Below are positions 1-64,000 of a stretch of DNA of 64,000 nt, one piece after another. The notes under the pieces are model-generated. The model did no database searches, had not been told where the DNA came from, and was given only the letters and a program-made list of their open reading frames with translations. The stretch lies in contig CM120648.1 in assembly GCA_051362555.1 (NCBI GenBank), positions 18,348,587-18,412,586 of the forward strand, in the 5' to 3' direction. The position numbers and the translations under genes are program-made. Each line of letters opens with the position of its first letter. Position 1 is the first letter of the stretch. Source of the stretch: Lingula anatina (Eukaryota > Animalia > Brachiopoda).

Positions 1-1280
1 CTGGGGTCATGGGGTGTACTCGACTTCCTGTAAGTATTTAAGTCTGTAACAATTCATTTTTATTTTGTTAGATTGTATAAACATCTTTATTTACCAGTAC
101 TAGTATTGGTAAACAAGGATTTCAAGTGATGGAATTATGGCCTTTATTTCATGAATATATATTAATCATAGCGTTATTTTTAACGTTTCCGTGAACAGAT
201 TAGAGGAACAAACTTTAAAAACAAATGAAAGTACGATGCAGGAAAACCCTGGCTATATAGGCCTATAGTGCCATTGAATTGTAACAATCTGCAGTTAAGG
301 AAGGTAGGCCTACATGAACATACGTACATGTAGATCCGATATTTAAAGAAAAATAAATTTTACAGTCAAAAAGCTAATAAATTAATAAAACGATTATGAA
401 AAGAAATTGAAAATAATATCAGAAATCTTTAATGTGCAGAGATAACAGAAAAAAAAAAAAAAAAAAAACAGAAAAAAAGGGGGGGGGCGAGTCGCACTGA
501 AAATTTAAGGCATATATTGAAGCTTATGCATTAATTTTTTTTTAATGTGCTAATGAATAAACTTTATTTACTTACTCTGAACACCTGCGCTAACCTCCTA
601 ACATTGAGGTCATTGAGTCGAAGGTTAAAGGTTCCCTTCACAGGATGTGTAATGGAATACGTAGCCATGATGACTGTGGTGATTTGCCGCCAGATCTCTA
701 TATATAATATATCACCAAGCCGACTGCACTTCCGTTTTCTCGTTTTTCAGTTTTCATTTTAAAATTGAAAAATGAAAAACGACCCATTATTCAAAATTCG
801 TTTTGCCACGTTGTTGTAAATTCTAACTCATTTTTTCAACATTAAAGATTGAAGCACAGTAGTGAAAAATGATTTAGAACGAAATCAATTTTAGTAATAA
901 ATCAATATATATATAAATACATGTATTATTTCATATTTCCATTTTTAAGCATTTTTAAGATCATAGAAAATCGAACCATTTCTCGTTTTTTCATTTTGAA
1001 TGAAAAAACGAATTTCCAACCCGTTTTCATCGCATTTCCGCTGTTTTCTTGAAATGAAAATGAAAAACGGCCGTTTTTTCATTTTCTGACAAAATGGAAA
1101 TCACTTTGCCCCCCCATACACGGACCGTCTACGTCATCATTTTGTGAATGGGAATACAGCGCACCAAGTAGTATGAAAAATAACTAGTTTTCACACGAAG
1201 CCCTCTTTTGGCAAAATCCCCTAGCCCATCTTAGAATATTACTTCCGACTTTATACGGCAGTGAACGGGGTTAAAATATG

Positions 1281-1590
1281 AATTCGGAGTGAGGTTTACG
1301 AATTCGGAGTGAGCTTTTTCAATTCGGAGTGAGGTTTACGAATTCGGAGTGAGCTTTTTCAATTCGGAGTGAGGTTTACGAATTCGGAGTGGGGTTTACG
1401 AATTCGGAGTGGGGTTTACGAATTCGGAGTGAGGTTTAAGAATTGAGAGTGAAGTTTAAATATTCGGAGTGACGTTTAAGAATTGAGAGTGAAGTTTAAA
1501 TATTCGGAGTGAGGTTTAAGAATTGAGAGTGAAGTTTAAATATTCAGAGTGAGGTTTAGAATTGGGAGTGTCGTTTGGAATTTGGAGTGC
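1281..1590. repeat. 20-bp minisatellite, about 15 units (AATTCGGAGTGAGGTTTACG and variants)
   Basis: Exact 20-nt periodicity from 1281, with alternating unit variants. Confidence 0.95.
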
Positions 1591-2245
1591 ACTTGTGGGC
1601 CACTGTAGCTTTACTTATTAAGAATATTTTATATTTATTTCAAAGGTCAAACCACCTTGCCACACTGGGAGGGTTTTCCTCCAAGGAAATGGTACAGTGT
1701 AGATAGAATCATGTCTACTATTTTTAAAACTAACATATTGCATGCCAGTGTAACTGGATTGGGAAGTGCGGAAAGGTTGCACTAAAAAACCTGGCCTTTA
1801 CAAAAGCAATGGAATGTTTGCATTTCGTAATGATCAAATAATGTTTGCTTAGATATATTTTTACATATTAATTGTATTATAATGATCCTGAAGTAAAGTT
1901 ACAGTTCAAAATGTAAAGGTTGTTTCTTCTGAACAACTTTGCCTTTTTATGCTTTTTACATATATTCTCTTAAGGATAAACGCATATCAACCGATTTCTG
2001 CCCTTTGATGAGACAATTCCGTTTTGTAACTCCTTTTTGAACCATTTTTGTTTACTGTCCAATTTAGCACTGTTAAGATAGGAGGATTAAGTTAAGTTTT
2101 TTTATATTTTCACAGATGCAGGTAGATCGAGAGCTACCGAGGCTGAATAAGACACATGCATCAAATTGTGTCTCAAAAATGCGCATGATAGGGATGGCGG
2201 CAGAAAATTGAGGGAAATCAAAACAAGGAAAAAATGAGGTATATA

Positions 2246-2473
2246 AACACACTGGACAAAAGAAGTGTCACCCCCTGCAGAGTAATGAAAGTTATAATGC
2301 CTGGGTCTACTCTTAATATGACTAATAAGTATAAAACCGCTGTACTATGGAATTGTATTTTTTTTTTTTTTTTTTGTGAATTTTGATGTTTATAAAATGA
2401 TACCAGGAGCATATCATTCCAGAGTCATTTATCTCCCTCAAAGTATTGGTTCACTTCTATTGTCCAGTGTGTG
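2246..2473. mobile_element. Tc1/mariner MITE, deletion derivative of the family at 46791-56296
   Basis: Ends (A)ACACACTGGACAA / TTGTCCAGTGTGTG, TA on both sides; internal sequence matches both ends of the long Tc1 copy. Confidence 0.8.
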
Positions 2474-2877
2474 TAAAGAAAAAAAAAAAAAAAAAATCAC
2501 TGTTAAAGGTGATAACTGTGAAGAGAAATATCAGTTTTACGCATATCTTTTTTATCTGATATAAAATTATTATTTTCCAGTTACCTTTGTAGATCTACGG
2601 TATTTCTTTTGTACGTCTATATGAAAAAAAAAAAATACTTTAACGGATGCAGGTAGATAGAGAGCTACCGAGGCTGAATAAGACACATGCAGTAGGCCTA
2701 TAAAACCGCTGTGCTATGGAATTGTATTTTTTTTTTCTTTTCTTTTGAAGAAGAAATATTAGTTTTACGCATATTTATTTCATATGAAATTAAATAATCA
2801 TTTTATTATTTTTCAGTTACCTTTGTAGGGCATTTCTTTTGCGCGTCTATAGTTTTGCCATGAAAAAAAAAAAAAAT

Positions 2878-2952
2878 ACCGGAAGTCGTGTTGCGCGCAA
2901 AGGATTATGGTCTATATGAATGAGGCGCCATTTTGTTCAACAACCAGGAAGT
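2878..2952 (+). promoter_or_regulatory. Putative core promoter of the NHL-Roc-COR-caspase gene
   Basis: ETS-type ACCGGAAGT (2878-2886), YY1-type CGCCATTTTG (2926-2935) and a second CAGGAAGT, about 200 nt upstream of ATG 3134. Confidence 0.5.
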
Positions 2953-3133
2953 AACAGGACGGAGATTGTGGGATAATGTTGAACATATTTGACAAAGAAA
3001 GAGATATAATCTGACTGACTTGTAGGTATATGGAGCAAGTGTTTATGTTACTGTGATCTCCAAGCTGCAGCACCAGAAGTGAACATAAAGTTTAGCAATC
3101 GCTGACAGAAATATTACAGGATCTACTGTCGGA

Positions 3134-4082
3134 ATGGAAGCCATATTAGGGCAGTCTAGACGAGGTGTAAATCCAAGATCAGGACAGGTGACAGTACAGA
3201 CACAACCTCCATTAGCTGAACAGGAAACAAATACAACGTTAGCTCTACATTCTAATGTTTTCTTAGACAAGGCAGAATGTGTGCGTTCCTTCAGTCCTAA
3301 ACTGGAAGATGATAGAGAAATAACCTACATAACTGGGTTAGCCATAGATAAGGAACACATGTTTGTTGTGGATAATGTAAACAACAGAACAAAAGTATTC
3401 ACACATGAAGGACAATTTAAGTTTGACATTAAAGTAAACAATCCATGTGATGTGGCTGTGTCACAGACTGGTCACCTGTATATAACATCACCAGATGACA
3501 GCTGTGTCCAAGTGTACTCCACCAGAGGTCAGCAGGTGACAACCATGGGTCAGGGTCTACTGAAGTATCCACAGGGTATTACACTGAACAGACAAGGTCA
3601 TGTGATGGTTTGTGACAGTGGGATAAAGAAGTCCATCTTCACATTCCATGCAGACAGTGGACAGCTCCTGAACACTATTCCACTCAGTATGTGTATATAC
3701 CCAGTGTACATCACAGTGAACAGTGTGAATGATAACATTGTGATATCAGACTTGGGCAGTGACCAGTGGGGAAACTGTGTACATGTGCTGTCACCTACTG
3801 GTGATCATCTGTACCAGTATGACGGCAGCAGAGAAGGCAGTGAACTGAGGTTTCCATGTGGAGTGTGCACAGACAGCTATGGTCACATCTTCATTGCTGA
3901 CAATGTTAACAACAGGATAGTGGCACTGAGTCCACAGGGACAGTTTATCAGATACATTGTCACTAAGGATGATGGGTTGAAGTCTCCCTATGCAGTAGTC
4001 ATCAACCCTGCTACTGGTCAGCTGGTGGTGGAAGAGTTTGGCGGCAATGTTAAGACATTCCAGTACATTGACCTGAAACAAG
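3134..4082 (+). CDS. Exon 1: NHL-repeat six-bladed beta-propeller (TRIM-NHL-like, no RING or B-box)
   Basis: NHL repeats such as [35 protein letters not shown] and [18 protein letters not shown]. Ends in consensus donor CAAG|GTGAGT (phase 1); the unspliced ORF stops at 4090. Confidence 0.92.
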
Positions 4083-4912
4083 GTGAGTAACATGTATTAA
4101 CTGTGGATAGATATGTTTATTATGTAAAATATTTGAAAGTTTATTAGTCTTACAATGTTTTATCCATGAATATGTTTGCCTTTATTTCAATAAAAAAAAA
4201 CTTTTAAGCATATTTAAATTCAGTGAGCACACAGCTGTGCTTTAGTAAAAATGTATGTAGAGTGGAGACATTTTCTATAGTTAATACTTTACTGTTACTG
4301 AACAATTTCCATGAACCCATTAGTGATTAGGATTTTGAATAAGGATGAAGAACTCTTTTTAATGGAATTTATAGTATGCTTTATTTGTATTTTTGTTAAG
4401 TCACAAGAAAAACATCTTACATTGTTTAATCCCTGAACTTCTTGTCCATTTGTCAGTAAAGAACAACTCAAATCTCACAACAGAACAGTCCAATTCTTCA
4501 TATTCTTTATCTTGTAGCTGTTCATGAAAGCTTAGATATACCTAAATTCTCAAATGTACTTTGTCAAGTTTCTCGATGTCTTACCACTTCTAGATTCAAA
4601 GACATTTCATCACCAGTTTGTTGTTAACACACACAAATAAATTAAATGTTGAAGTACTTTGGATGATACCTTATTTTCCTGACTTTGTAGATTGTTGTTT
4701 GCAAATAAAACTAGCAGACGACCATTTTTCATGAAATGGAACTACTTTTCACAGGAAGTAGTGTATTCATACACAACAGTGACCTTGGGTTTGGAATACA
4801 AAAAAATAGTACATGCATTCATACTGTCACAGCATGCAAATTATAATGAAATATACAAAACTAAACACATTTTTATGTAACACAAAAAGTTAAATGCATT
4901 TTTATTTATTTA

Positions 4913-4949
<37 letters not shown>

Positions 4950-7900
4950 CTGGATAAAAATGTTGATGAAATGGTTTTGACCACCTTTTTGGACTTTTTA
5001 AACTGCATGCTGATGGACCCACATATTTATGTCAAAGGCCAGGACCAAATCTAGTCCCATGCATAAAAAGCCCAGACCCCATATATTTATTATGCCCTGG
5101 CTGGGCCCATTCTTTATGCTGTTTGTATTGTTAACAGCATAATGGGCAAGTTAATTGACCAAGTTAATTGGCCAAGCTTATTGGCCAAGCTTCCAGTTTG
5201 TTTGTATGGCATGTGCAGGGGATGTCTTAGATCAAGGCGCATATTATGATACCTATAGGTGTGGCAAATGAGATGTGCTTGTATTTCATTACCTGTAATT
5301 TGTAAAATACATCAGAGGATGATACTTTTAAAGCTGTTTAATGTTTATATTTAAAGACATGTGTGTCGTAGATTGATTTAGTAGCATTTACTAAAGAATT
5401 TAAGCACAACATTCGGAGCAGCAAGACATTTACTTTATGTGGACATCAAACAGAGGAGACATGGCAGATGTGTCTGTACATATTTATAACCTGTAAAAAA
5501 AATTGGTGATAATTATTCTGTAATTTATTATGTAATGTTACATCAACAAAAATCTTTTTGTGCTGCTACTACAAACATTATGAAAAGAAAACTTTGTTAC
5601 TTATTATTATTTTTAACTTGCAAGTATGATCTTTAGGATTGGCATGCAGTTCAAATTTATTAGAAAGCCAGCTCAATTGGGTTATCATTTATTATTGAAT
5701 TCATGCAATTTTGTGTGAAATTTTCATTTTTCTCATTCTGGCATTTTCAAAGTGTGAACTCCCATGGGCCTGAAGCCATATTCTTGTTACACATTTTACT
5801 TACATAGGTATTACCTGTTGAGCACAAAAATTTGATGTTGAATTTGCAGTTAAGCATAGTGTACTTTTGCATCAGAATTGACAGTAGCCTATTTTGTGCA
5901 TTGTTATTGTCTGCTTTTTGTCTTTACATTTGACAGCTATGCTGCCTTGTTGTACCACCAGCGTTAGCGCTGGCGGTACACATGGTTTCGGTCCCGACCA
6001 GATCGTTCCGCCGGCTCCGCCGGACGGCTACCGTTACCGCTTCTCCTCCTAGACCATAAGGACCCCCATACCCATCTCTTGGATTTAGGTCACCTATAAT
6101 CTCAACTCGTTCCACGTAAAATTTGGGCTTTGTCGGTATTGGGGTCTGGGTGTGGCACTCATTGCAATGCACCCTTGTCCAAAAATGGCAAAATTAAATG
6201 CTAATTATCTACCCTACGGAAGGGGTTATGGGAAAAATTTCTACAGACGGCTTTCCAAAAGTCATATGTGTAGATTTCAAATATGCCCTTGGATTTGACC
6301 TTTGACCTTTACTTCAAGGTCAAACGGGCCAAAATTTTCAAAAAAATAAAAATTTTTACGAAAAAAATTTTTTTTGCCCTGTTATTCAGACACCACACAG
6401 ACTTAACCAATAATATTATTGGAAAGTGTTACCCTTCAGGTCATCTTTCATCTCCGTGAATTTGGGGTCAATCGGTGCATTTTCACGGGAGTAGCGACCA
6501 TAAGATACCGAAACTGAAAACTGTCTCTAATTCGGGAACCGTTAATGCTAGAGACCCATTCTTTTTTGCATTTTGTAGAGCATGTAAAGCCCAACATTGG
6601 AAGTGGTCTCCGTTTTTTTGTATTCCATACGGTTTTTGAGTTACGCTGTATCAAAAAGTACATATTGGTAGTGAAAGCAAAATGTGCAGTACGGTAATGG
6701 ATAATAAATTTTGAACTCCGGAAAAATAAAACATAAGGCTTGGCAAAGCAGACAACTTGTGGTCAAAAATGACATTATTTCATTAAATTTGAACTTTTGA
6801 TACTTCAGAGCACCTCCCATTTCAAGAATTTTGACCTAAATGACCTTTTCTTTATATTAAAATTTAATTTTTTCTGTAGGAAATTTATGGCACATTATGG
6901 TAACTCCAAAATTACAACATTTAGTCCCTTATATCTCCAAAACTGGCAGAGATATGTCCATAGTTACTATTGAAGTTAAATAGGAAGTCATATACTGGCA
7001 ATCTAAATGTGACCTTAAAATTGACCTTTGACCTACTTTTCACCATGAACTGAACTTGGCAAATTTTGCTTCCCTTTTATCTCCAAAACTGGCAGAGATA
7101 GGTCCATAGTTACTATTGAACTTGAATAGGAAGTCATATACTGGCAATCTAAATGTGACCTTGAAATTGACCTTTGACCTACTTTTTATCATGAATTGAA
7201 CTTTGCAAAATTGCTTCCCTTTTATCTCCAAAACTGGCAGAGATAGGTCCATAGTTGCTATTGAACTTGAAAGGGAAGTAATATCCTGGCAATCTAAATG
7301 TGACCTTGAAATTGACCTTTGACCTACTTTTCACCATGAACTGAACTTTGCAAATTTTGCTGCCCTTTTATCTCCAAAACTGGCAGAGATAGGTCCATAG
7401 TTACTATTGAACTTGAATAGGAAGTCATACACTGGCAATCTGAATGTGACCTTGAAATTGACCTTTGACTTACTTTTCACCATGAACTGAACTTTGCAAA
7501 TTTTGCTGCCCTTTTATCTCCAAAACTGGCAGAGATAGGTCCATAGTTACTATTGAACTTGAATAGGAAGCAATCTGAATGTGACCTTGAAATTGACCTT
7601 TGACCTACTTTTCACCATGAACTGAACTTTGCAAATTTTGCTTCCCTTTTATCTCCAAAACTGGCAGAGATAGGTCCATAGTTACTATTGAAGTTGAATA
7701 GGAAGTCATATACTGGTAATCTTAATGTGACCTTAAAATTGACCTTTGACCTACTTTTTACCATGTACTGAACTTTGCAAATTTTGCTTCCCTTTTATCT
7801 CCAAAACTGGCAGAGATAGGTCCATAGTTACTATTGAAGTTGAATAGGAAGTCATATACTGGCAATCTTACTGTGAAATTAACCTTTCACCTACCTTTTG

Positions 7901-10900
7901 ATGAACTTTTGATATATTTTTATGTACAGACACAGATGTGTCTGTACATATAGCCGTCATCTGCGTCTGTCATCGCCGTCGTCGCTGTCGCCGTCGCCGT
8001 CGCCGTCGCCGTGCACTTTTACCAATAACACGATAAGTGGAAAACTGTTTTTTCTTTTGGCTTGAAACTTACAGAACTAATGAATATTCATAATACGCAG
8101 GTCAAGTTCGAAAATCAGCATGATCGGGTCACTTATAGGGAATTTATGCTGTTTTTTCACTTTTTTCAGCATAAATGAAGCACCGATAACACGATAAGTG
8201 AAAAACTGTTTTACTTTTTGGCTTGAAACTTACAGAACTGATGAATATTCATAATACGCAGGTCAAGTTCGAAAACCAGCGTGATTGGGTCATTTTTAAT
8301 GAATTTAGGCTATTTTTCTCTTTTTTCAGCATAAATGCAGCACCGATAACATGATAAGTGGAAAACCATTTTACTTTTTGGCTTGAAACTTACAGAACTG
8401 ATAAATATTCGTAATACGCAGCTCAAGTTCGAAAATCGGCATGATTGGGTCATTTTTTAGTGAATTTAGGCTATTTTTTCTCTTTTTTCAGCATATATAT
8501 ACAGCACCGATAACACGATAACTGGAAAACCGTTTTGGCTTTTGGCTTGAAACTTAGAGAACTGATAAATATTTATAATACGCAGGTCAAGTTCGAAAAT
8601 CAGCATGATCGGGTGACTTGTAGGGAAGTTATGCTGTTTTTTTTTTTACTTTTTTCAGCATATATGCAGCACCGATAACAAGATAAGTGGAAAACAGCTT
8701 TACTTTTTGGCTTCAAACTTACAAAACTGATGAAGATTCATAATCCGCAGATCAAGTTCAAAAATCAGCATGATCAAGCCATTTTTAGGGGAGTTATGCT
8801 ATTTTTTCACTTTTTTCAACATATATGCAACACTGATAACACTATATAAGAAAAACAGATAGGCCAATTGTCATTATACTTACAGGAGTGGTCAATCTTA
8901 CTAAAATGCAGGTTGAGTTGGAAAATCAGCATAATCTGGCCATTATTTTAGAAGTTATGCTGTTTTTTCACATTTCCTCAGATTCAATTCTTAAGCATGT
9001 TAACAGTCTCATTATTTAACTAATAAGATACGTAACAGTGTTTGTTTGATATTTCCTGCATCTTTACAACATTGTTAGTTGATTATGTAAAAATGATGGT
9101 AAACTTGATATTGTGTATTGTGTAATAAAGTGTCAAAAATGGAAATAAACTCATATCATATCATATTGCAGTTTGTTAGATTCAATCATCAACTATGTTC
9201 AGAATCTCAGAATGGAGGAAATTGGACATTTAACACTGTTCTATTGATATTTTTCCCATCTCATCAATTTTCTTAGTTGGTCATATAAAAATGGAAGTAT
9301 ACTGTTTATTTTGTTTTGTTTAAAAAGTGTTAAAATGGAAATAAACCCATTTCAGAACAGTGCTGTCTTTTTTACAGTTTGGCATTTTTAAGATGTGACT
9401 TTGAAGTTCCATGAGCCTGCAGATCTTTGCTAGTCACATTTTCTGAATATCCATGATACTAATATTTTATGATTAAAAAGTGATGGTCATTATGCTGTAA
9501 AACATTATGTAATATTGCATCAAAATTTGAAGAAACCCCTATATTGGGCACTGCTCCCATGATGACCATTTAAGGAAAGTCATGTCACTTACTGTTCTCA
9601 AACTTACAGGAAAGAAACATGGGACTAAAATACAGCTTCAGTAGGCAATGCAGTCTGTTTGGTAAATTTTTCTGGTAGTTAAGCAGTTTTTTTGTGAAAA
9701 TTTAATTTTTCACATATTGGCATTTTCAATGTATGACTTTGAAGTTCCATGATCCTGAAGACCTTTGCTTGTCACATTTTCTGAATATGCGTTATACTAA
9801 TATTTTATAATTAAAAATTGATGGTCATTGTGCTGTTAAACATTATGTAATGTTGCATCAAAATTTGAAGAAACCCCTGTTTTGGGCACTGCTCCCATGA
9901 TGACCATTTAAGGAAAATCGTGTCAATTACTGTTCTCAAACTTACAGGAAAGAAACATGGGTCTAAAATACAGCTTCAGTAGGCAATGCAGTCTGTTTGG
10001 TTAATTTTTCTGGCAATTAAACAGTTTTTTGTGAAAATGTAATTTTTCACATATTGGCATTTCCAAGGTGTGACTTAGAACCTCCACGGGCTTGAAGACC
10101 CATGCTAGTCACATTTTCTGAAAATTCATGACACTTATATTTTATTATTAAAAATCGATGGTCATTATGCCGTTAAGCATTATGTAATGTTGCATCAAAA
10201 TAGAAGAAAACACAATTTTGGGTGCTGCTGCCTTGATGACCATTATGGGAAAACTGTGTTACTTATGACTGTCAAACTTTCAAAAAAGAAACACAGGACT
10301 AAAATGCAGCCTGAGTTGGAAAAGCAGTCTAATTGGCTTCTTTTTCTGGAAGCTATACATTTTAGTGTAATATTCATTATCTTTTTGGCATATTCATTGT
10401 GGGACTCAGAGCTCCCATGAACATGAAGCCGAATGGTAATCATATTTTCTACATGTCCATCCTATTTATAGTCAATAAACAAAAATTGGTGATAATTATT
10501 CTCTAATTTATTATGTAATGTTACATCAAAATTGACAACAATCTTTTTGCACTGCTACTGCAAACATTATGAAAAGAAAACTGTGCTACTTATTATCATT
10601 TTTAACTTACAAGTACGATTTTTAGGATTGGCCTTCAGCTCATATGAGAAAACCAGCTCTATTGGATTATCATTTTATTGAATTTATGCATTTTTTGTGA
10701 AATTTTCATTTTTCTCATTCTGGCACTTTCTAAGTATAAACTTGAACTCCGATGGGCCTGAAGCCTTATGCTTTTAATTTCGTCTGTGTTACCTGTTGTG
10801 CATAAGTTGATGTTGACTGTGCAGTTAAACATAATGTATTATTGCATCAGGATTGGTAGTCTCCTATTTTGGGCATTATGGTTTTGTGCTTTTCTTAAAG

Positions 10901-13900
10901 TGTGACTTATGGGCCTAAAGACCTTTGAGTGGGTCAGTCTGTAAATTACCCTTGGGTATCACTAGATTAATTTCAGAGTTATAAAGTCATTTGCCTTAAT
11001 AGGCCATTAAATGAGATTACATAAAGCACACTTGTTGATATTTCCCTGTAAACTCCCAAAGGTAAAGCTCTCTGCTAGATTAATAATAAGGAAGCAGTGA
11101 TAATTATGCAGGTAAATTTTGTTTAATATTGCAAATAAGTTTTAAATAATATATATATATATATCAAACTGGAAGATTAAAAGTTTGAATAGCATCTTCA
11201 TTGGAATTAAATTTACCTCAAGCTCTGCCAAGGAGGTCATATTTTCACCCCCATTTGTCTGTCATCCACATAACACAAAAAGTTATGGACTGATTTTGCA
11301 GAAATTTTCAGGAACTGTCGGAAGTGGGCCAAAGGGGACAATGATTAATTTTTGGTGGTGGTCTGGAACAATAATCAATCAATTATCAATAATAATCAAC
11401 AATTGCTGCCTTGGCAGAGGTCTGCACTCTCAAAGTGCTTTTCTAGCTTTGTTATGTTTTCCTTTATAATTTTTTCTCAAACACTTGCATTTGTGACTTT
11501 TAACTCTCATCTGCCTGGGGCTCTGCACATTTTCTGTATTTCCACATAAGCAGTTGTATTGTTTTTTATGTCTTTAAACATGTATTATTATTTTATGCAC
11601 TGTCATCATTTTTCAAATATTGAGAGTTTCATAATGTGAATTTGAACTCTCATGGTCCTGAATCTGTAATTTTATTGAAGGGGTGGACCATCTTCTGGGT
11701 CTTCCTGAAGACAGTCAGGTTATTAAGTTTATATTGACTGGTATGTATTTTTTCTGTTGGAAGACCATCAAAATGGAGGATGGATCAACATAGATACTTT
11801 GGAATACTGTCAGAAAATATCTCTGGGTCCGCTCCTGTTATTGACCATGTTACCTGTTGTGCAAGATTAAAATTCAGTGTTGACTGACAGTGCTATTATA
11901 AGCATTATTTATTATTGCATCAAAATTGACAAAATGACCTTTTTTGCATCTTTATTTTCTGTTTTTTGTCTGTACATTTGACAGCTTTGCTGCCTTGTTT
12001 TGCATATTTTGAAAATTCTTGTTGATTGCATTTTTACAGCTTGTCAAGCAAAAGACTGGTGGCTGTGTCCCTTATTTTGTGTATGTAGGGGTCTATACGA
12101 ATGCGCTTGCTCCAGCTGGTGGTACAATATTCGGAGGCGGTATCACCTCTCTGATCCTCTAGTTTACCCTTATCTTTGGATGCTGTGTTTTCACTCAATG
12201 CACATGTGCCAGTGTATGAATGGATTTGAAGTTAGTCATAATTTCTTGATATTTCCAATTCCTCTTGTTCAACTTCAGGTATTTTCATTGGTGTTTGTAT
12301 TTTGGTCTGTTATTACTTGAGCGTGATGCTGGGAATGATTGACTGATGATGAAGACAAAAGAATGAGTTCGCACACTTTATATGATATCTCTATTGCACT
12401 GTTTATTTTCATACAGCATACTCTAATTATGATTTTACATTAAAGAAGTGCTTTAAATGTCATTCGAACATTGGAATTACTGTAATTTTTTGTTTTTGAT
12501 GTGCAAGAAGTTTGAAAAGCACCAGAAAAATGGGATAGGTATTTTTGTTATAACAACCAACACAATAATTAGCTTCCAAAATTGTAATTCTCTTATTATA
12601 TCTGTCCATAATTGTTTCATTTAAGCTTTCCTACTTGTACATGTCTTGTTCTTCAGACTGCATATTCAGTTGAGATTTTTTACTGAGAATGAAAAAAGTA
12701 TGTCTGTGACCATAATGTAACAACGAACACCAAATTTAGCTTCTACTGGTTGCAAAGAGCAGTGTATGTGTGCACTGTTGTGTCATTGCTTTGTATATTG
12801 GTACAAGATCTAGAAAAAATACATGTGATCTGTTCTCAGACAAACTGTGTAGCTTCCAGGTGTATTTTAGTGCTCATAAGTATGTCCATTCTTAAGATGT
12901 AACAACCAACACCAACATTGTTATTTTCCTGTGTTCATTCACAGTGTATTTCCAACTGATGCTTGTTTTCTGTCAAAAGGGTTGACATAAATTTGAATAC
13001 ATACTAAATGAAAGTCATGTAGGTGTGTTTTCTTGTTTATTTTTTAAAGTTTGAATGTGTGGAAGGGTTGATTGTTACGCCGGACATACCACAACATGCA
13101 AATATTTACAGAAATTATTTCTCATGGCAATTTTTGCATTGTATATCCCCTAAGGATAGCTTTCTTTTCAAATTAAATGTTAAGATTATTCCCAACAATT
13201 ATTTCTTCATTGCACAGGAGCTGTATTTGTATGTCCGGCGTAACAACCAACACCAAGCTGTCTCATCAGCTATTTCTAGCTGCTATATCTCAAAAACCTG
13301 CTGATGAGTTATCTTTTTATATGCAGGGTAACACTCTTAAAACAGCACACTTTCAGTACCACTAGCTGTGACACCTGAAAAAGCATGTCTAGTTTTGGTC
13401 CTTTTAGTTATCTTTTGCCACGACATTTTGTCACATGCTCATATACATATGTTTGTGCCAATTTTTAGAAACTACACCGACCTAACAGGGGGGATTACAT
13501 TTTGGGACTTCATCTGCGGGAGTTTGGGGTCAATTGGTGCATTTTCACAGGAAAAGCAGCCGTTAGATGCCAAAGCTGAAAACTCTCTATTAAACCCGAA
13601 CCCTAAATACAAGAACCTCTTGTTTTTTGCATTACGTAGAGCTTGTCAAGCTCAATTAATACTGGGGTTGGAATCCATTTTTTTTTGTTTGTTTTTGATA
13701 TGTAGGTTAGGAGTTGTGCTATATAAAAAAGTACATTTCAATTTTCAGTAGTGAAGCAAAATGTGAAATACTCAAAAACTGGCAGAGATACACCCATGGT
13801 TACTATTGACCTTGAATAAGAAGTCACATACTGGCAGCCAAACTGTGACCTTGAAATTGACCTTTGACCTACTTTTCATCATGTACTAAGTCTTGCAAAT

Positions 13901-16900
13901 TTTTTGCCTCTTTTATCTGCAAAAATGACAGAGATACACTTATAGTTACTATTGACCTTGAATAGGAAGTCATATACTGGCAATCTTACATTACGCCGCT
14001 TTGTAATCTGGAACATAGTCGATCTTACACGTCAGAATTTGTGTGCAAATCGACTTTGTGATTTACATGATAAATGTCTTTATACTTCACTTCGTTCTTC
14101 AGCAGTGATTCAGTATCCAGGGGCCGGTTTCACAAAGCAGTAGTTAGTTAGCCATCGGTAGTTAGTCTCTCGCTAGTTATAGTGCCATTTCACGAAGCAG
14201 TCGCTATTTCTTTGCTCGTTATTGTCTCGTTGTTGTCTTGGATATTTAACGACTGGTCAGACCAGTTGCTAACTCTAGAGTTTCATCGTACGCATGCGTA
14301 ATGAGTGAAATAAAAAGGTTGCTTAGTTACCGTTGTCTGTCGTTTGTCTTTGTATCCAATATGGCGGCTACTATTTTTTGTTATCCGTACCGCCAGACGG
14401 CAACGTAGACTACAACGTTTTCATGAAAGGCAGAATCTATTAGAATATACACACGATGATGCAATTTACGAGAGGTTGCGCCGAGCTGTGACAAAAAGAG
14501 CGGCAAAAAGGTGGCGGAGATCCTTTACGACGACCTCAAAGCAGACGTTCTTATGCATTTCCAGCCACCAAAAATTGGAGAGTTAGTGCTTTTGTGACAC
14601 TTTTACGCAAGATTTCCACTTCCGGCAGACGGTTTCGAGACTACGGTGAGTAACGAGAGAACTAACGACCGAACTTTACGACTGAACTTAGCGATGAGTT
14701 AACGACTGCTTCGTGAAACACCTCTCGAAAATCGCAAAATTTGCTCGTTAGCGAGGTAGTTCAGTAGTTAGTTGTTCTAACTAACTACTGCTTTGTGAAA
14801 CCGGCCCCAGATTACACACCCTTTTTATGTACAGACACAGATGTGTCTGTACATATAGCCATCATCTGCGTCTGTCGTCGCCGTCGCCGTCGTCGCTGTC
14901 ATCGCCGTCGTCGCCGTCGCCGTGCACTTTTACCGATAACACGATAAATGGAAAACTGTTTTTTCTTTTGGTATGAAACTTACAGAACTGATGAATATTC
15001 ATAATACGCAGGTCAAGTTCGAAAATCAGCATAATCGGGTCACTTTTAGGGAATTTATGCTGTTTTTTCACTTTTTTCAGCATATATGCAGCACTGATAA
15101 CACGATAAGTGGAAAACCATTTTACCTTTTGACTTGAAACTTACAAAACTGATGAATATTCATAATACGCAGGTCAAGTTCGAAAATCAGCATGATCGGG
15201 TCACTTTTAGGGAATTTATGCTGTTTTTTCACTTTTTTCAGCATATATGCAGCACCGATAACACGATAAGTGAAAAACCATTTTACCTTTTGGCTTGAAA
15301 GTTACAGAACTGATGAATATTCATAATACGCAGGTCAAGTTCGAAAATCAGCATGATCGGGTCACTTTTAGGGAATTTATGCTGTTTTTTCACTTTTTTC
15401 AGCATATATGCAGCACCGATAACACAATAAGTGAAAAACCATTTTACCTTTTGGCTTGAAAGTTACAGAACTGATGAATATTCATAATACGCAGGTCAAG
15501 TTTGAAAATCAGCATGATCGGGTCATTTTTAGGGAATTTATGCTGTTTTTTCACTTTTTTCAGCATATATGCAACCCCGATAACACGATAAGTGGAAAAC
15601 CATCCTACCTTTTGGCTTGAAACTTACAAAACTGATTAATATTCATAATACACAGGTCAAGTTCGAAAATCAGCATGATTGGGTCATTTTTAGGGAATTT
15701 ATGCTGTTTTTTCACTATTTTTCAGCATATATGCAGCACCGATAACACCATAAGTGGAAAACCATTTTACCTTTTGGCTTGAAACTTGTAGAACTGATAA
15801 ATATTCATAATACGCAAGTCAAGTTCGAAAATCAGCATGATTCGATTATTGTTAGGGAATTTATGCTGTTTTTTCACTTTTTTCAGCATATATGCAGCAC
15901 TGATAACACAATAAGTGGAAAACTGTTTTTTCATTTGGCTTGAAACTTACAGAACTAATGAATATTCATAATACGCAGGTCAAGTTTGAAAATCAGCAAG
16001 ATCGGGCAATTTTTATGGAAGTTATCCTGTTTTTTTTTTTTTTTTTGTTTTTTTTTCAATTTTTTCAGCACTTTTATAACACCGATAACATGATAAGTGT
16101 AAAAATGTTTTTCCTTTCCTTGGATTGAAATTTACAGAACTGGTGAATATTTATTATACGCAGGTCAAGTTTGAAAATTGGCATGATTGGACTATTTTTA
16201 CAAAAGTAATGCTGTTTTTTTCCCTTTATTCAGCATACATGCAACACTGATAACGCATTTTAAGGAAAACCAATCAGCCTTTTGTCTTGCAACTCACAGG
16301 AGTGATCAATCTGACCAGTATACAGATCAAGTTTGAAAATAAGCTTGATCAGTTAAGTTTTGATGAAGTTATTAGCCTTTTTGTATATAAGTGGTTTTTC
16401 TTCAGATTTAATTCTTAAGCATGTTAACAGTCTCATAACGGTACTAATTGGATATGTTAAAGTGTTGTTTTAACATTTTCTGCTTCTTAACAATATTGTT
16501 AGTTGATTATATAAAAATGACGGTAAACCTATTATCCTGCATTGTGTAATAAAGTATCAAAAATGGAAAGGAACTCATCATTGCAGTTCATCAGATTCAA
16601 TCATTCACTATGTTCAGAATCTCCAAATGGAGCTAATTGGACATTATAAATTGTTCTATTGATATTTTTCCTATGTCAACAATTTTCCTAGTTGATCATT
16701 TAAAAATGACAGTTAATTGATGATGGTTTTATGTAAAAAAGGTGTTGAAAATGGAAAGAAAATCATTTCAGTACAGTTATCTCTTGTTAACATTTTGGCA
16801 TTTTGAAAGTGTGACCCTAACTTCCATGTCCTTGGAGACCTTTCCATATCACATTTTCTGAATATCCATGATACTTTTATTTTTTTATAAAAAATTTGAT

Positions 16901-18878
16901 GGTCATTATGCTGTTAAGTATTATGTTATATTGCATGAAAGTTAAAGAAAACCCTATTTTGGACACTGCTGCCAGGATAGCGATTAAGGGAAAACCATGT
17001 TACTTATGATAATCAACCTTACTGAAAAGAGTGAAGTGCAGCTTGTGTTGGAAAACCATCGTAATTGTTTTCTGTTTTGAAAGCAATGCAGTACAGTGCT
17101 ATTTGGTGCAATAAATGTATATGGATAGTAGGCAGTTAATTCAGGGTTATAAAATAATTTGCTTAATTGATTTTCAAGTTATTTCAGGGTTATAAAATAA
17201 TTTGCTTAATTAATTTTCAAGTGGGTATTAAATGAGATTACATAAACACACATTGAGATTTCATTGTAAAGTCCCATCGGTTTAGCTTTCTTAACTGTGT
17301 CACATAATTAGGAATCGATGATTATTATGCAGGTAAATGTTATTTAATATGGAAAATAAGTTTACAAAAAAAAATTTGTGTAACGCTTACATTAATGCTA
17401 AAGATGAATAACAGTGCCTTATTATTCTCAAACTCAATAGGGTTATTCATATCATGTTAGTAATTGTACAGCTAGATTAAAAGTTTGAATAGCAGCTTTA
17501 TTGGTATTTTTTGTTATGTTTTATTTTACATTTTCTTTTAATTTTTTTATGCTGTTTTTTCACTTTTTTCAACATATATGCAACATTAATAACACAATAT
17601 AAGAAAAACAGCTTAGCCAATTGTCATTATACTCACAGGAGTGGTCAATCTTACAAAAATGCAGGTTGAGTTCGAAAATCAGTGTTATCGGGCCATTATT
17701 TTAGAAGTTGTACTGTTTTTTCAAATTTCCTCAGATTCAATTCTTAGGCATGTTAACAGTCTCATTATTGAACTAATAAGATATGTAAAAGTGTGTGTTT
17801 GATATTTCCTGCATCTTTACAACATTGTTAGTTGATTATGTAAAAATGATGGTAAACTTGTTATCATGTATTGTGTAATCAAGTGTCCAAAACGGAAATA
17901 AACTCATATCATTGCAGTTTGTCAGATTCAATCATCAACATCTGCCATGATGACCATGATGGGAAAACCGTGTTCGTTATGATTGTCAAACTTTCAAAAA
18001 AGAAACACAGGACTAAAATGCAGCCCAAGTTGGAAAAGCAGTCTAATGGGCTTCTTTTTCTGGAAGTTATTCATTTTAGTGAAATATTCATTATCTTTTT
18101 GGCATATTCATTGTGGGACTCGGAGCTCCCATGGACATGAAGCCGGATGGTAATCAAACTTTCTACATGTTCATGCTATTTATAGTCAATAATCAAAAAT
18201 TGGTGATAATTATTCTATAATTTATTATGTAATGTTACATCAAAATTGACAATAATCTTTTTGCACTGCTACTGCAAACATTATGAAAAGAAAACTGTGT
18301 TATTTATTATTATATTTAACTTAAGAGTATGATTTTTAGGATTGGCATGCAGTTCAAATTAGAAAGCCAGGTCAATTGGGTTATCATTTATTATTGAATT
18401 TAATGCAATTTTGTGTGAAATTTCATTTTTCTCATTCTGGCACTTTTTAAGTATAAACTTGAACTCTGATGGGCCTGAAGCCTTATGCTTTTACTCTCAT
18501 CGGTGTTACCTGTTGTGCAAAATTAAAATTTGATGTTGACTGTACAGTTAAACATAATGTATTATTGCATCAGAAGTGGTAGTCTCCTATTTTGTGCATT
18601 ATTGTTTTGTGCTCTTCTTAAGTTGTGACTTATGGGCCTGAAAGACCTTTGAGAGGGTCAGTCTATAAATTTCCCTTGGGTATCACTTCGCTAATTTCAG
18701 TTATAAAGTAATTTGCCTAATTGATAGGCTACATAAAGCACACTTGTGATTTGAGATTACATAAAGCACACTTGTTGATATTTCCCTGTAAACTCCCATA
18801 GGTTAAGCTCTCTGCTAGATTAATAATAAGGAAGCAGTGATAATTATGCAGGTAAATTTTGTTTAATATTGCAAATAA

Positions 18879-18943
<65 letters not shown>

Positions 18944-21900
18944 AACTGAAAGATTAAAAGTTTGAATAGCAGCTTCATTGGAATTATATTTACCTCTGCC
19001 AAGGAGGTTATATTTTCACCCCTGTTTGTCATCAACATAACTCAAAAAGTTATGGACCGATTTTGCTGAAATTTTCAGGAACTGTCAGAAGTGGGCCAAA
19101 GAGGACAAAAATCAATAATAATCAACAATTGCTACCTTGGCAGAGGTCTGCACTCTCGGAGTGCTTTTCTAGTTTTGTTGTTTTCCTTTATAATTTTTTC
19201 TCAAACACTTGCATTTGTGACAACTCTCATCCGCCTGAGACTCTGACATTTCTGTTTTTCCACATAAGCAGTTGTATTGTTTTTTATGTCTTTAAACATT
19301 ATGTTACTTATGTAATATTATTTTATGCACTGTCATCATTTTTCAAATATTGAGACTTACATCATGTGAATTTGAACTCTCATGGTCCTGAAACTGTAAT
19401 CTTATTGAAAGGGTAGATTGAGACCATCTTCTGGGACTTCCGGAAGACAGTCAGGTTATTAAGTTTATATTGCCTGGTATCTATTTTTTCTTCTGTTGGA
19501 AGACCATCAAAATGGAGGATGGATCAAAATAGATACTTTGGAATACTGTCAGAAAATATCTCTGGGTCCGCTCATGTTATTGACCATTTTACCTGTTGTG
19601 CATGATTAAAATTCAGTGTTGACTGACAGTGCTATTATAAGCATTATTTATTATTGCATCAAAATTGACAAAATGACCTATTTTGCATCTTTATTTTCTG
19701 TTTTTTGTCTGTACATTTGACAGCTTTGCTGCCTTGTTATCTATCTAGATCTATTTTACTCAAAGTTTGTTTTACCCTGATATAAATAACGCACCATAGT
19801 ATTTTTGGGAATTTCTCAATTCAGTTGAATTCAAAATTTTTTATTGAGCTGCGATGTAACGACTTTTGTCATCGTGAAAATGTAAGATTTTACATAACAC
19901 ACTAATACCCAATGCATTTTCCATTTGAAAAAAAAAAAAAAACATTTCCACCAATTTAGAGTAGGTACGAGGGAGTTTTTGTGCAGGGATGGAGCGATAA
20001 GGGGGAGTATCGGTGCAGGAAAATATAAGTACAGGAAGTATTGGTGCGGGAAATTTAAACTGTGACGTACCTTATACACATATAGGCACTGGGAATTGTC
20101 GGCACGGGGGTTGTATAGGTACGGAGGAGTATTTGTGCGGGGACTTAAAGCACAGGGGAGTATCGATCAAGGGACATACACAGATAGGTAGGGAGAGAAT
20201 TGGTGCCGGGGTGTATAAGGTATGCTGCCGTTTAGTAGCAGTAGCGAAAGTGTACCAGTATTATGTTAAAAATTTGACGTTGTGACAGGAAAGGTAGTTT
20301 TAATGGGTGGATTCAAACATGGTCGTATAGGCACGATCTGTACATATTTCTGTAACATACATTGAGAACTCCAATAACCTTTTCCCAGCCTATTTTATCT
20401 TGATATTATCCTCCTCTGTGCTGCTCCTTCATTTACTGTTTAAATTCACTTCCTTTCTTGAATGCCACTCCTTCCATCATCTCAGCATCATCATTTAGAC
20501 ATAGCTGTTCAGTCTTGCTACTACTCACCTCCATCCTGTTACTCTCAAGCACATATGCAGGCATCCACCTCTCTAGATTTTCTCTCGCTTCCTCTCTGCT
20601 ATTGCTTCACAATAAATATAACATCTGCAAACATCATCATTCACCTTATCCATAATCCATGAGTCCTTTTGTCAATGTGAAGCATCACATTTGTATTACC
20701 AGGTGAGTTTAATGAACGGCTTCGCCGATTGTGTGAAAGTGGTAAGATTCCAGTATACCGACAGCGAGTAGCTATTGTTGGACCTTACGGTGTGGGAAAG
20801 ACTCATCTCGCCAAGCGCCTCATCCATGAGGAATATATCAAAGAAGAAGATGCAAATACAACTGGCGTGAATATATACCGCCATAGGTGTGTTGTCCATA
20901 AAGCTGGCCGATCCTGTTGGATCAGAGGAAAAGGTAAGCAGAATAAAGGAAAACATTTGACACATATGGAATTTGTTTATAAAGAATACGAAGAACAGCA
21001 GATAAGACATTTTCAATTTTACCGCATAACCCACAATAAGGAATTATACATACGTGTACATGTGGGTGTCGAAATGTGTCCTTCCCTATCTTAGTATGGT
21101 AGACGAGGGGCTGAGTGAAATAGTACCTAAATAAGTGGTGCCTTTGTATTGTTATCAATCAATTAACATACATGACACTTTACAATCTACTCCTACAGCC
21201 CATTGATTATTTTTTAACTGGGTACAAACACTATAATTTCATTCTTTGTAAAAACACCATGCTTTATTCTACTCAATATTGAATTGAATTTTTCAACGGT
21301 GTAGCCTGATACGTACACTCAGAAAGGGTACATTTAGATACAACGCTTGATCTACCTGTATGATCCTTCCAACTATTCTCAGATGATCCAAAAGACCAGT
21401 TTGCACAAAACATGGCAATTGGAGTACAGAATTCAGATACGTTTTGTGAGCCGGACTTAACAGTATTGGACCAAACGCCACTAGAGGAATCCCCACCAGA
21501 TTCAGAAGAGAATATTAATAACATGCTGACAAATAGAGGTATTGTACATGATTGTCTCGAATAGTTCATCTTGGTGCAATTTAAACAGATATTTGTAGTT
21601 ATTCTTCTTTTTTGCCAAGAGATTCCACCTTCTATGTGTTTTTCTTTGGCCATTCCACATATATGTGCCTTGAAAACATTTTTGTTTACTTCAAGGTTGA
21701 TTCTTTTTCTGTTAGAATGTTGTTTGATATTATTCTTCTCTTTATTCTACAGCTGCTTCCCCTGATGACAGTGAATCACCTGCCTCTCCTGACAAAGCAG
21801 CAGGTAAGTAGTTCACATGTAGTAAAACAAAATTCTCGTGTGTTGCTCAGAATGTTCGAGAGTTTTTCTTAGCTTGTTGATAAGGTATGTGAGTTTCTAT

Positions 21901-24900
21901 CTTCTTATTTTCATCATACTGGGACTTTGAACTCACATGGGCATGAAGCCTGGTGGTAATCAAATTTTCTTAATGTCCATGTTTTTAACAGAAGATAATT
22001 AAAATTTTGTGGTATTTATACAGTTGACCATTATGTTATATTGCATCAAAAACCTACTTTGTGCACTATCACCATAACGTTATAAAAAGAAAACTGTTAC
22101 CTATTTTATATTTACAAAAAAATGATTCTTAGGATTGACAAACAGCTTAAATTAGAAAAACCAGCTCTTTTGAATTATCCTTTTTATCGAATTATGCATT
22201 TTTTGTGAAATTTTTATTTATCTCATTCTGGTGTGAGCTTGAACTCTCATGGGCCTGAAGCCTTATGCTTTTACTTACATCGTTATATACTGTTGTGCAT
22301 AATTAAATTTTGGGGTTGACTGTGCAGTTAAGCATTGTATTACATTAGAACTGACAGCCTCCTATTTTGTGCATTATTATTTTCTGTTTTTTAAAATTGT
22401 GACTTAGATATTTCATGGGCCTGAATACCGTTGCTAGTCACATTTGGGTGACAAGCCTCTAATCTTCCATTGGGTAACTACTAGCTAAATTCAGAGCTAT
22501 AAGGTCACTTGCCTAAATTAAGTTTCAAGTGGCAATAAAATGAGATCATATAAAACACACATGTTGAGATTCCCTGTAAACTCCCATAGGTTAAGTTTTC
22601 TGCCAGATAACAGTGTCCATAATAGGGAAGCAGTGATAATTATGCAGATAAATGTTGTTTAATTTTGCAAATTAGTTTTCAAAAAATTATTTTGTATAAT
22701 GCCAACATTAATGCTAGTTTTAAAAGCAGCTTTACTGAAATGTTTTGTTTTTAATTTTTTTCAAACACTGAGGGTTTCAACTCAATTTTTAACTCCCCTC
22801 CACCTGAAGCTCTGCACATTTTCTGTTTTCCCACAAAAGCAGTTGTATTGGTATTTATGTATTTCAGCATTATGTAACATTATATTATTCTATGCACTGC
22901 TTTCATATGTCAAATATTGTGATTTTCATTACTAGTATGTGAATTTGAACTTTCGTGGTCCTGAAACTGTAATCTTATCATAGGGGCAGATTGGGATCGT
23001 CCTCAAGGTTTTCAGGAAGACGGTCAGATTTTAAAGTTAACATTGACGGGTATCTAATTTTTTTGTTGGAAGACCATCTAAAATGGAGGGTGGATTAACA
23101 AAGATATTTTAAAATACTGTCAGAAAATACATTTGGATCCGCTCCTGTTATTGACCATGTTACCTGTTGTGCATGACTTAAATTCAGTGTCGATTGACCG
23201 TGCTATTACAAGTATTATTTATTATTGCATCAAAATGAGAAAATAACCTATTTTTTGCATCTTTATTTATTTATTTATTTATTTATTTATTTTGTCTGTA
23301 GACTTGTCCTTCAAGAAATACATGCCTTCAAGAAATCGACGAAAACTGGAAGTGCATGTTTTTTGCACTGTTTTTCCTGTCATGCCCATCGTAAACACTG
23401 TGTTGTCAAGTAAAAGGAAGCATCTGATACAAAGTATCAAACGCGGCATTGACGTGCTTGCTTGCGATGTGTTCAGTACACTTTGTTTACACTGACAAGT
23501 CGAGGTCAGAAATGCACAATGTTTTTCTATGTAATTACGCAGTTTCAATTTTGATTAGTGAATTTTTTTTTATCTGCATGGTCATTTTCCGAACATTTGT
23601 ATAAGCCACGAAATATTTCTCATCGGAAAATCACCCAGCAGCTTTCCAAGTACAAGCGAGTGACGTCATGACGCACTTCCGGTTTTCGTCAAGATCTTGA
23701 AGGGATTAGCGTTATGGTTTGCTGCACATTTAAAGCGTTCTGTCTCTAAATGTACTTGACTGCTTGGATTGAAATTTACAGAACTTATTCTTCACATGAT
23801 ATCACACATATGTGCTTAATTTGAGAGCTTTAGCTGTTATATATTTTCTACAGTGCCCATTCAAAATTGAAAAAGAGCTATTTTCCGTCAATTTTTCTTG
23901 AAGGGCAGGTCTACATTTGACAGATTTGCTGTCTTGTTTTATCTGGGTACAAACACGACAATTTAATTTTCTGTAAAATAAGTCTTCTTTATATGACTGA
24001 GGATTATTTTTCTTTTTGCCAAGGGATTCCACCTTCTATGTGTTTTTTGTTGGCCATTATACCTTATGTGCCTTGAAGACTGGACACTTGATACCAATTA
24101 TACTTGATCTTATTAGATGCATTTTCGATGTAATTTATTTATTTTTATACAATATTTATAGACCAATATCCCAAAGTTATATGTTAAAATTTTGTAAAGA
24201 AATTCCTTTATCTTAGCCACATTTTTGTTTACTTTAAGATTGAGTCATTTTCTGCTAGAATGGTGTTTGATATTCTTCTTCTCTTTATTCTACAGCCGCT
24301 CCACCTGCCTCTCCTGACAGAGCAGCAGGTAAGTAGTGCACATGTAGTAAAACAAGATTCCGTCTTTTGCTCATAATCTGCAAGAGTTGTTCTTAGCTTG
24401 TCGATTAAGTATGTGAGTTCCTGCATTCTTATTTTCATCAAACTGTATTAATAATGTTATATTAAAATTGACTATACCTTACAATTTTAATTGATTTTAA
24501 TGAATGTTAAAACATTCAGTATTTATCACCCAGTTATGTTTTGAGCTTACTCACTTGTATTCAACAGAGAGGATACATTTTTAAGAAAAAAATGTTTTTT
24601 TTTTTGGAAATTGCCGATAAACCTTCAGAAACAGATGAAAGCTTCTAATTTATTTGATAACTGTTTCACAAAGTTAATTGACACTAAATACATTCAAATT
24701 TTGTCAATGATTACAATACTTTTTTATGCTAAAAAGTTTTATTTTAACCACACTGTTTATTGTACAGTCCTTTTCAAAGGTGAAAGTGGATCTCATACCT
24801 CTGGGGAAGAAAACATGAGTAGTATAAGAATGTTGACGATATGTCGATGTATGAACAGTCCCTGACAAATGAAATAAATTAGATTGAAAGCATGTCTATA

Positions 24901-25681
24901 AAAATTAAGGTCTAGTCTCTCACAACCCCCCCCCCCCCCCCCCCTTGAAGAAGGCACATCAGCTGAAAACTCAATTGGGCGCTTGATACCAATTATACTT
25001 ATTACATGCATTTTCAATCTAATTTATTTATTTTTATACAATATTTATACAATATACTGTGGGATTAATACGATGATTTGGATAAATATGCATGCATTGC
25101 AATACATAACAATATGCATTATGCTAAAATCATTTAGTTTGGACATAGCTTATTGTATTCATTGCAGTGGCAGAAAGGAACCATCTAGATGATATTGACA
25201 AGGAGCTATTGGAAAAAATTGAGAAAATTGCCCGAGGGGAAGATGTGGAGCCAGAGAAACAGGTCACAATTTGGGATTTTGCAGGACAGGATGTCTACTA
25301 CACCACGCACCAAACATTCCTCTCAGAGCGGATCATCTACTTGTTGGTATTCCGACTTGACCAGGACCTCGATGATAAAATCCGTGTATACAGGGGAGAG
25401 AAGACGCTGAAAGGTATTGTTGAGCTTTATATCTTTACATGTATAAGCTACTCAGGGCCCTCATGTAAATAATGGCCTGTCAACTGTGTGTAATTTCTTT
25501 ATTAAAAGGTCCACATTTTTAAATCTCTCTATTGCTCTTAATATATATATATATATATATAACATTGAGATTTTAGTAGCGTTAATTTTAAATGGTTCCG
25601 ATGAGTGTTTTGGATTTTAATATTCTAGTGATTTTAAGGATTTTAGTTATATTTACCATTGTAAGCCGCCCAATAAGAAAC

Positions 25682-25712
<31 letters not shown>

Positions 25713-28700
25713 TATTGGCGCTATTTTTTAGCAATGCTGAGGAGAAAACACTGATTAATATTCATCTTTGCATTAACATCAAGGCTTTGTATGTATTTTT
25801 CAGAGTTTATTATGTTTTGGTTAAACTCAATCCATATGCACACTATTGGAAAATTGAGGGAAGAAGACAAAAATGCCATGCCATACGTCTTGATTATTGG
25901 AACTCATAAGGACATGTTATGCCCACAGGTGAAAACGCTTTTCTTATCACAATTATTCAATTACTACCATACTTATTGTACCACCAGCGTAGGCGCTGGC
26001 GGTACACATGGTTTTAGTCCCGACCCGTATGTTCCGCCGGTTCCGTCGGCTCCTGCGGCTCCGCCGCCAAGTCACCGTTACCGCTTCTCCTCCTAGACGG
26101 TAAGGGCCTCCATACCCATCTCTTCGATTTAGGTCACCTATAATCTCAACATGTCCACGTAAAATTTGGGCTTTGTCGGTATTGGGGTCTAGGTGTGGCA
26201 CTTATTGCAATGCACTCTTGTCCAAAAATGGCAAAATTAAATGCATATTATCTCCCCTACGGAAGGAATTATGGGAAAAATTTCTACAGACAGCTTTCCA
26301 AAAGTCATATGTGTAGATTTCAAATATGCCCTTGGATTTGACCTTTAGAGTTTCGAGTTACGCTGTATCCAAAAGTACATATTGGTGGTGAAAGCAAAAT
26401 GTGCAGTACGGTAATGGATAATAAATTTTGAACTCCGGAAAAATAAAACATAAGGCTTGGCAAAGCAGACAACTTGTGGTCAAAAATGATATTCTTTCAT
26501 CAAATTTGAACATCTGGAACTTCAGAGCACCTCCCATTTCAAGAATTTTGACCAAAATGATGTTTTCTTTATTTAAATTAATCTTTTCTGTAGGAAATTT
26601 ATGGCACATTATGGTAACTCAAAAATTATAAAATTTAGTCCCTTATATCTCCAAAACTGGCAGAGATAGGTCCATAGTTTCTATTGAAGTTGAATAGGAA
26701 GTCATATACTGGCAATCTACATGTGACCTTAAAATTGACCTTTGACCTACTTTTCACCATGAACTAAACTTTGCAAATTTTAATTCCCTTTTATCTCCAA
26801 AACTGGCAGAGATAGGTCCATAGTTACTATTGAACTTGAATAGGAAGTCATATACTGGCAATCTAAATGTGACCTTAAAATTGACCTTTAACCTACTTTT
26901 CACCATGAACTGAACTTTGCAAATTTTGCTTCCCTTTTATCTCCAAAACTGGCAGAGATAGGTCCCTAGTTTCTATTGAACTTGAATAGGAAGTCATATA
27001 CTGGCAATCTACATGTGACCTTAAAATTGACTTTTGACCTACTTTTCATCATGAACTGAACTTTGCAAATTTTGCTTCCCTTTTATCTCCAAAACTGGCA
27101 GAGATAGGTCCATAGTCTCTATTGAAGTTGAATAGGAAGGCATATACTGGCAATTTAAGAGTGACCTTAAAATTGACCTTTGACATACTTTTCACCATGA
27201 ACTGAATTTTGCATATTTTGCTTCCCCTTTATCTCCAAAACTGGCAGAGATAGGTCCATAGTTACTATTGAACGTGAAAGGAAGTCATATACTGGCAATC
27301 TAAGTGTGACCTTTAAATTGACCTTTGACCTACTTATTATCAAGAACTGAACTCTGCTAATTTCTTTCTCTTTTAACTCCAAATCTGGCAGAGATAGGCG
27401 AATAGTTACTATTGAAGTTGAATAGGAAGTCATATACTGGCAATTTACTGTGACCTTGGAATTGACCTTTGACCTACCTTACGATGAACTTAACTTTGAT
27501 TGTACCATTTTTAGTTATATATATATTTTTTGCATAATTTGAAAATTCTTGTTGATTGCATTTTTACAGCTTGTTAAGCACAAGACTGGTGGCTGTGTTC
27601 CTTATTTTGTGTATGTGGGGGTCTATACGAATGCGCTTGCTCCAGCTGGTGGTACAATATTCAGAGGCGATATCGCCTCTCTGATCCTCTAATTCTATGT
27701 ATAATTTGTATCCCTTCAACCATATCACGATTCCTGACGAGTGACTTAATTATTTAGAAACTTTTCACTATGTGACTATTTGTGGATGGCATGATTTAAT
27801 GTTGGGGGAAAAGGGTGTCCCTTGCCCACTGACTCCATCCTAATTTTATAGGTTCATTGCAGCACACCCATTTTTCAACTTGAACGAAGTGGACTATATC
27901 ATATACACATATATACATGTACATACACACACCCTGGTAGATGTTTTCTTTCGCTCTGACACTTAAGCATTATTATATAGTAGTGAAAAACTACAAAAGA
28001 ATCTTAACATCTTTTCATTCATAGGGCGAGGTTGAAAAGATTTTTGATAAACTCAAGAAGTGTCTCGATGACAAGCAGGTACTCAAGGACCACGTCTATC
28101 GATATTTTGCCATAAGCAACTTGGCCGAAGACGATGAGGAGTTTGCTGAAATAAAAAGAGCGATCGAAGATTTGTGCGGTTATAGCAGCGACAGTGAGGC
28201 TACCGTTCAACATCTTCCAGTGAGTTGGATTAAATTGGAAATGAATTTGGCAAAGAAGAGTGAAGAAACACCCATCATAAGTATTGAAAAATTGATGGAA
28301 ATGGCGCAAAGGGTAGGACTCCCTGATGGAGAATTACAAGAAAAATTCATTCCTTACCATCACCGTCAAGGCGACATCCTACACTTTAAAATTGATGGAC
28401 TGGAAAGTGTCGTCATAATAGATCCACTTTGGTTAGCAGTTGTGTTTTCTGCCATCATGACCCCGGCCAGCATTCACTCTGGATGCAGTCGCGGCCATGT
28501 CCTGAAAGATGAGCTTGAAAGAGGAGTCCTAAAAGAGGAGGTATTTGATGAGTATCTAAAAGAATTCAAGGTGGCCGAAAAAAAGACTGAAATCATACGA
28601 CTTATGCTGCATTTCGACTTGATGTTAGAAATATCCCAATCAGTTGAAAACCCTCTGCCTGGACATGGAAAAAGAAGATTCCTCGTACCCAGTATGCTGG

Positions 28701-31700
28701 TATCAAATAACAGTGCGAATGAGACAAATCCGCAGAAATATTTGCTTATCGCATTCCCTCATATTCTGTTTCCTACTGGGTTATTTCATCGTCTGACCAT
28801 CCGTCTTCTAAGGAAGTATAAAGCTCAGCAATATAAAAATAACATCCCAGTTGTCGGGTTTGACAGCGCCTCCTTCCGCCTGGCTGATAAACAGTCGGTG
28901 CTGCATCTCGCCATTGAAAATAAGGCCATGAAGTTGTTTATAACTAACGCCACTGGACTCCCTCCAAGGACTCACATGTACTCAGAAGCAAGAAAAACAG
29001 TTGAAAACGAGTTGACAGTCCTTCGGGATACATACTGCCCCAGGATGCATTTTGGCTACAGCATCAGGTTAACAAATGACGGACCCAATATTCCAATAAA
29101 TGCACATGACGTCCAAACAGCCGATTCCATATGTGCGTATGTAGAGAACTCTGAAGTGTCGGTAGATTTAAGGCCATATCGCGTTTGGTTTTCTGGTAAG
29201 CAGTTTGAAATATCACGTAGTGTTGTTGTGAATAGACATTAGGCCCTATGCTATTTTAACATAGAACATGCATTCCGTGTTAATTGGTTCACAGATCTTA
29301 ACATTTTAAAAGATCCCTGATTACACAGCATGTAATATCTGAAACCAGATACCATTAGAAAATTTAGGTTTGATTAGTTTTAATTTTCAAAATAATTAAT
29401 CGGGAAAAATATATTAAGGATATTTCTGTTTTGTACATATATTTTTGAAAATATTGATTTTTTACACAAACACTAATGACATACAATGTTAGTTATTTCT
29501 TATGAATACTCAATTGTATATGCAATAGACTAAAAAATGCTCAATTAGAAATTAATGGGAAAATTTATATTAATCTACCCTTCTTAAATGAACTATGTAC
29601 TTGTTTGTAACATTTTTATTAGAAACAAAAGGCAAGATATCGTATTCAGATTTTACTCAAACATGTTATGAATTAGCAACCTGTGATATCAAGTCATTAG
29701 AAACATGTCAGTGAGAGATAAAACCAAAATTAACAATCATTTCGGAATGACACTTGGATTTTGAAAGGAAAAGTATGGCGTATGATAGGACATAAAGTAT
29801 TTTGATGGGGCCCTAGAGGCCAAGTGCCAATATATAATATATATTAGGCCAATCTTACCATTTTAGCAGCCCCAGAGAATCAAGACCGTCGTGCAGCCAA
29901 GTGTCCTGAAAACGAGGCAAGTTATGAGCTTTTAAATACGTTTGTGTCTAAGTACTGCGCAGCAAACACAGAACGTTATTATAACGTTACCATATCATAT
30001 GTCCAAAAACATTTTGGTAACATTATAGTAACGTTCTGTGTTTGCTGACCATTATCCTCACTTGCACAAGTTTTAGTAAGACCATGAAATTAAATGTACT
30101 TGTATATACACAATCATAAGAAAAATTGGATACACTTAGGCATAAATGCGCACTTTTCACTCTGTTACACTTGCTATACGACCTCCGATATTTGTAATGA
30201 TAAATTTCACATAAAGATGGTGTATGTGTGCGTTTCAGTACAAGAACGATTCCGAACCGAGAGGTCGTGCACTCATTATCAACAACAAGACATTTTCCGT
30301 GGACTGGCTTCCAGAACGTGATGGTACCGAGGTAGACGTTGTTGCCTTGAGGAAACTATTCCGTTACCTCCATTATGAGACAGACGTTATCAGTAACCTG
30401 ACTGCAAATGTGAGTTCATTAATAAGATCGTGGTGTGTTTGTAAAAAAACGAACATCGTAAAAGCCAAATGGCTTTTAGGTTTCAAAGACTAACATACTT
30501 TTTGGTGATATCTAAATATATTTATCAGTGACACAAAGATGATACAATTGATACTTGAACCTTTTGGTTCAAAACAGGTGTTATCAAACAAACTTTTCGG
30601 TCACATTTTATTATGTTTATCTATTTCACTGCAATATATTTTTCTACTAAAATGAAACTTTTCACTCGTTTCTGTTCATTGCATGTATTTATATGAGAGA
30701 CGTATGGTACACTGTATAGTTATACAACATTGGTCAAAAAGGTTGTCCCACCCCTATTTCCATGTACTTTTATTTACAAATGATCACCTTACAGCTGTAA
30801 ATTGTTAGAAATAGTGCTTTTTATTACGGATACCGTGTCTAACGTGATAAATGGTTTTAAGATTACAAAATAGTGGTGAAAATATACATATTTTATACCA
30901 TTTAGTAAAATTTATAAGAGGTACCCCCTCAAAGCGACTGTTTCACTGTGACTACAGATGTAAAGAAATGTCTATAAAATTGAAATGATGCCATCAAATG
31001 TCACCAAATTCACACACAATTAGCATTAGGGTATGCTCGATAAAGGTCATGTGCCTAACAGCGTGTGCGTCTACCGGGTACTGCAATTGTCTTCTGTAGA
31101 CGGCGCGACAAGCCTTCAACACGGGTTACAATTCTGCTTTGTGGGATATTGTCCGATTCTTCTTAAACAAGCTGGGGGATTTGGCCCAGGTTTTTATGGG
31201 GTTGGTTCTCCTTTGCATTGCACACTCCAATTCATGTCACAGTTGATTAGTAAGTTTAATATCAGGGCTCAAAGATGGTGGTTCCATCCTTAGGCCATTG
31301 TGTTTCTTCAACAAACACTTGCCAGGCGAGGGGTGTGAGCAAGTGTGCAGTCATGATAAAGCCTGATGTTAACCCTAAAGTCAGTTCTTGAAGATGGAAT
31401 GAGATATCAGCTGAGAATGCTACGTTCAGTGATCTCGCAGGCACCTGAACCTGGTCATCCATCACTGGAAGGAAGTCGATTTTGATGCAGAATTAAATTA
31501 TTTCTTGTATCCCATCGATGGTCAAAAAGGGTCCATAGACATGTTATAAAATGTCTCTCAGAAGGGTGTGTGTAGGGTAATATCGCCTGAGGTGTCAGAT
31601 CAATCCGCATTTGGAGAACATTCCAAGCCCATGATATAAGTACATTGTTCCTTTTGGAACAAAACGTAACAGGTGCATTTTAATGTAACATTCTCAACAG

Positions 31701-34700
31701 AAATCTCACTCTATTTGCAAGAGGTGACTTCAGGGATGCAACTGGCCCCATTATGACAAGGCGCTTGCTCACAGCTCTCGTCTGGCAAATGACTTGTTGC
31801 AGAAACACAGGGCTCTGAGGATGGGACAACCGTCTTTGAGTTCGGATATTAATCCTACTGAGCACCTGTTGCATGAATTGGAATGTGCATTGCAGAGGAG
31901 AACCAATTCCTAAATAATCTTGACCAATTCCGCCACGCTCTTTAGGCGGAATGGGACAATATCCCACATAACAGAATTGTTGCCCATGTTGAAGGCTTGT
32001 CGCGCCATCTACAGGAGATAATTGCAGTACGCGGTAGACGCACACGCTGTTAGCACGTGATCTTTAACGAGCGCACCCTAATGCTAATTGTGTGTGAATT
32101 TGGTGACATTTGATGGCGTCTTTTCAATTTTATAGACATTTCTTTACATCTGTAGAAATCACAGTGAAACAGTCGAACTGAGGTGTACCTCTTATAAATT
32201 TAACTAAATGGTATAAAATGTGTATATTTTCACCACTATTTTGTATTTTTTTAACCATGAATCATGTTAGACACGGTATCTGTAATAAAAAGCTCTATTT
32301 CTAACAGTTCACAGCTGTGAGGTGATCATTTGTAAATAAAAAAGTACATGGAAATGGGGGTGGGACAACCTTTTTGACCAATGTTGTATACAGACAGACA
32401 TGGCGTACAATCTACAAATATACCACCATATGTCCGTCCTCGGTGGCTACTGCCTTTCACATTCTCTGTTAGCGTCAAGTATGAATTGATGCTGCCATTT
32501 TGCTTTACGCTGTCGTTGATAACCCAATTCTGTACGTACCACGTCTCTGCAGTCATTACATGCTATTGCGTTTGAGGTACACTATGTTTTTATGTCACTT
32601 CTTCTTTTATTTTAATGTGTAAAGGAAATGAAGGAAGAAATAGAACAAGAAAGTCAAAGAGACGATCACAAGATCTACGATTCTTTCATCTTGTTTCTAC
32701 TGAGCCATGGTACCGAGGGTGCTGTTTATGGAACGGATGGCTATCCTTTACCCTTCAAAGATATCAAAGCCATTTTGAATAACAGGAACTGTCTTGGCCT
32801 GTCGGGCAAACCGAAAATGATATTTATTCAGGCTTGCCAGGGAAGTAAGTTATGGAATGTATTACACAAGCTTGAATACCTGCGATGAAAATAACATGCA
32901 AAATTATTAAACAAATGTATTGAGATATTAAACTGAATTAACAGTTTGTCTCCTTTAAATTATATTCAGCCACACGAAACGAATGACGCTTAGTATTATG
33001 TAATTGTTTAATTAGTTAATACTGATATCAATTCTAACTTATATGTAAACATGTAATCCACATAAGGGTGTATGGGGTATTTCATTTTTTTTCCATATTC
33101 ACCCAGAGATATTGGACAGTGGGACACTCCTGGACGGACAAACAGTTCAACAACCACAGCAAGCACCACCTGCAGCAAACCTTGGCGATGAGGTACCCGA
33201 TGCGCCACACGAGATTCCAAAGCCATACAATGATCCGACTATGTCTGATTTTCTCGAGGTCCATGCGACTTCACCAGGTACTTAAACCGTGTTTCTTTGT
33301 ATGCCATTTTACTTAGGCCTTACAAATGTGTTTTTCATCAGAAAAAAACAAAATGATAAGGTGCACGTGGTGATGCTGGGATTATGGCATTTTGCCTCAG
33401 GTAGATGGTGTGCATTTTGTGGTCTTTCGACATATTGTGGAGAACTGTATTGTACGTGTATACTTTAAAATGCGCACTACATTACTGCACCAGTAAATAC
33501 TGAAAATGGTGCATGTATTTTTATACAGTATCAAATAAAATATATGTGCCAAATTTAATTAAAATTTACGTACATTTTTGCCATAATGCTTTTAAAAATG
33601 CGTTCACGATCACTACGAAAAACGAAAGTGTGTCGAGATGTTACCTAATTGTATTTGGGAAGCTGTCAGACGATTTCTTTCGATAAAAAAGACTTTGTAG
33701 CTTATGCAAATGTTGAGAAAAAAACATGCCGATTATGGAAAATTCAATTATCAAAATTTAAACTACGTAATTCGACAAATTTTAATTTAATTTAATTTAA
33801 AAATCGCTATCGTGTATTTCTGACATTGAATTCTCAGTGTGCACAAAGTGTAGGCATCGAAGGCATTCATGAATGTCGACACGTTTGATTCTTTGAATCA
33901 GATGCTTCATGTTACTTCATAGCGCAGAGGCATGCCAGGGAAAACAGAGGAAGAAAAACAAGTTCTGGTTTTTCTTGATTGAAGGCTTCGATTTGTTGAA
34001 GGGCAATTCTGTATAGCATGGCCCACGTTTCACAAAGAATCTTAAATCCGTAGACGTCTTACTCGAGCTGGGTGGCCTAGCTAGGTCGACTTAGCTGAAG
34101 TCGACTTGGAGTGTTTCACAAAGAATCTAACGTCTTAGCTTGGCATGCTTACCGTAGTCGATGCGCACGAGAAGCTCTTCAAGAAAAGGAGGTGTAAAAT
34201 TGCAAAAGTTTCACAAGACATGACGTTTCATGGCCTCTTTCGGTCGAGAACGATGGTTTATCAACGATAAAAGTCAGCCAAAACACAAACAAAGTTTGTT
34301 TTTGAACTTTATTGATTAGTTTAACTTCAATACAACTTCAAAGCAACAGTTAAACATTAGCTTGTCGTAGAACACTACTGAGGGACGTCTAGCGGTCAAA
34401 AACATAAACAAACACGCGATCGGCTGGATAAAGTGGAATTTTATTTTTTATTTCAATATTCCATAAATGTCAGTGCTATTCAAGGATATTATAACACAAT
34501 ATCTCGAAGGAGTTATGTTCTTTCCAAATTTTTGTTGTTTATGCTCTCATTTACCGAGTTTTAGTTGAGCTTGCCGACTTAAGTCTCCTCCCGAGGAGGC
34601 TTGACATCGTCGACTTACAGCTAAGAAAAAAACGACGTAAGCGACCTTTAAGATTCTTTGTGAAACGGGACTTAGTGACGTAACGACTTAATTACGTTGG

Positions 34701-37700
34701 TAACCAAGCCCTAAGTCAGGGAATCCGACTTAAGTTTTTTTGTGAAACGGGGGCCTGGTTTCCAAAGATCGTGTGGCAGGCATATCAGCAAAACAAAATG
34801 CATCGCCAAGGACCCGAATGCCATGGCAAAATGTTTTAAGTTTACTTTGTTATTTTGATACAAATAAGCTTCCGGTTAACATAGATTTGACTGGTCTCCA
34901 ACTTTCCATACTGCATTGTGCCTGACCGAAAAAAAAAACCCATTAAAATGAGTAGTGATTCAGTGTTCCAATGATGCCTGCAATGGCTAGAAACGTGACC
35001 CGTATTATTGGCCTTTTGGAGATCATTTCAGGTCGGTTCACTGTAACACTATCGGCAAATATACATTACTAATAGTTCCTTGATCTATGCGATTTATGAA
35101 ATTTGCTTTTCCGCACTCTCAGTGACACTAAGTACTGTTATATTAACAAAATAAAAATAAACAGTACTGTTGCATCTACGAGTAAATAATACGTTAAGGC
35201 TTCAGTATTTTCTGTTTCAGATTACGTATCTTGGCGACACAAGGGAAAGGGAACATGGTTTGTTCAATCCATTGTCGATACATTTTATCGTGAAGCACAC
35301 AAATATGACGTTTTACAAATGTTGGTGAATGTAAGTACTGAAATAACCTGAACTACATTATTGTACCACCAGCGTTAGCGCTGGCGGTACACATGGTTTT
35401 AGTCCCGTCCGGTCTGTTCCGCCGGCTCCGCCGGCTCCGCCGGCTCCGCCGCCATGTTACCGTTACCGCTTCTCCTCCTAGACGGTAAGGGCCCCCATAC
35501 CCATCTCTTGGATTTAGGTCACCTAATCTCAACTCGTTCCACGTAAAATTTGGGCTTTGTCGGTATTGGGGTCTAGGTGTGGCATTCATTGCAATGCACC
35601 CTTGTCCAAAAATGGCAAAATTAAATGCTAATTATCTACCCTACGGAAGGAATTATGGGAAAAATTTCTACAGACGGCTTTCCAAAAGTCATATGTGTAG
35701 ATTTCAAATATGCCCTTGGATTTGACCTTTGACCTTTATTTCAAGGTCAAACAGGCCAAATTTTTCAAAAAAATGAATTTTTTTACGAAAAAAAAATTAT
35801 TTGCGCTGTTATTCAGACACCACACAGACTTAACCAATAATATTATTGGAAAATGATACCCTTCAGGTCATCTTTCATCTCCGTGAATTTGGGGTCAATC
35901 GGTGCATTTTAACGGGAGTAGCGGCCATAAGATACCAAAACTGAAAACTGTCTCTAATTCGGGGACCGTTAATGCTAGAGACCCATTCTTTTTTGCATTT
36001 TGTAGAGCATGTAAAGCCCAACACTGAAAGTGATCTCCGTTTTTTTGTATTCCATACGGTTTTCGAGCTACGCTGTATCAGAAAGTACATATTGGTGGTG
36101 AAAGCAAAATGTGCAGTACGGTAATGGATAAAAAATTTTGAACTCTGGAAAAATAAAACATAAGGCTTGGCAAAGCAGACAACTTGTGGTCAAAAATGAC
36201 ATTATTTCATCAAATTTGAACTTCTGGAACTTCAGAGCACCTCCCATTTCAAGAATTTTGACCAAAATGACCTATTCTTTATTTTAATTAATTTTTTCTG
36301 TAGGAAATTTATGGCACATTATGGTAACTCCAAAATTAAAACATTTAGCCCCTTATATCTCCAAACCTGGCAGAGATAGGTCCATAGTTACTATTGAAGT
36401 TGAATAGGAAGTCATATACTGGCAATTTTACTGTGACCTTGAAATTGACCTTTGACCTACTTTTCACCATGAACTGAACTTTGCATATTTTTCTTCCCTT
36501 TTATCTACAAAACTGGCAGAGATAGGTCCATAGTTTCTATTGAACTTGCATGGAAAGTCATATACTGGCAATCTAAGTGTGACCTTGAAATTGACCTTTG
36601 ACCTACTTTTTATAATGAATTGAATTTTGCAAATTTTGGTTCTCTTTTATCTCCAAAACTGGCAGAGATAGGTCCATAGTTTCTATTGAACTTGCATGGA
36701 AAGTCATATATAGGACTTGCATTATTCGAAAGGTGCGATGTGCGCATGACCGGAATTGTGCACTGCAGGGGTCAAAATAGTACCGGAAGCGTTGTTCACA
36801 GCGATAAGAACACATGATGGAAGCAGAAGACGTGCCAGGAGCGGTATTAAACAAGCCAATTGAAGCGGCAACGGTGCCGGAGTTGAAACGCTGGTTAAAA
36901 TGTAGGAATGCCCGCACATCAGGCAAAAAAGAAGAGCTGATAAAAAGGTATGTTACACGATATTTTCTGAAATACAAGACCAAATACAAAACCCGAATGT
37001 GGAGTTGATCATGATGTCTCTACCTAGTCTTTAATAGCCAAGGACGATAACAGTATGTTCATTTCCTTTGGTCATACTGTTTAAAACATGAAGTGGTTGT
37101 TGCATATAATAATGGAATCTTAAACACTTTACATACACCAAAGTTCTATAGCTTGTTATTTTCAGGTAAATATTTGTAGACTTGATTTGATATAATGTGG
37201 CCATGCATTATCTCTTAGTTATCTAGCCAGGCATGCCCGTACTATAGTGACATTAGTGTTAGTAGAAGACAAATAAACTTGCACTGCATATCAATACTAT
37301 ATTGTATTACAAGATGTCCAGGCTTCCTGTTTATCAAAGTTATAGAACGATAAGTGGTCATTATGTAATTATGTTCACCTGAGTCCTTTCTTGTGGAGAT
37401 AGATTTGTCACCTGGTTCAGGCAATTATCTGATACAATCTCTGAGGTGCGCTAGTGTACTGTAAAGGTAATTAGTACAAGCTCCATGTCAATATCAGTGC
37501 ATCTATCATTTGTTTCTTCTTCATTATCTTTCTGTTGTGTATCCAGGTAAATTTTGGTAAAAATAAAAATAAAAACACTAGTCACGTCAATTCTCTGTTT
37601 TGTCATCAGTCTAATATGTATGTGTGTAAATTAATCACTGTTATAGATGTGTTGATGATGATTTTAATAAGTATTTTCATGGCTTGTTTTATAGGTGTAA

Positions 37701-40700
37701 ACTGTACAGTGAGGATAGAGAGAGAAACAAAATAGTGGATCCAGATGGTGGAGTTTGGCAGCAGAGAAAAGTGGAAGTGCCAGATAGAAGTTTGAATCAA
37801 GACAGTGGAGAATGGACCAAGTCCTTGAAGGGAATGCCCAAACTGTTTGGAGAGGCTTCCATTTATGAACTGGTTGGCGACAGTGGGGAAAAACATAGAG
37901 TTGGCGGGTACAATATATATAAATCGGGGAAAGTTCAGAACATTCTTGTTAAAATTGATAATGTATTCTCAGTGAGGGCAGTTGTTGGTGCGAGTTTCAC
38001 AAAGGACAGATACAATTCAAAAATTAACATTTTGGCTAATGGCAAGATTGATGCCTCCTACTGCAAGTGTAAGGCAGGAGCGCAGGGAAAATGCAAACAT
38101 GTTGTTGCAGTTTTGTTTAGTTTAAATGACATGAGGCTGTCTGGGTTATCTGAAATCCCTGAAGAACTTGCATGCACACAAAAACCCAAAGAGTGGGGAA
38201 GACGGAAATGCAATGTGACTGTCACTGGAAAATTTTCAGACTTGGACTTTGTAAGGCATGAACCAGGAAAAAATCCCATCAGCGTAGGCCATTCGAAACG
38301 TAGAAGAGAATATGCTGTTCTACCACCTAGCAAGCAATCTCTCCCCAAGCCTAGACTGGACAACTATGGGAGCATGCTGCCTGAAGGCTCAGTTAGAAAG
38401 TTGATGCTGACCAGTTTATGGAGCAGTAGTGAGGTAATTCGCATTGGCAAAGATTAGTCTTACTAAAGAAATATTTAAGGTACACGTGCCATTACCAAGT
38501 CGCAGAAACTTTACAGTATCTATGAAAAAGGTGTCAAAAAAAATTTTGTCTTTCTTCAATCTAAAAAGTTTTTTTATGATTAGTTTACTGGAAGTATCAT
38601 ATAATGCCATTTTATATCTATTTCTTCTCACCATTGTTCATTTGCTTTATATTAAATTTCAGAAGTCAGTAAGCCCTGTAGGTGTTCATCCAGAACACAG
38701 AAAGAATGTGCTCCAACCATGTGTAAGTTGAACATAAAAACCATATGCAGATGCAACCCTCATTGGGAGACACCACCCAAATGGGCTGTATGTCAATGGA
38801 ATTTCAAAAATAAATTCCAACATTTTAAACAAAATAGTTCACTGAATAATGGTTATTATGACCTTCATTAATATGTAGACATACATTTTTAGGATGCATC
38901 ATTCATTCCTTTAGGTTAGATATACCCACATTTATAAAAACTTTTACCAACTTAATAATATTTGCCTTGTGTAGTAAGGTACTTGGGTTCTTATTTCATT
39001 AGTTCTATCTATTTTAGCCACTGCAGAACATCCACAACAAGGTGTCAGAACAGATGCTGACTTGGGACTTTGACAGTGAAGAGTTCAAAGAAATGGCAGC
39101 CAAGTTTCAGTCACATAGGTTGTCTGTGAATGAAATAATCCAAATAGAGAGAGAAACACGGGGCCAGGCAAACAGTGAGAACTGGTACAAACATAGAAAA
39201 GGTAAAATCATTGCGCGGATCTTTCAGCAGATGTTGATACACCACTTCTCAGATGATTCAAATTGTTATACTTAAGACTAAGAACTACTTATATGAAGAT
39301 ATTTAATTTCCTTCATGACATTATTTGATGATAATAACACATAAATGTTAAATGGATATATGGTACTCAGACAAGTAATGTTTGAATTGTACAGTTTAAG
39401 TTAAATGCTGTAATTCCAGTGAATGGTTTGCACATTTTATAACTCAAAGCCAGGATTTGACATGTTAATTGTTTTTAAGGATAAGTGGGAATATTACGTA
39501 GTATGTTTACAACCAAATTCTTTGTTTGTATTAAGGAAGAATAACAGCCTCATTTGCTAGTCAAGTCGCTCACAGGAAGGAAGAAACGCCGCCGGATGCA
39601 TTACTGCGTAGGATGCTGCAGTATGATCCTCAAGTCAGCAGTGCTGCAACAAGACATGGTGAGAAGTATGAAAAAGAGGCAGTACACTATTACAGGTAAT
39701 TACCACTGTAGGAAATATTTCAAGTGGAATTGCAAAGAATGTTTAAAGGGAAACCACACTCTCTTATTGCTAGACAGTGAAGACAGATATATAGATGTTT
39801 TGTGAATATTATAAATTGTCTCAGTGAGAAGTAGGCATGGGTAAAAAGAATGAAATATTGTAGGGCTCACAACTTATAAATGTATTCTTTTGGTCATTTT
39901 AGAATATTGAAGTCATATTAGTTGTTGGATCATTAGGAATACACAATAGTATTATAAATTCCCCAGTAAAATTATTGGTTATGAAAGAACTGGAGGAAGA
40001 AACCTCTTCATGCCACAGAAATATAACCTTTTTTTTAATTTGAAGTTGTTGTTGTCATCAGTTGTTTCATTTTGACAAAGTCCGTTGCAAAAATGCTATA
40101 ACTGGTAAGCTATTTAAATTTTATAACTTTAGGATGATCAAGGACACTATTATGGAGCCAGTGGAAGTGGAGGATGCAGGACTGGCAATCCATCCATCAC
40201 ACCAGTTCCTAGGAGCTTCAGTGGATGGGGTAGTAACTGATTTGTCTGCTGAACCCCATATCGGTAGTATTGAAATCAAATGTCCGTATGCTGATATTGA
40301 GAATTTAGAAGAATTGCATAAGAACAGGAAGCGGTTTTGTCTCACATCTGACAACAGTGCCAAGGCTGCCCATTATAGATTCTCAGAGGACTGTTCCGCC
40401 ATCGACATAGCCCAAGTTCATAGCTCTTTATCAGTAGATACAAAACATCCATACTTTGATCAAATGCAAACCCAGATGGCAATAACTGAGAGAAAGTGGT
40501 GCGATTTTGTTGTGTTTTCTACCACAGGCCGTACAGGTGAAATAATGACTGGAGAGATTGTTATACAGCGAGTGGAGTTTGGTGCTACATACTGGAAAGA
40601 ATTTTTATTGCCAAAGTTACACAAGTTTTATGTGGAATGTATGCTGCCTGAAATGATCAGCAAACGAGTAGCAAATGGGAAGCAGCTCTTTGAGGTCTCA

Positions 40701-43700
40701 GATAAATTTACTTATAGGAAGAAACAGTAACGTAGACATTAACATATATTTACTTTCAAAGGTGCCTTACTAGATCCCCTGTGCAAAGGGTATTTTTTTA
40801 TTGTTCAGATATGCTCAAGTGCATTGTGATAATAAAAATGTGATATTTGGTAACATTTTTTATATTTGCTTAAAAAATACTATGGTGCTTTACTTATGTG
40901 AATTCTTTTTAGTATTTTCTAGATATGCTCAAGTTCATTGTTATCATAATGCAGTATTTGGCAAAAAAAAATTTTATTTGCCTATAAATATATACAATTC
41001 AAGACTTGGTTTCACAATTTTATTTTGCATAATGATGTTGCCTTAAAATATCTTTCCAAGGTGCCTTACAATATTTCATGTTTTTCAGAAATTTTCTAGA
41101 TATGCTCAAAGCATTGTGATAATAAAATTTGTGATATTTGGTAAAATTGTTTTCTTTTCTTTCTTTTTAATTTGCAGAAGAAATATACGATTCAGTACTC
41201 CTTCACAGTCGGGTTTAAACCTGGTTTAACCTTGCTGTGAAATCAAACCAAAGTTTCACAATATTATTTCATGCCATTGTTTTTACAGTCACTGTCCATC
41301 TTGTATTTTTCCAATCAACTACTCCGTTTAGTTTTTAAATAATCATGCCATAGAAAGGAATAGTAATTATGATACAATGGGCTCCACACAAAGGTTTACC
41401 AAATAACAGCATATAACCCATATTTTGTTCAAGTCGCTGGCCATAGAGTTTGGAAATACATATTTCAAAATCCGATAGTTCTTCACTCTCCCGATAACAC
41501 GTTCAACATGGATCCGTACCTTGGCAATACTCCTAGTTTCATCCTCTTCTCAAGGGCTAAGTTGGGGTTTGCCAGACATGAAAGGTGGTATGTTCAATCC
41601 TATTTTTTTTTCAGCAAGATATTCATCAATGAGAAACCCTCTATCTGCCATAACAGAGTCCCCTTCCTCTAGGAGATCCAAAAGACCACTATTCTCTGTA
41701 ATATCTTTGTCAGACATACGACCTGGAACCAAATCTGTCACAAAAGTAATGAATCCATTGGGAGCTATCCCCAAAAGCCCCTTTGCAGTATTGTGACTCT
41801 TATAATTTGAATATGTCTGTCCAGAGACGTCACACTGGTTTGGTGTTTCAATAAACAATTCAGTGCAGTCAAGTACTACACGAGTAGAGGGATATTCTTG
41901 CTTGAAGCACTCTGGCATTGTTTGGTCTATTATCTCTCTAGATGGCCAAATGGGCATTTGTCGAAAGCGAAAGTATAATAGCTCAAAGTAGGTTTTGCAA
42001 ATCCGTGACACTGTAGTTGTGTGCACACCAAACCTGAAAGTATAAAGCAACCTGCTGAAAAAATAGTACCTAAAATGTTTTGCAAATGAAATAAAATAAT
42101 TCTGCATAAAAGACTATCCAATGTTTAGGCTTAAAGAACAATACAAATACTAAATTTGTAACAATAACTTTAAAATATTTAAGTATGAAATAAAACCTGC
42201 ATGAATATATATGCTAGAATTTTTATTTTCTTTTCTTTTTGACTATGTATTTAATCTTTGCTCAACTTGATTACAAAATGCTGCAGAAATAGATTCTAAT
42301 AAAAAAATTAGCATTTTACCTGTATGCTAGATCTTCTTCAAGCAGACCCACTCTCAACCTGCATAACACAAGGAATAGCTCATCCTCTGTGCTCAGTGTT
42401 CTGGGTCTTCTTTGTTGCCTCTCCTCAGGATTTGAAAGATCCGTGCCCCAATACTGCATTGAGGTAATGTCAGGGTATAAAAAGTCATGAAAATTTTTAA
42501 ATTCCTCGTAAGTTTCAAAACCAGTGTAAAATTTAACCATTTCAGGTTTGTTTTGCATAGACTTTATGCTGAAAATGTGTTTGTCAGCTTCCTCTTGTGC
42601 TTTGGACAGTTGTTCCTGCATTTTCATGTATTTTTCCTCTGTCACAGTTTTTCTTTGTGCATCTTTCTTTGCTCGTTGTAATTCCACTCTTGTTTCTGAA
42701 AGTTCAAGTTCTAAAGATTGAATTTTCTGTTCCATACTGAAAATAATATGTTGTTTTTCCTTAACTGTCGTTAAAAGCGCATCTGAGCTAACATCTGATA
42801 CAATGCAGTAGGCATCGTGATCTGTGTTTGAGAAGCCATTTTCGTCCTCGCTGTTCAACTTCCAGTCCCACTCGCCGCCAGGTTCACTTGAATTTGTCTC
42901 AGAGTTATCAACTGTTAAATGTCTAATAAGGTTTCTTCTGGGCTTACTAACCTTCGATTCCTTGAGTGGAAATATAGTTGGTCTACGATTTCTTTCCTCC
43001 TTCAAAATGAGCACTACACACACGGTGATGCTTGGCGGGCTCGAACTTACTAAATTTGCCTGTATTTCCCGCTCGTCCAATATTGTCAATCCATATACCT
43101 CTCTCTTTTGGGTCCTTGGGAAAAGCATAAAATGAAAAATTTCGATCTCGCTTCGTATTGTTGAAACAGCCAGGCACACAACACATAGAACCGCCGAGAG
43201 GCATTTTACTTCTGTGTACAGAAATGGCGGCTACTCAAGTTGGGTCCCACTTTACCCACAATGCATTGCACGCAATATCGAAAACGAGACGAATAATGCA
43301 AGTCCTATATACTGGCAATCTAAATGTGACCTTGAAATTGACCTTTGACCTACTTTTCACTATGAACTGAACTTTGCAAATTTCTTTCTCTTTTAACTCC
43401 AAACCTGGCAGAGATAGGTCCATAGTTACCATTAAAGTTGAATATGAAGTCATATACTGGCAATTTACTGTGACCTTGAAATTGACCTTTGACCTACCTT
43501 ACGATGAACTTAACTTTGATTGTACCATTTTAAGTTATATATATTTTTTGCATATTTTGAAAATTCTTGTTGATTGCATTTTTACAGCTTGTCAAGCATA
43601 AGACTGGTGGCTGTGTCCCTTCTTTTGTGTATGTGGGGGTCTATACGAATGCGCTTGCTCCAGCTGGTGGTACAATATTCGGAGGCGGTATCGCCTCTCT

Positions 43701-46700
43701 GATCCTCTAGTTTTACATTGAAAGTGTGTTAAATTCATTAGAACACCAATCAAATATAAAACATAGCTACCAGAAGAAGTGACATGTCGTAAGAGGTGAC
43801 TTATGTAAATACAGTCCAACATGCACAGACTTTTTAAGAACCAGCGAAATGCTCTTCTGTATATTTTGACAGTTTAATCAGAACTGTTCACTTTATGTAA
43901 TATTTTATTTCACCAGGTCAATCACGCGATCTCTCAAAAGCAAACAATAAAGGGCAACAAACAGGCACCAGAGATAGTTACCAGCTTACGAAAGAAAGTT
44001 TTCTTCAACATAACTCCAGGTAAGCAAAAAGAGTCACATCTTCCCGAGGTGTATTCGGCCGAATAATAAAGACTCGAGATCAAAAGTAAGCAAAAACAAC
44101 GAACCTGGAACGTGTTAAGGTACAAACAATGCTGCCAGTCCTGCTGAAGATCTCATCCTTTTATCAAATGTCTCAAATCTCCCACCCAGTTGCAGACCCC
44201 ACCTACAAAATTGTTTCCCAACTTTAATAAATCATTCCCAACTAAAGCTGGAACTTCAAGGTTATGATCTTCATAAGGTTATTTTTCTCATCAATGTTAT
44301 TTCTATGTGTTTCCACCTAAATTGCACCACAACTCGTAGCATTCACGCACCTCACATTCATTTATCAGTACTTACTCCTCCTGAAGCGATTTGGGACTAC
44401 ATTGAATCAGGTTATCCTTTGGGCGGATTGCTGGCACAATTTAGTCTCCTTCTTACAGATTTCAGATATTCAATGTTACATGTTGTCCCTAAATCTGATC
44501 TTCACAAAACTCGTGTAATTTACGATCTTTTTTTTTATCCCAACCTGGTCTCGGTTGATTCTAACATTCCAAGAGAGTTCTCTGTGGCACAGTACGACTT
44601 CATTGATGCTGTTATCGCACATGTCCAACATTTTGTTCGTGGTGCTCTTTTAGGTATATCTTATATTCAAGATGTTTTCCACATTTTACCGATTATCAAC
44701 TGCGTCCATCCCTTAAAGGCCCAGTGGGTCACCTGTGACCCACACGTTTGACACGTCCCCACCCACACCACACAAAATGAATCCACTTCATTTTGCCATT
44801 TCCTATTCCTTATGTAATAGTTTATCCTTGTTGACCAATTAGAAACTAGATCATTATCCTTCACTTACTCAAATATGTCTGCCTCCATAAGAAGGAGTAA
44901 ATGCTATTGTCTAGTGGGTTTTTATGTGTCTGTATTGTCATCTCAAGGTAAATAATAATTTCAATATTCTGGCTTTTCATTATAAATACAATAGTCTTAA
45001 ACCACACAGAAATGTTTTATACAGTTGTTAGCTATGCTTCCAGGTTTAAATTTATTTTTTATGTTGTTATTGTAATAAAAAGAGGTTTGTGATATCTTGA
45101 AACTTAGTCATTTGTTTACCTCTAAAGCCCAGTGGGTCACCGGTGGAACATAACCGAAAACTAGGTCAATGTTGCCCAAAACATTTTTTTCAACATTAAT
45201 TGATAAATATGCTTATTACAACCCTATTACCTAGGTATTAAACTTTTCATGCAAGAAAAATATGTCTTGGGCCTTTAAGGGTTTTTCCTGGAATGATCTG
45301 TTTTATTATGAGAAATGTTTGCCAATAGGTGCAAGTTGTTCGTGCCAGATTTTTTAATCTATGAGTAAAGCTATGCAATGGATTATGTTGGAGAGATTTC
45401 ATGATTCGGCCATGTCCCATTTACTAGATGATATCTGTTTCATTGGACCTCAAAATTCCAAGAAGTATAAACATTTCCATTAACGCAGTAAAAACCTTTA
45501 CTCTGACCACTTGTTTAACGTAAACAACCTTTACTCTGACCACTTTTCTTTATTTTATCTCATTGAAATAGATATAATACAAATGAAACCTTGGATAGGC
45601 TTTTAGGGTTTAATCTGAAATAAAATTTCAGGCATCGGTCAAACGTGTCTAATTTGGTTCAGTTTTGTTGTGGGATATGGTTGATTGGGCGAGTAATGAC
45701 CCACCCACTTATTGTCCATGTGGTTCAAGTATGGTGATTTTGATGACCAAGGTAACTGCTTACTCCCTTGTTTCATTAAGTTATCTGCTATTCGAGGTTC
45801 TCTGTTCGAACCAGTTATCTCATTGTGCAACCTCAAATTACTCCTAAGTCATGCGATTCCCAGATTATAACTTACTTTGATGTGTTTAGGATCTTATTAT
45901 TTTTTTACTATTAGAAATGATAATTTTCAGTCATATGCACTTTACCTCATTTGCCTTTGAGCAAAAACAGAGCTGCGTTGTGCTAATGATCATTTGGCTA
46001 CATATTACAGCAATTTAGATAATTGTGTTTATGTAGGGAATGTCTACATCAGTGAGATTTAAGTCATCCAGCTTTTTAGCTGCTTGATATTTACCCGCAT
46101 TGTTACGTAGTGCAGTTTAAGCAGCTACGCTGGAAGATTACTTGTTTCGTTATTTCATTTTTATTTGGACACATTCCACCTTCCCCCATCACCTGCCTTA
46201 GTCCTTGTGTTTTTCTCTATTTTTTTCTTTTTTTTTTTTTTACTATCCAGAGTCTCTATTTCTGCGCCAATAACTATTGTGGTTTCATATATATTTTATT
46301 CTGAATTTATCTTGGTTGCACCCATTAAACTATATTATTATTATTATTTATATTATGACATTTATATAGCATGGGGTGTATGATAATCCCCCATTTTTGT
46401 AAGTTTATATCTCATTATTCTTCGTCATTAATAAATGACAATTTTCAGTCATATGGACTTTATGCTATTTACCTTTGAGCAAAAAGCTGAGCTTTGTTGT
46501 GTTGGTGTGATTATTTGACTACATGAATAGAATATTTCATCCACAGAGGCGTCTCTTGGCTGTAAGATATATGAAATAATATTCAAATAAATCTGAACTG
46601 AAAAAAAAAATTAATTAATTCTATAAAACGCAATATTTTGAGGAAACATGTTGTTGTAAAGAACAATTTTCTTGCTGCTGTCATATCACCTGGTAATTGT

Positions 46701-46743
46701 TTGTGTTCTAGGTGAAGAAGAGTCAGTCCAAGACCAAAACTAA
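3134..46743 (+). CDS. Multi-exon NHL-Roc-COR-caspase (ROCO-caspase) gene, predicted ~1272 aa
   Basis: Exons 3134-4082, 20703-20933, 21383-21538, 21753-21803, 24296-24328, 25168-25413, 25804-25928, 28025-29195, 29867-29916, 30239-30409, 32625-32844, 33107-33277, 35221-35330, 43917-44019, 46712-46743. All junctions are phase-compatible, total 3819 nt, no internal stop. The Roc-COR-caspase join is strongly supported; the NHL join and the last exon are less certain. Confidence 0.72.
5950..12162 (+). mobile_element. Non-autonomous Helentron/HINE-like family A, copy 1 (hosts a family B copy)
   Basis: Subterminal inverted repeats TTGTACCACCAGC / GCTGGTGGTACAA, CCGGCTCCG microrepeat, 146-bp tandem array (~6930-7900), 3' hairpin GAGGCGGTATCACCTC, CTAG end, no TSD. 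Confidence 0.75.
7917..11997 (+). mobile_element. Non-autonomous Helentron/HINE-like family B, copy 1, inserted in a T-run of family A
   Basis: 5' TGTACAGACACA with palindrome, (GTCGCC)n, ~161-bp tandem array (~8020-8900), 3' TGTCTGTACA plus hairpin ACAGCTTTGCTG; family A sequence resumes afterwards. Confidence 0.7.
13400..13990 (+). repeat. Diverged fragment of a family A-related element
   Basis: Similar to 6400-6700 and to the 146-bp unit (TGACCTTGAAATTGACCTTTGACCT). Confidence 0.6.
14121..14807 (+). mobile_element. Non-autonomous PIF/Harbinger element with CAG TSD
   Basis: ~31-bp perfect TIR GGGCCGGTTTCACAAAGCAGTAGTTAGTTAG, CAG on both sides; retains a likely transposase N-terminal relic ([24 protein letters not shown]). 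Confidence 0.9.
14822..19736 (+). mobile_element. Helentron/HINE-like family B, copy 2
   Basis: Same termini and internal sequence as 7917-11997; 161-bp array at ~14930-16250. Confidence 0.7.
18883..18941. repeat. (TA)n microsatellite
   Basis: Direct reading. Confidence 0.95.
20703..20933 (+). CDS. Exon 2: Roc GTPase N-terminal part (P-loop, switch I)
   Basis: [19 protein letters not shown] (G1) and NTTGVNI (G2); acceptor TTACCAG, donor AAG|GTAAGC; phase 1-1. Confidence 0.88.
21383..21538 (+). CDS. Exon 3: acidic insert within the Roc domain
   Basis: Open phase 1-1 exon [10 protein letters not shown]...NMLTNR with TTCTCAG acceptor and GT donor. Confidence 0.7.
21753..21803 (+). CDS. Exon 4: 51-nt micro-exon ([17 protein letters not shown])
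   Basis: Polypyrimidine tract plus CTACAG acceptor, CAG|GTAAGT donor, phase 1-1. Confidence 0.72.
21920..23300 (+). mobile_element. Diverged 3' portion of a family B element
   Basis: Colinear similarity to 10410-11975 and 18115-19715. Confidence 0.6.
23323..23907. mobile_element. Unclassified MITE-like element
   Basis: Imperfect TIR TGCCTTCAAGAAATCGACGAAAA / TTTTCCGTCAATTTTTCTTGAAGGGCA; TSD not resolved. Confidence 0.45.
24296..24328 (+). CDS. Exon 5: 33-nt duplicate of exon 4 ([11 protein letters not shown])
   Basis: Duplicated with flanking intron sequence; splice sites intact; phase 1-1. Confidence 0.6.
25168..25413 (+). CDS. Exon 6: Roc switch II (G3)
   Basis: [30 protein letters not shown], the hallmark ROCO motif. 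Confidence 0.93.
25804..25928 (+). CDS. Exon 7: Roc G4
   Basis: [11 protein letters not shown]...[11 protein letters not shown]; phase 1-0. Confidence 0.92.
25976..27692 (+). mobile_element. Helentron/HINE-like family A, copy 2
   Basis: Same sub-TIRs, 146-bp array at ~26640-27480, 3' hairpin. Confidence 0.78.
28025..29195 (+). CDS. Exon 8: end of Roc (FAISN) and COR domain
   Basis: [42 protein letters not shown] and PTGLFHRL are typical COR motifs; phase 0-1. Confidence 0.92.
29867..29916 (+). CDS. Exon 9: 50-nt COR-to-caspase linker exon with GC donor
   Basis: TAGCAG tandem acceptor, donor GAG|GCAAGT; supplies the phase 1-to-0 change needed to join exons 8 and 10. Confidence 0.7.
29960..30047. 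mobile_element. Small foldback MITE
   Basis: CAGCAAACACAGAACGTTA...TAACGTTCTGTGTTTGCTG inverted arms of about 32 bp. Confidence 0.65.
30239..30409 (+). CDS. Exon 10: start of caspase p20
   Basis: [19 protein letters not shown]...[22 protein letters not shown]...NLT. Confidence 0.93.
30725..32386. mobile_element. Tc1-derived foldback element with ~630-bp inverted arms
   Basis: Termini CAACATTGGTCAAAAAGG / CCTTTTTGACCAATGTTG, TA TSD; both arms hold a decayed Tc1 transposase C-terminus ([10 protein letters not shown]-like, AEWDNIP). Confidence 0.85.
32625..32844 (+). CDS. Exon 11: caspase catalytic His and Cys
   Basis: [16 protein letters not shown] and [15 protein letters not shown]. Confidence 0.96.
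33107..33277 (+). CDS. Exon 12: intersubunit linker and start of p10
   Basis: KILDSG...DEVPDA...[14 protein letters not shown]; phase 1-1. Confidence 0.9.
34020..34755. mobile_element. Non-autonomous PIF/Harbinger element
   Basis: TIR GGCCCACGTTTCACAAA / TTTGTGAAACGGGGGCC with internal sub-TIR copies; flanks ATG/CTG are compatible with a mutated CTG TSD. Confidence 0.75.
35221..35330 (+). CDS. Exon 13: caspase p10
   Basis: [22 protein letters not shown]...DVLQMLVN; phase 1-0. Confidence 0.93.
36814..40730 (+). CDS. Transposon-encoded SAP - SWIM zinc finger - YqaJ/lambda-exonuclease-like protein, ~624 aa, 6 exons
   Basis: Exons 36814-36947, 37695-38433, 38663-38722, 39018-39201, 39536-39695, 40133-40730 join in frame. 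Motifs: [26 protein letters not shown] (SAP), [14 protein letters not shown] (SWIM), [44 protein letters not shown]. Confidence 0.88.
41367..43204 (-). pseudogene. THAP + coiled-coil + HTH + DDE_Tnp_4 transposase, disrupted
   Basis: THAP (CCVPGC...FPKD...W...VCSAHF...PTIFP); intron 42034-42319; catalytic LDCTE, MADRG, HVER; frameshift near 42980 and in-frame TGA at 41550-41552. Confidence 0.88.
43917..44019 (+). CDS. Exon 14: end of caspase p10
   Basis: VNHAISQK...[16 protein letters not shown]; donor CAG|GTAAGC; read-through would stop at 44066. Confidence 0.9.
44200..45850 (+). mobile_element. Decayed DIRS/Ngaro-type retrotransposon RT relic
   Basis: VVPK...RVIYDL..P...VDSNIP, GALL...[10 protein letters not shown], then after an insertion [17 protein letters not shown] and [10 protein letters not shown]; outer limits approximate. 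Confidence 0.75.
44717..45274. mobile_element. TTAA-targeting (Kolobok-like) non-autonomous element inside the RT relic
   Basis: TTAA|AGGCCCA ... TGGGCCT|TTAA; removing it rejoins the RT motif. Confidence 0.7.
46712..46743 (+). CDS. Candidate terminal exon 15 ([10 protein letters not shown])
   Basis: TTGTGTTCTAG acceptor, phase 1 matches the exon 14 donor; no homology support. Confidence 0.45.
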
Positions 46744-49604
46744 AGACGGCTGTCGACGGTTTCATGCACAGAGAGCCCGCAAACGAAGTACACACACTGG
46801 ACAATAGAAGTGTCACCCCCTAAATCAGAGTAATAAAAGTAGGCAGATCTTCGGTAGTTATAATGTCTGGTCTACTTATAATGTGACTAATGAGTATAAA
46901 ACCGCTATACCATGGAATTGTATTGTTGGTCTTGTACATGTACAGCAAATATTATTCCTGTCTTCCTCCAATATGGCAAGATACAGGCAATTACATAACG
47001 GTTATATGCGTCAAGTTTTTAACCTGAAGAGACGGAATATAGGCAATGTCAGAATATCGATACAATTGAATTGTTCAGTCAGAACCGTGCAGAGGGTCTG
47101 GTCTCGGTATGGAAACACTGGATCAAGAGACAAATTGCCTCTGATGGGTCGTCCAAGAAAAAACTACTGGCCGTGAAGACCGACGACTGATTTTGATGTC
47201 CAGGTTGTCAAAGTTTGACACTGCTTGTCAGTTGACAAGACAGTGGAACAATTTTACACATAAGAATGTGTCTGTGAAAATTACTAGGCGTCGGTTAAAT
47301 GCTCAGAGAGTGTATAACAGGGTAGCAAGACAAAAAAACTCTTATATCGTTACAAAACAGGCAAGGTAGAGTGAACTAGGGTCAACAGGATCTGGAACTG
47401 GACAGTCCATGGCAATTGGTCCTATATATTTTTTTCTGGTGGGTTTCGCTTTGGTCTGACCTCTGATGACAGATGGGTACGATGCTAGCGAACTGCTGGT
47501 AAAGCATTTGAAGCACATGCACTGAATTTTCGAACCCGGAGCAGCATATTTATCATGGTGTGGGGCTGCATCAGCATCCATTGCGTAGGCGAATTGGTAG
47601 TGGTTGATGGAAACATGAATCACTAGAAATATATCGATGTTTTGGAGTCAGGCTTGCTACCATCTATTACTAACATGTTTGGTGACAGGAGTTATCCATT
47701 TGTTCACCAGGATGACAATGCTCCTTGTCACAGGCCCAGAGCAGTTGATGATTGGTTTGAACAACAGGACATTCGCAGGTGATAGTAGGCTTGTGAAGAG
47801 GTCAAACGCTGCATTTTATAGTACAAATGTCTAACTTGGCATAAATGTACCTTGGGCCAAAAGAAAAATTTTTATCCAAAGAGACGCCCTCTATCGATAC
47901 ATTAATTAGCATAAATTATGCAAATTATGTGCCAAAATATATAATATTTCATATTTCTGTGCTCACTCTAGTCATTATTTTTGATTAGCAAAATTCGCTA
48001 AAGGGTACAAATTACTATTAGCATTTTCCGATTTCAATTAGCAATTTTTGAAAGTTGAAAAATACCACCCCTCATCAGTTTTTATGCTAACATACATGAA
48101 GGAAGAAAGTGGACAGTATTAAAAGGCAAAATTAAATTATAAAACAGACTAAATATGTAAGTTAATGTAAATAATATATAAGAAAAACTAAAGCATGCCT
48201 TAGCAATATTAGGTGGAAACCAAAATCCAAGTTTATACTGTTGTACCCAACACTGGGCCAACAGGTCTTAATAACAGTCAAAGAAAGACAGAATTTATAT
48301 TTCACTTTATTCCCAGGTTACATCAGCATATGCATTATATAATTATTACACAAAGCAAACAATTTAAGACCAACATTTTGCACTATTCTATTTCAACACA
48401 TTGCAAGTAATCTGGAAAAAAAATACAGAAAAATGTACAGAGCTTCAGGTGGATGGGAGTTAAATGTCACATCTTGAAGATACAAGTGTTTGAAAAGTAA
48501 AAAATAATAATAAATAAAAAGAAAACAACAAAAATATTCCAATACAGCTGCTATTCAAACTTTTAATCTAGCTGTATTAACATGATATGAATAACCCCAT
48601 TGAGTTGGAGGATAATAAGGCACAGTAATTCATCTATAGCATTAATGTTGGCATTACACAAAAATGATTTTAAATTTTAATGTGCATTTTTAATGTGCAA
48701 CTAGACTCCATGTTGGTAATTGTCACAAGGTTATCAGGCAAGTCTAGAAGTGGCCCACCTACTGGTTCATAGTATTGAGAAGGCTGCTCTGTTGGAGGTA
48801 TTCTAGTAGCTGTAGTGAAAAATGATTCTATTCTGGACTGCATACTGGGCTTATTAGAAGAAGCAATCCTTTTCTGTGCCTTGAAAAACTTAGCCTACTA
48901 CTTGATGACAATGAAAATGGTCAGTCTTCAAATTCATCACGATCACAAATGTAACGAAAAATGGCAACTGAAACTGCAAAAGAAAAAAAAATTAATTCTA
49001 CAAAATTGTACACATAACTTTATTTATTTTCCAATCATGATAATATTTCATCGATTTAATCATTATCACAAAAATAAATTAAGAACGCACTTATGTCGCT
49101 AAACATTAGTGCTTGGTGCGCACGGCATCGATCGTCACGTGGTCGTGTAAGCATTTTTAGAAGAAAAATATTATTTTCTCTTTGGGTACAACAAACTGTT
49201 AAGGAAACATAAATTTACCAAAATCCTCGTTAATACAAGATTATACGACAATTAGTCACCCGAAGACAAGAACTGATTAGAAGACAGAATACGTGGACCA
49301 TTTCAATGTTGAAAGTAACTAACTTACGGCAAAATAAGCCCCAACTACTGAATAATTATTCATTCACTTTTTATTTTACATTCCAAAGCTTAAATTTTGT
49401 ATGTAATACAGTTTTTTTTTACGTATCAGATAAAAAATCACCTTACCTTTTCAAAAATCTTTGAAAGCATTGCCACATCGTTCTCCGCAGCTCATGTTTG
49501 AGCGCCATGTGCTGACTGCTAGTGTGGGCTATCCTGCACTGAAAATTCGGTTGCCTAATCCCGTCAGACATATGGGTGTAGACTGATTATTATACATATA
49601 TTTA

Positions 49605-51946
49605 TTAGTACCACCAGCGTATACGGTTTTAGTCCCGGCCCGTCTCGTACAGCTCCGCCGGCTCCGCCGGCTCCTGCGGCTCCGCAGTCGGGCGCCGGAA
49701 ACAAGTCACCGTTACCGCTTCTCCTCCTAGACCGCAGGGACCTGTGTCCCCATCTCTTGGATTTAGGTCACATATAATCTCAACTTGAACCCCCTGGTAT
49801 TTTTGTCTCAGTTAGTGCATTGGTCTGGGTGTGACGCTCACTGAAATGCACCCTTGTCAAAATTTTTGAAAATTTGATGCTAAATATCTCCCAAACTGAA
49901 GGAATTATGGAAAAAGTTACTATAGAGGTCTGACCAAAAGTCATATATGGAGTTTCCAAATATGCCCTTGGATTTGACATTTGACCTTTATTTCAAGGTC
50001 AAACAGGCCAAAATTTTCTAAAAATGGGAATTTTCTGCAAAAAAAGAATTGTTTGTGCCAATTTTCAGAAACTACACAGACCTAAGCTTTCATATTACAG
50101 TGGGGACTACTATTTAGGGACTCCCTTCATCTTTATGGGTTTGGGGTCAATCGGTGCATTTTCACCGGAGAAGCAGTCATTTGATGCCGAAACTAAAAAC
50201 TGTAATTGTGGAACTGTTTACACTAGAGACGTCTTGTTTTTTGCATTTAGTACAGCTTGTCAAGCACAATACTGGAGGTGGTGTCCATTTTCTTATTTTC
50301 CATACGGTTTAGGAGTTGCACTTTATTAAATAGTACAACAATGCAATATTCAGTAGTTAACATAAAATGAAAAAACACTCCCAAAATTAGCAGAGATACG
50401 CCCATAGAATTTGAATAGAAAGTTATTAACTAGCAATCTAACTGTGACCTTGATATTGACCTTTGACCTACTTTTCATGATGAACTTCACTTTGCAAGTT
50501 TTCCGGTCCTTAATTATATCATCAAAACTAGCAGAGATACACCCATAGTTACCATTGAACTTGAATAGGAAGTGATATACTGACAATCTTAGAGTGCATT
50601 CCCAGAGATTAAGATCGATCTTACTTGATCGACCTAACTCCCTGCAGTTAGCCGACCGCACACGGAATTTAATTATTCCCTTACAGCTTTTAGTAGGCAG
50701 GACAGGCATTTAAGCCAGCTATGCTGACAGTAATCTAGTGAGACTCCCCATGGGGATAGATCGATCTATAATCTGTGGAAATGGGGTCTTACTGTAACTT
50801 GGAAATTAGCCTTTGACCTTCTTTTCACTGGCAGTCTAACTCTGACCTTCAAATTGATCTGTGACCTACTTTTCATAATGAACTGCACTAAAAAAAATCC
50901 CTCCCTTATATCTCCAAAACTGGCAATAGTTGCTATTGATCTTGAATAGGAAGTTATATACTGGGAAACTTTTACTTTGAAATTGACCTTTGACCTATTT
51001 TTCACCATGAACTATAGTTTGCAAATTTTCCCACCCTACAGATGCATGAATAGGCAGTTTTTTTTCCACAAAAGCCAACTGATTGCCTGCATATCTATAT
51101 ATATATATATATGTAGCAGTTATATATAGATATACTTGCTTTAATGCATGATTAGTTTGACATTAGTACCCATTTGGTCAGCTGTACATGTGTACATTTA
51201 AAGCAATAATAACTCTTCCTTTGAGATTCAAAATTCCGCAAGAAATACATTCTAAACAACACACGGAAATATATTATACTGCATTTCACCACTAAAACAG
51301 CTGTTATTGTAGTAAAACTAAAAACTGTGCTTGTCAATAGGGCTTTCGATGCCTTTCTTCCTGGTCGTCAAGGCATTCGTTGCCAAGGGTTTTGGCGCAT
51401 CACGCAGATTCAACTATATTTTGTTGTTTATCTTTTTTTTTTTCAGCACTACCCAAACAAGCTTTTCACTTTTTGGGTGGATTCAATTTCCTAAATTATA
51501 ATTTCTCTCCCAGTTTTGATATTCTAATTATTTTAAATGTCAAAACAGCTGCATCAACCCATTTTTAAATTTTCATTAATATATATGATACAAACAAGCA
51601 CAAAAATAAAGAATATACGATGTTGCCCATGTAGGCCAATATCAACTACAGAATAAAAGGCAGCACGGTTTAACCCAAATATAAACAAAATTTCAAATAT
51701 TGTTTCCATCACAGTTAGTGAGGAAATCCTACATTCACAATGATACTACATCCTTGTATTTGACCTTTTGCTTTTGCCCACCTGATTTAAAAAAAAATAA
51801 TTATCTATGTAAAATGATAACCCTTGTTTACTGCATTTTATACAGCTTGTCAACCCCTCCCCCTTCTTTTTCCTTCCCATACGAATGCGCTTACTCCAGC
51901 TGGTGGTACAATACCAGGAGGCGGTATCGCCTCTCTGATCCTCTAG
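49605..51946 (+). mobile_element. Helentron/HINE-like family A, copy 4 (diverged subfamily)
   Basis: GTACCACCAGC / GCTGGTGGTAC, hairpin GAGGCGGTATCGCCTC, CTAG end followed by a T-run. Confidence 0.75.
50592..50788. mobile_element. Tourist/PIF-like MITE
   Basis: Imperfect ~30-bp TIRs, TTA TSD; interrupts a 146-bp unit at CAATCTTA|CTGT. Confidence 0.75.
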
Positions 51947-54900
51947 TTTTTTTATTATTTTCTTATTCATTTTAATTTTATTTTTTTCACCTACAAGGCT
52001 AGAATGTACATCACACGACTCGGAGCACCGTCTCTAGATAGTTGCCTCGTTTTCAATTAGTCTACGTATCTGCGTATCTGCACGAAACGGAGGCAGCTAT
52101 ATATTCACTTTCACTTGGACTTAGGCAAGGATGTAAACAATGATGTAAGCGTGGTGACTTTTATTTTTTAATGCAAAATCAAAGCAAATGCACTGAAAGG
52201 TGATTAACATTTTATTGTATAAACAGTTTCGCAAAATTTGCGAACGGGTAACATTTTGTTTTCACATTTCTGAAATGAAGTTCGCTATAGCGAACTTTGC
52301 GAGCGTCTAGCGTGAGCCCAGTATTTCCATTAATTTTTGGCCTAGAAACATGTGTAGATTATCAAACCTGACTAAATAAGGGACAAGGAACCCATTTTTG
52401 ATCATTTGGAAGCAATTGGTGGCCATTTTGTGCCTCAAATCCAAGATGGCCGCCACCCACCATTTTGAAAATGGACATAATTTTGCTATTTTATGTTGAA
52501 TTTTAAAGCGTTTGGAATAACTATACTTGATATATATATGGATTCCTACTATTTTGGGGGTGCAAAAGTCATTTTTGATATTGTTATGGTGATAGTAGGT
52601 GATTTGAAAAAACAAAGAGGGTGATTTAAGTGCCTACCAAGATATGTGTGAAGACTGCAAAACCATGGATATTGATAACCCGTATTCAAATATATCTCAA
52701 TGCAATTTTTTGTTATATACTATCCATAATGGACTAAATTATGAGCAAAAAAAACTTATTTTTACCATTATGGAGGCCATTGTGGCCATTTTGTCCCTCA
52801 AATCCAAGATGGCCACCAAAAACCATTTTGAAATTGGGCATAATTTGCTATTTTGAAATTATATGTATTACATCTTTGTAAATGAGTAATACGTCGTTTT
52901 ATATTATTTTCTGGTGCAGAATACATTATTTGTTTCATCAAGTTTGTGCCTCAAATCCAAGATGACCCTCATATGCCATTTTCAAATTGAGCATTATTCA
53001 CCATTTTGAAACTATCACACCTTCATAAGCGTGCCATACGTCATTTTTGATTATTTCCTGGTGCAGAATGCATTTTCTGTTTCATAAAATGTAAATAGAA
53101 ACTTTTACAAGCCTCCAAATAAATATAGGATTCAGTCGCCACATGGGCCTGCAGTTTATATGTACAATTAGTAATCCAATTAGTGCAAAACTGCTTTTGC
53201 CCGATCTATAAAACAAGTGTCAGCAAACAAAATGGCTGCATTAAAGCAAAATAAAACATCTTTGACCGCATGAGGATAATTGTTAGCCATAATTTTGATC
53301 AAAACCAAGTGTTGGTTGCATGCCGCTATTTTAATAATTTGGTGTAATTTATAACCTTTAAACTGTGGGCTTGTCTTAGGTAAAATGGTACTATTCTGGG
53401 GGCTCAAAAGTAATTTTCCGGTGCTAATTTGGTGAGAGAAGATAATAAAAAGATACCGTAATATAAGGTTGTAAAATAAATTCCAAGATGAGTTTCGTTG
53501 AGTCTGTAACAAAAATGTGGAACCCGAACCACATGCTCCAATATATCATCTAGATTTACCTTAAGTGACCATCCACTAAAAGATACTGAATAATTTAAAG
53601 GTAAGCAATAAATATATATACATAGTGGTATTATATTATTAATCTTTTACTGGTCAATGTGAACCAAAAAGCCACATGTACATTTATGTCCCAGTCACTG
53701 GGGCTTGCATTTGCATGTTAAATATAGTCCAGAAAATTTGAAGGGTGAAATATGTGTCGTCTTATAATACTATGGAACTTGGTTAGTTGTACTGATGCGA
53801 AAATGCCCGTGAAAGACAAATGGACTTTGCTTTGAAATAGCTCCAGATCTTGTCTGCAAAATCATCCAGCAGCACACAAAAAAAAAAAAAAAAAAAAAAA
53901 CATGCATGATCAGCTCTGGTAGGCCAATAAGACAACAGCCAGTAAGAATTGAGGTTTTGTCAGTGTCCTATGAGAAACAGCCAAACAATATATTAAAATC
54001 CAGTTTCCAGAGAAACAAATCAATGTATGAGAACATGTCGCATCAGGGGAAAGTGGTATCTTTACACAAAAGAAGGAATCTGCAAAACCAACTAGAAAGC
54101 AGCAGCTGCGCAGGTAGGCAAGAGGGATAAAGCAAAAAAGTCGAGGAAGCAACCTCTTTTCCTAGTTGACAGTGCCAGTGATCATTCCTAGCATGATTTG
54201 GCCAGACAAGTCATCTCACTACCAATAGAAATCCATAAGGCAACTACATAGTTCTCATTGTTTCCAATGGACGAACAAGCACAAAACATCTACAGTATAT
54301 GACAACTACAGGAAAATTCATCTTGGAATCATCTTAAAATACCTTATGCCTTTGTTATTATCCTCTGTCACCAGAATAACACCGGAAATTAATTACGTAC
54401 TTCCAAAATAGTATCAATTGATGTATTACGATCATATATGAAAGTCCAACAGCTCAAAAAGGTAAATTATGCCATCATTTTAAAATAGTGACAGGCTCTT
54501 GGATATGAACAACAGAATAGCTAACAGTAGTCACCATAAAGTCGAATCAGCCATGCTGGTCTCTTGCACTTAATCTATGTCTGGCAAAACCATTTTATAA
54601 TTGTTATATAACATATTTTTGCACAAATTTGACTTCAAGACGTATACAAGCGAAGGTGCAGACGTAAGCCTGTATTGGTGTTGGAGCCTTGTAATATTTT
54701 CTTTTTGTATTATATCTCAGAAGAGATAAGACACGACTTCTACAACACAAATGATAAGAAACGATGTATAACATGCTAGTGTAAGAGCAATAGCTTCAAA
54801 TTGATGAGTTATGCCTTACCCGTATTTCAAAATTGTGACTGGCGGCCATCTTGGATTTGAGGATAAAAATGACTACCAATTGTCTCCAAAGCACCAAGTA

Positions 54901-57486
54901 TGTGTTCTTTACCTTTTTTGCCATTTTGGTCTTTGACGCTTGTTTCAAGCTCTTTGGGATTTAATAAAACATTTTGTACTAATTAGACTACATGGCACAT
55001 GTAAGTCTATTTGACAACATAAGGCTACATGCATATTGATTTTGGAGGCTAAAATAGTTTGTACTCACATTTCATGAAACAGATAATGTATTCTGCAACA
55101 GAAAATAATATAAAACGACATATTACTCATTTACAAAGATGTAATACATATAGTTTCAAAATAGCGAATTATGCCCAATTTCAAAATGGTTTTTGGCGGC
55201 CATCTTGGATTTGAGGGATAAAACGGCCACCAATGGCCTCCATAATGGTAAAAATGTGTTTTTTTGCTCATAATATAGTCCAATAGCGATGGTATATAAC
55301 AAAAAATTGCATTGAGATATATTTGAATATGGGTTATTAATATCCATGGTTTTGCAGCGTTCACACATATCTTGGTAGGCACTTAAAACACCCTCTTTGT
55401 TCCTTCAAATCATCTACTATCACCATAACAATATCAAAAATGACTTTTGCACCCCCAAAATAGTAAGAATCGATATTTATATCAAGTATAGTTAGACCAA
55501 ACGCTTCAAAATTCAACATAAAATAGCAAAATTATGTCCACTTTCAAAATGGTGGGTGGCGGCCATCTTGGATTTGAGGCACAAAATGGCCACCAATTGC
55601 TTCCAAATGATCAAAAATGGGTTCCTTGTCCCTTATTTAGTCAGGTTTGATAATCTACACATGTTTCTAGGCCAAAAATTAATGGAAATATGAAATATTA
55701 TATACTTTGGCACATAATTTGCATAATTTATGCTAATTAATGTATCGATAGAGGGCGTCTCTTTGGATAGAAAATTTTCTTTTGGCCCAAGGAACATTTA
55801 TGCCAAGTTAGACATTTGTACTACAAAATGCAGCATTTGGCCATTTTTTGGTCCTTAACAAGCCTACTATGATGTGGTCTGCCCAGAGTCCAGATGCACG
55901 ACCAGATGCAAACATACCTGTAATAGAAAATGTGTGGAATGATATGTCAAAACTTTTGACAAATGTCCGTCTAACCAGTAGAGAATAATAGTTATATTAT
56001 ATAGAAAATAGTTATATTCAGTGTTTCACGCTTGGGCCAGCATAATCCCTGAACTATATCAGACAATTATATGAATCCTTGCCTCGTAGGCTGGCACCTA
56101 TTATTAGGTCACTTGGCTATGCCACAAGGTACTGGACCTGAAAGTGCATATTTTGGGTAGAATGTATACTTGGTTCTCATTTTGTGATTTTTTTTTGTGA
56201 AATTTGATGTTAATAAAATGATACCAGGAGCATAATATTCCACAGTCATTTATCTCCCCCATAGTATTGGTGCAGTAGGGGAGACACTTCTATTGTTGTA
56301 CTTGCATTTTTTACTAGATTCTATTTTAAAATGGAGATATTAGGCAGTTCTCTATGAACATTTCATTCGCCTTTGGTGTAAATATTACAAAGGATTACGC
56401 AGTGCAGAGGTCAAATGTCTGATATTAGGGACATTCTGTCCAGCTCTTAAGGAATTATGGGGTAACATTTCATTAAACAGACTTGTAATTATTTCTGAAT
56501 ATATGTCTCGCCGTCTACAGGAGACACATGCAGCACTTAGACATTAGCTTCTAAATAACGCAGTCTGATGCAGATAAAATATATGCTCTTGTTGATAATG
56601 TACATAAATTTGGTGATAGTTGGCGGGGTCTTATCACTAAATGAATATTTTTACCTCTCCAGAAATCAATATAGAATATCAGATAAGATGGGCATGAATA
56701 ATGTAAATCTGCAATGTGGTATAAGATATGGATTTTCACACTGGTATTTTGTTTTATGTACCTTAGCCCATGTTGATTACAGTGTCTGCAATAAAAATAT
56801 TAGAGACGGTTAACAGGTCTGATGTGATCATTTGTAAACGAAAGCACATGCAATTGGAGGCGTGAAAACCTTTTTGATAAGTGGGTATGTTGTAATAGAA
56901 ATATAATATACGTACAAAGAAAATTTTGTAATAGACTTGCATAGTTGGTTCTGATTTTTATTCGAATATTAAATGTAACAAATGTATTACAAAACATATG
57001 TTTATTTATATAAGCTGTGAATACCTGTAGCTACGATGTTAATTCAAATGTCTGCCGGGCATTCTATTCATAGGCGTCTGATTTCCAACAACTGTACCAG
57101 CACAGCTTTTTCTGACCGTACCATTGGTGAATCCACTGGGGCAAAGTAAGCCCTCTCCCTCATTTCTTAGCGACGAAACCACATGTGGGCATGTATTATC
57201 CTTACCCCACTCTTTCCCTAACAGACAAAACCAGTCAATATTCCAATTCATGCGCTCTTTATTACAATAAAATTGTCCTGGGCTCGGAACCTCAAAAAGA
57301 TCGCTATGTTGCGCACGCGCTATAGCATGGCTAGCGTGCGCTATCCCGTATCTCGAAAGCTTCGCAAATCCCGGCCGTGCGCTAATGTCCAAATCGCCAT
57401 TAGTTTCGAGGCTATTATTTACGGCCATACAAACTAGACGCAAGTGTTTTTACGCATGCGTACTTGGTCATTATACTGAAATCGTC

Positions 57487-58297
57487 ATGGCGGCTAGTTT
57501 TGTTAGTATAAGAGAAAAATGCCAGGAAAATGCTAAAAGAAGGTGTGTGAGACATATAGATCCTATGGTAGAGTTCCAACCCCATATTTTTCATAAGAGA
57601 TACTGCATGACACAGGAGAATGTGCTCAAACTGACCAATATTATTGAGGAACCTCTGAAAAGACCGACTACGAGGTCTTGAGCACTGTCACCCACTACCC
57701 AAGTTCTTGCTGCTTTACGTGTACTTGATACTGGGTCAGATCACAAGGTGGTCGGCGACAGCCTTGATCTGTCACCAATGTCGGTGTCCAGAAGCCCCCA
57801 TGCTGTGGTAGATTCAATTTTAAACAGCCATGACCCAGCACTGCAGATCCAGTTTCCAACTGAAGAGGCAGATGTTAGGAGAGTGAAGAAGCAATTTTAC
57901 GATATTGCAGGCTTCCCTAATGTCATCGGTGCCATCGATGGTTCTCTAATTCCAATAAAAGCTCCATCCCAAGATGAGATTTGTTTGTTTGTCGTAAAGG
58001 CTTCCACGCTCTTAATATTCAAACAATAGTGGATGCCAAATTGAAGTAAGTTAATTAACATTTTAAAGGCATTCAGATATTAGAAAAACCTTTAGATCTA
58101 CCCTTTGGCTGTTTCATGTTTGTTTCTATTAACTTGTTAATTTCATTACATTATATAGGTAGTGTAATATACTGCATTATTATCCAATGTTATTTTATTA
58201 CCACTTATCAAACTTATATCTTGAATTATTATTCATTTTAAATACCTCAGAGAAAATTAAATTTCAATGTACATTAGCTTAAAAATATTATTTATCT

Positions 58298-58359
<62 letters not shown>

Positions 58360-58449
58360 GTTATTTTTATTTTCATTATTTTTATTATTTTAGGTTTACA
58401 AATGTAGTTGCAAAATGGCCAGGTTCAACTCATGACAGCTTCATTTTCA
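57487..58449 (+). pseudogene. Harbinger (HARBI1-like) transposase pseudogene
   Basis: QVLAALR..TGS, SVSR, GFPNVIGAIDGSLIPIKAP, RKGFHALNIQ, intron 58046-58393, KWPGSTHDSFIF; in-frame TGA at 57679-57681, frameshift near 57985, 3' half missing; likely element end CTG|GGCTCGG at 57281. Confidence 0.88.
58301..58356. repeat. (TA)n microsatellite
   Basis: Direct reading. Confidence 0.95.
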
Positions 58450-59772
58450 CTTTGATCTGACCCAGTAGAGACTACATGTAAAGCAGCAATAATTGGTGTA
58501 GCAAGCACTTGTGACAGTGTTTAAGACCTCGTGGTCAGTCTTCTTTAAGGTTCTTCATTGATCCCTTGAGTCAGTTTGAGCACATTCTCTGAAGTCATGC
58601 AGGATCTCTTATGAAATAGATGAGGTTGGAACTCTAGCATAGGATCTCTGAGTCTCTCACACACACTTCCATATTCTCCTGGTATTTTTCTCTAACTCTC
58701 AGTTGGATCATTTATGAATCATTGTGGGATGAATACGGATTATTGTTTCATTAAACAAAAAAATGAAATTTGATGTTCTCTTTAAAATGTCATAATTTAT
58801 TATATTTTGCATATAATACTAAGAACTGAAATTTAAAATAAGTGTACAAAATGACAAAGGTGTACAGGTTTGATTTAATATAACAGCTAGTGTTCATGCA
58901 GGAAATTTAATAACAAATTCCAGGAATCAAAAAGACTGATACTTTAAGTCAATTACTTTTGAAGTACACTTTCAATGCAAATAGGGCAAAATAAAATCAC
59001 TTTAAAGTTTATGTAAGAAACAAAACAGACGGTCAAGTTATGTTTTACATAAATTTTTTATTTCATGAAATAATAACATTATGAAAATATAAAAATAATA
59101 TTATAAACAATTTCATAAATGTATATTCTTGTCTAAATTAAAGTTAATAAGTACAATATAAAAATAAAGTCCTTTTCAAGGACAAAAGCAAATGAAAACT
59201 ATCCCTTCTAAAAGATTTGTAACAAATTCCAGTTCTTTGCCGAGGTCATAAACTTAGTTTAAAATACAGCACTGAATGATCAAACTGATTCACATATTGA
59301 AAATTACTGAATGAAAAATACTGAAAAATTATCAAAAAGAAATTGCATAAATTAAAGGAAAAAAATAATACAGTCAAGTTGGCATGTATATCCTTATAAT
59401 CATTCTTGTACGTAAAAAAATAAGTAACAAAGTTTTATTTTTCATTATATTTGTGGTGGCAGGGTCCACAATAGGGATTTTGCCAATTTTGATGCAATAT
59501 AACATAATACTCAACAGCATATTCACTACAAAATTAAAATAATATAACTATATGTGAAAGTTCACAGTACAGGGATGATGACTGCAAAAACAGATGCAAC
59601 TAATGGCTAGTACAGTGATGTACAGTAACATACAGCTAGTATGTGTCTTGGCAAAAACATAAAATATCATGATCCCAATAAGATGCACTCACTGGTAAGT
59701 ATCTACAAGAGAATCGCACTTCATTACATCCAACTTCATTTCACAGTATTCTGTTATTTTTTCAAATAACAC

Positions 59773-59895
59773 TTAGTTACTTTTGTCAATTTCTAATCTC
59801 TCCCTTTCTAATTGTAAACGCTCTTTTTCTACTTTCAACCTCTCCTCTAATGCTAAGCGACCCTTCTCTACGTTGTAAAGCCTTTCACTTACATC
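59773..59895 (-). pseudogene. Possible C-terminal coiled-coil exon of the Harbinger Myb/SANT partner gene
   Basis: VSERLYNVEKGRLALEERLKVEKERLQLERERLEIDKSN*, convergent with the transposase; the Myb domain itself is not seen. Confidence 0.45.
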
Positions 59896-60540
59896 TGAAA
59901 TTTGAAGATGTATGTAATTAATAATTAAATATAAAAATGATATAATAAGAACTCAATCTTTTCAATATTCTAAATTTTACAGATACTGTACTTTTAAGTC
60001 AATGTGATAATTTTTCATAAATGAACATATTCCTGTTGAGTTGCAGCAACAAAAATGAAAAGCCAACCATCTGACAATGTTGAACGCTTTCATAAGCTAT
60101 ATGTTTGAAATTACCAATAAAGTTTCATTTGTTAATAGGTTTAGAAATAATTAACTCATATGTTTCAACCAATTATAGACTGAAAAGCACACCTGGCTGC
60201 CCACAGATGGTAATGCCTACCACAGCCCTCATTTCCCTGATGAAGTCTGGCTGTAAGCAAAACCCTATATACATAGGTATATACTCCCCGAACAAATGAT
60301 TTAAGAGCATTACTTATTCAAACACAAATGTAAATATTAAAGGGGGTCTTTCCGATATGAGGGGAAATAAAACATATCCCAAACTTTTTCTTATATATGA
60401 AGGTCACGATCTAAACCAAAATTCGCCTTTGAGGTAGACGGCAATCAAAATAATTAATTATTTCACATTCGAGTCTGTATTGGAGAACCTCCTCTCCCCA
60501 AAATAGAGCGAACGTCAAATGCAGATGTTCCCACGGTCTT

Positions 60541-60630
60541 AGCCAATCAGAGTCTGCATTACTAAGCTCTCTGGCCAAAAATAGACAAGACGTCACGTGC
60601 AGGTGTACACACGGTTTTAGCCAATGATAG
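60541..60630 (+). promoter_or_regulatory. Promoter with two CCAAT boxes and an overlapping CRE/E-box
   Basis: AGCCAATCAG (60541), GACGTCACGTG (60590), TAGCCAATGA (60619), upstream of ATG 60677. Confidence 0.55.
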
Positions 60631-60676
60631 TGCGCATGCCAGGTAATACACGCATTCGGGCAAGAAGAAAGAATTT

Positions 60677-62642
60677 ATGGCGGAGGAGTTCGAAGTAAGT
60701 TGCTTTCATATGTATACGCGTTAGTTACATCGTTTATCCTTTATTATTATTCAACATATGAGAACAAAAAGATTTAAAGTTTAAGTTTTGGTCGGTGGAA
60801 TAGTCTAGAAAGTCAAAAATATTTCGGAATTGATGCGTGAGAGCCGGACGATAGTGCTTGATATCGTAATTTGTCATGTCGAAGTCAAACACCGAAAACG
60901 AAGAAGGATTGAGGAGGAAACGCATCAGCGACATCATAACAGACAGTCGTACTGTACATATCAGTTGGATTACACCTTTTCATAGATAGCTATGAACGTC
61001 AATTGAAGTCTGTTGTTTGCTTGCCTGTTTTCTGTTTCAATTTGACTAATATTTGTTGCAACTTTTCAGTTTTACCAATTTCATACCTTTAAGATTGAAA
61101 GAATTGTTGAGTCGGATGATGATACAAGCAGTCCGAGCAGCCCAGAACAAGAAGAACCTTCCAGGTAAGGATCTCCATTTTACTGTCAAATGTGATCAGT
61201 AGCCATCATTTTTACGCGTCATGTAGGCCCTAGCGTAACCTTACCTAGTATGCCATATATTTATAAATGACTTAGACCTTAGTGCTTCTTAATCTTACTT
61301 TAACTGAAGACAAGCATGTTATTACTTCAATAGCATTTATTTATTTCCTTTCTTTCTTTCTTTTTAATTGTAAAGCAGTACCAGTTCAGGTGGTGCCAGC
61401 CAAAGAAAGCCAGAAAGACGAGAAGGAAGATCAGGGAGACCACCAACAAGATTAAGGGGGGTTGGTTGTGGTGCAGGCAGCAGAGCAGAGCCAGTGGCAG
61501 GTCCAAGCACCAGTGGTTTGAGGCAGGGAAGAGGCAGGAGATCAGGAGTAAGGGGTAGGACATCAGGAGGAAGAGGCAGGACATCAAGAGGAAGAGGCAG
61601 GAGATCAGGAGGAAGAGGAAGGGAATTTCGGTTGACTGAGGAACAAGAAGAAAGAATAAGAGATCTCCGAGAGGCCAGGCACAAAGAACTAGAGGTATGA
61701 ATTATGTTGAAATCTACATTGGATATAAGAATTTTAGGTGTTGCCATATAACCATACACAGCTGCCATTGATATATCCCTTTCTTTAGTGTTTAGTATTT
61801 ATATATGTCTTTTTTTCCAAAAACTACTCTAATTATCTAATATCACTAGATATGTCAGACCAAAAAGGCTAATATTGACTTTTTATAAATTGACAGAGCA
61901 TGTGTGATGGTGTGGACAAGGAGGTCCTAAAAGGTATAGTGGTGAAAGTGTGTGACCGGAATCCTGCCCTGGCACTGGACATAAAGAAGATTTTGCAGGA
62001 AAACCTACCTGGTGGCAGTGACCCAGAACCTTTACCTCCACAGCCTGATTCACCAGATTGGTGCATGTGTGGTGCATGTGTAGAAATGCCCACTGAAGCA
62101 GAGAGGCTGTGTTGTCAAAAGCCTCCTGCTGAGTGTAAAAGCAGAGACCCTGTAAGTGGCTAAGAATGTTTAAAATGCAGGTGTAATGTTTACAATTTTT
62201 AAGAAGAAATGTTTCATTCGACATTTATTTGTAATATCTTCCTCATGTTGTATAATGACAAATTAAAATCAATTAAAAATGCAGTTATGATTAACATGTT
62301 TCTTTCTTACAATCATGAACTTAGTTTTTTTTTATTATTTTTTTGTTGTTATTTTATTTGCAGGTAATGGAATTAAATGTAACAGACGAATTTCATCTTG
62401 GGATTATGCGAGTAGCAAGGGGGGACATCCTGGGCTTCCAAAATGAAGATAGGCAGCCAGGAGAAGAGGACAATGCTGCCATGCGGCACAATGCCTATCG
62501 TAGTTTCATAATGTGGCAATATAACAGGCTTACTCCTGGTGACCGCAGAGTAATTCCGTCCTGTTGTGTTTGGTTCATTAGGAATAAGTTCCCCTCTCCC
62601 ACAGGTCAGTATAGGGGATTTGATCCAGGGCGTATAGTTTAG
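60677..62642 (+). CDS. P2X7 C-terminal ballast / nanor-like zinc-binding protein, ~313 aa, 5 exons
   Basis: Exons 60677-60694, 61094-61164, 61376-61694, 61897-62151, 62364-62642 join in frame; WCMCGACVEMPTEAERLCC, RHNAYRSFIMWQYNRL...RRVIPSCCVWFIRNKFPSPTGQYRGF. Confidence 0.87.
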
Positions 62643-63024
62643 AAGAGCAATGGACAGGGGATGGGAATGGGCCATCTCCCACTCATCCATTGGTGACTTG
62701 CTGCAGCAGTAAGGGGATGGGAATGGGCCATCTCCCACTCACCTGCTGTGTATGTCCACTGCATTTGTCTGCTAATAAGTTCAATAGATTTTTTATGATT
62801 AAAGAACAACAATTGTCACCAGGAGTTAGTCTGTTTACATGTCATTCTTTTCAAACATATAGTTTATTTTCTACATCATGTGTTATCAAACTCTCTGTGG
62901 ATATCTGAGATTCAAATCTGGTTATCATTTCCTTATTGGTTTTAGTGTAGAAATTTGTATTTCAAGATGTCTTAGAAGATAAGATTGTGTACTTGTTGCA
63001 CTTTTACTAGAAGTCATGCATTAA

Positions 63025-64000
63025 TTAGTACCACCAGTCGGGCGCCGGAAACAAGTCACCGTTACCGCTTCTCCTCCTAGACCGCAAGGACCTGTGTCCC
63101 CATCTCTTGGATTTAGGTCACATATAATCTCAACTTGAACACCCTGGTTTTTTTGTCTCCGTCGGTGCACTGGCCTGGGCGTGACGCTTGTTGAAATGCA
63201 CCCATGTCAAAATTTTTGAAAATTCAATGCTAAATATCTCCCAAACCAAAGGAATTATGGGAAAAATTACTACAGAAGTCTGACCGAAAGTCATATGTGG
63301 AGATTCCAAATATGCCCTTGGATTTGACTTTTGACCTTTTTTTCAAGGTCAAACAAGCCAAAATTTTCTAAAAATGGGAATTTTCTGTAAAAAAATATTT
63401 GTTTGTGCTAATTTTTGGAAACTACGCAGCCCTAAGCTCTCCTGTTATAGTGAGGGGTTACCATTGGGGACTCCTTTCATCTGTGAGAGTTTGGGGTCAA
63501 TAAGTGCATTTTCACGCGAGTAGAAGCCATTAGATACTGAAACTGAAAACTCGCTCTAAATCTGGAACGGTAAATGCCAGAGACCTCTTTTTTATTGCAT
63601 TTTGTAGACCTTGTCAAGTGCAATACTGGGGGTGGTGTCCATTTTTTGTTTTTGATATGGCTTAGGCGTTGCCCTATATCAAAAATTACAACATTACAAT
63701 ATTCAGTGGGGAAAATGTGAAATACTCCAAAATTAGCAGAGATACGCCCATAGTTACTATTGAACTTGAATAGGAAGTCATATACTGGTAATCTAACTGT
63801 GACCTTGAAATTGACCTTTGACCTACTTTTCATTATGAACTGCACTTTGCAAGTTTTCTGATCTTTATATCTCCAAAACTGGCAAAGATATGCCCATAGT
63901 TACTATTGAACTTGAATAGGAAGTCGTATACTAGTAATCTAACTGTGACCTTGAAATTGACCTTTGACATACTTTTCAGTACTGCACTTTGCAAGTTTTC
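63025..64000 (+). mobile_element. Helentron/HINE-like family A, copy 5 (cut by the window end)
   Basis: 5' end matches the 49605 copy; 146-bp units from ~63720. Confidence 0.75.

Follow-up and report, generated by a model that had tools for sequence, protein, structure and literature searches.

It is for the most part unexplained how invertebrates, which lack antibodies, detect pathogens inside their cells, and for most ROCO proteins neither an input nor an output is known. NLRs and Apaf-1-type STAND receptors, by comparison, follow a sensor-switch-effector logic within one chain. A stretch of 64,000 nucleotides from Lingula anatina (hereafter the window; contig CM120648.1 of assembly GCA_051362555.1) raises the question of whether an open reading frame coding for an NHL propeller, which runs from an ATG at 3134 to a TAA at 4088-4090, is the first exon of a ROCO protein with a caspase end, and what such a protein would serve for. 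The following features define the 5' part of the locus:

2879..2952, forward strand: promoter region comprising the transcript start and motifs that resemble ETS sites (2879, 2945) and a YY1 site (2927)
3134..4082, forward strand: coding part of exon 1, comprising a 40-residue disordered leader and a six-bladed NHL propeller and ending in the phase-1 donor AAG/GTGAGT
4083..20702, forward strand: intron 1, 16,620 nt, GT..AG; reading through the donor would hit the TAA at 4088-4090

A preliminary description of this DNA, made from its letters, had reported promoter-like motifs upstream of 3134, and this was confirmed, as ETS-like and YY1-like sites lie at 2879-2945 and the read depth rises there. 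Two of the window's eight ETS-like sites fall just upstream of the NHL reading frame (2879 and 2945). Across this region the depth of RNA run X6 increases from 17 (2816-2939) to 164 (2940-3063) and that of run X4 from 0.7 to 46 in the same bins; judged by read depth, NHL transcripts begin approximately 200 nt before the ATG. The encoded domain was identified as an NHL domain of six four-stranded blades with NHL repeats by Pfam (7.6e-13), by a structure model (pLDDT 86.9) and by fold comparison, with the NHL domains of TRIM2 and TRIM3 being the best folds (E 2e-19, TM 0.75 by query). The TRIM-NHL layout, in which RING, B-box and coiled coil precede a C-terminal NHL domain, is not that of the window gene, and no coding exon with RING or B-box was matched upstream of 3100 by a set of 67 proteins that includes many TRIM-NHL proteins. 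The family of NHL first exons is expressed in all four RNA runs examined for this exon, and the gene is expressed from the forward strand.

The NHL reading frame is the first exon of a longer gene, in whose RNA position 4082 is joined to 20703, the start of the Roc exon; this central proposal of the preliminary description is as good as certain. It is carried by reads from both sides, by two RefSeq models and by a depth that continues unbroken from approximately 2900-2950 into the reading frame. The splice sites are as had been described: a phase-1 consensus donor (CAA G/GTGAGT) follows 4082, five codons beyond the last propeller strand (residues 306-312 in the model), and the Roc exon opens at 20703 in phase 1 behind the acceptor CAG, with no in-frame ATG before its P-loop. 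A single out-of-frame ATG is located at 20712. When spliced reads joining 4082 to 20703 were searched for, the join was found as two reciprocal loose ends, without a single skipping read. At the NHL end, 28 reads of run X6 are loose behind 4088 and their consensus equals 20709-20738 of the window in 30 of 30 letters; at the Roc exon, 11 reads of run X4 are loose before 20701 and their consensus equals 4051-4080 in 29 of 30, both consensuses being mixtures (agreement 0.64-0.79). Among the rows listed, the Roc side of the join occurs in one of four runs and the NHL side in two of four. The same join is present in the Lingula anatina RefSeq models XP_013379953.1 (P0039) and XP_023930482.1 (P0004). 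The acceptor context CAG/GTGAGT at 20703 means that splicing regenerates AAG/GTGAGT, a donor look-alike, as a recursive splice site would, and skipping reads were none among the rows listed.

The reads come from six of nine raw RNA runs of the same species label (X1, X2, X4, X5, X6, X7), taken from other animals. Junction reads may stem from other alleles or close paralogues, because only 103 of 1,612 X6 reads are at least 99% alike to the window, most being 90-99% alike with fixed differences. One close paralogue of the window gene, P0034, ends in HEPN. Carried to its end, this reasoning would assign the junction reads and models to paralogous loci, with the NHL and Roc exons of this haplotype left unjoined by decay or misassembly, and a 4-5 kb local duplication within the interval would suit it. 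Such a reading is extremely improbable, since both splice sites are consensus, their phases agree, no exon was found between them by protein comparison, the read consensus equals the Roc exon letter for letter and the frame stays intact through 14 exons. For the joined gene, it follows from family members with other partners ending at the same position that the NHL donor is older than the join in the window. That intron 1 arose when an inserted element duplicated 8 nt of its target was considered, AGGTGAGT being found on the forward strand only at 4081 and 20701, and for this reason was judged unlikely.

Within intron 1, the following features were identified:

4189..4194, forward strand: AATAAA, with no sign of use (no ends listed, no depth drop)
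5947..7899, no strand assigned: dispersed non-coding element that includes a 146-nt tandem array; the element has copies at 25972, 35358, 49625-49708 and 63035-63058
7917..11999, no strand assigned: repeat block of 161-nt and 338-nt arrays, with a local duplicate at 14822-19738 and a part also at 21914-23268
14113..14815, no strand assigned: presumably MITE-like element whose ends are inverted over 39 nt and 92% complementary

The interval had been characterized as almost all transposon DNA; it is indeed repeat-rich, but "almost all" was overstated, with 73% being repeated within the window and 38% copied outside the interval. None of seven intron 1 reading frames of at least 100 aa gave a Pfam match, and tblastn with 67 homologous proteins returned no match to a coding exon within 4100-20690. 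The AATAAA near 4189, from which a short NHL-only isoform had been proposed, is present, but as a 3'-end signal it is no more than expected by chance, because the interval contains 15 such hexamers (0.9 per kb), and an isoform ending near 4200 was not borne out, with neither a pile-up of read ends nor a depth drop at this position. That the locus mainly makes such an NHL-only decoy, the long form being minor, might nevertheless be argued from the donor reading through into a stop, from four RefSeq models that end just past the donor (P0040, P0041, P0042, P0044) and from an X6 sense-strand depth of 15-21 over 4180-4800, compared with 94-219 in the exon. Against this stands that the depth fades at 4800-5300 instead of dropping at 4200, that the depth of X4 and X5 in this part of intron 1 is 0-2.5, that X1, a poly(A) run, shows no depth over 4056-4427 and that X4 shows a depth of approximately 2 at the far end of intron 1 too, like unspliced RNA; a decoy as main product is hence very unlikely. 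The signal in the 5' part of intron 1 is strong in one of four runs, and in X6 a longer unspliced form is possible. With the NHL reading frame being a first exon, short "TRIM3-like" or "lin-41-like" NHL gene models in Lingula may be first exons that were cut off.

Downstream of the join, the gene was modelled as follows:

20703..20933, forward strand: exon 2, 231 nt, phase 1-1, starting with GTGAGT; Roc P-loop GPYGVGKT and switch I TTGV (Pfam Roc 2.2e-6)
21383..21538, forward strand: exon 3, acidic insert in Roc, phase 1-1; joined to exon 4 by 34 X4 reads
21753..21803, forward strand: exon 4, 51-nt low-complexity spacer exon
24296..24328, forward strand: exon 5, 33-nt partial copy of exon 4
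25168..25413, forward strand: exon 6, Roc switch II WDFAGQ (Pfam Roc 2.9e-8)
25804..25928, forward strand: exon 7, Roc G4 GTHKD, 93-95% identical to P0034 and P0004; join predicted
28025..29195, forward strand: exon 8, end of Roc and COR (Pfam COR-A 2.8e-21); join predicted
29867..29916, forward strand: exon 9, short linker with GC donor GAG/GCAAGT, placed from phase only and the least certain exon
30239..30409, forward strand: exon 10, first part of the caspase large subunit (Pfam Peptidase_C14 7.5e-10); join predicted
32625..32844, forward strand: exon 11, catalytic SHG and QACQG of the caspase (Pfam 1e-18); join predicted
33107..33277, forward strand: exon 12, inter-subunit linker with EVPD, resembling P0066, no Pfam match; join predicted
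35221..35330, forward strand: exon 13, caspase small subunit SWR..KGTWFVQ (Pfam 1.2e-5); join predicted
43917..44066, forward strand: exon 14, C-terminal strand TSLRKKVFF of the caspase, no Pfam match; weakly supported

The resulting 14-exon model is stop-free and phase-compatible and predicts a chain of approximately 1,277 aa with NHL, Roc, COR and caspase parts and intact motifs, the joins past exon 6 being predicted. Exons 2 and 3 are joined by 36 reads of X4 and two each of X1 and X2. The copy number of exon 4 varies among transcripts, with read joints going back 51 and two copies in P0004, and joints going back 27 with CCGCTC between were found for exons 4/5 (14 reads in X4, 6 in X1), while reads that are loose past the exon-4/5 end continue with the first letters of exon 6 (29 reads in X4, 9 in X1). 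The Roc motifs G1-G5 are present in the window gene, with Pfam Roc above cut-off on exons 2 and 6, and COR directly follows Roc in the predicted chain, its predicted joins 6-7-8 being matched by P0034-P0038. The His-Cys dyad of caspases (Peptidase C14A; SHG and QACQG) and both subunits were identified, exons 10, 11 and 13 lying above the Pfam cut-off and exon 11 matching caspase-2 best in the PDB (6e-18). A basic S1 pocket for aspartate is predicted, as the R of ERDGT, the Q of QACQG and the R of SWR, which form this pocket in caspase structures, are all present, and EVPD in exon 12 is a possible processing site. In place of the death-fold prodomain (CARD/DED) of classical initiator caspases the chain carries NHL-Roc-COR, and its NTPase is Roc, not a NACHT or NB-ARC ATPase. 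Exon 14, which ends either with TAA 44064-44066 or with a phase-1 donor after 44019, aligns with the final 34 residues of P0073 (E 0.019); the intron before it spans 8,586 nt and contains transposase genes.

The protein is very probably as modelled from NHL to caspase. A transcript coding for NHL-Roc-COR could also terminate with exon 8 or beyond it (reading on from exon 8, a stop is reached at 29240-29242), leaving the caspase exons to a separate or decayed neighbour; here it counts that the joins past exon 6 have no covering reads, that exon 9 requires a GC donor, that the last intron measures 8.6 kb and that the reference holds a QADQG caspase model (P0066) adjoining the HEPN-ended paralogue (P0034) and modelled separately. 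This arrangement is improbable, given that 14 of 14 exons are stop-free and phase-compatible, that Roc-COR-caspase forms a single chain in P0035 (COR 76% identical), P0073, P0084, P0076 and Owenia P0070, and that in the model the caspase exons lack an in-frame start of their own with a prodomain.

As to the function of this predicted NHL-Roc-COR-caspase protein, the distribution of variation over the propeller is informative. In an alignment of nine sequences, which left out P0016, P0044, P0052 and P0065, 29 of the 33 columns with at least four states belong to the top face, which comprises 59 of 268 positions (p 2e-18), and the a-b and c-d loops on the other face, 53 positions in all, contain none. 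The window propeller differs from P0039 at 5 and from P0004 at 7 of approximately 210 framework positions, yet at 23/53 and 35/58 top-face positions respectively, i.e., 43-60%. Identity in exon 2 amounts to 75/76 (P0039) and 74/76 (P0004), and in NHL only to 275/309 and 267/313. Among the read variants listed (40 of 202 for NHL and 40 of 46 for exons 2 and 3), NHL has 23 replacements to 4 silent changes and exons 2 and 3 have 7 to 14 (p 3e-4), which is no formal selection test, because the rows are partial, the thresholds differ and loci are mixed. Changes are hence concentrated on the ligand face and, by these partial counts, show a replacement excess, as in diversifying receptors. The top face of the window propeller is not strongly basic (5 K+R, 3 D+E), so that RNA is no more than a candidate ligand. 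The top face is where the Brat NHL domain binds its ligand, and this face also serves the binding of host RNAs by the NHL domains of TRIM-NHL proteins (PMC4015489).

The same N-terminus was found in 12 of the 67 proteins, where it either stops at the donor or leads into this Roc, a different Roc or a Q-rich tail that weakly matches CARD. In a quick tree these 12 make up a single group within the TRIM-NHL domains of Lingula (support 91), 10 short rows having been removed before tree building. In P0016, an older model and possibly a false join, a CLCA-like chain follows NHL. The Roc-COR paralogues of Lingula carry caspase, HEPN or a weak RHIM at their end. Among 145 distant ROCO proteins, an NHL-like N-terminus was identified in seven, all of freshwater mussels and ending in HEPN, TIR, CARD or Death, and NHL together with caspase in none; P0039 and P0004 stop before COR and P0035 is without N-terminus. 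Exchange of the NHL exon between loci was considered, as the three proteins with this Roc exon are ungrouped in the quick tree, and is not shown by it, because these three are separated by some of the smallest framework distances (5-8). A TRIM-NHL gene, at its 3' end, is the likely source of the NHL exon, which would then have spread as a phase-1 cassette before several switches and effectors.

Taken together, the window gene is rather likely to act as an intracellular immune receptor of sensor-switch-effector type with a ROCO switch, because of its face-limited variation, LRRK2-type GTP switch and predicted cell-death protease end. Initially, a foreign or damage ligand would bind to the top face, where variation among alleles and paralogues would alter what binds. 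Ligand binding would then change both the bound nucleotide and the dimerization of Roc-COR, ROCO proteins being known to work as dimers (PMC4104024), whereby two caspase domains would be brought together and activated as in initiator caspases. Cell death or inflammatory cleavage would be the outcome. The same gene could instead use its variable propeller for self/non-self or gamete recognition, or for binding host RNA or protein in development, and host RNA binding by this face in TRIM-NHL proteins (PMC4015489), a promoter that looks constitutive and expression of the exon family in all four runs go along with it. Developmental regulators are conserved, however, while carriers of the same Roc exon differ at 43-60% of the top face, and the partners caspase, HEPN, TIR, Death and CARD are, by the available portion of PMC8195603, typical of immune and death signalling; a role of this kind is thus rather unlikely. 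Extending the immune receptor reading, one may tentatively and with some doubt think of a lophotrochozoan NLR-like class built of a TRIM-derived NHL sensor, a ROCO switch and interchangeable effectors (caspase, HEPN, TIR, Death, CARD). Its sensor in Lingula would be a mobile first exon exchanged between loci, the RNA-binding face of which has become hypervariable and might serve to bind viral RNA; were the regenerated donor used again, the P-loop exon could be skipped without a frameshift, yielding a switch-dead form. As the predicted immune receptor unites a variable-face sensor and an assayable protease in one chain, it renders both the trigger of Roc-COR activation and the use of NHL propellers as pattern receptors testable.

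Compared with known systems, the window exon shares its six-bladed fold with the NHL domains of TRIM2/TRIM3, Brat and TRIM71 (PMC4015489), whereas the window gene is without RING, B-box and coiled coil and places NHL, with a hypervariable top face, at the N-terminus. Among Lingula RefSeq models, XP_013379953.1 and XP_023930482.1 are truncated NHL-Roc proteins with the same junction, and XP_013401300.1 is a Roc-COR-caspase without N-terminus; all three have near-identical Roc exons, are unnamed in the database and do not span NHL to caspase, whereas the window holds the whole predicted gene. A caspase with ROC prodomain from Owenia fusiformis, as given in the accessible part of PMC11463336, is likewise a lophotrochozoan Roc-COR with C-terminal caspase, without the NHL sensor, and CAH1786849.1, which may be the same protein, has Bcl-2, Roc, COR and caspase; for Lingula that part names a PARP-caspase and not a Roc-caspase. 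NHL-Roc-COR-caspase was not found described in the literature searched, though supplements of PMC11463336 and PMC8195603 may list Lingula architectures, and what was not found described is the NHL-plus-caspase version, as ROCO receptors of this logic are already known in bacteria and brown algae. The prokaryotic AP-GTPase (Roc)-COR counter-invaders (Kaur et al. 2021, PMC8195603), as far as the accessible text describes them, also combine a fast-evolving N-terminal repeat sensor, Roc-COR and a variable C-terminal effector including caspase; their sensor is LRR and their host bacterial, whereas in Lingula an NHL propeller from animal TRIM-NHL genes is spliced on. Brown algal LRR-Roc-COR candidate immune receptors share an expanded ROCO family, a diversifying sensor and exon modularity, but there, according to the available sections of PMC11378527, each LRR is its own exon and shuffled, whereas Lingula has a one-exon sensor, substitutions on one face and a predicted caspase after COR. 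With NLRs and Apaf-1-type STAND receptors, in the outline given in the accessible part of PMC8195603, the window gene has sensor, switch and effector in one chain in common, but its switch is a Ras-like Roc GTPase instead of a STAND ATPase and its sensor comes first, so that it would be NLR-like in its working at most.

The NHL ORF (ATG at 3134, stop at 4088-4090) closes with CAA G|GTGAGT, in which a consensus phase-1 donor follows position 4082, and the Roc exon starts at 20703 in phase 1, directly after CAG and with no in-frame ATG preceding its P-loop. The preliminary description had reasoned that both are joined by splicing, and raw RNA reads labelled Lingula anatina, aligned to both ends of intron 1 (runs X1, X2, X4 and X7 for the Roc side; X4, X5, X6 and X1 for the NHL side), document exactly this joint as reciprocal loose ends: in X6, 28 reads diverge from the window behind 4088, continuing with a consensus identical to 20709-20738; in X4, 11 reads are loose before 20701, and 29 of the 30 letters of their consensus agree with window 4051-4080. 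The breaks are seen at 4088 and 20701 because AGGTGAGT is common to both intron ends (4081-4088 and 20701-20708, with no other + strand copy in the window), and with this shared sequence short read overhangs resemble intron retention. No loose-end row at 20701 was found in X1, X2 and X7, which have little depth there, and among the rows listed none at 4088 came from X5 or X1. On the NHL side of X4, a mixed consensus of 11 reads consists of 13 letters of the Roc exon followed by letters whose translation, NRQD, agrees with the other Roc partner, that of database protein P0003, hence the read pile appears to include related NHL exons from other loci. The reads come from other animals (103 of 1,612 X6 reads reach at least 99% identity to the window), therefore the window haplotype itself is not represented. 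Independent of the reads, the same junction sequence is found in both XP_013379953.1 (P0039) and XP_023930482.1 (P0004), two Lingula NHL-Roc models which stop before COR and share 97-100% identity with exons 2 and 3; the NHL-Roc join is thus already present in unnamed database models.

The interval thereby removed comprises 16,620 nt. Of its length, 73% recurs inside the window and 38% is found in copies beyond the interval; it contains tandem arrays, an element with inverted ends and a stretch of 4-5 kb that is duplicated locally. It was described earlier as repeat-filled, which holds, and as almost all transposon DNA, which is not borne out; 0 of its 7 long ORFs match Pfam, and comparison of the interval with 67 homologous proteins gave no match either. 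Exon 2 itself opens with GTGAGT, therefore splicing regenerates a donor, AAG|GTGAGT, which is the RS-exon layout (PMC6224609, PMC8605326). If this donor were used again, the P-loop exon (231 nt) would be lost without a frame shift; reads skipping exon 2 are absent from the rows listed, and the layout may be due to chance.

Sense-strand depth climbs at about 2900-2950, next to ETS-like and YY1-like motifs, and reaches into the NHL ORF without a listed joint, which identifies the NHL exon as exon 1 of the gene, as had been assumed from promoter-like motifs upstream. Further upstream, X6 reveals a separate spliced + strand transcript (1661-1691 and 2116-2330; 24 reads join the exon ending at 1691 to the acceptor at 2115/2116), which has no long ORF and no joint to the NHL exon among those listed. 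A short NHL-only decoy isoform ending near 4200 had also been considered, but it is not supported: no read feature marks a transcript end there, and AATAAA occurs at 0.9 per kb in intron 1. In X6, the intron depth is 15-21 over 4180-4800 as compared to 94-219 in the exon and falls to 1 by 5300, so that this run may contain longer RNA, either unspliced or terminated in the intron; in X4 and X5 it is 0-2.5. Four RefSeq models terminate just behind the NHL donor and may represent genuine short genes or else first exons that were cut off.

The gene model extends from 3134 to 44066 in 14 exons, which are free of internal stop codons, compatible in phase and encode about 1,277 residues; the Pfam domains follow in the order NHL, Roc (which has an acidic insert), COR and caspase. 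The GTPase motifs are intact, as are SHG, QACQG and SWR of the caspase, and the nearest PDB match of the catalytic caspase exon is caspase-2; judged by its sequence, the product qualifies both as a ROCO protein and as a caspase, but belongs neither to the TRIM-NHL proteins nor to the NLRs. Reads support the joins 2-3 (36 reads, X4), 3-4 (34) and 4/5-6 (29), those behind exon 6 being predicted. Exon 9 requires a GC donor, and a GC-AG intron with GAG|GCAAGT is predicted at 29916-29922, between COR and caspase exons. Exon 14 follows an intron of 8.6 kb, and its alignment to the end of a paralogous caspase is weak (E 0.019). After the caspase C-terminal strand, a consensus phase-1 donor is located at 44019-44025, hence a further exon may exist; the ORF at 44119-44751 has no Pfam match and resembles a decayed reverse transcriptase. 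Inside Roc, a spacer exon is tandemly duplicated together with its flanks (21753-21803 and 24296-24328), and as one to three copies occur among reads and models, the length of the Roc insert varies. The window further holds:

30721-32390 and 52322-55690: two elements with long inverted arms (712 nt at 84% and 621 nt at 95%, respectively)
37630-38457 and 40044-40730, + strand: SWIM and YqaJ-like ORFs, transposon-type genes in the last intron
41550-43230, - strand: DDE_Tnp_4 transposase, transposon-type gene in the last intron
62325-62642: ORF matching the P2RX7 C-terminal domain (Pfam 7e-17), in a transposon-rich stretch

Roc, COR and caspase in one chain were also identified in P0035, P0073, P0084, P0076 and CAH1786849.1 (P0070) from Owenia fusiformis. 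In the latter, a Bcl-2 domain stands in front of Roc, COR and caspase, and Lingula P0073 possesses a similar-looking N-terminus without a Pfam match. P0066, a close paralogue of the caspase, carries QADQG instead of QACQG and is likely inactive; on one Lingula scaffold it adjoins P0034, a Roc-COR-HEPN paralogue.

The NHL exon was modelled as a six-bladed propeller (pLDDT 86.9) with the TRIM2/3 NHL fold as the closest one. Its first 11 residues recur in 12 of 67 fetched proteins, which continue into the window Roc (2), another Roc (2), a Q-rich tail with a weak CARD match (2, isoforms of one locus) or a doubtful CLCA-like chain (1), stop at the donor (4) or are partial (1). In a quick tree of 42 rows, these proteins come together as a single group within the Lingula TRIM-NHL domains (support 91). 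Their start MEAMLGQ corresponds to (L)EAMLGQ, the linker preceding the NHL domain of these Lingula TRIM proteins, and the exon thus probably represents the 3' end of a TRIM-NHL gene, set free from the remainder. Among nine aligned members, 29 of the 33 columns with at least four states sit in the loops that precede strand a or connect strand b to strand c; these loops define the top face and comprise 59 of 268 positions (p 2e-18), and none of the 33 falls into the opposite loops (53 positions). Two database proteins carry the same Roc exon as the window; relative to them, the window propeller has 5 and 7 differences in about 210 framework positions as against 23/53 and 35/58 in the top face; genome heterozygosity is given as 1.6% in PMC4595640. 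Read variants point the same way, with replacement to silent ratios of 23:4 in the NHL exon and 7:14 in exons 2 and 3 (p 3e-4; rows shown, mixed loci).

A profile search of 1.84 billion representatives yielded 145 new ROCO proteins among the best 150 matches; of the 145, 84 have at least 110 residues before the P-loop. In seven the N-terminus is NHL-like (E 0.05 was reached by 0 of 840 shuffles), all from freshwater mussels (P0085, P0096, P0115, P0116, P0126, P0135 and P0196) and ending in HEPN, TIR, CARD, Death or SH3-Death; given these, NHL-Roc-COR-effector is, in predicted domain order, a recurring design in lophotrochozoans. A caspase occurs in six of the 145 and together with an NHL-like N-terminus in none; within the proteins compared, the caspase version is seen in the window only.

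With the splice, the domain content and the one-sided propeller variation established, a reaction sequence may be suggested. In initiator-caspase logic, activation is achieved by bringing caspase domains together. Here, the top face would bind a foreign or damage ligand, Roc-COR would then change its nucleotide and dimer state, and the caspase domains would thereupon come together and become active, a mechanism which as a whole we regard as somewhat probable. ROCO proteins are described to work as dimers (PMC4104024). The top face of Brat NHL is reported to bind RNA (PMC4015489). RNA is a candidate ligand here as well, being the lead from ancestry, but the top face of the window allele is only mildly basic.

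The logic of sensor, switch and effector is already known from other ROCO systems. Owenia is described to possess a Roc-caspase (PMC11463336) and Aplysia TIR-ROCO proteins (PMC9334734). Searches of the literature, mostly outside subscription journals, brought up no account of a ROCO switch with an NHL sensor. The main interest of the gene lies in the complete predicted chain of sensor, switch and protease, combined with a hypervariable cassette exon. Bacterial LRR-Roc-COR proteins, according to PMC8195603, carry variable effectors including caspase; the sensor is LRR there and NHL here. Likewise, the brown algal ROCO sensor consists of LRRs, reported to be diversified through exon shuffling (PMC11378527), whereas that of the window gene is an NHL domain residing in a hypervariable cassette exon.

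Follow-up and report, generated by a model that had tools for sequence, protein, structure and literature searches.

The exons joined in the window, a 64,000-nucleotide stretch of Lingula anatina DNA, encode a single protein of 1261 amino acids with the order NHL-ROC-COR-caspase, of which we infer the NHL part. All exons lie on the forward (+) strand, and their 13 introns, one of them GC-AG, leave one open frame of 1261 codons without a stop. This agrees with the earlier note, which had seen no lesions in the exons and had suggested purifying selection; such selection may act on the gene. The borders between modules are phase-1 introns, and the introns are packed with repeats. Our best reading, which draws on analogy and to which we give even confidence, is that this ROC-COR-caspase, likely led by NHL, is a one-chain innate-immune or stress receptor in which a GTPase monomer-dimer switch would act on a proximity-activated caspase. 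The protein is predicted to have a ligand and an immune role.

The candidate sensor is an NHL beta-propeller exon (3134..4082; Pfam NHL, E 9.6e-13) that begins at the first ATG past an in-frame stop. ROC exon 1 (20703..20933; Pfam Roc, E 2.2e-6; RNA joint to 21383) carries the P-loop GPYGVGKT (20780-20803) and switch I TTGV (20858-20869), and is followed by two exons of a low-complexity insert internal to ROC: exon a (21383..21538; RNA joints at both ends) and exon b (21753..21803; RNA joint from 21538, with loose ends before 25164 that match exon b). The next exons hold G3, DFAGQ (25275-25289, in exon 25168..25413; Pfam Roc, E 2.9e-8; RNA joint to 25804), and G4, THKD (25902-25913, in exon 25804..25928; RNA joint to 28025). 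The end of ROC, with G5 ISN (28112-28120), shares exon 28025..29195 with COR-A and COR-B (Pfam COR-A, E 2.8e-21; fold match to 3dpt). A linker exon of 17 residues (29867..29916; RNA joints) opens the caspase cassette and is followed by the GC-AG intron 29917-30238. The p20 region occupies exons 30239..30409 (Pfam Peptidase_C14; RNA joints), with ERDGT at 30314-30328 and its Arg at 30317-30319, and 32625..32844 (Pfam Peptidase_C14, E 6.2e-20; RNA joints; caspase-3 alignment), with SHG at 32703-32711 and QACQG at 32829-32843. Exon 33107..33277, placed by RNA joints and alignments, contains the intersubunit linker (ILDS 33109-33120, LLDG 33127-33138, DEVPDA 33187-33204) and the start of p10; exon 35221..35330 (RNA joints; motifs) contains SWR (35229-35237; Arg 35235-35237) and GTWF; and the last caspase-core exon (43917..44019; RNA joint from 35330) contains the dimer strand beta6, EIVTS (43971-43985). 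The likely final coding exon (46712..46743), beyond the read-mapped stretch, encodes 10 residues and a stop, and all 10 agree with the end of RefSeq model P0007. RNA run X6 instead has depth at 44443-45090, and the gene may have other 3' ends. The earlier note covered the back half only, with bounds at 28025 and 44019 that coincide with the start of the COR exon and the end of the last core exon; the ROC and NHL exons lie upstream.

The proposal that a caspase is fused directly to COR, across a linker of about 17 residues, was borne out by RNA reads together with Pfam COR-A and Peptidase_C14. Every joint from COR to p10 was present in runs X4 and X6, respectively: COR to linker (9 and 18 reads), linker to p20 (35 and 29), 30409-32625 (17 and 33), 32844-33107 (15 and 45), 33277-35221 (23 and 69) and 35330-43917 (30 and 55); reads were counted at a likeness of at least 92%, and some may stem from 95-97% identical paralogues with the same COR-caspase layout. 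The ROC joints were likewise covered (20933 to 21383 by 36, 11, 81 and 2 reads; 25413 to 25804 by 41 and 108), as was the ROC-to-COR joint 25928 to 28025 (39 and 57). These junction reads rule out an annotation artefact merging two neighbours, and a GT donor at 29921 was also rejected, the reads taking the GC donor. Expression was approximately zero in three of six mapped runs (X1, X2 and X7), with 0-1 read in X1 and X7 on the COR-to-p10 joints listed for all runs. The depth of the NHL exon tracks that of the ROC exons across runs X4, X5, X6 and X2, and its phase-1 donor fits the phase-1 acceptor at 20703; the joint 4082-20703 is not among the 15 joints listed of 181, and we infer that the NHL exon is spliced to the ROC exon at 20703. 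Exonic read differences, at least nine (four silent and five amino-acid changing, all five within NHL), give too small a sample to gauge selection and may be paralogue reads.

ROC is complete, with G1 to G5 present and two exons scoring above the Pfam Roc cut-off, and COR comes straight after it in the same chain (RNA joints; Pfam COR-A). Pfam COR-B gave no match on the COR exon; the fold search covers this part. An AlphaFold model of COR (pLDDT 87) resembled the whole COR of Chlorobaculum tepidum Roco (3dpt; TM 0.75 by target, 345 columns, Foldseek), and the match to 3dpt/3dpu spans both COR subdomains. By its ROC and COR content and its modelled COR fold the protein is a Roco. The nucleotide module is ROC-COR and not a NACHT or NB-ARC ATPase, and any NLR likeness is one of working principle only. 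GTP binding and turnover and COR-mediated dimerisation are predicted by analogy, but identity of COR to the solved dimers is just 13%, which counts against our best reading. According to PMC5714945, the dimer of C. tepidum Roco is built mostly from COR contacts, with 20 Å between the two copies of residue 928, which is close to the end of COR, and GTP drives it apart into monomers. By analogy, the Lingula protein would be off as a monomer with GTP bound and on as a dimer with GDP or no nucleotide. Ligand sensing would fall to the NHL propeller; the ROC-COR GTPase would then change from a monomer to a dimer joined through COR. Proximity would activate the two tethered caspase domains, which would cut their own intersubunit linker.

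Pfam, alignment with caspase-3 and a structure model all indicate a p20/p10 fold with the His-Cys dyad. The catalytic His (32706-32708) and Cys (32835-32837, within QACQG) of exon 32625..32844 and both Asp-binding arginines were found as the earlier note described them, and ERDGT, QACQG and SWR align with caspase-3 to give an Asp-specific S1 pocket of two Arg and Gln; from these residues the domain is predicted to be proteolytically active. The 97% identical P0007 has the caspase fold (Z 32.4, rmsd 1.5 Å, 218 residues), with the intersubunit linker modelled as a low-pLDDT loop. Of three autocleavage sites proposed previously, two stay as candidates: TLLD-G, which aligns with caspase-3 IETD-S, is the better one and EVPD-A the second. 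The third, ILD-S, is probably not cleaved, because its alignment with caspase-3 ELD after QACxG and the retention of its Asp in 11 of 15 aligned rows fit a structural Asp. The beta6 strand EIVTS is nearer to CIVSM of dimeric caspase-3 than to GCFNF of monomeric caspase-9 and has Val at the place of the blocking Phe404 of caspase-9; the caspase may therefore dimerise without COR, against our best reading. A rather unlikely alternative builds on this strand: the caspase domain would be self-dimeric and restrained or localised by ROC-COR, and would be activated by a GTP-driven conformational release or through another caspase that cuts at TLLD-G or EVPD-A. LRRK2-type proteins, in which ROC-COR likewise controls an enzyme of the same chain, lend it support. 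However, the first beta6 position is Glu and not Cys, a CARD sibling with the same beta6 (the P0008/P0190 row) still keeps its recruitment domain, and the ancestry of the domain is of the initiator type.

This ancestry follows from the caspase phylogeny that the earlier note had proposed. In a tree without vertebrate caspase-2, caspase-9 or executioner rows, the domain grouped with Lingula CARD caspases (support 100/94), which as caspase-Y form the donor clade; on the sequence evidence it descends from these and not from caspase-8/10. The clade comprises eight rows including Lingula XP_013414814.1, named Casp.Y6 in PMC11463336. The suggestion that QACQG marks a caspase-8/10-type enzyme failed: 8 of the 10 CARD caspases compared have QACQG, although the fetching search favours this motif, and grouping with DED caspase-8/10 was rejected (AU p 0.019, 9 rows against 17). 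The domain does not fall inside the DED clade of the tree, and COR, not a tandem DED prodomain, precedes p20. A CARD is absent from this protein and present on its Lingula sibling P0190, where it is followed by an 82% identical linker and an 86% identical caspase. A death-fold prodomain has thus been replaced, as suggested, but not by COR alone: the replacement is the whole ROC-COR, likely with NHL. In CARD initiator caspases the prodomain is the oligomerising device, and descent from them counts for our best reading.

Relatives of each module occur in other combinations. The 17-residue linker is 100% identical in P0007, P0187 and P0006, and Lingula P0058, an NHL-ROC-COR protein, has an 85% identical NHL and a distant ROC-COR (27%). 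Of the 46 related ROC/COR proteins that were scanned, 18 have Death in the slot after COR, 8 a caspase, 2 DED and 2 TIR; direct fusion of a caspase would thus replace adaptor recruitment. Such close relatives of every part, together with the repeat-filled introns and sibling models that look broken, one with QADQG (the copy P0188 has lost the catalytic Cys), would also suit an explanation we find improbable, namely that the gene is a transient phase-1 exon-shuffling product of a repeat-rich birth-and-death family, transcribed and with little selected function. Against this, 13 introns, one GC-AG, yield one 1261-codon frame, and Lingula has no fewer than four divergent types of ROC-COR-caspase, with more in three other phyla (Owenia, amphioxus and Exaiptasia); SHG and the catalytic Cys are retained in all nine that were placed in the caspase alignment. 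A single clade unites six Lingula paralogues that differ in their ends, and in HEPN-bearing P0001 ROC is 96% and COR-A 91% identical. Both facts would fit a network in which the protein pairs through ROC-COR with sibling Rocos (HEPN, RHIM-like, CARD or Death), or assembles into a higher oligomer, instead of a simple homodimer. We hold this to be distinctly improbable: identity to P0001 drops to 56% over the last COR-B part, which would favour like-with-like pairing because C. tepidum Roco dimerises through its COR-B half (PMC4104024, in part).

Precedents are one ROC-caspase of an annelid, noted in 2024, and ROC-COR-effector systems that have been predicted in bacteria. The former, Owenia fusiformis CAH1787638.1, resembles the Lingula protein in that ROC replaces CARD on a caspase-Y-group caspase of a lophotrochozoan, but the available text names ROC only, suggests an interaction with DAPK, and mentions neither COR nor a sensor or a dimer switch (Horkan et al. 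2024, PMC11463336). The supplement of that paper lists a 97% identical Lingula model (XP_013381226.2) and an Owenia Bcl-2-ROC-COR-caspase (CAH1786849.1), both with the prodomain left blank. The prokaryotic AP-GTPase (ROC)-COR counter-invader proteins combine a variable sensor, ROC-COR and a variable C-terminal effector, caspase being among at least 24, with several paralogues per genome (Kaur et al. 2021, PMC8195603, in part). Variable sensors and effectors around ROC-COR were found among the Lingula paralogues as well, a pattern that counts for the receptor reading. In contrast, the prokaryotic systems are, in the same source, bacterial, LRR-sensing and predicted only; the Lingula gene is of an animal, with an NHL exon instead of LRR, a caspase-Y domain and phase-1 intron shuffling. 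No description of an NHL-ROC-COR-caspase was found in the literature searched, which covered few subscription journals; it may be listed in Figure 2 of PMC11378527, where some forty Roco architectures of animals are drawn, or in the source data of PMC8195603.

A single origin of all ROC-COR-caspases was rejected on both the caspase and the ROC-COR tree (AU p 0.0002 each), with groups named after seeing earlier trees and with quick trees containing long branches; by sequence, they are not one clade. We tentatively suggest, while leaning towards doubt, that marine invertebrates have a second class of NLR-like receptors, switched by a GTPase, and that its caspase-tipped members would be apoptosomes or inflammasomes in a single chain, which arose several times over. 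If so, NHL-ROC-COR-caspase and Bcl-2-ROC-COR-caspase would be caspase activation platforms in annelids and brachiopods, and their enzyme activity would reveal directly which nucleotide state of a Roco does the signalling. Annelids and brachiopods are reported to lack APAF-1, by lophotrochozoan loss (PMC11463336, in part), and the gene is a candidate route for switching on caspases in lineages with this loss. One animal displays the sensor-switch-effector cassette swapping hitherto predicted mainly for bacterial Roco systems.

NLR inflammasomes and the APAF-1/caspase-9 apoptosome join a sensor, a nucleotide switch and caspase activation by proximity. The Lingula protein would share this working principle only, but it has ROC-COR in place of a STAND ATPase and the caspase in the same chain, and a dimer, not a wheel, is expected. 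Its catalytic domain clusters with Casp.Y6 of the caspase-Y CARD caspases of molluscs, annelids and brachiopods, from which it differs by the lack of CARD, an effector-like beta6 and the short linker before p20. It also links initiator caspases with Roco GTPases such as LRRK2 and DAPK1, in which it is still debated what the monomer-dimer cycle does; as dimerisation of an initiator caspase shows up as protease activity, a naturally occurring ROC-COR-caspase would be a ready reporter for this question. ROC followed by COR, with the same fold, is common to the Roco family (C. tepidum Roco, LRRK1/2, DAPK1, placozoan and brown-algal members), in which placozoan Rocos carry CARD or Death and brown-algal ones are proposed immune receptors (PMC5714945, PMC4104024 and PMC11378527, each in part). 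Unlike these, the Lingula protein has a protease output instead of a kinase or adaptor, no LRR, and a low-complexity insert of approximately 70-100 residues between switch I and G3.

The plus strand of the window carries a gene of 14 coding exons (3134-46743); spliced together, they give one reading frame of 1261 codons. The domain order of its product is NHL propeller, ROC, COR, a 17-residue linker and caspase, each domain being backed by Pfam on single exons. The window DNA is low in GC, repeat-rich and animal. Lingula anatina RefSeq models match the caspase exon at 99% identity, which points to this brachiopod or a very near relative as the source. RNA reads from six runs were aligned to 25100-45090 and 2600-22500 and counted from 92-94% likeness upward, a threshold at which paralogue reads may be included. 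All joints from 25413 to 43917 were seen in runs X4 and X6, among them the COR-to-linker joint (9 and 18 reads, respectively) and the linker-to-p20 joint, which removes a GC-AG intron (35 and 29 reads). Joints 20933-21383 and 21538-21753 were seen in X4, X5 and X6, and loose read ends before 25164 carry sequence of the exon at 21753. The ROC-COR-caspase gene is real, expressed and larger than the COR and caspase part (28025-44019) described in the earlier note. The NHL-to-ROC joint, absent among the 15 joints listed of 181, is suggested by fitting phases, co-varying depth and the same NHL-ROC-COR layout in the paralogue P0058; that from 44019 to 46712 was taken from the tail of P0007, a 97% identical Lingula RefSeq model, rather than from reads, and is probable.

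Coverage was good in X4, X5 and X6, all from one study, and X1, X2 and X7 had nearly no reads on the gene; this contrast could reflect differences in tissue, treatment or library type, or the gene being present in some samples and absent from others. Alternative 3' ends are possible, as read-through past 44019 matches the tail of the related protein P0187. X6 also showed depth at 44443-45090, over a region (44119-44748) that by eye resembles a degraded reverse-transcriptase frame and has no Pfam match. The small ROC-insert exon with its flanks (21676-21921) is partially duplicated at 24200-24450 (81% over 246 nt), where an optional exon near 24296-24328 is possible.

Phase-1 introns bound each module (NHL, ROC-COR, caspase), and close counterparts of the modules occur in other combinations. 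The partners compared here are predicted models, in part probably incomplete or wrongly joined, reads having checked the window gene only. Identity to the HEPN-ended P0001 is 96% in ROC and 91% in COR-A and declines to 56% in the last stretch of COR-B; caspase and linker are 86% and 82% identical to the CARD-headed P0190. P0006 carries the same linker and caspase start behind a different COR tail, and the NHL domain is 85% identical to that of P0058, whose ROC-COR is 27% identical. In a 47-row ROC-COR tree (P0007, P0041, P0066, P0068, P0076 and P0136 were excluded for being partial or doubled), the window gene is sister to P0001 (SH-aLRT 99), and the 10 caspase-bearing rows require 9 state changes. 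A single clade of caspase-bearing rows was rejected (AU p 0.0002), as it was in the caspase tree (p 0.0002). That such exchange is merely neutral shuffling we consider improbable. Another Lingula ROC-COR paralogue, P0004, has a weak match to RHIM at its end (E 0.007).

The caspase domain derives from initiator caspases. A 36-row tree, built without vertebrate caspase-2, caspase-9 and executioners, placed it in a clade of 8 with the Lingula CARD caspase P0012 and a PARP-caspase (support 100/94), apart from DED caspases; the label caspase-Y rests on the naming in PMC11463336, whose supplement gives P0012 as Casp.Y6. QACQG had been read as a sign of caspase-8/10, which was not borne out: the motif is present in 8 of the 10 CARD caspases compared, and placement in the DED clade was rejected (AU p 0.019; 26 rows, with P0032, P0071, P0136 and P0008 left out as long branches or near duplicate).

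The length of the linker, the His-Cys dyad and both arginines were all found in the sequence as the earlier note had described them, and the predicted model of P0007 (pLDDT 86) fits caspases with Z 32.4 and an rmsd of 1.5 Å over 218 residues. Three intersubunit cleavage sites had been proposed. When aligned with caspase-3, ILD falls on the ELD directly after QACxG and TLLD on IETD, a cleavage site of caspase-3. Because it aligns with ELD and is kept in 11 of 15 rows, the Asp of ILD-S is likely structural rather than a cleavage site, leaving TLLD-G and EVPD-A as candidates. No obvious cleavage site was seen in the linker between COR and p20, where the Asp precedes an Arg; the protease would thus remain attached to COR.

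The predicted model of the COR exon (pLDDT 87) matches the whole COR of the C. tepidum Roco (TM 0.75 by target, 13% identity). For that protein, sections of PMC5714945 report that COR makes most dimer contacts, that a residue near its end lies 20 Å from its mate, and that monomers form with GTP and dimers with GDP or no nucleotide. By analogy, a caspase 17 residues past COR would be paired within the COR dimer, and a trigger via the NHL domain could lead to its proximity activation under GTPase control. We give this mechanism an even chance, favouring it because COR dimerises in the C. tepidum Roco, because the caspase is of initiator origin and because in related Rocos caspase-recruiting death folds occupy the same slot after COR. 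The chief counter-argument comes from strand beta6 (EIVTS): it is closer to dimeric caspase-3 than to caspase-9 (PMC1088972), which leaves a restrained dimer as a possible but rather unlikely state of the caspase. Hetero-pairing with siblings is improbable.

P0002, a query that biases toward caspase bearers, was searched against 1.84 billion representatives and gave at least 150 proteins. Of 46 further ROC/COR proteins scanned, 8 had a caspase after COR and 3 before ROC, with Death in 18, DED in 2 and TIR in 2; front ends included NHL, Bcl-2, SH2, EH, macro, ankyrin, Med25 and Neuralized. ROC-COR-caspase proteins with a named source come from Lingula (P0002, P0042, P0044), Owenia (P0045, with Bcl-2), Branchiostoma (P0057) and Exaiptasia (P0063, P0186). 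Published work predicts LRR-ROC-COR-effector systems in bacteria, one of the effectors being a caspase (PMC8195603). Other papers report expansions of Rocos, or ROC-COR joined to CARD, Death or TIR, and suggest immune roles (PMC4104024, PMC11378527, PMC9334734, PMC5094078). The literature searched described neither the NHL-ROC-COR-caspase architecture nor its recurrence across four phyla, nor any exchange of cassettes with CARD caspases; figures or source data of the Roco papers may list the architecture.

Bcl-2, ROC-COR and caspase lie in one chain in P0045 (Owenia CAH1786849.1; Pfam Bcl-2, E 5e-23) and P0044 (Lingula XP_013407220.1; BH1-like motif only, by eye); this arrangement is a candidate substitute for the apoptosome within a single chain. 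In P0186 (Exaiptasia XP_020902336.1), one model combines HEPN with an AAA-type NTPase stretch, ROC-COR and caspase, and the unnamed proteins P0115, P0064 and P0162 fuse caspase to RIG-I helicase, RRM-like domains or ankyrin repeats. Among protein clusters, taken as leads only, ROC-COR is joined to Death, CARD or HEPN in molluscs, and COR to CHAT in cyanobacteria.

The caspase intron holds a DNA transposon (36707-43311) whose terminal inverted repeats match perfectly over 22 nt. It has THAP-HTH-DDE_Tnp_4 on its minus strand, along with SWIM and YqaJ on the plus strand, and we take it to resemble ISL2EU elements; a spliced joint within it (36945-37693) was seen in all four runs read over 25100-45090. 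Tc1-like transposase remnants (weak Pfam matches) and a DDE fragment that looks Harbinger-like by eye, without a Pfam match, lie at 46808-47650 and 57271-58026. At 61894-62639, two frames match P2RX7_C (E 7e-17 and 3e-7) and represent a separate gene or element.
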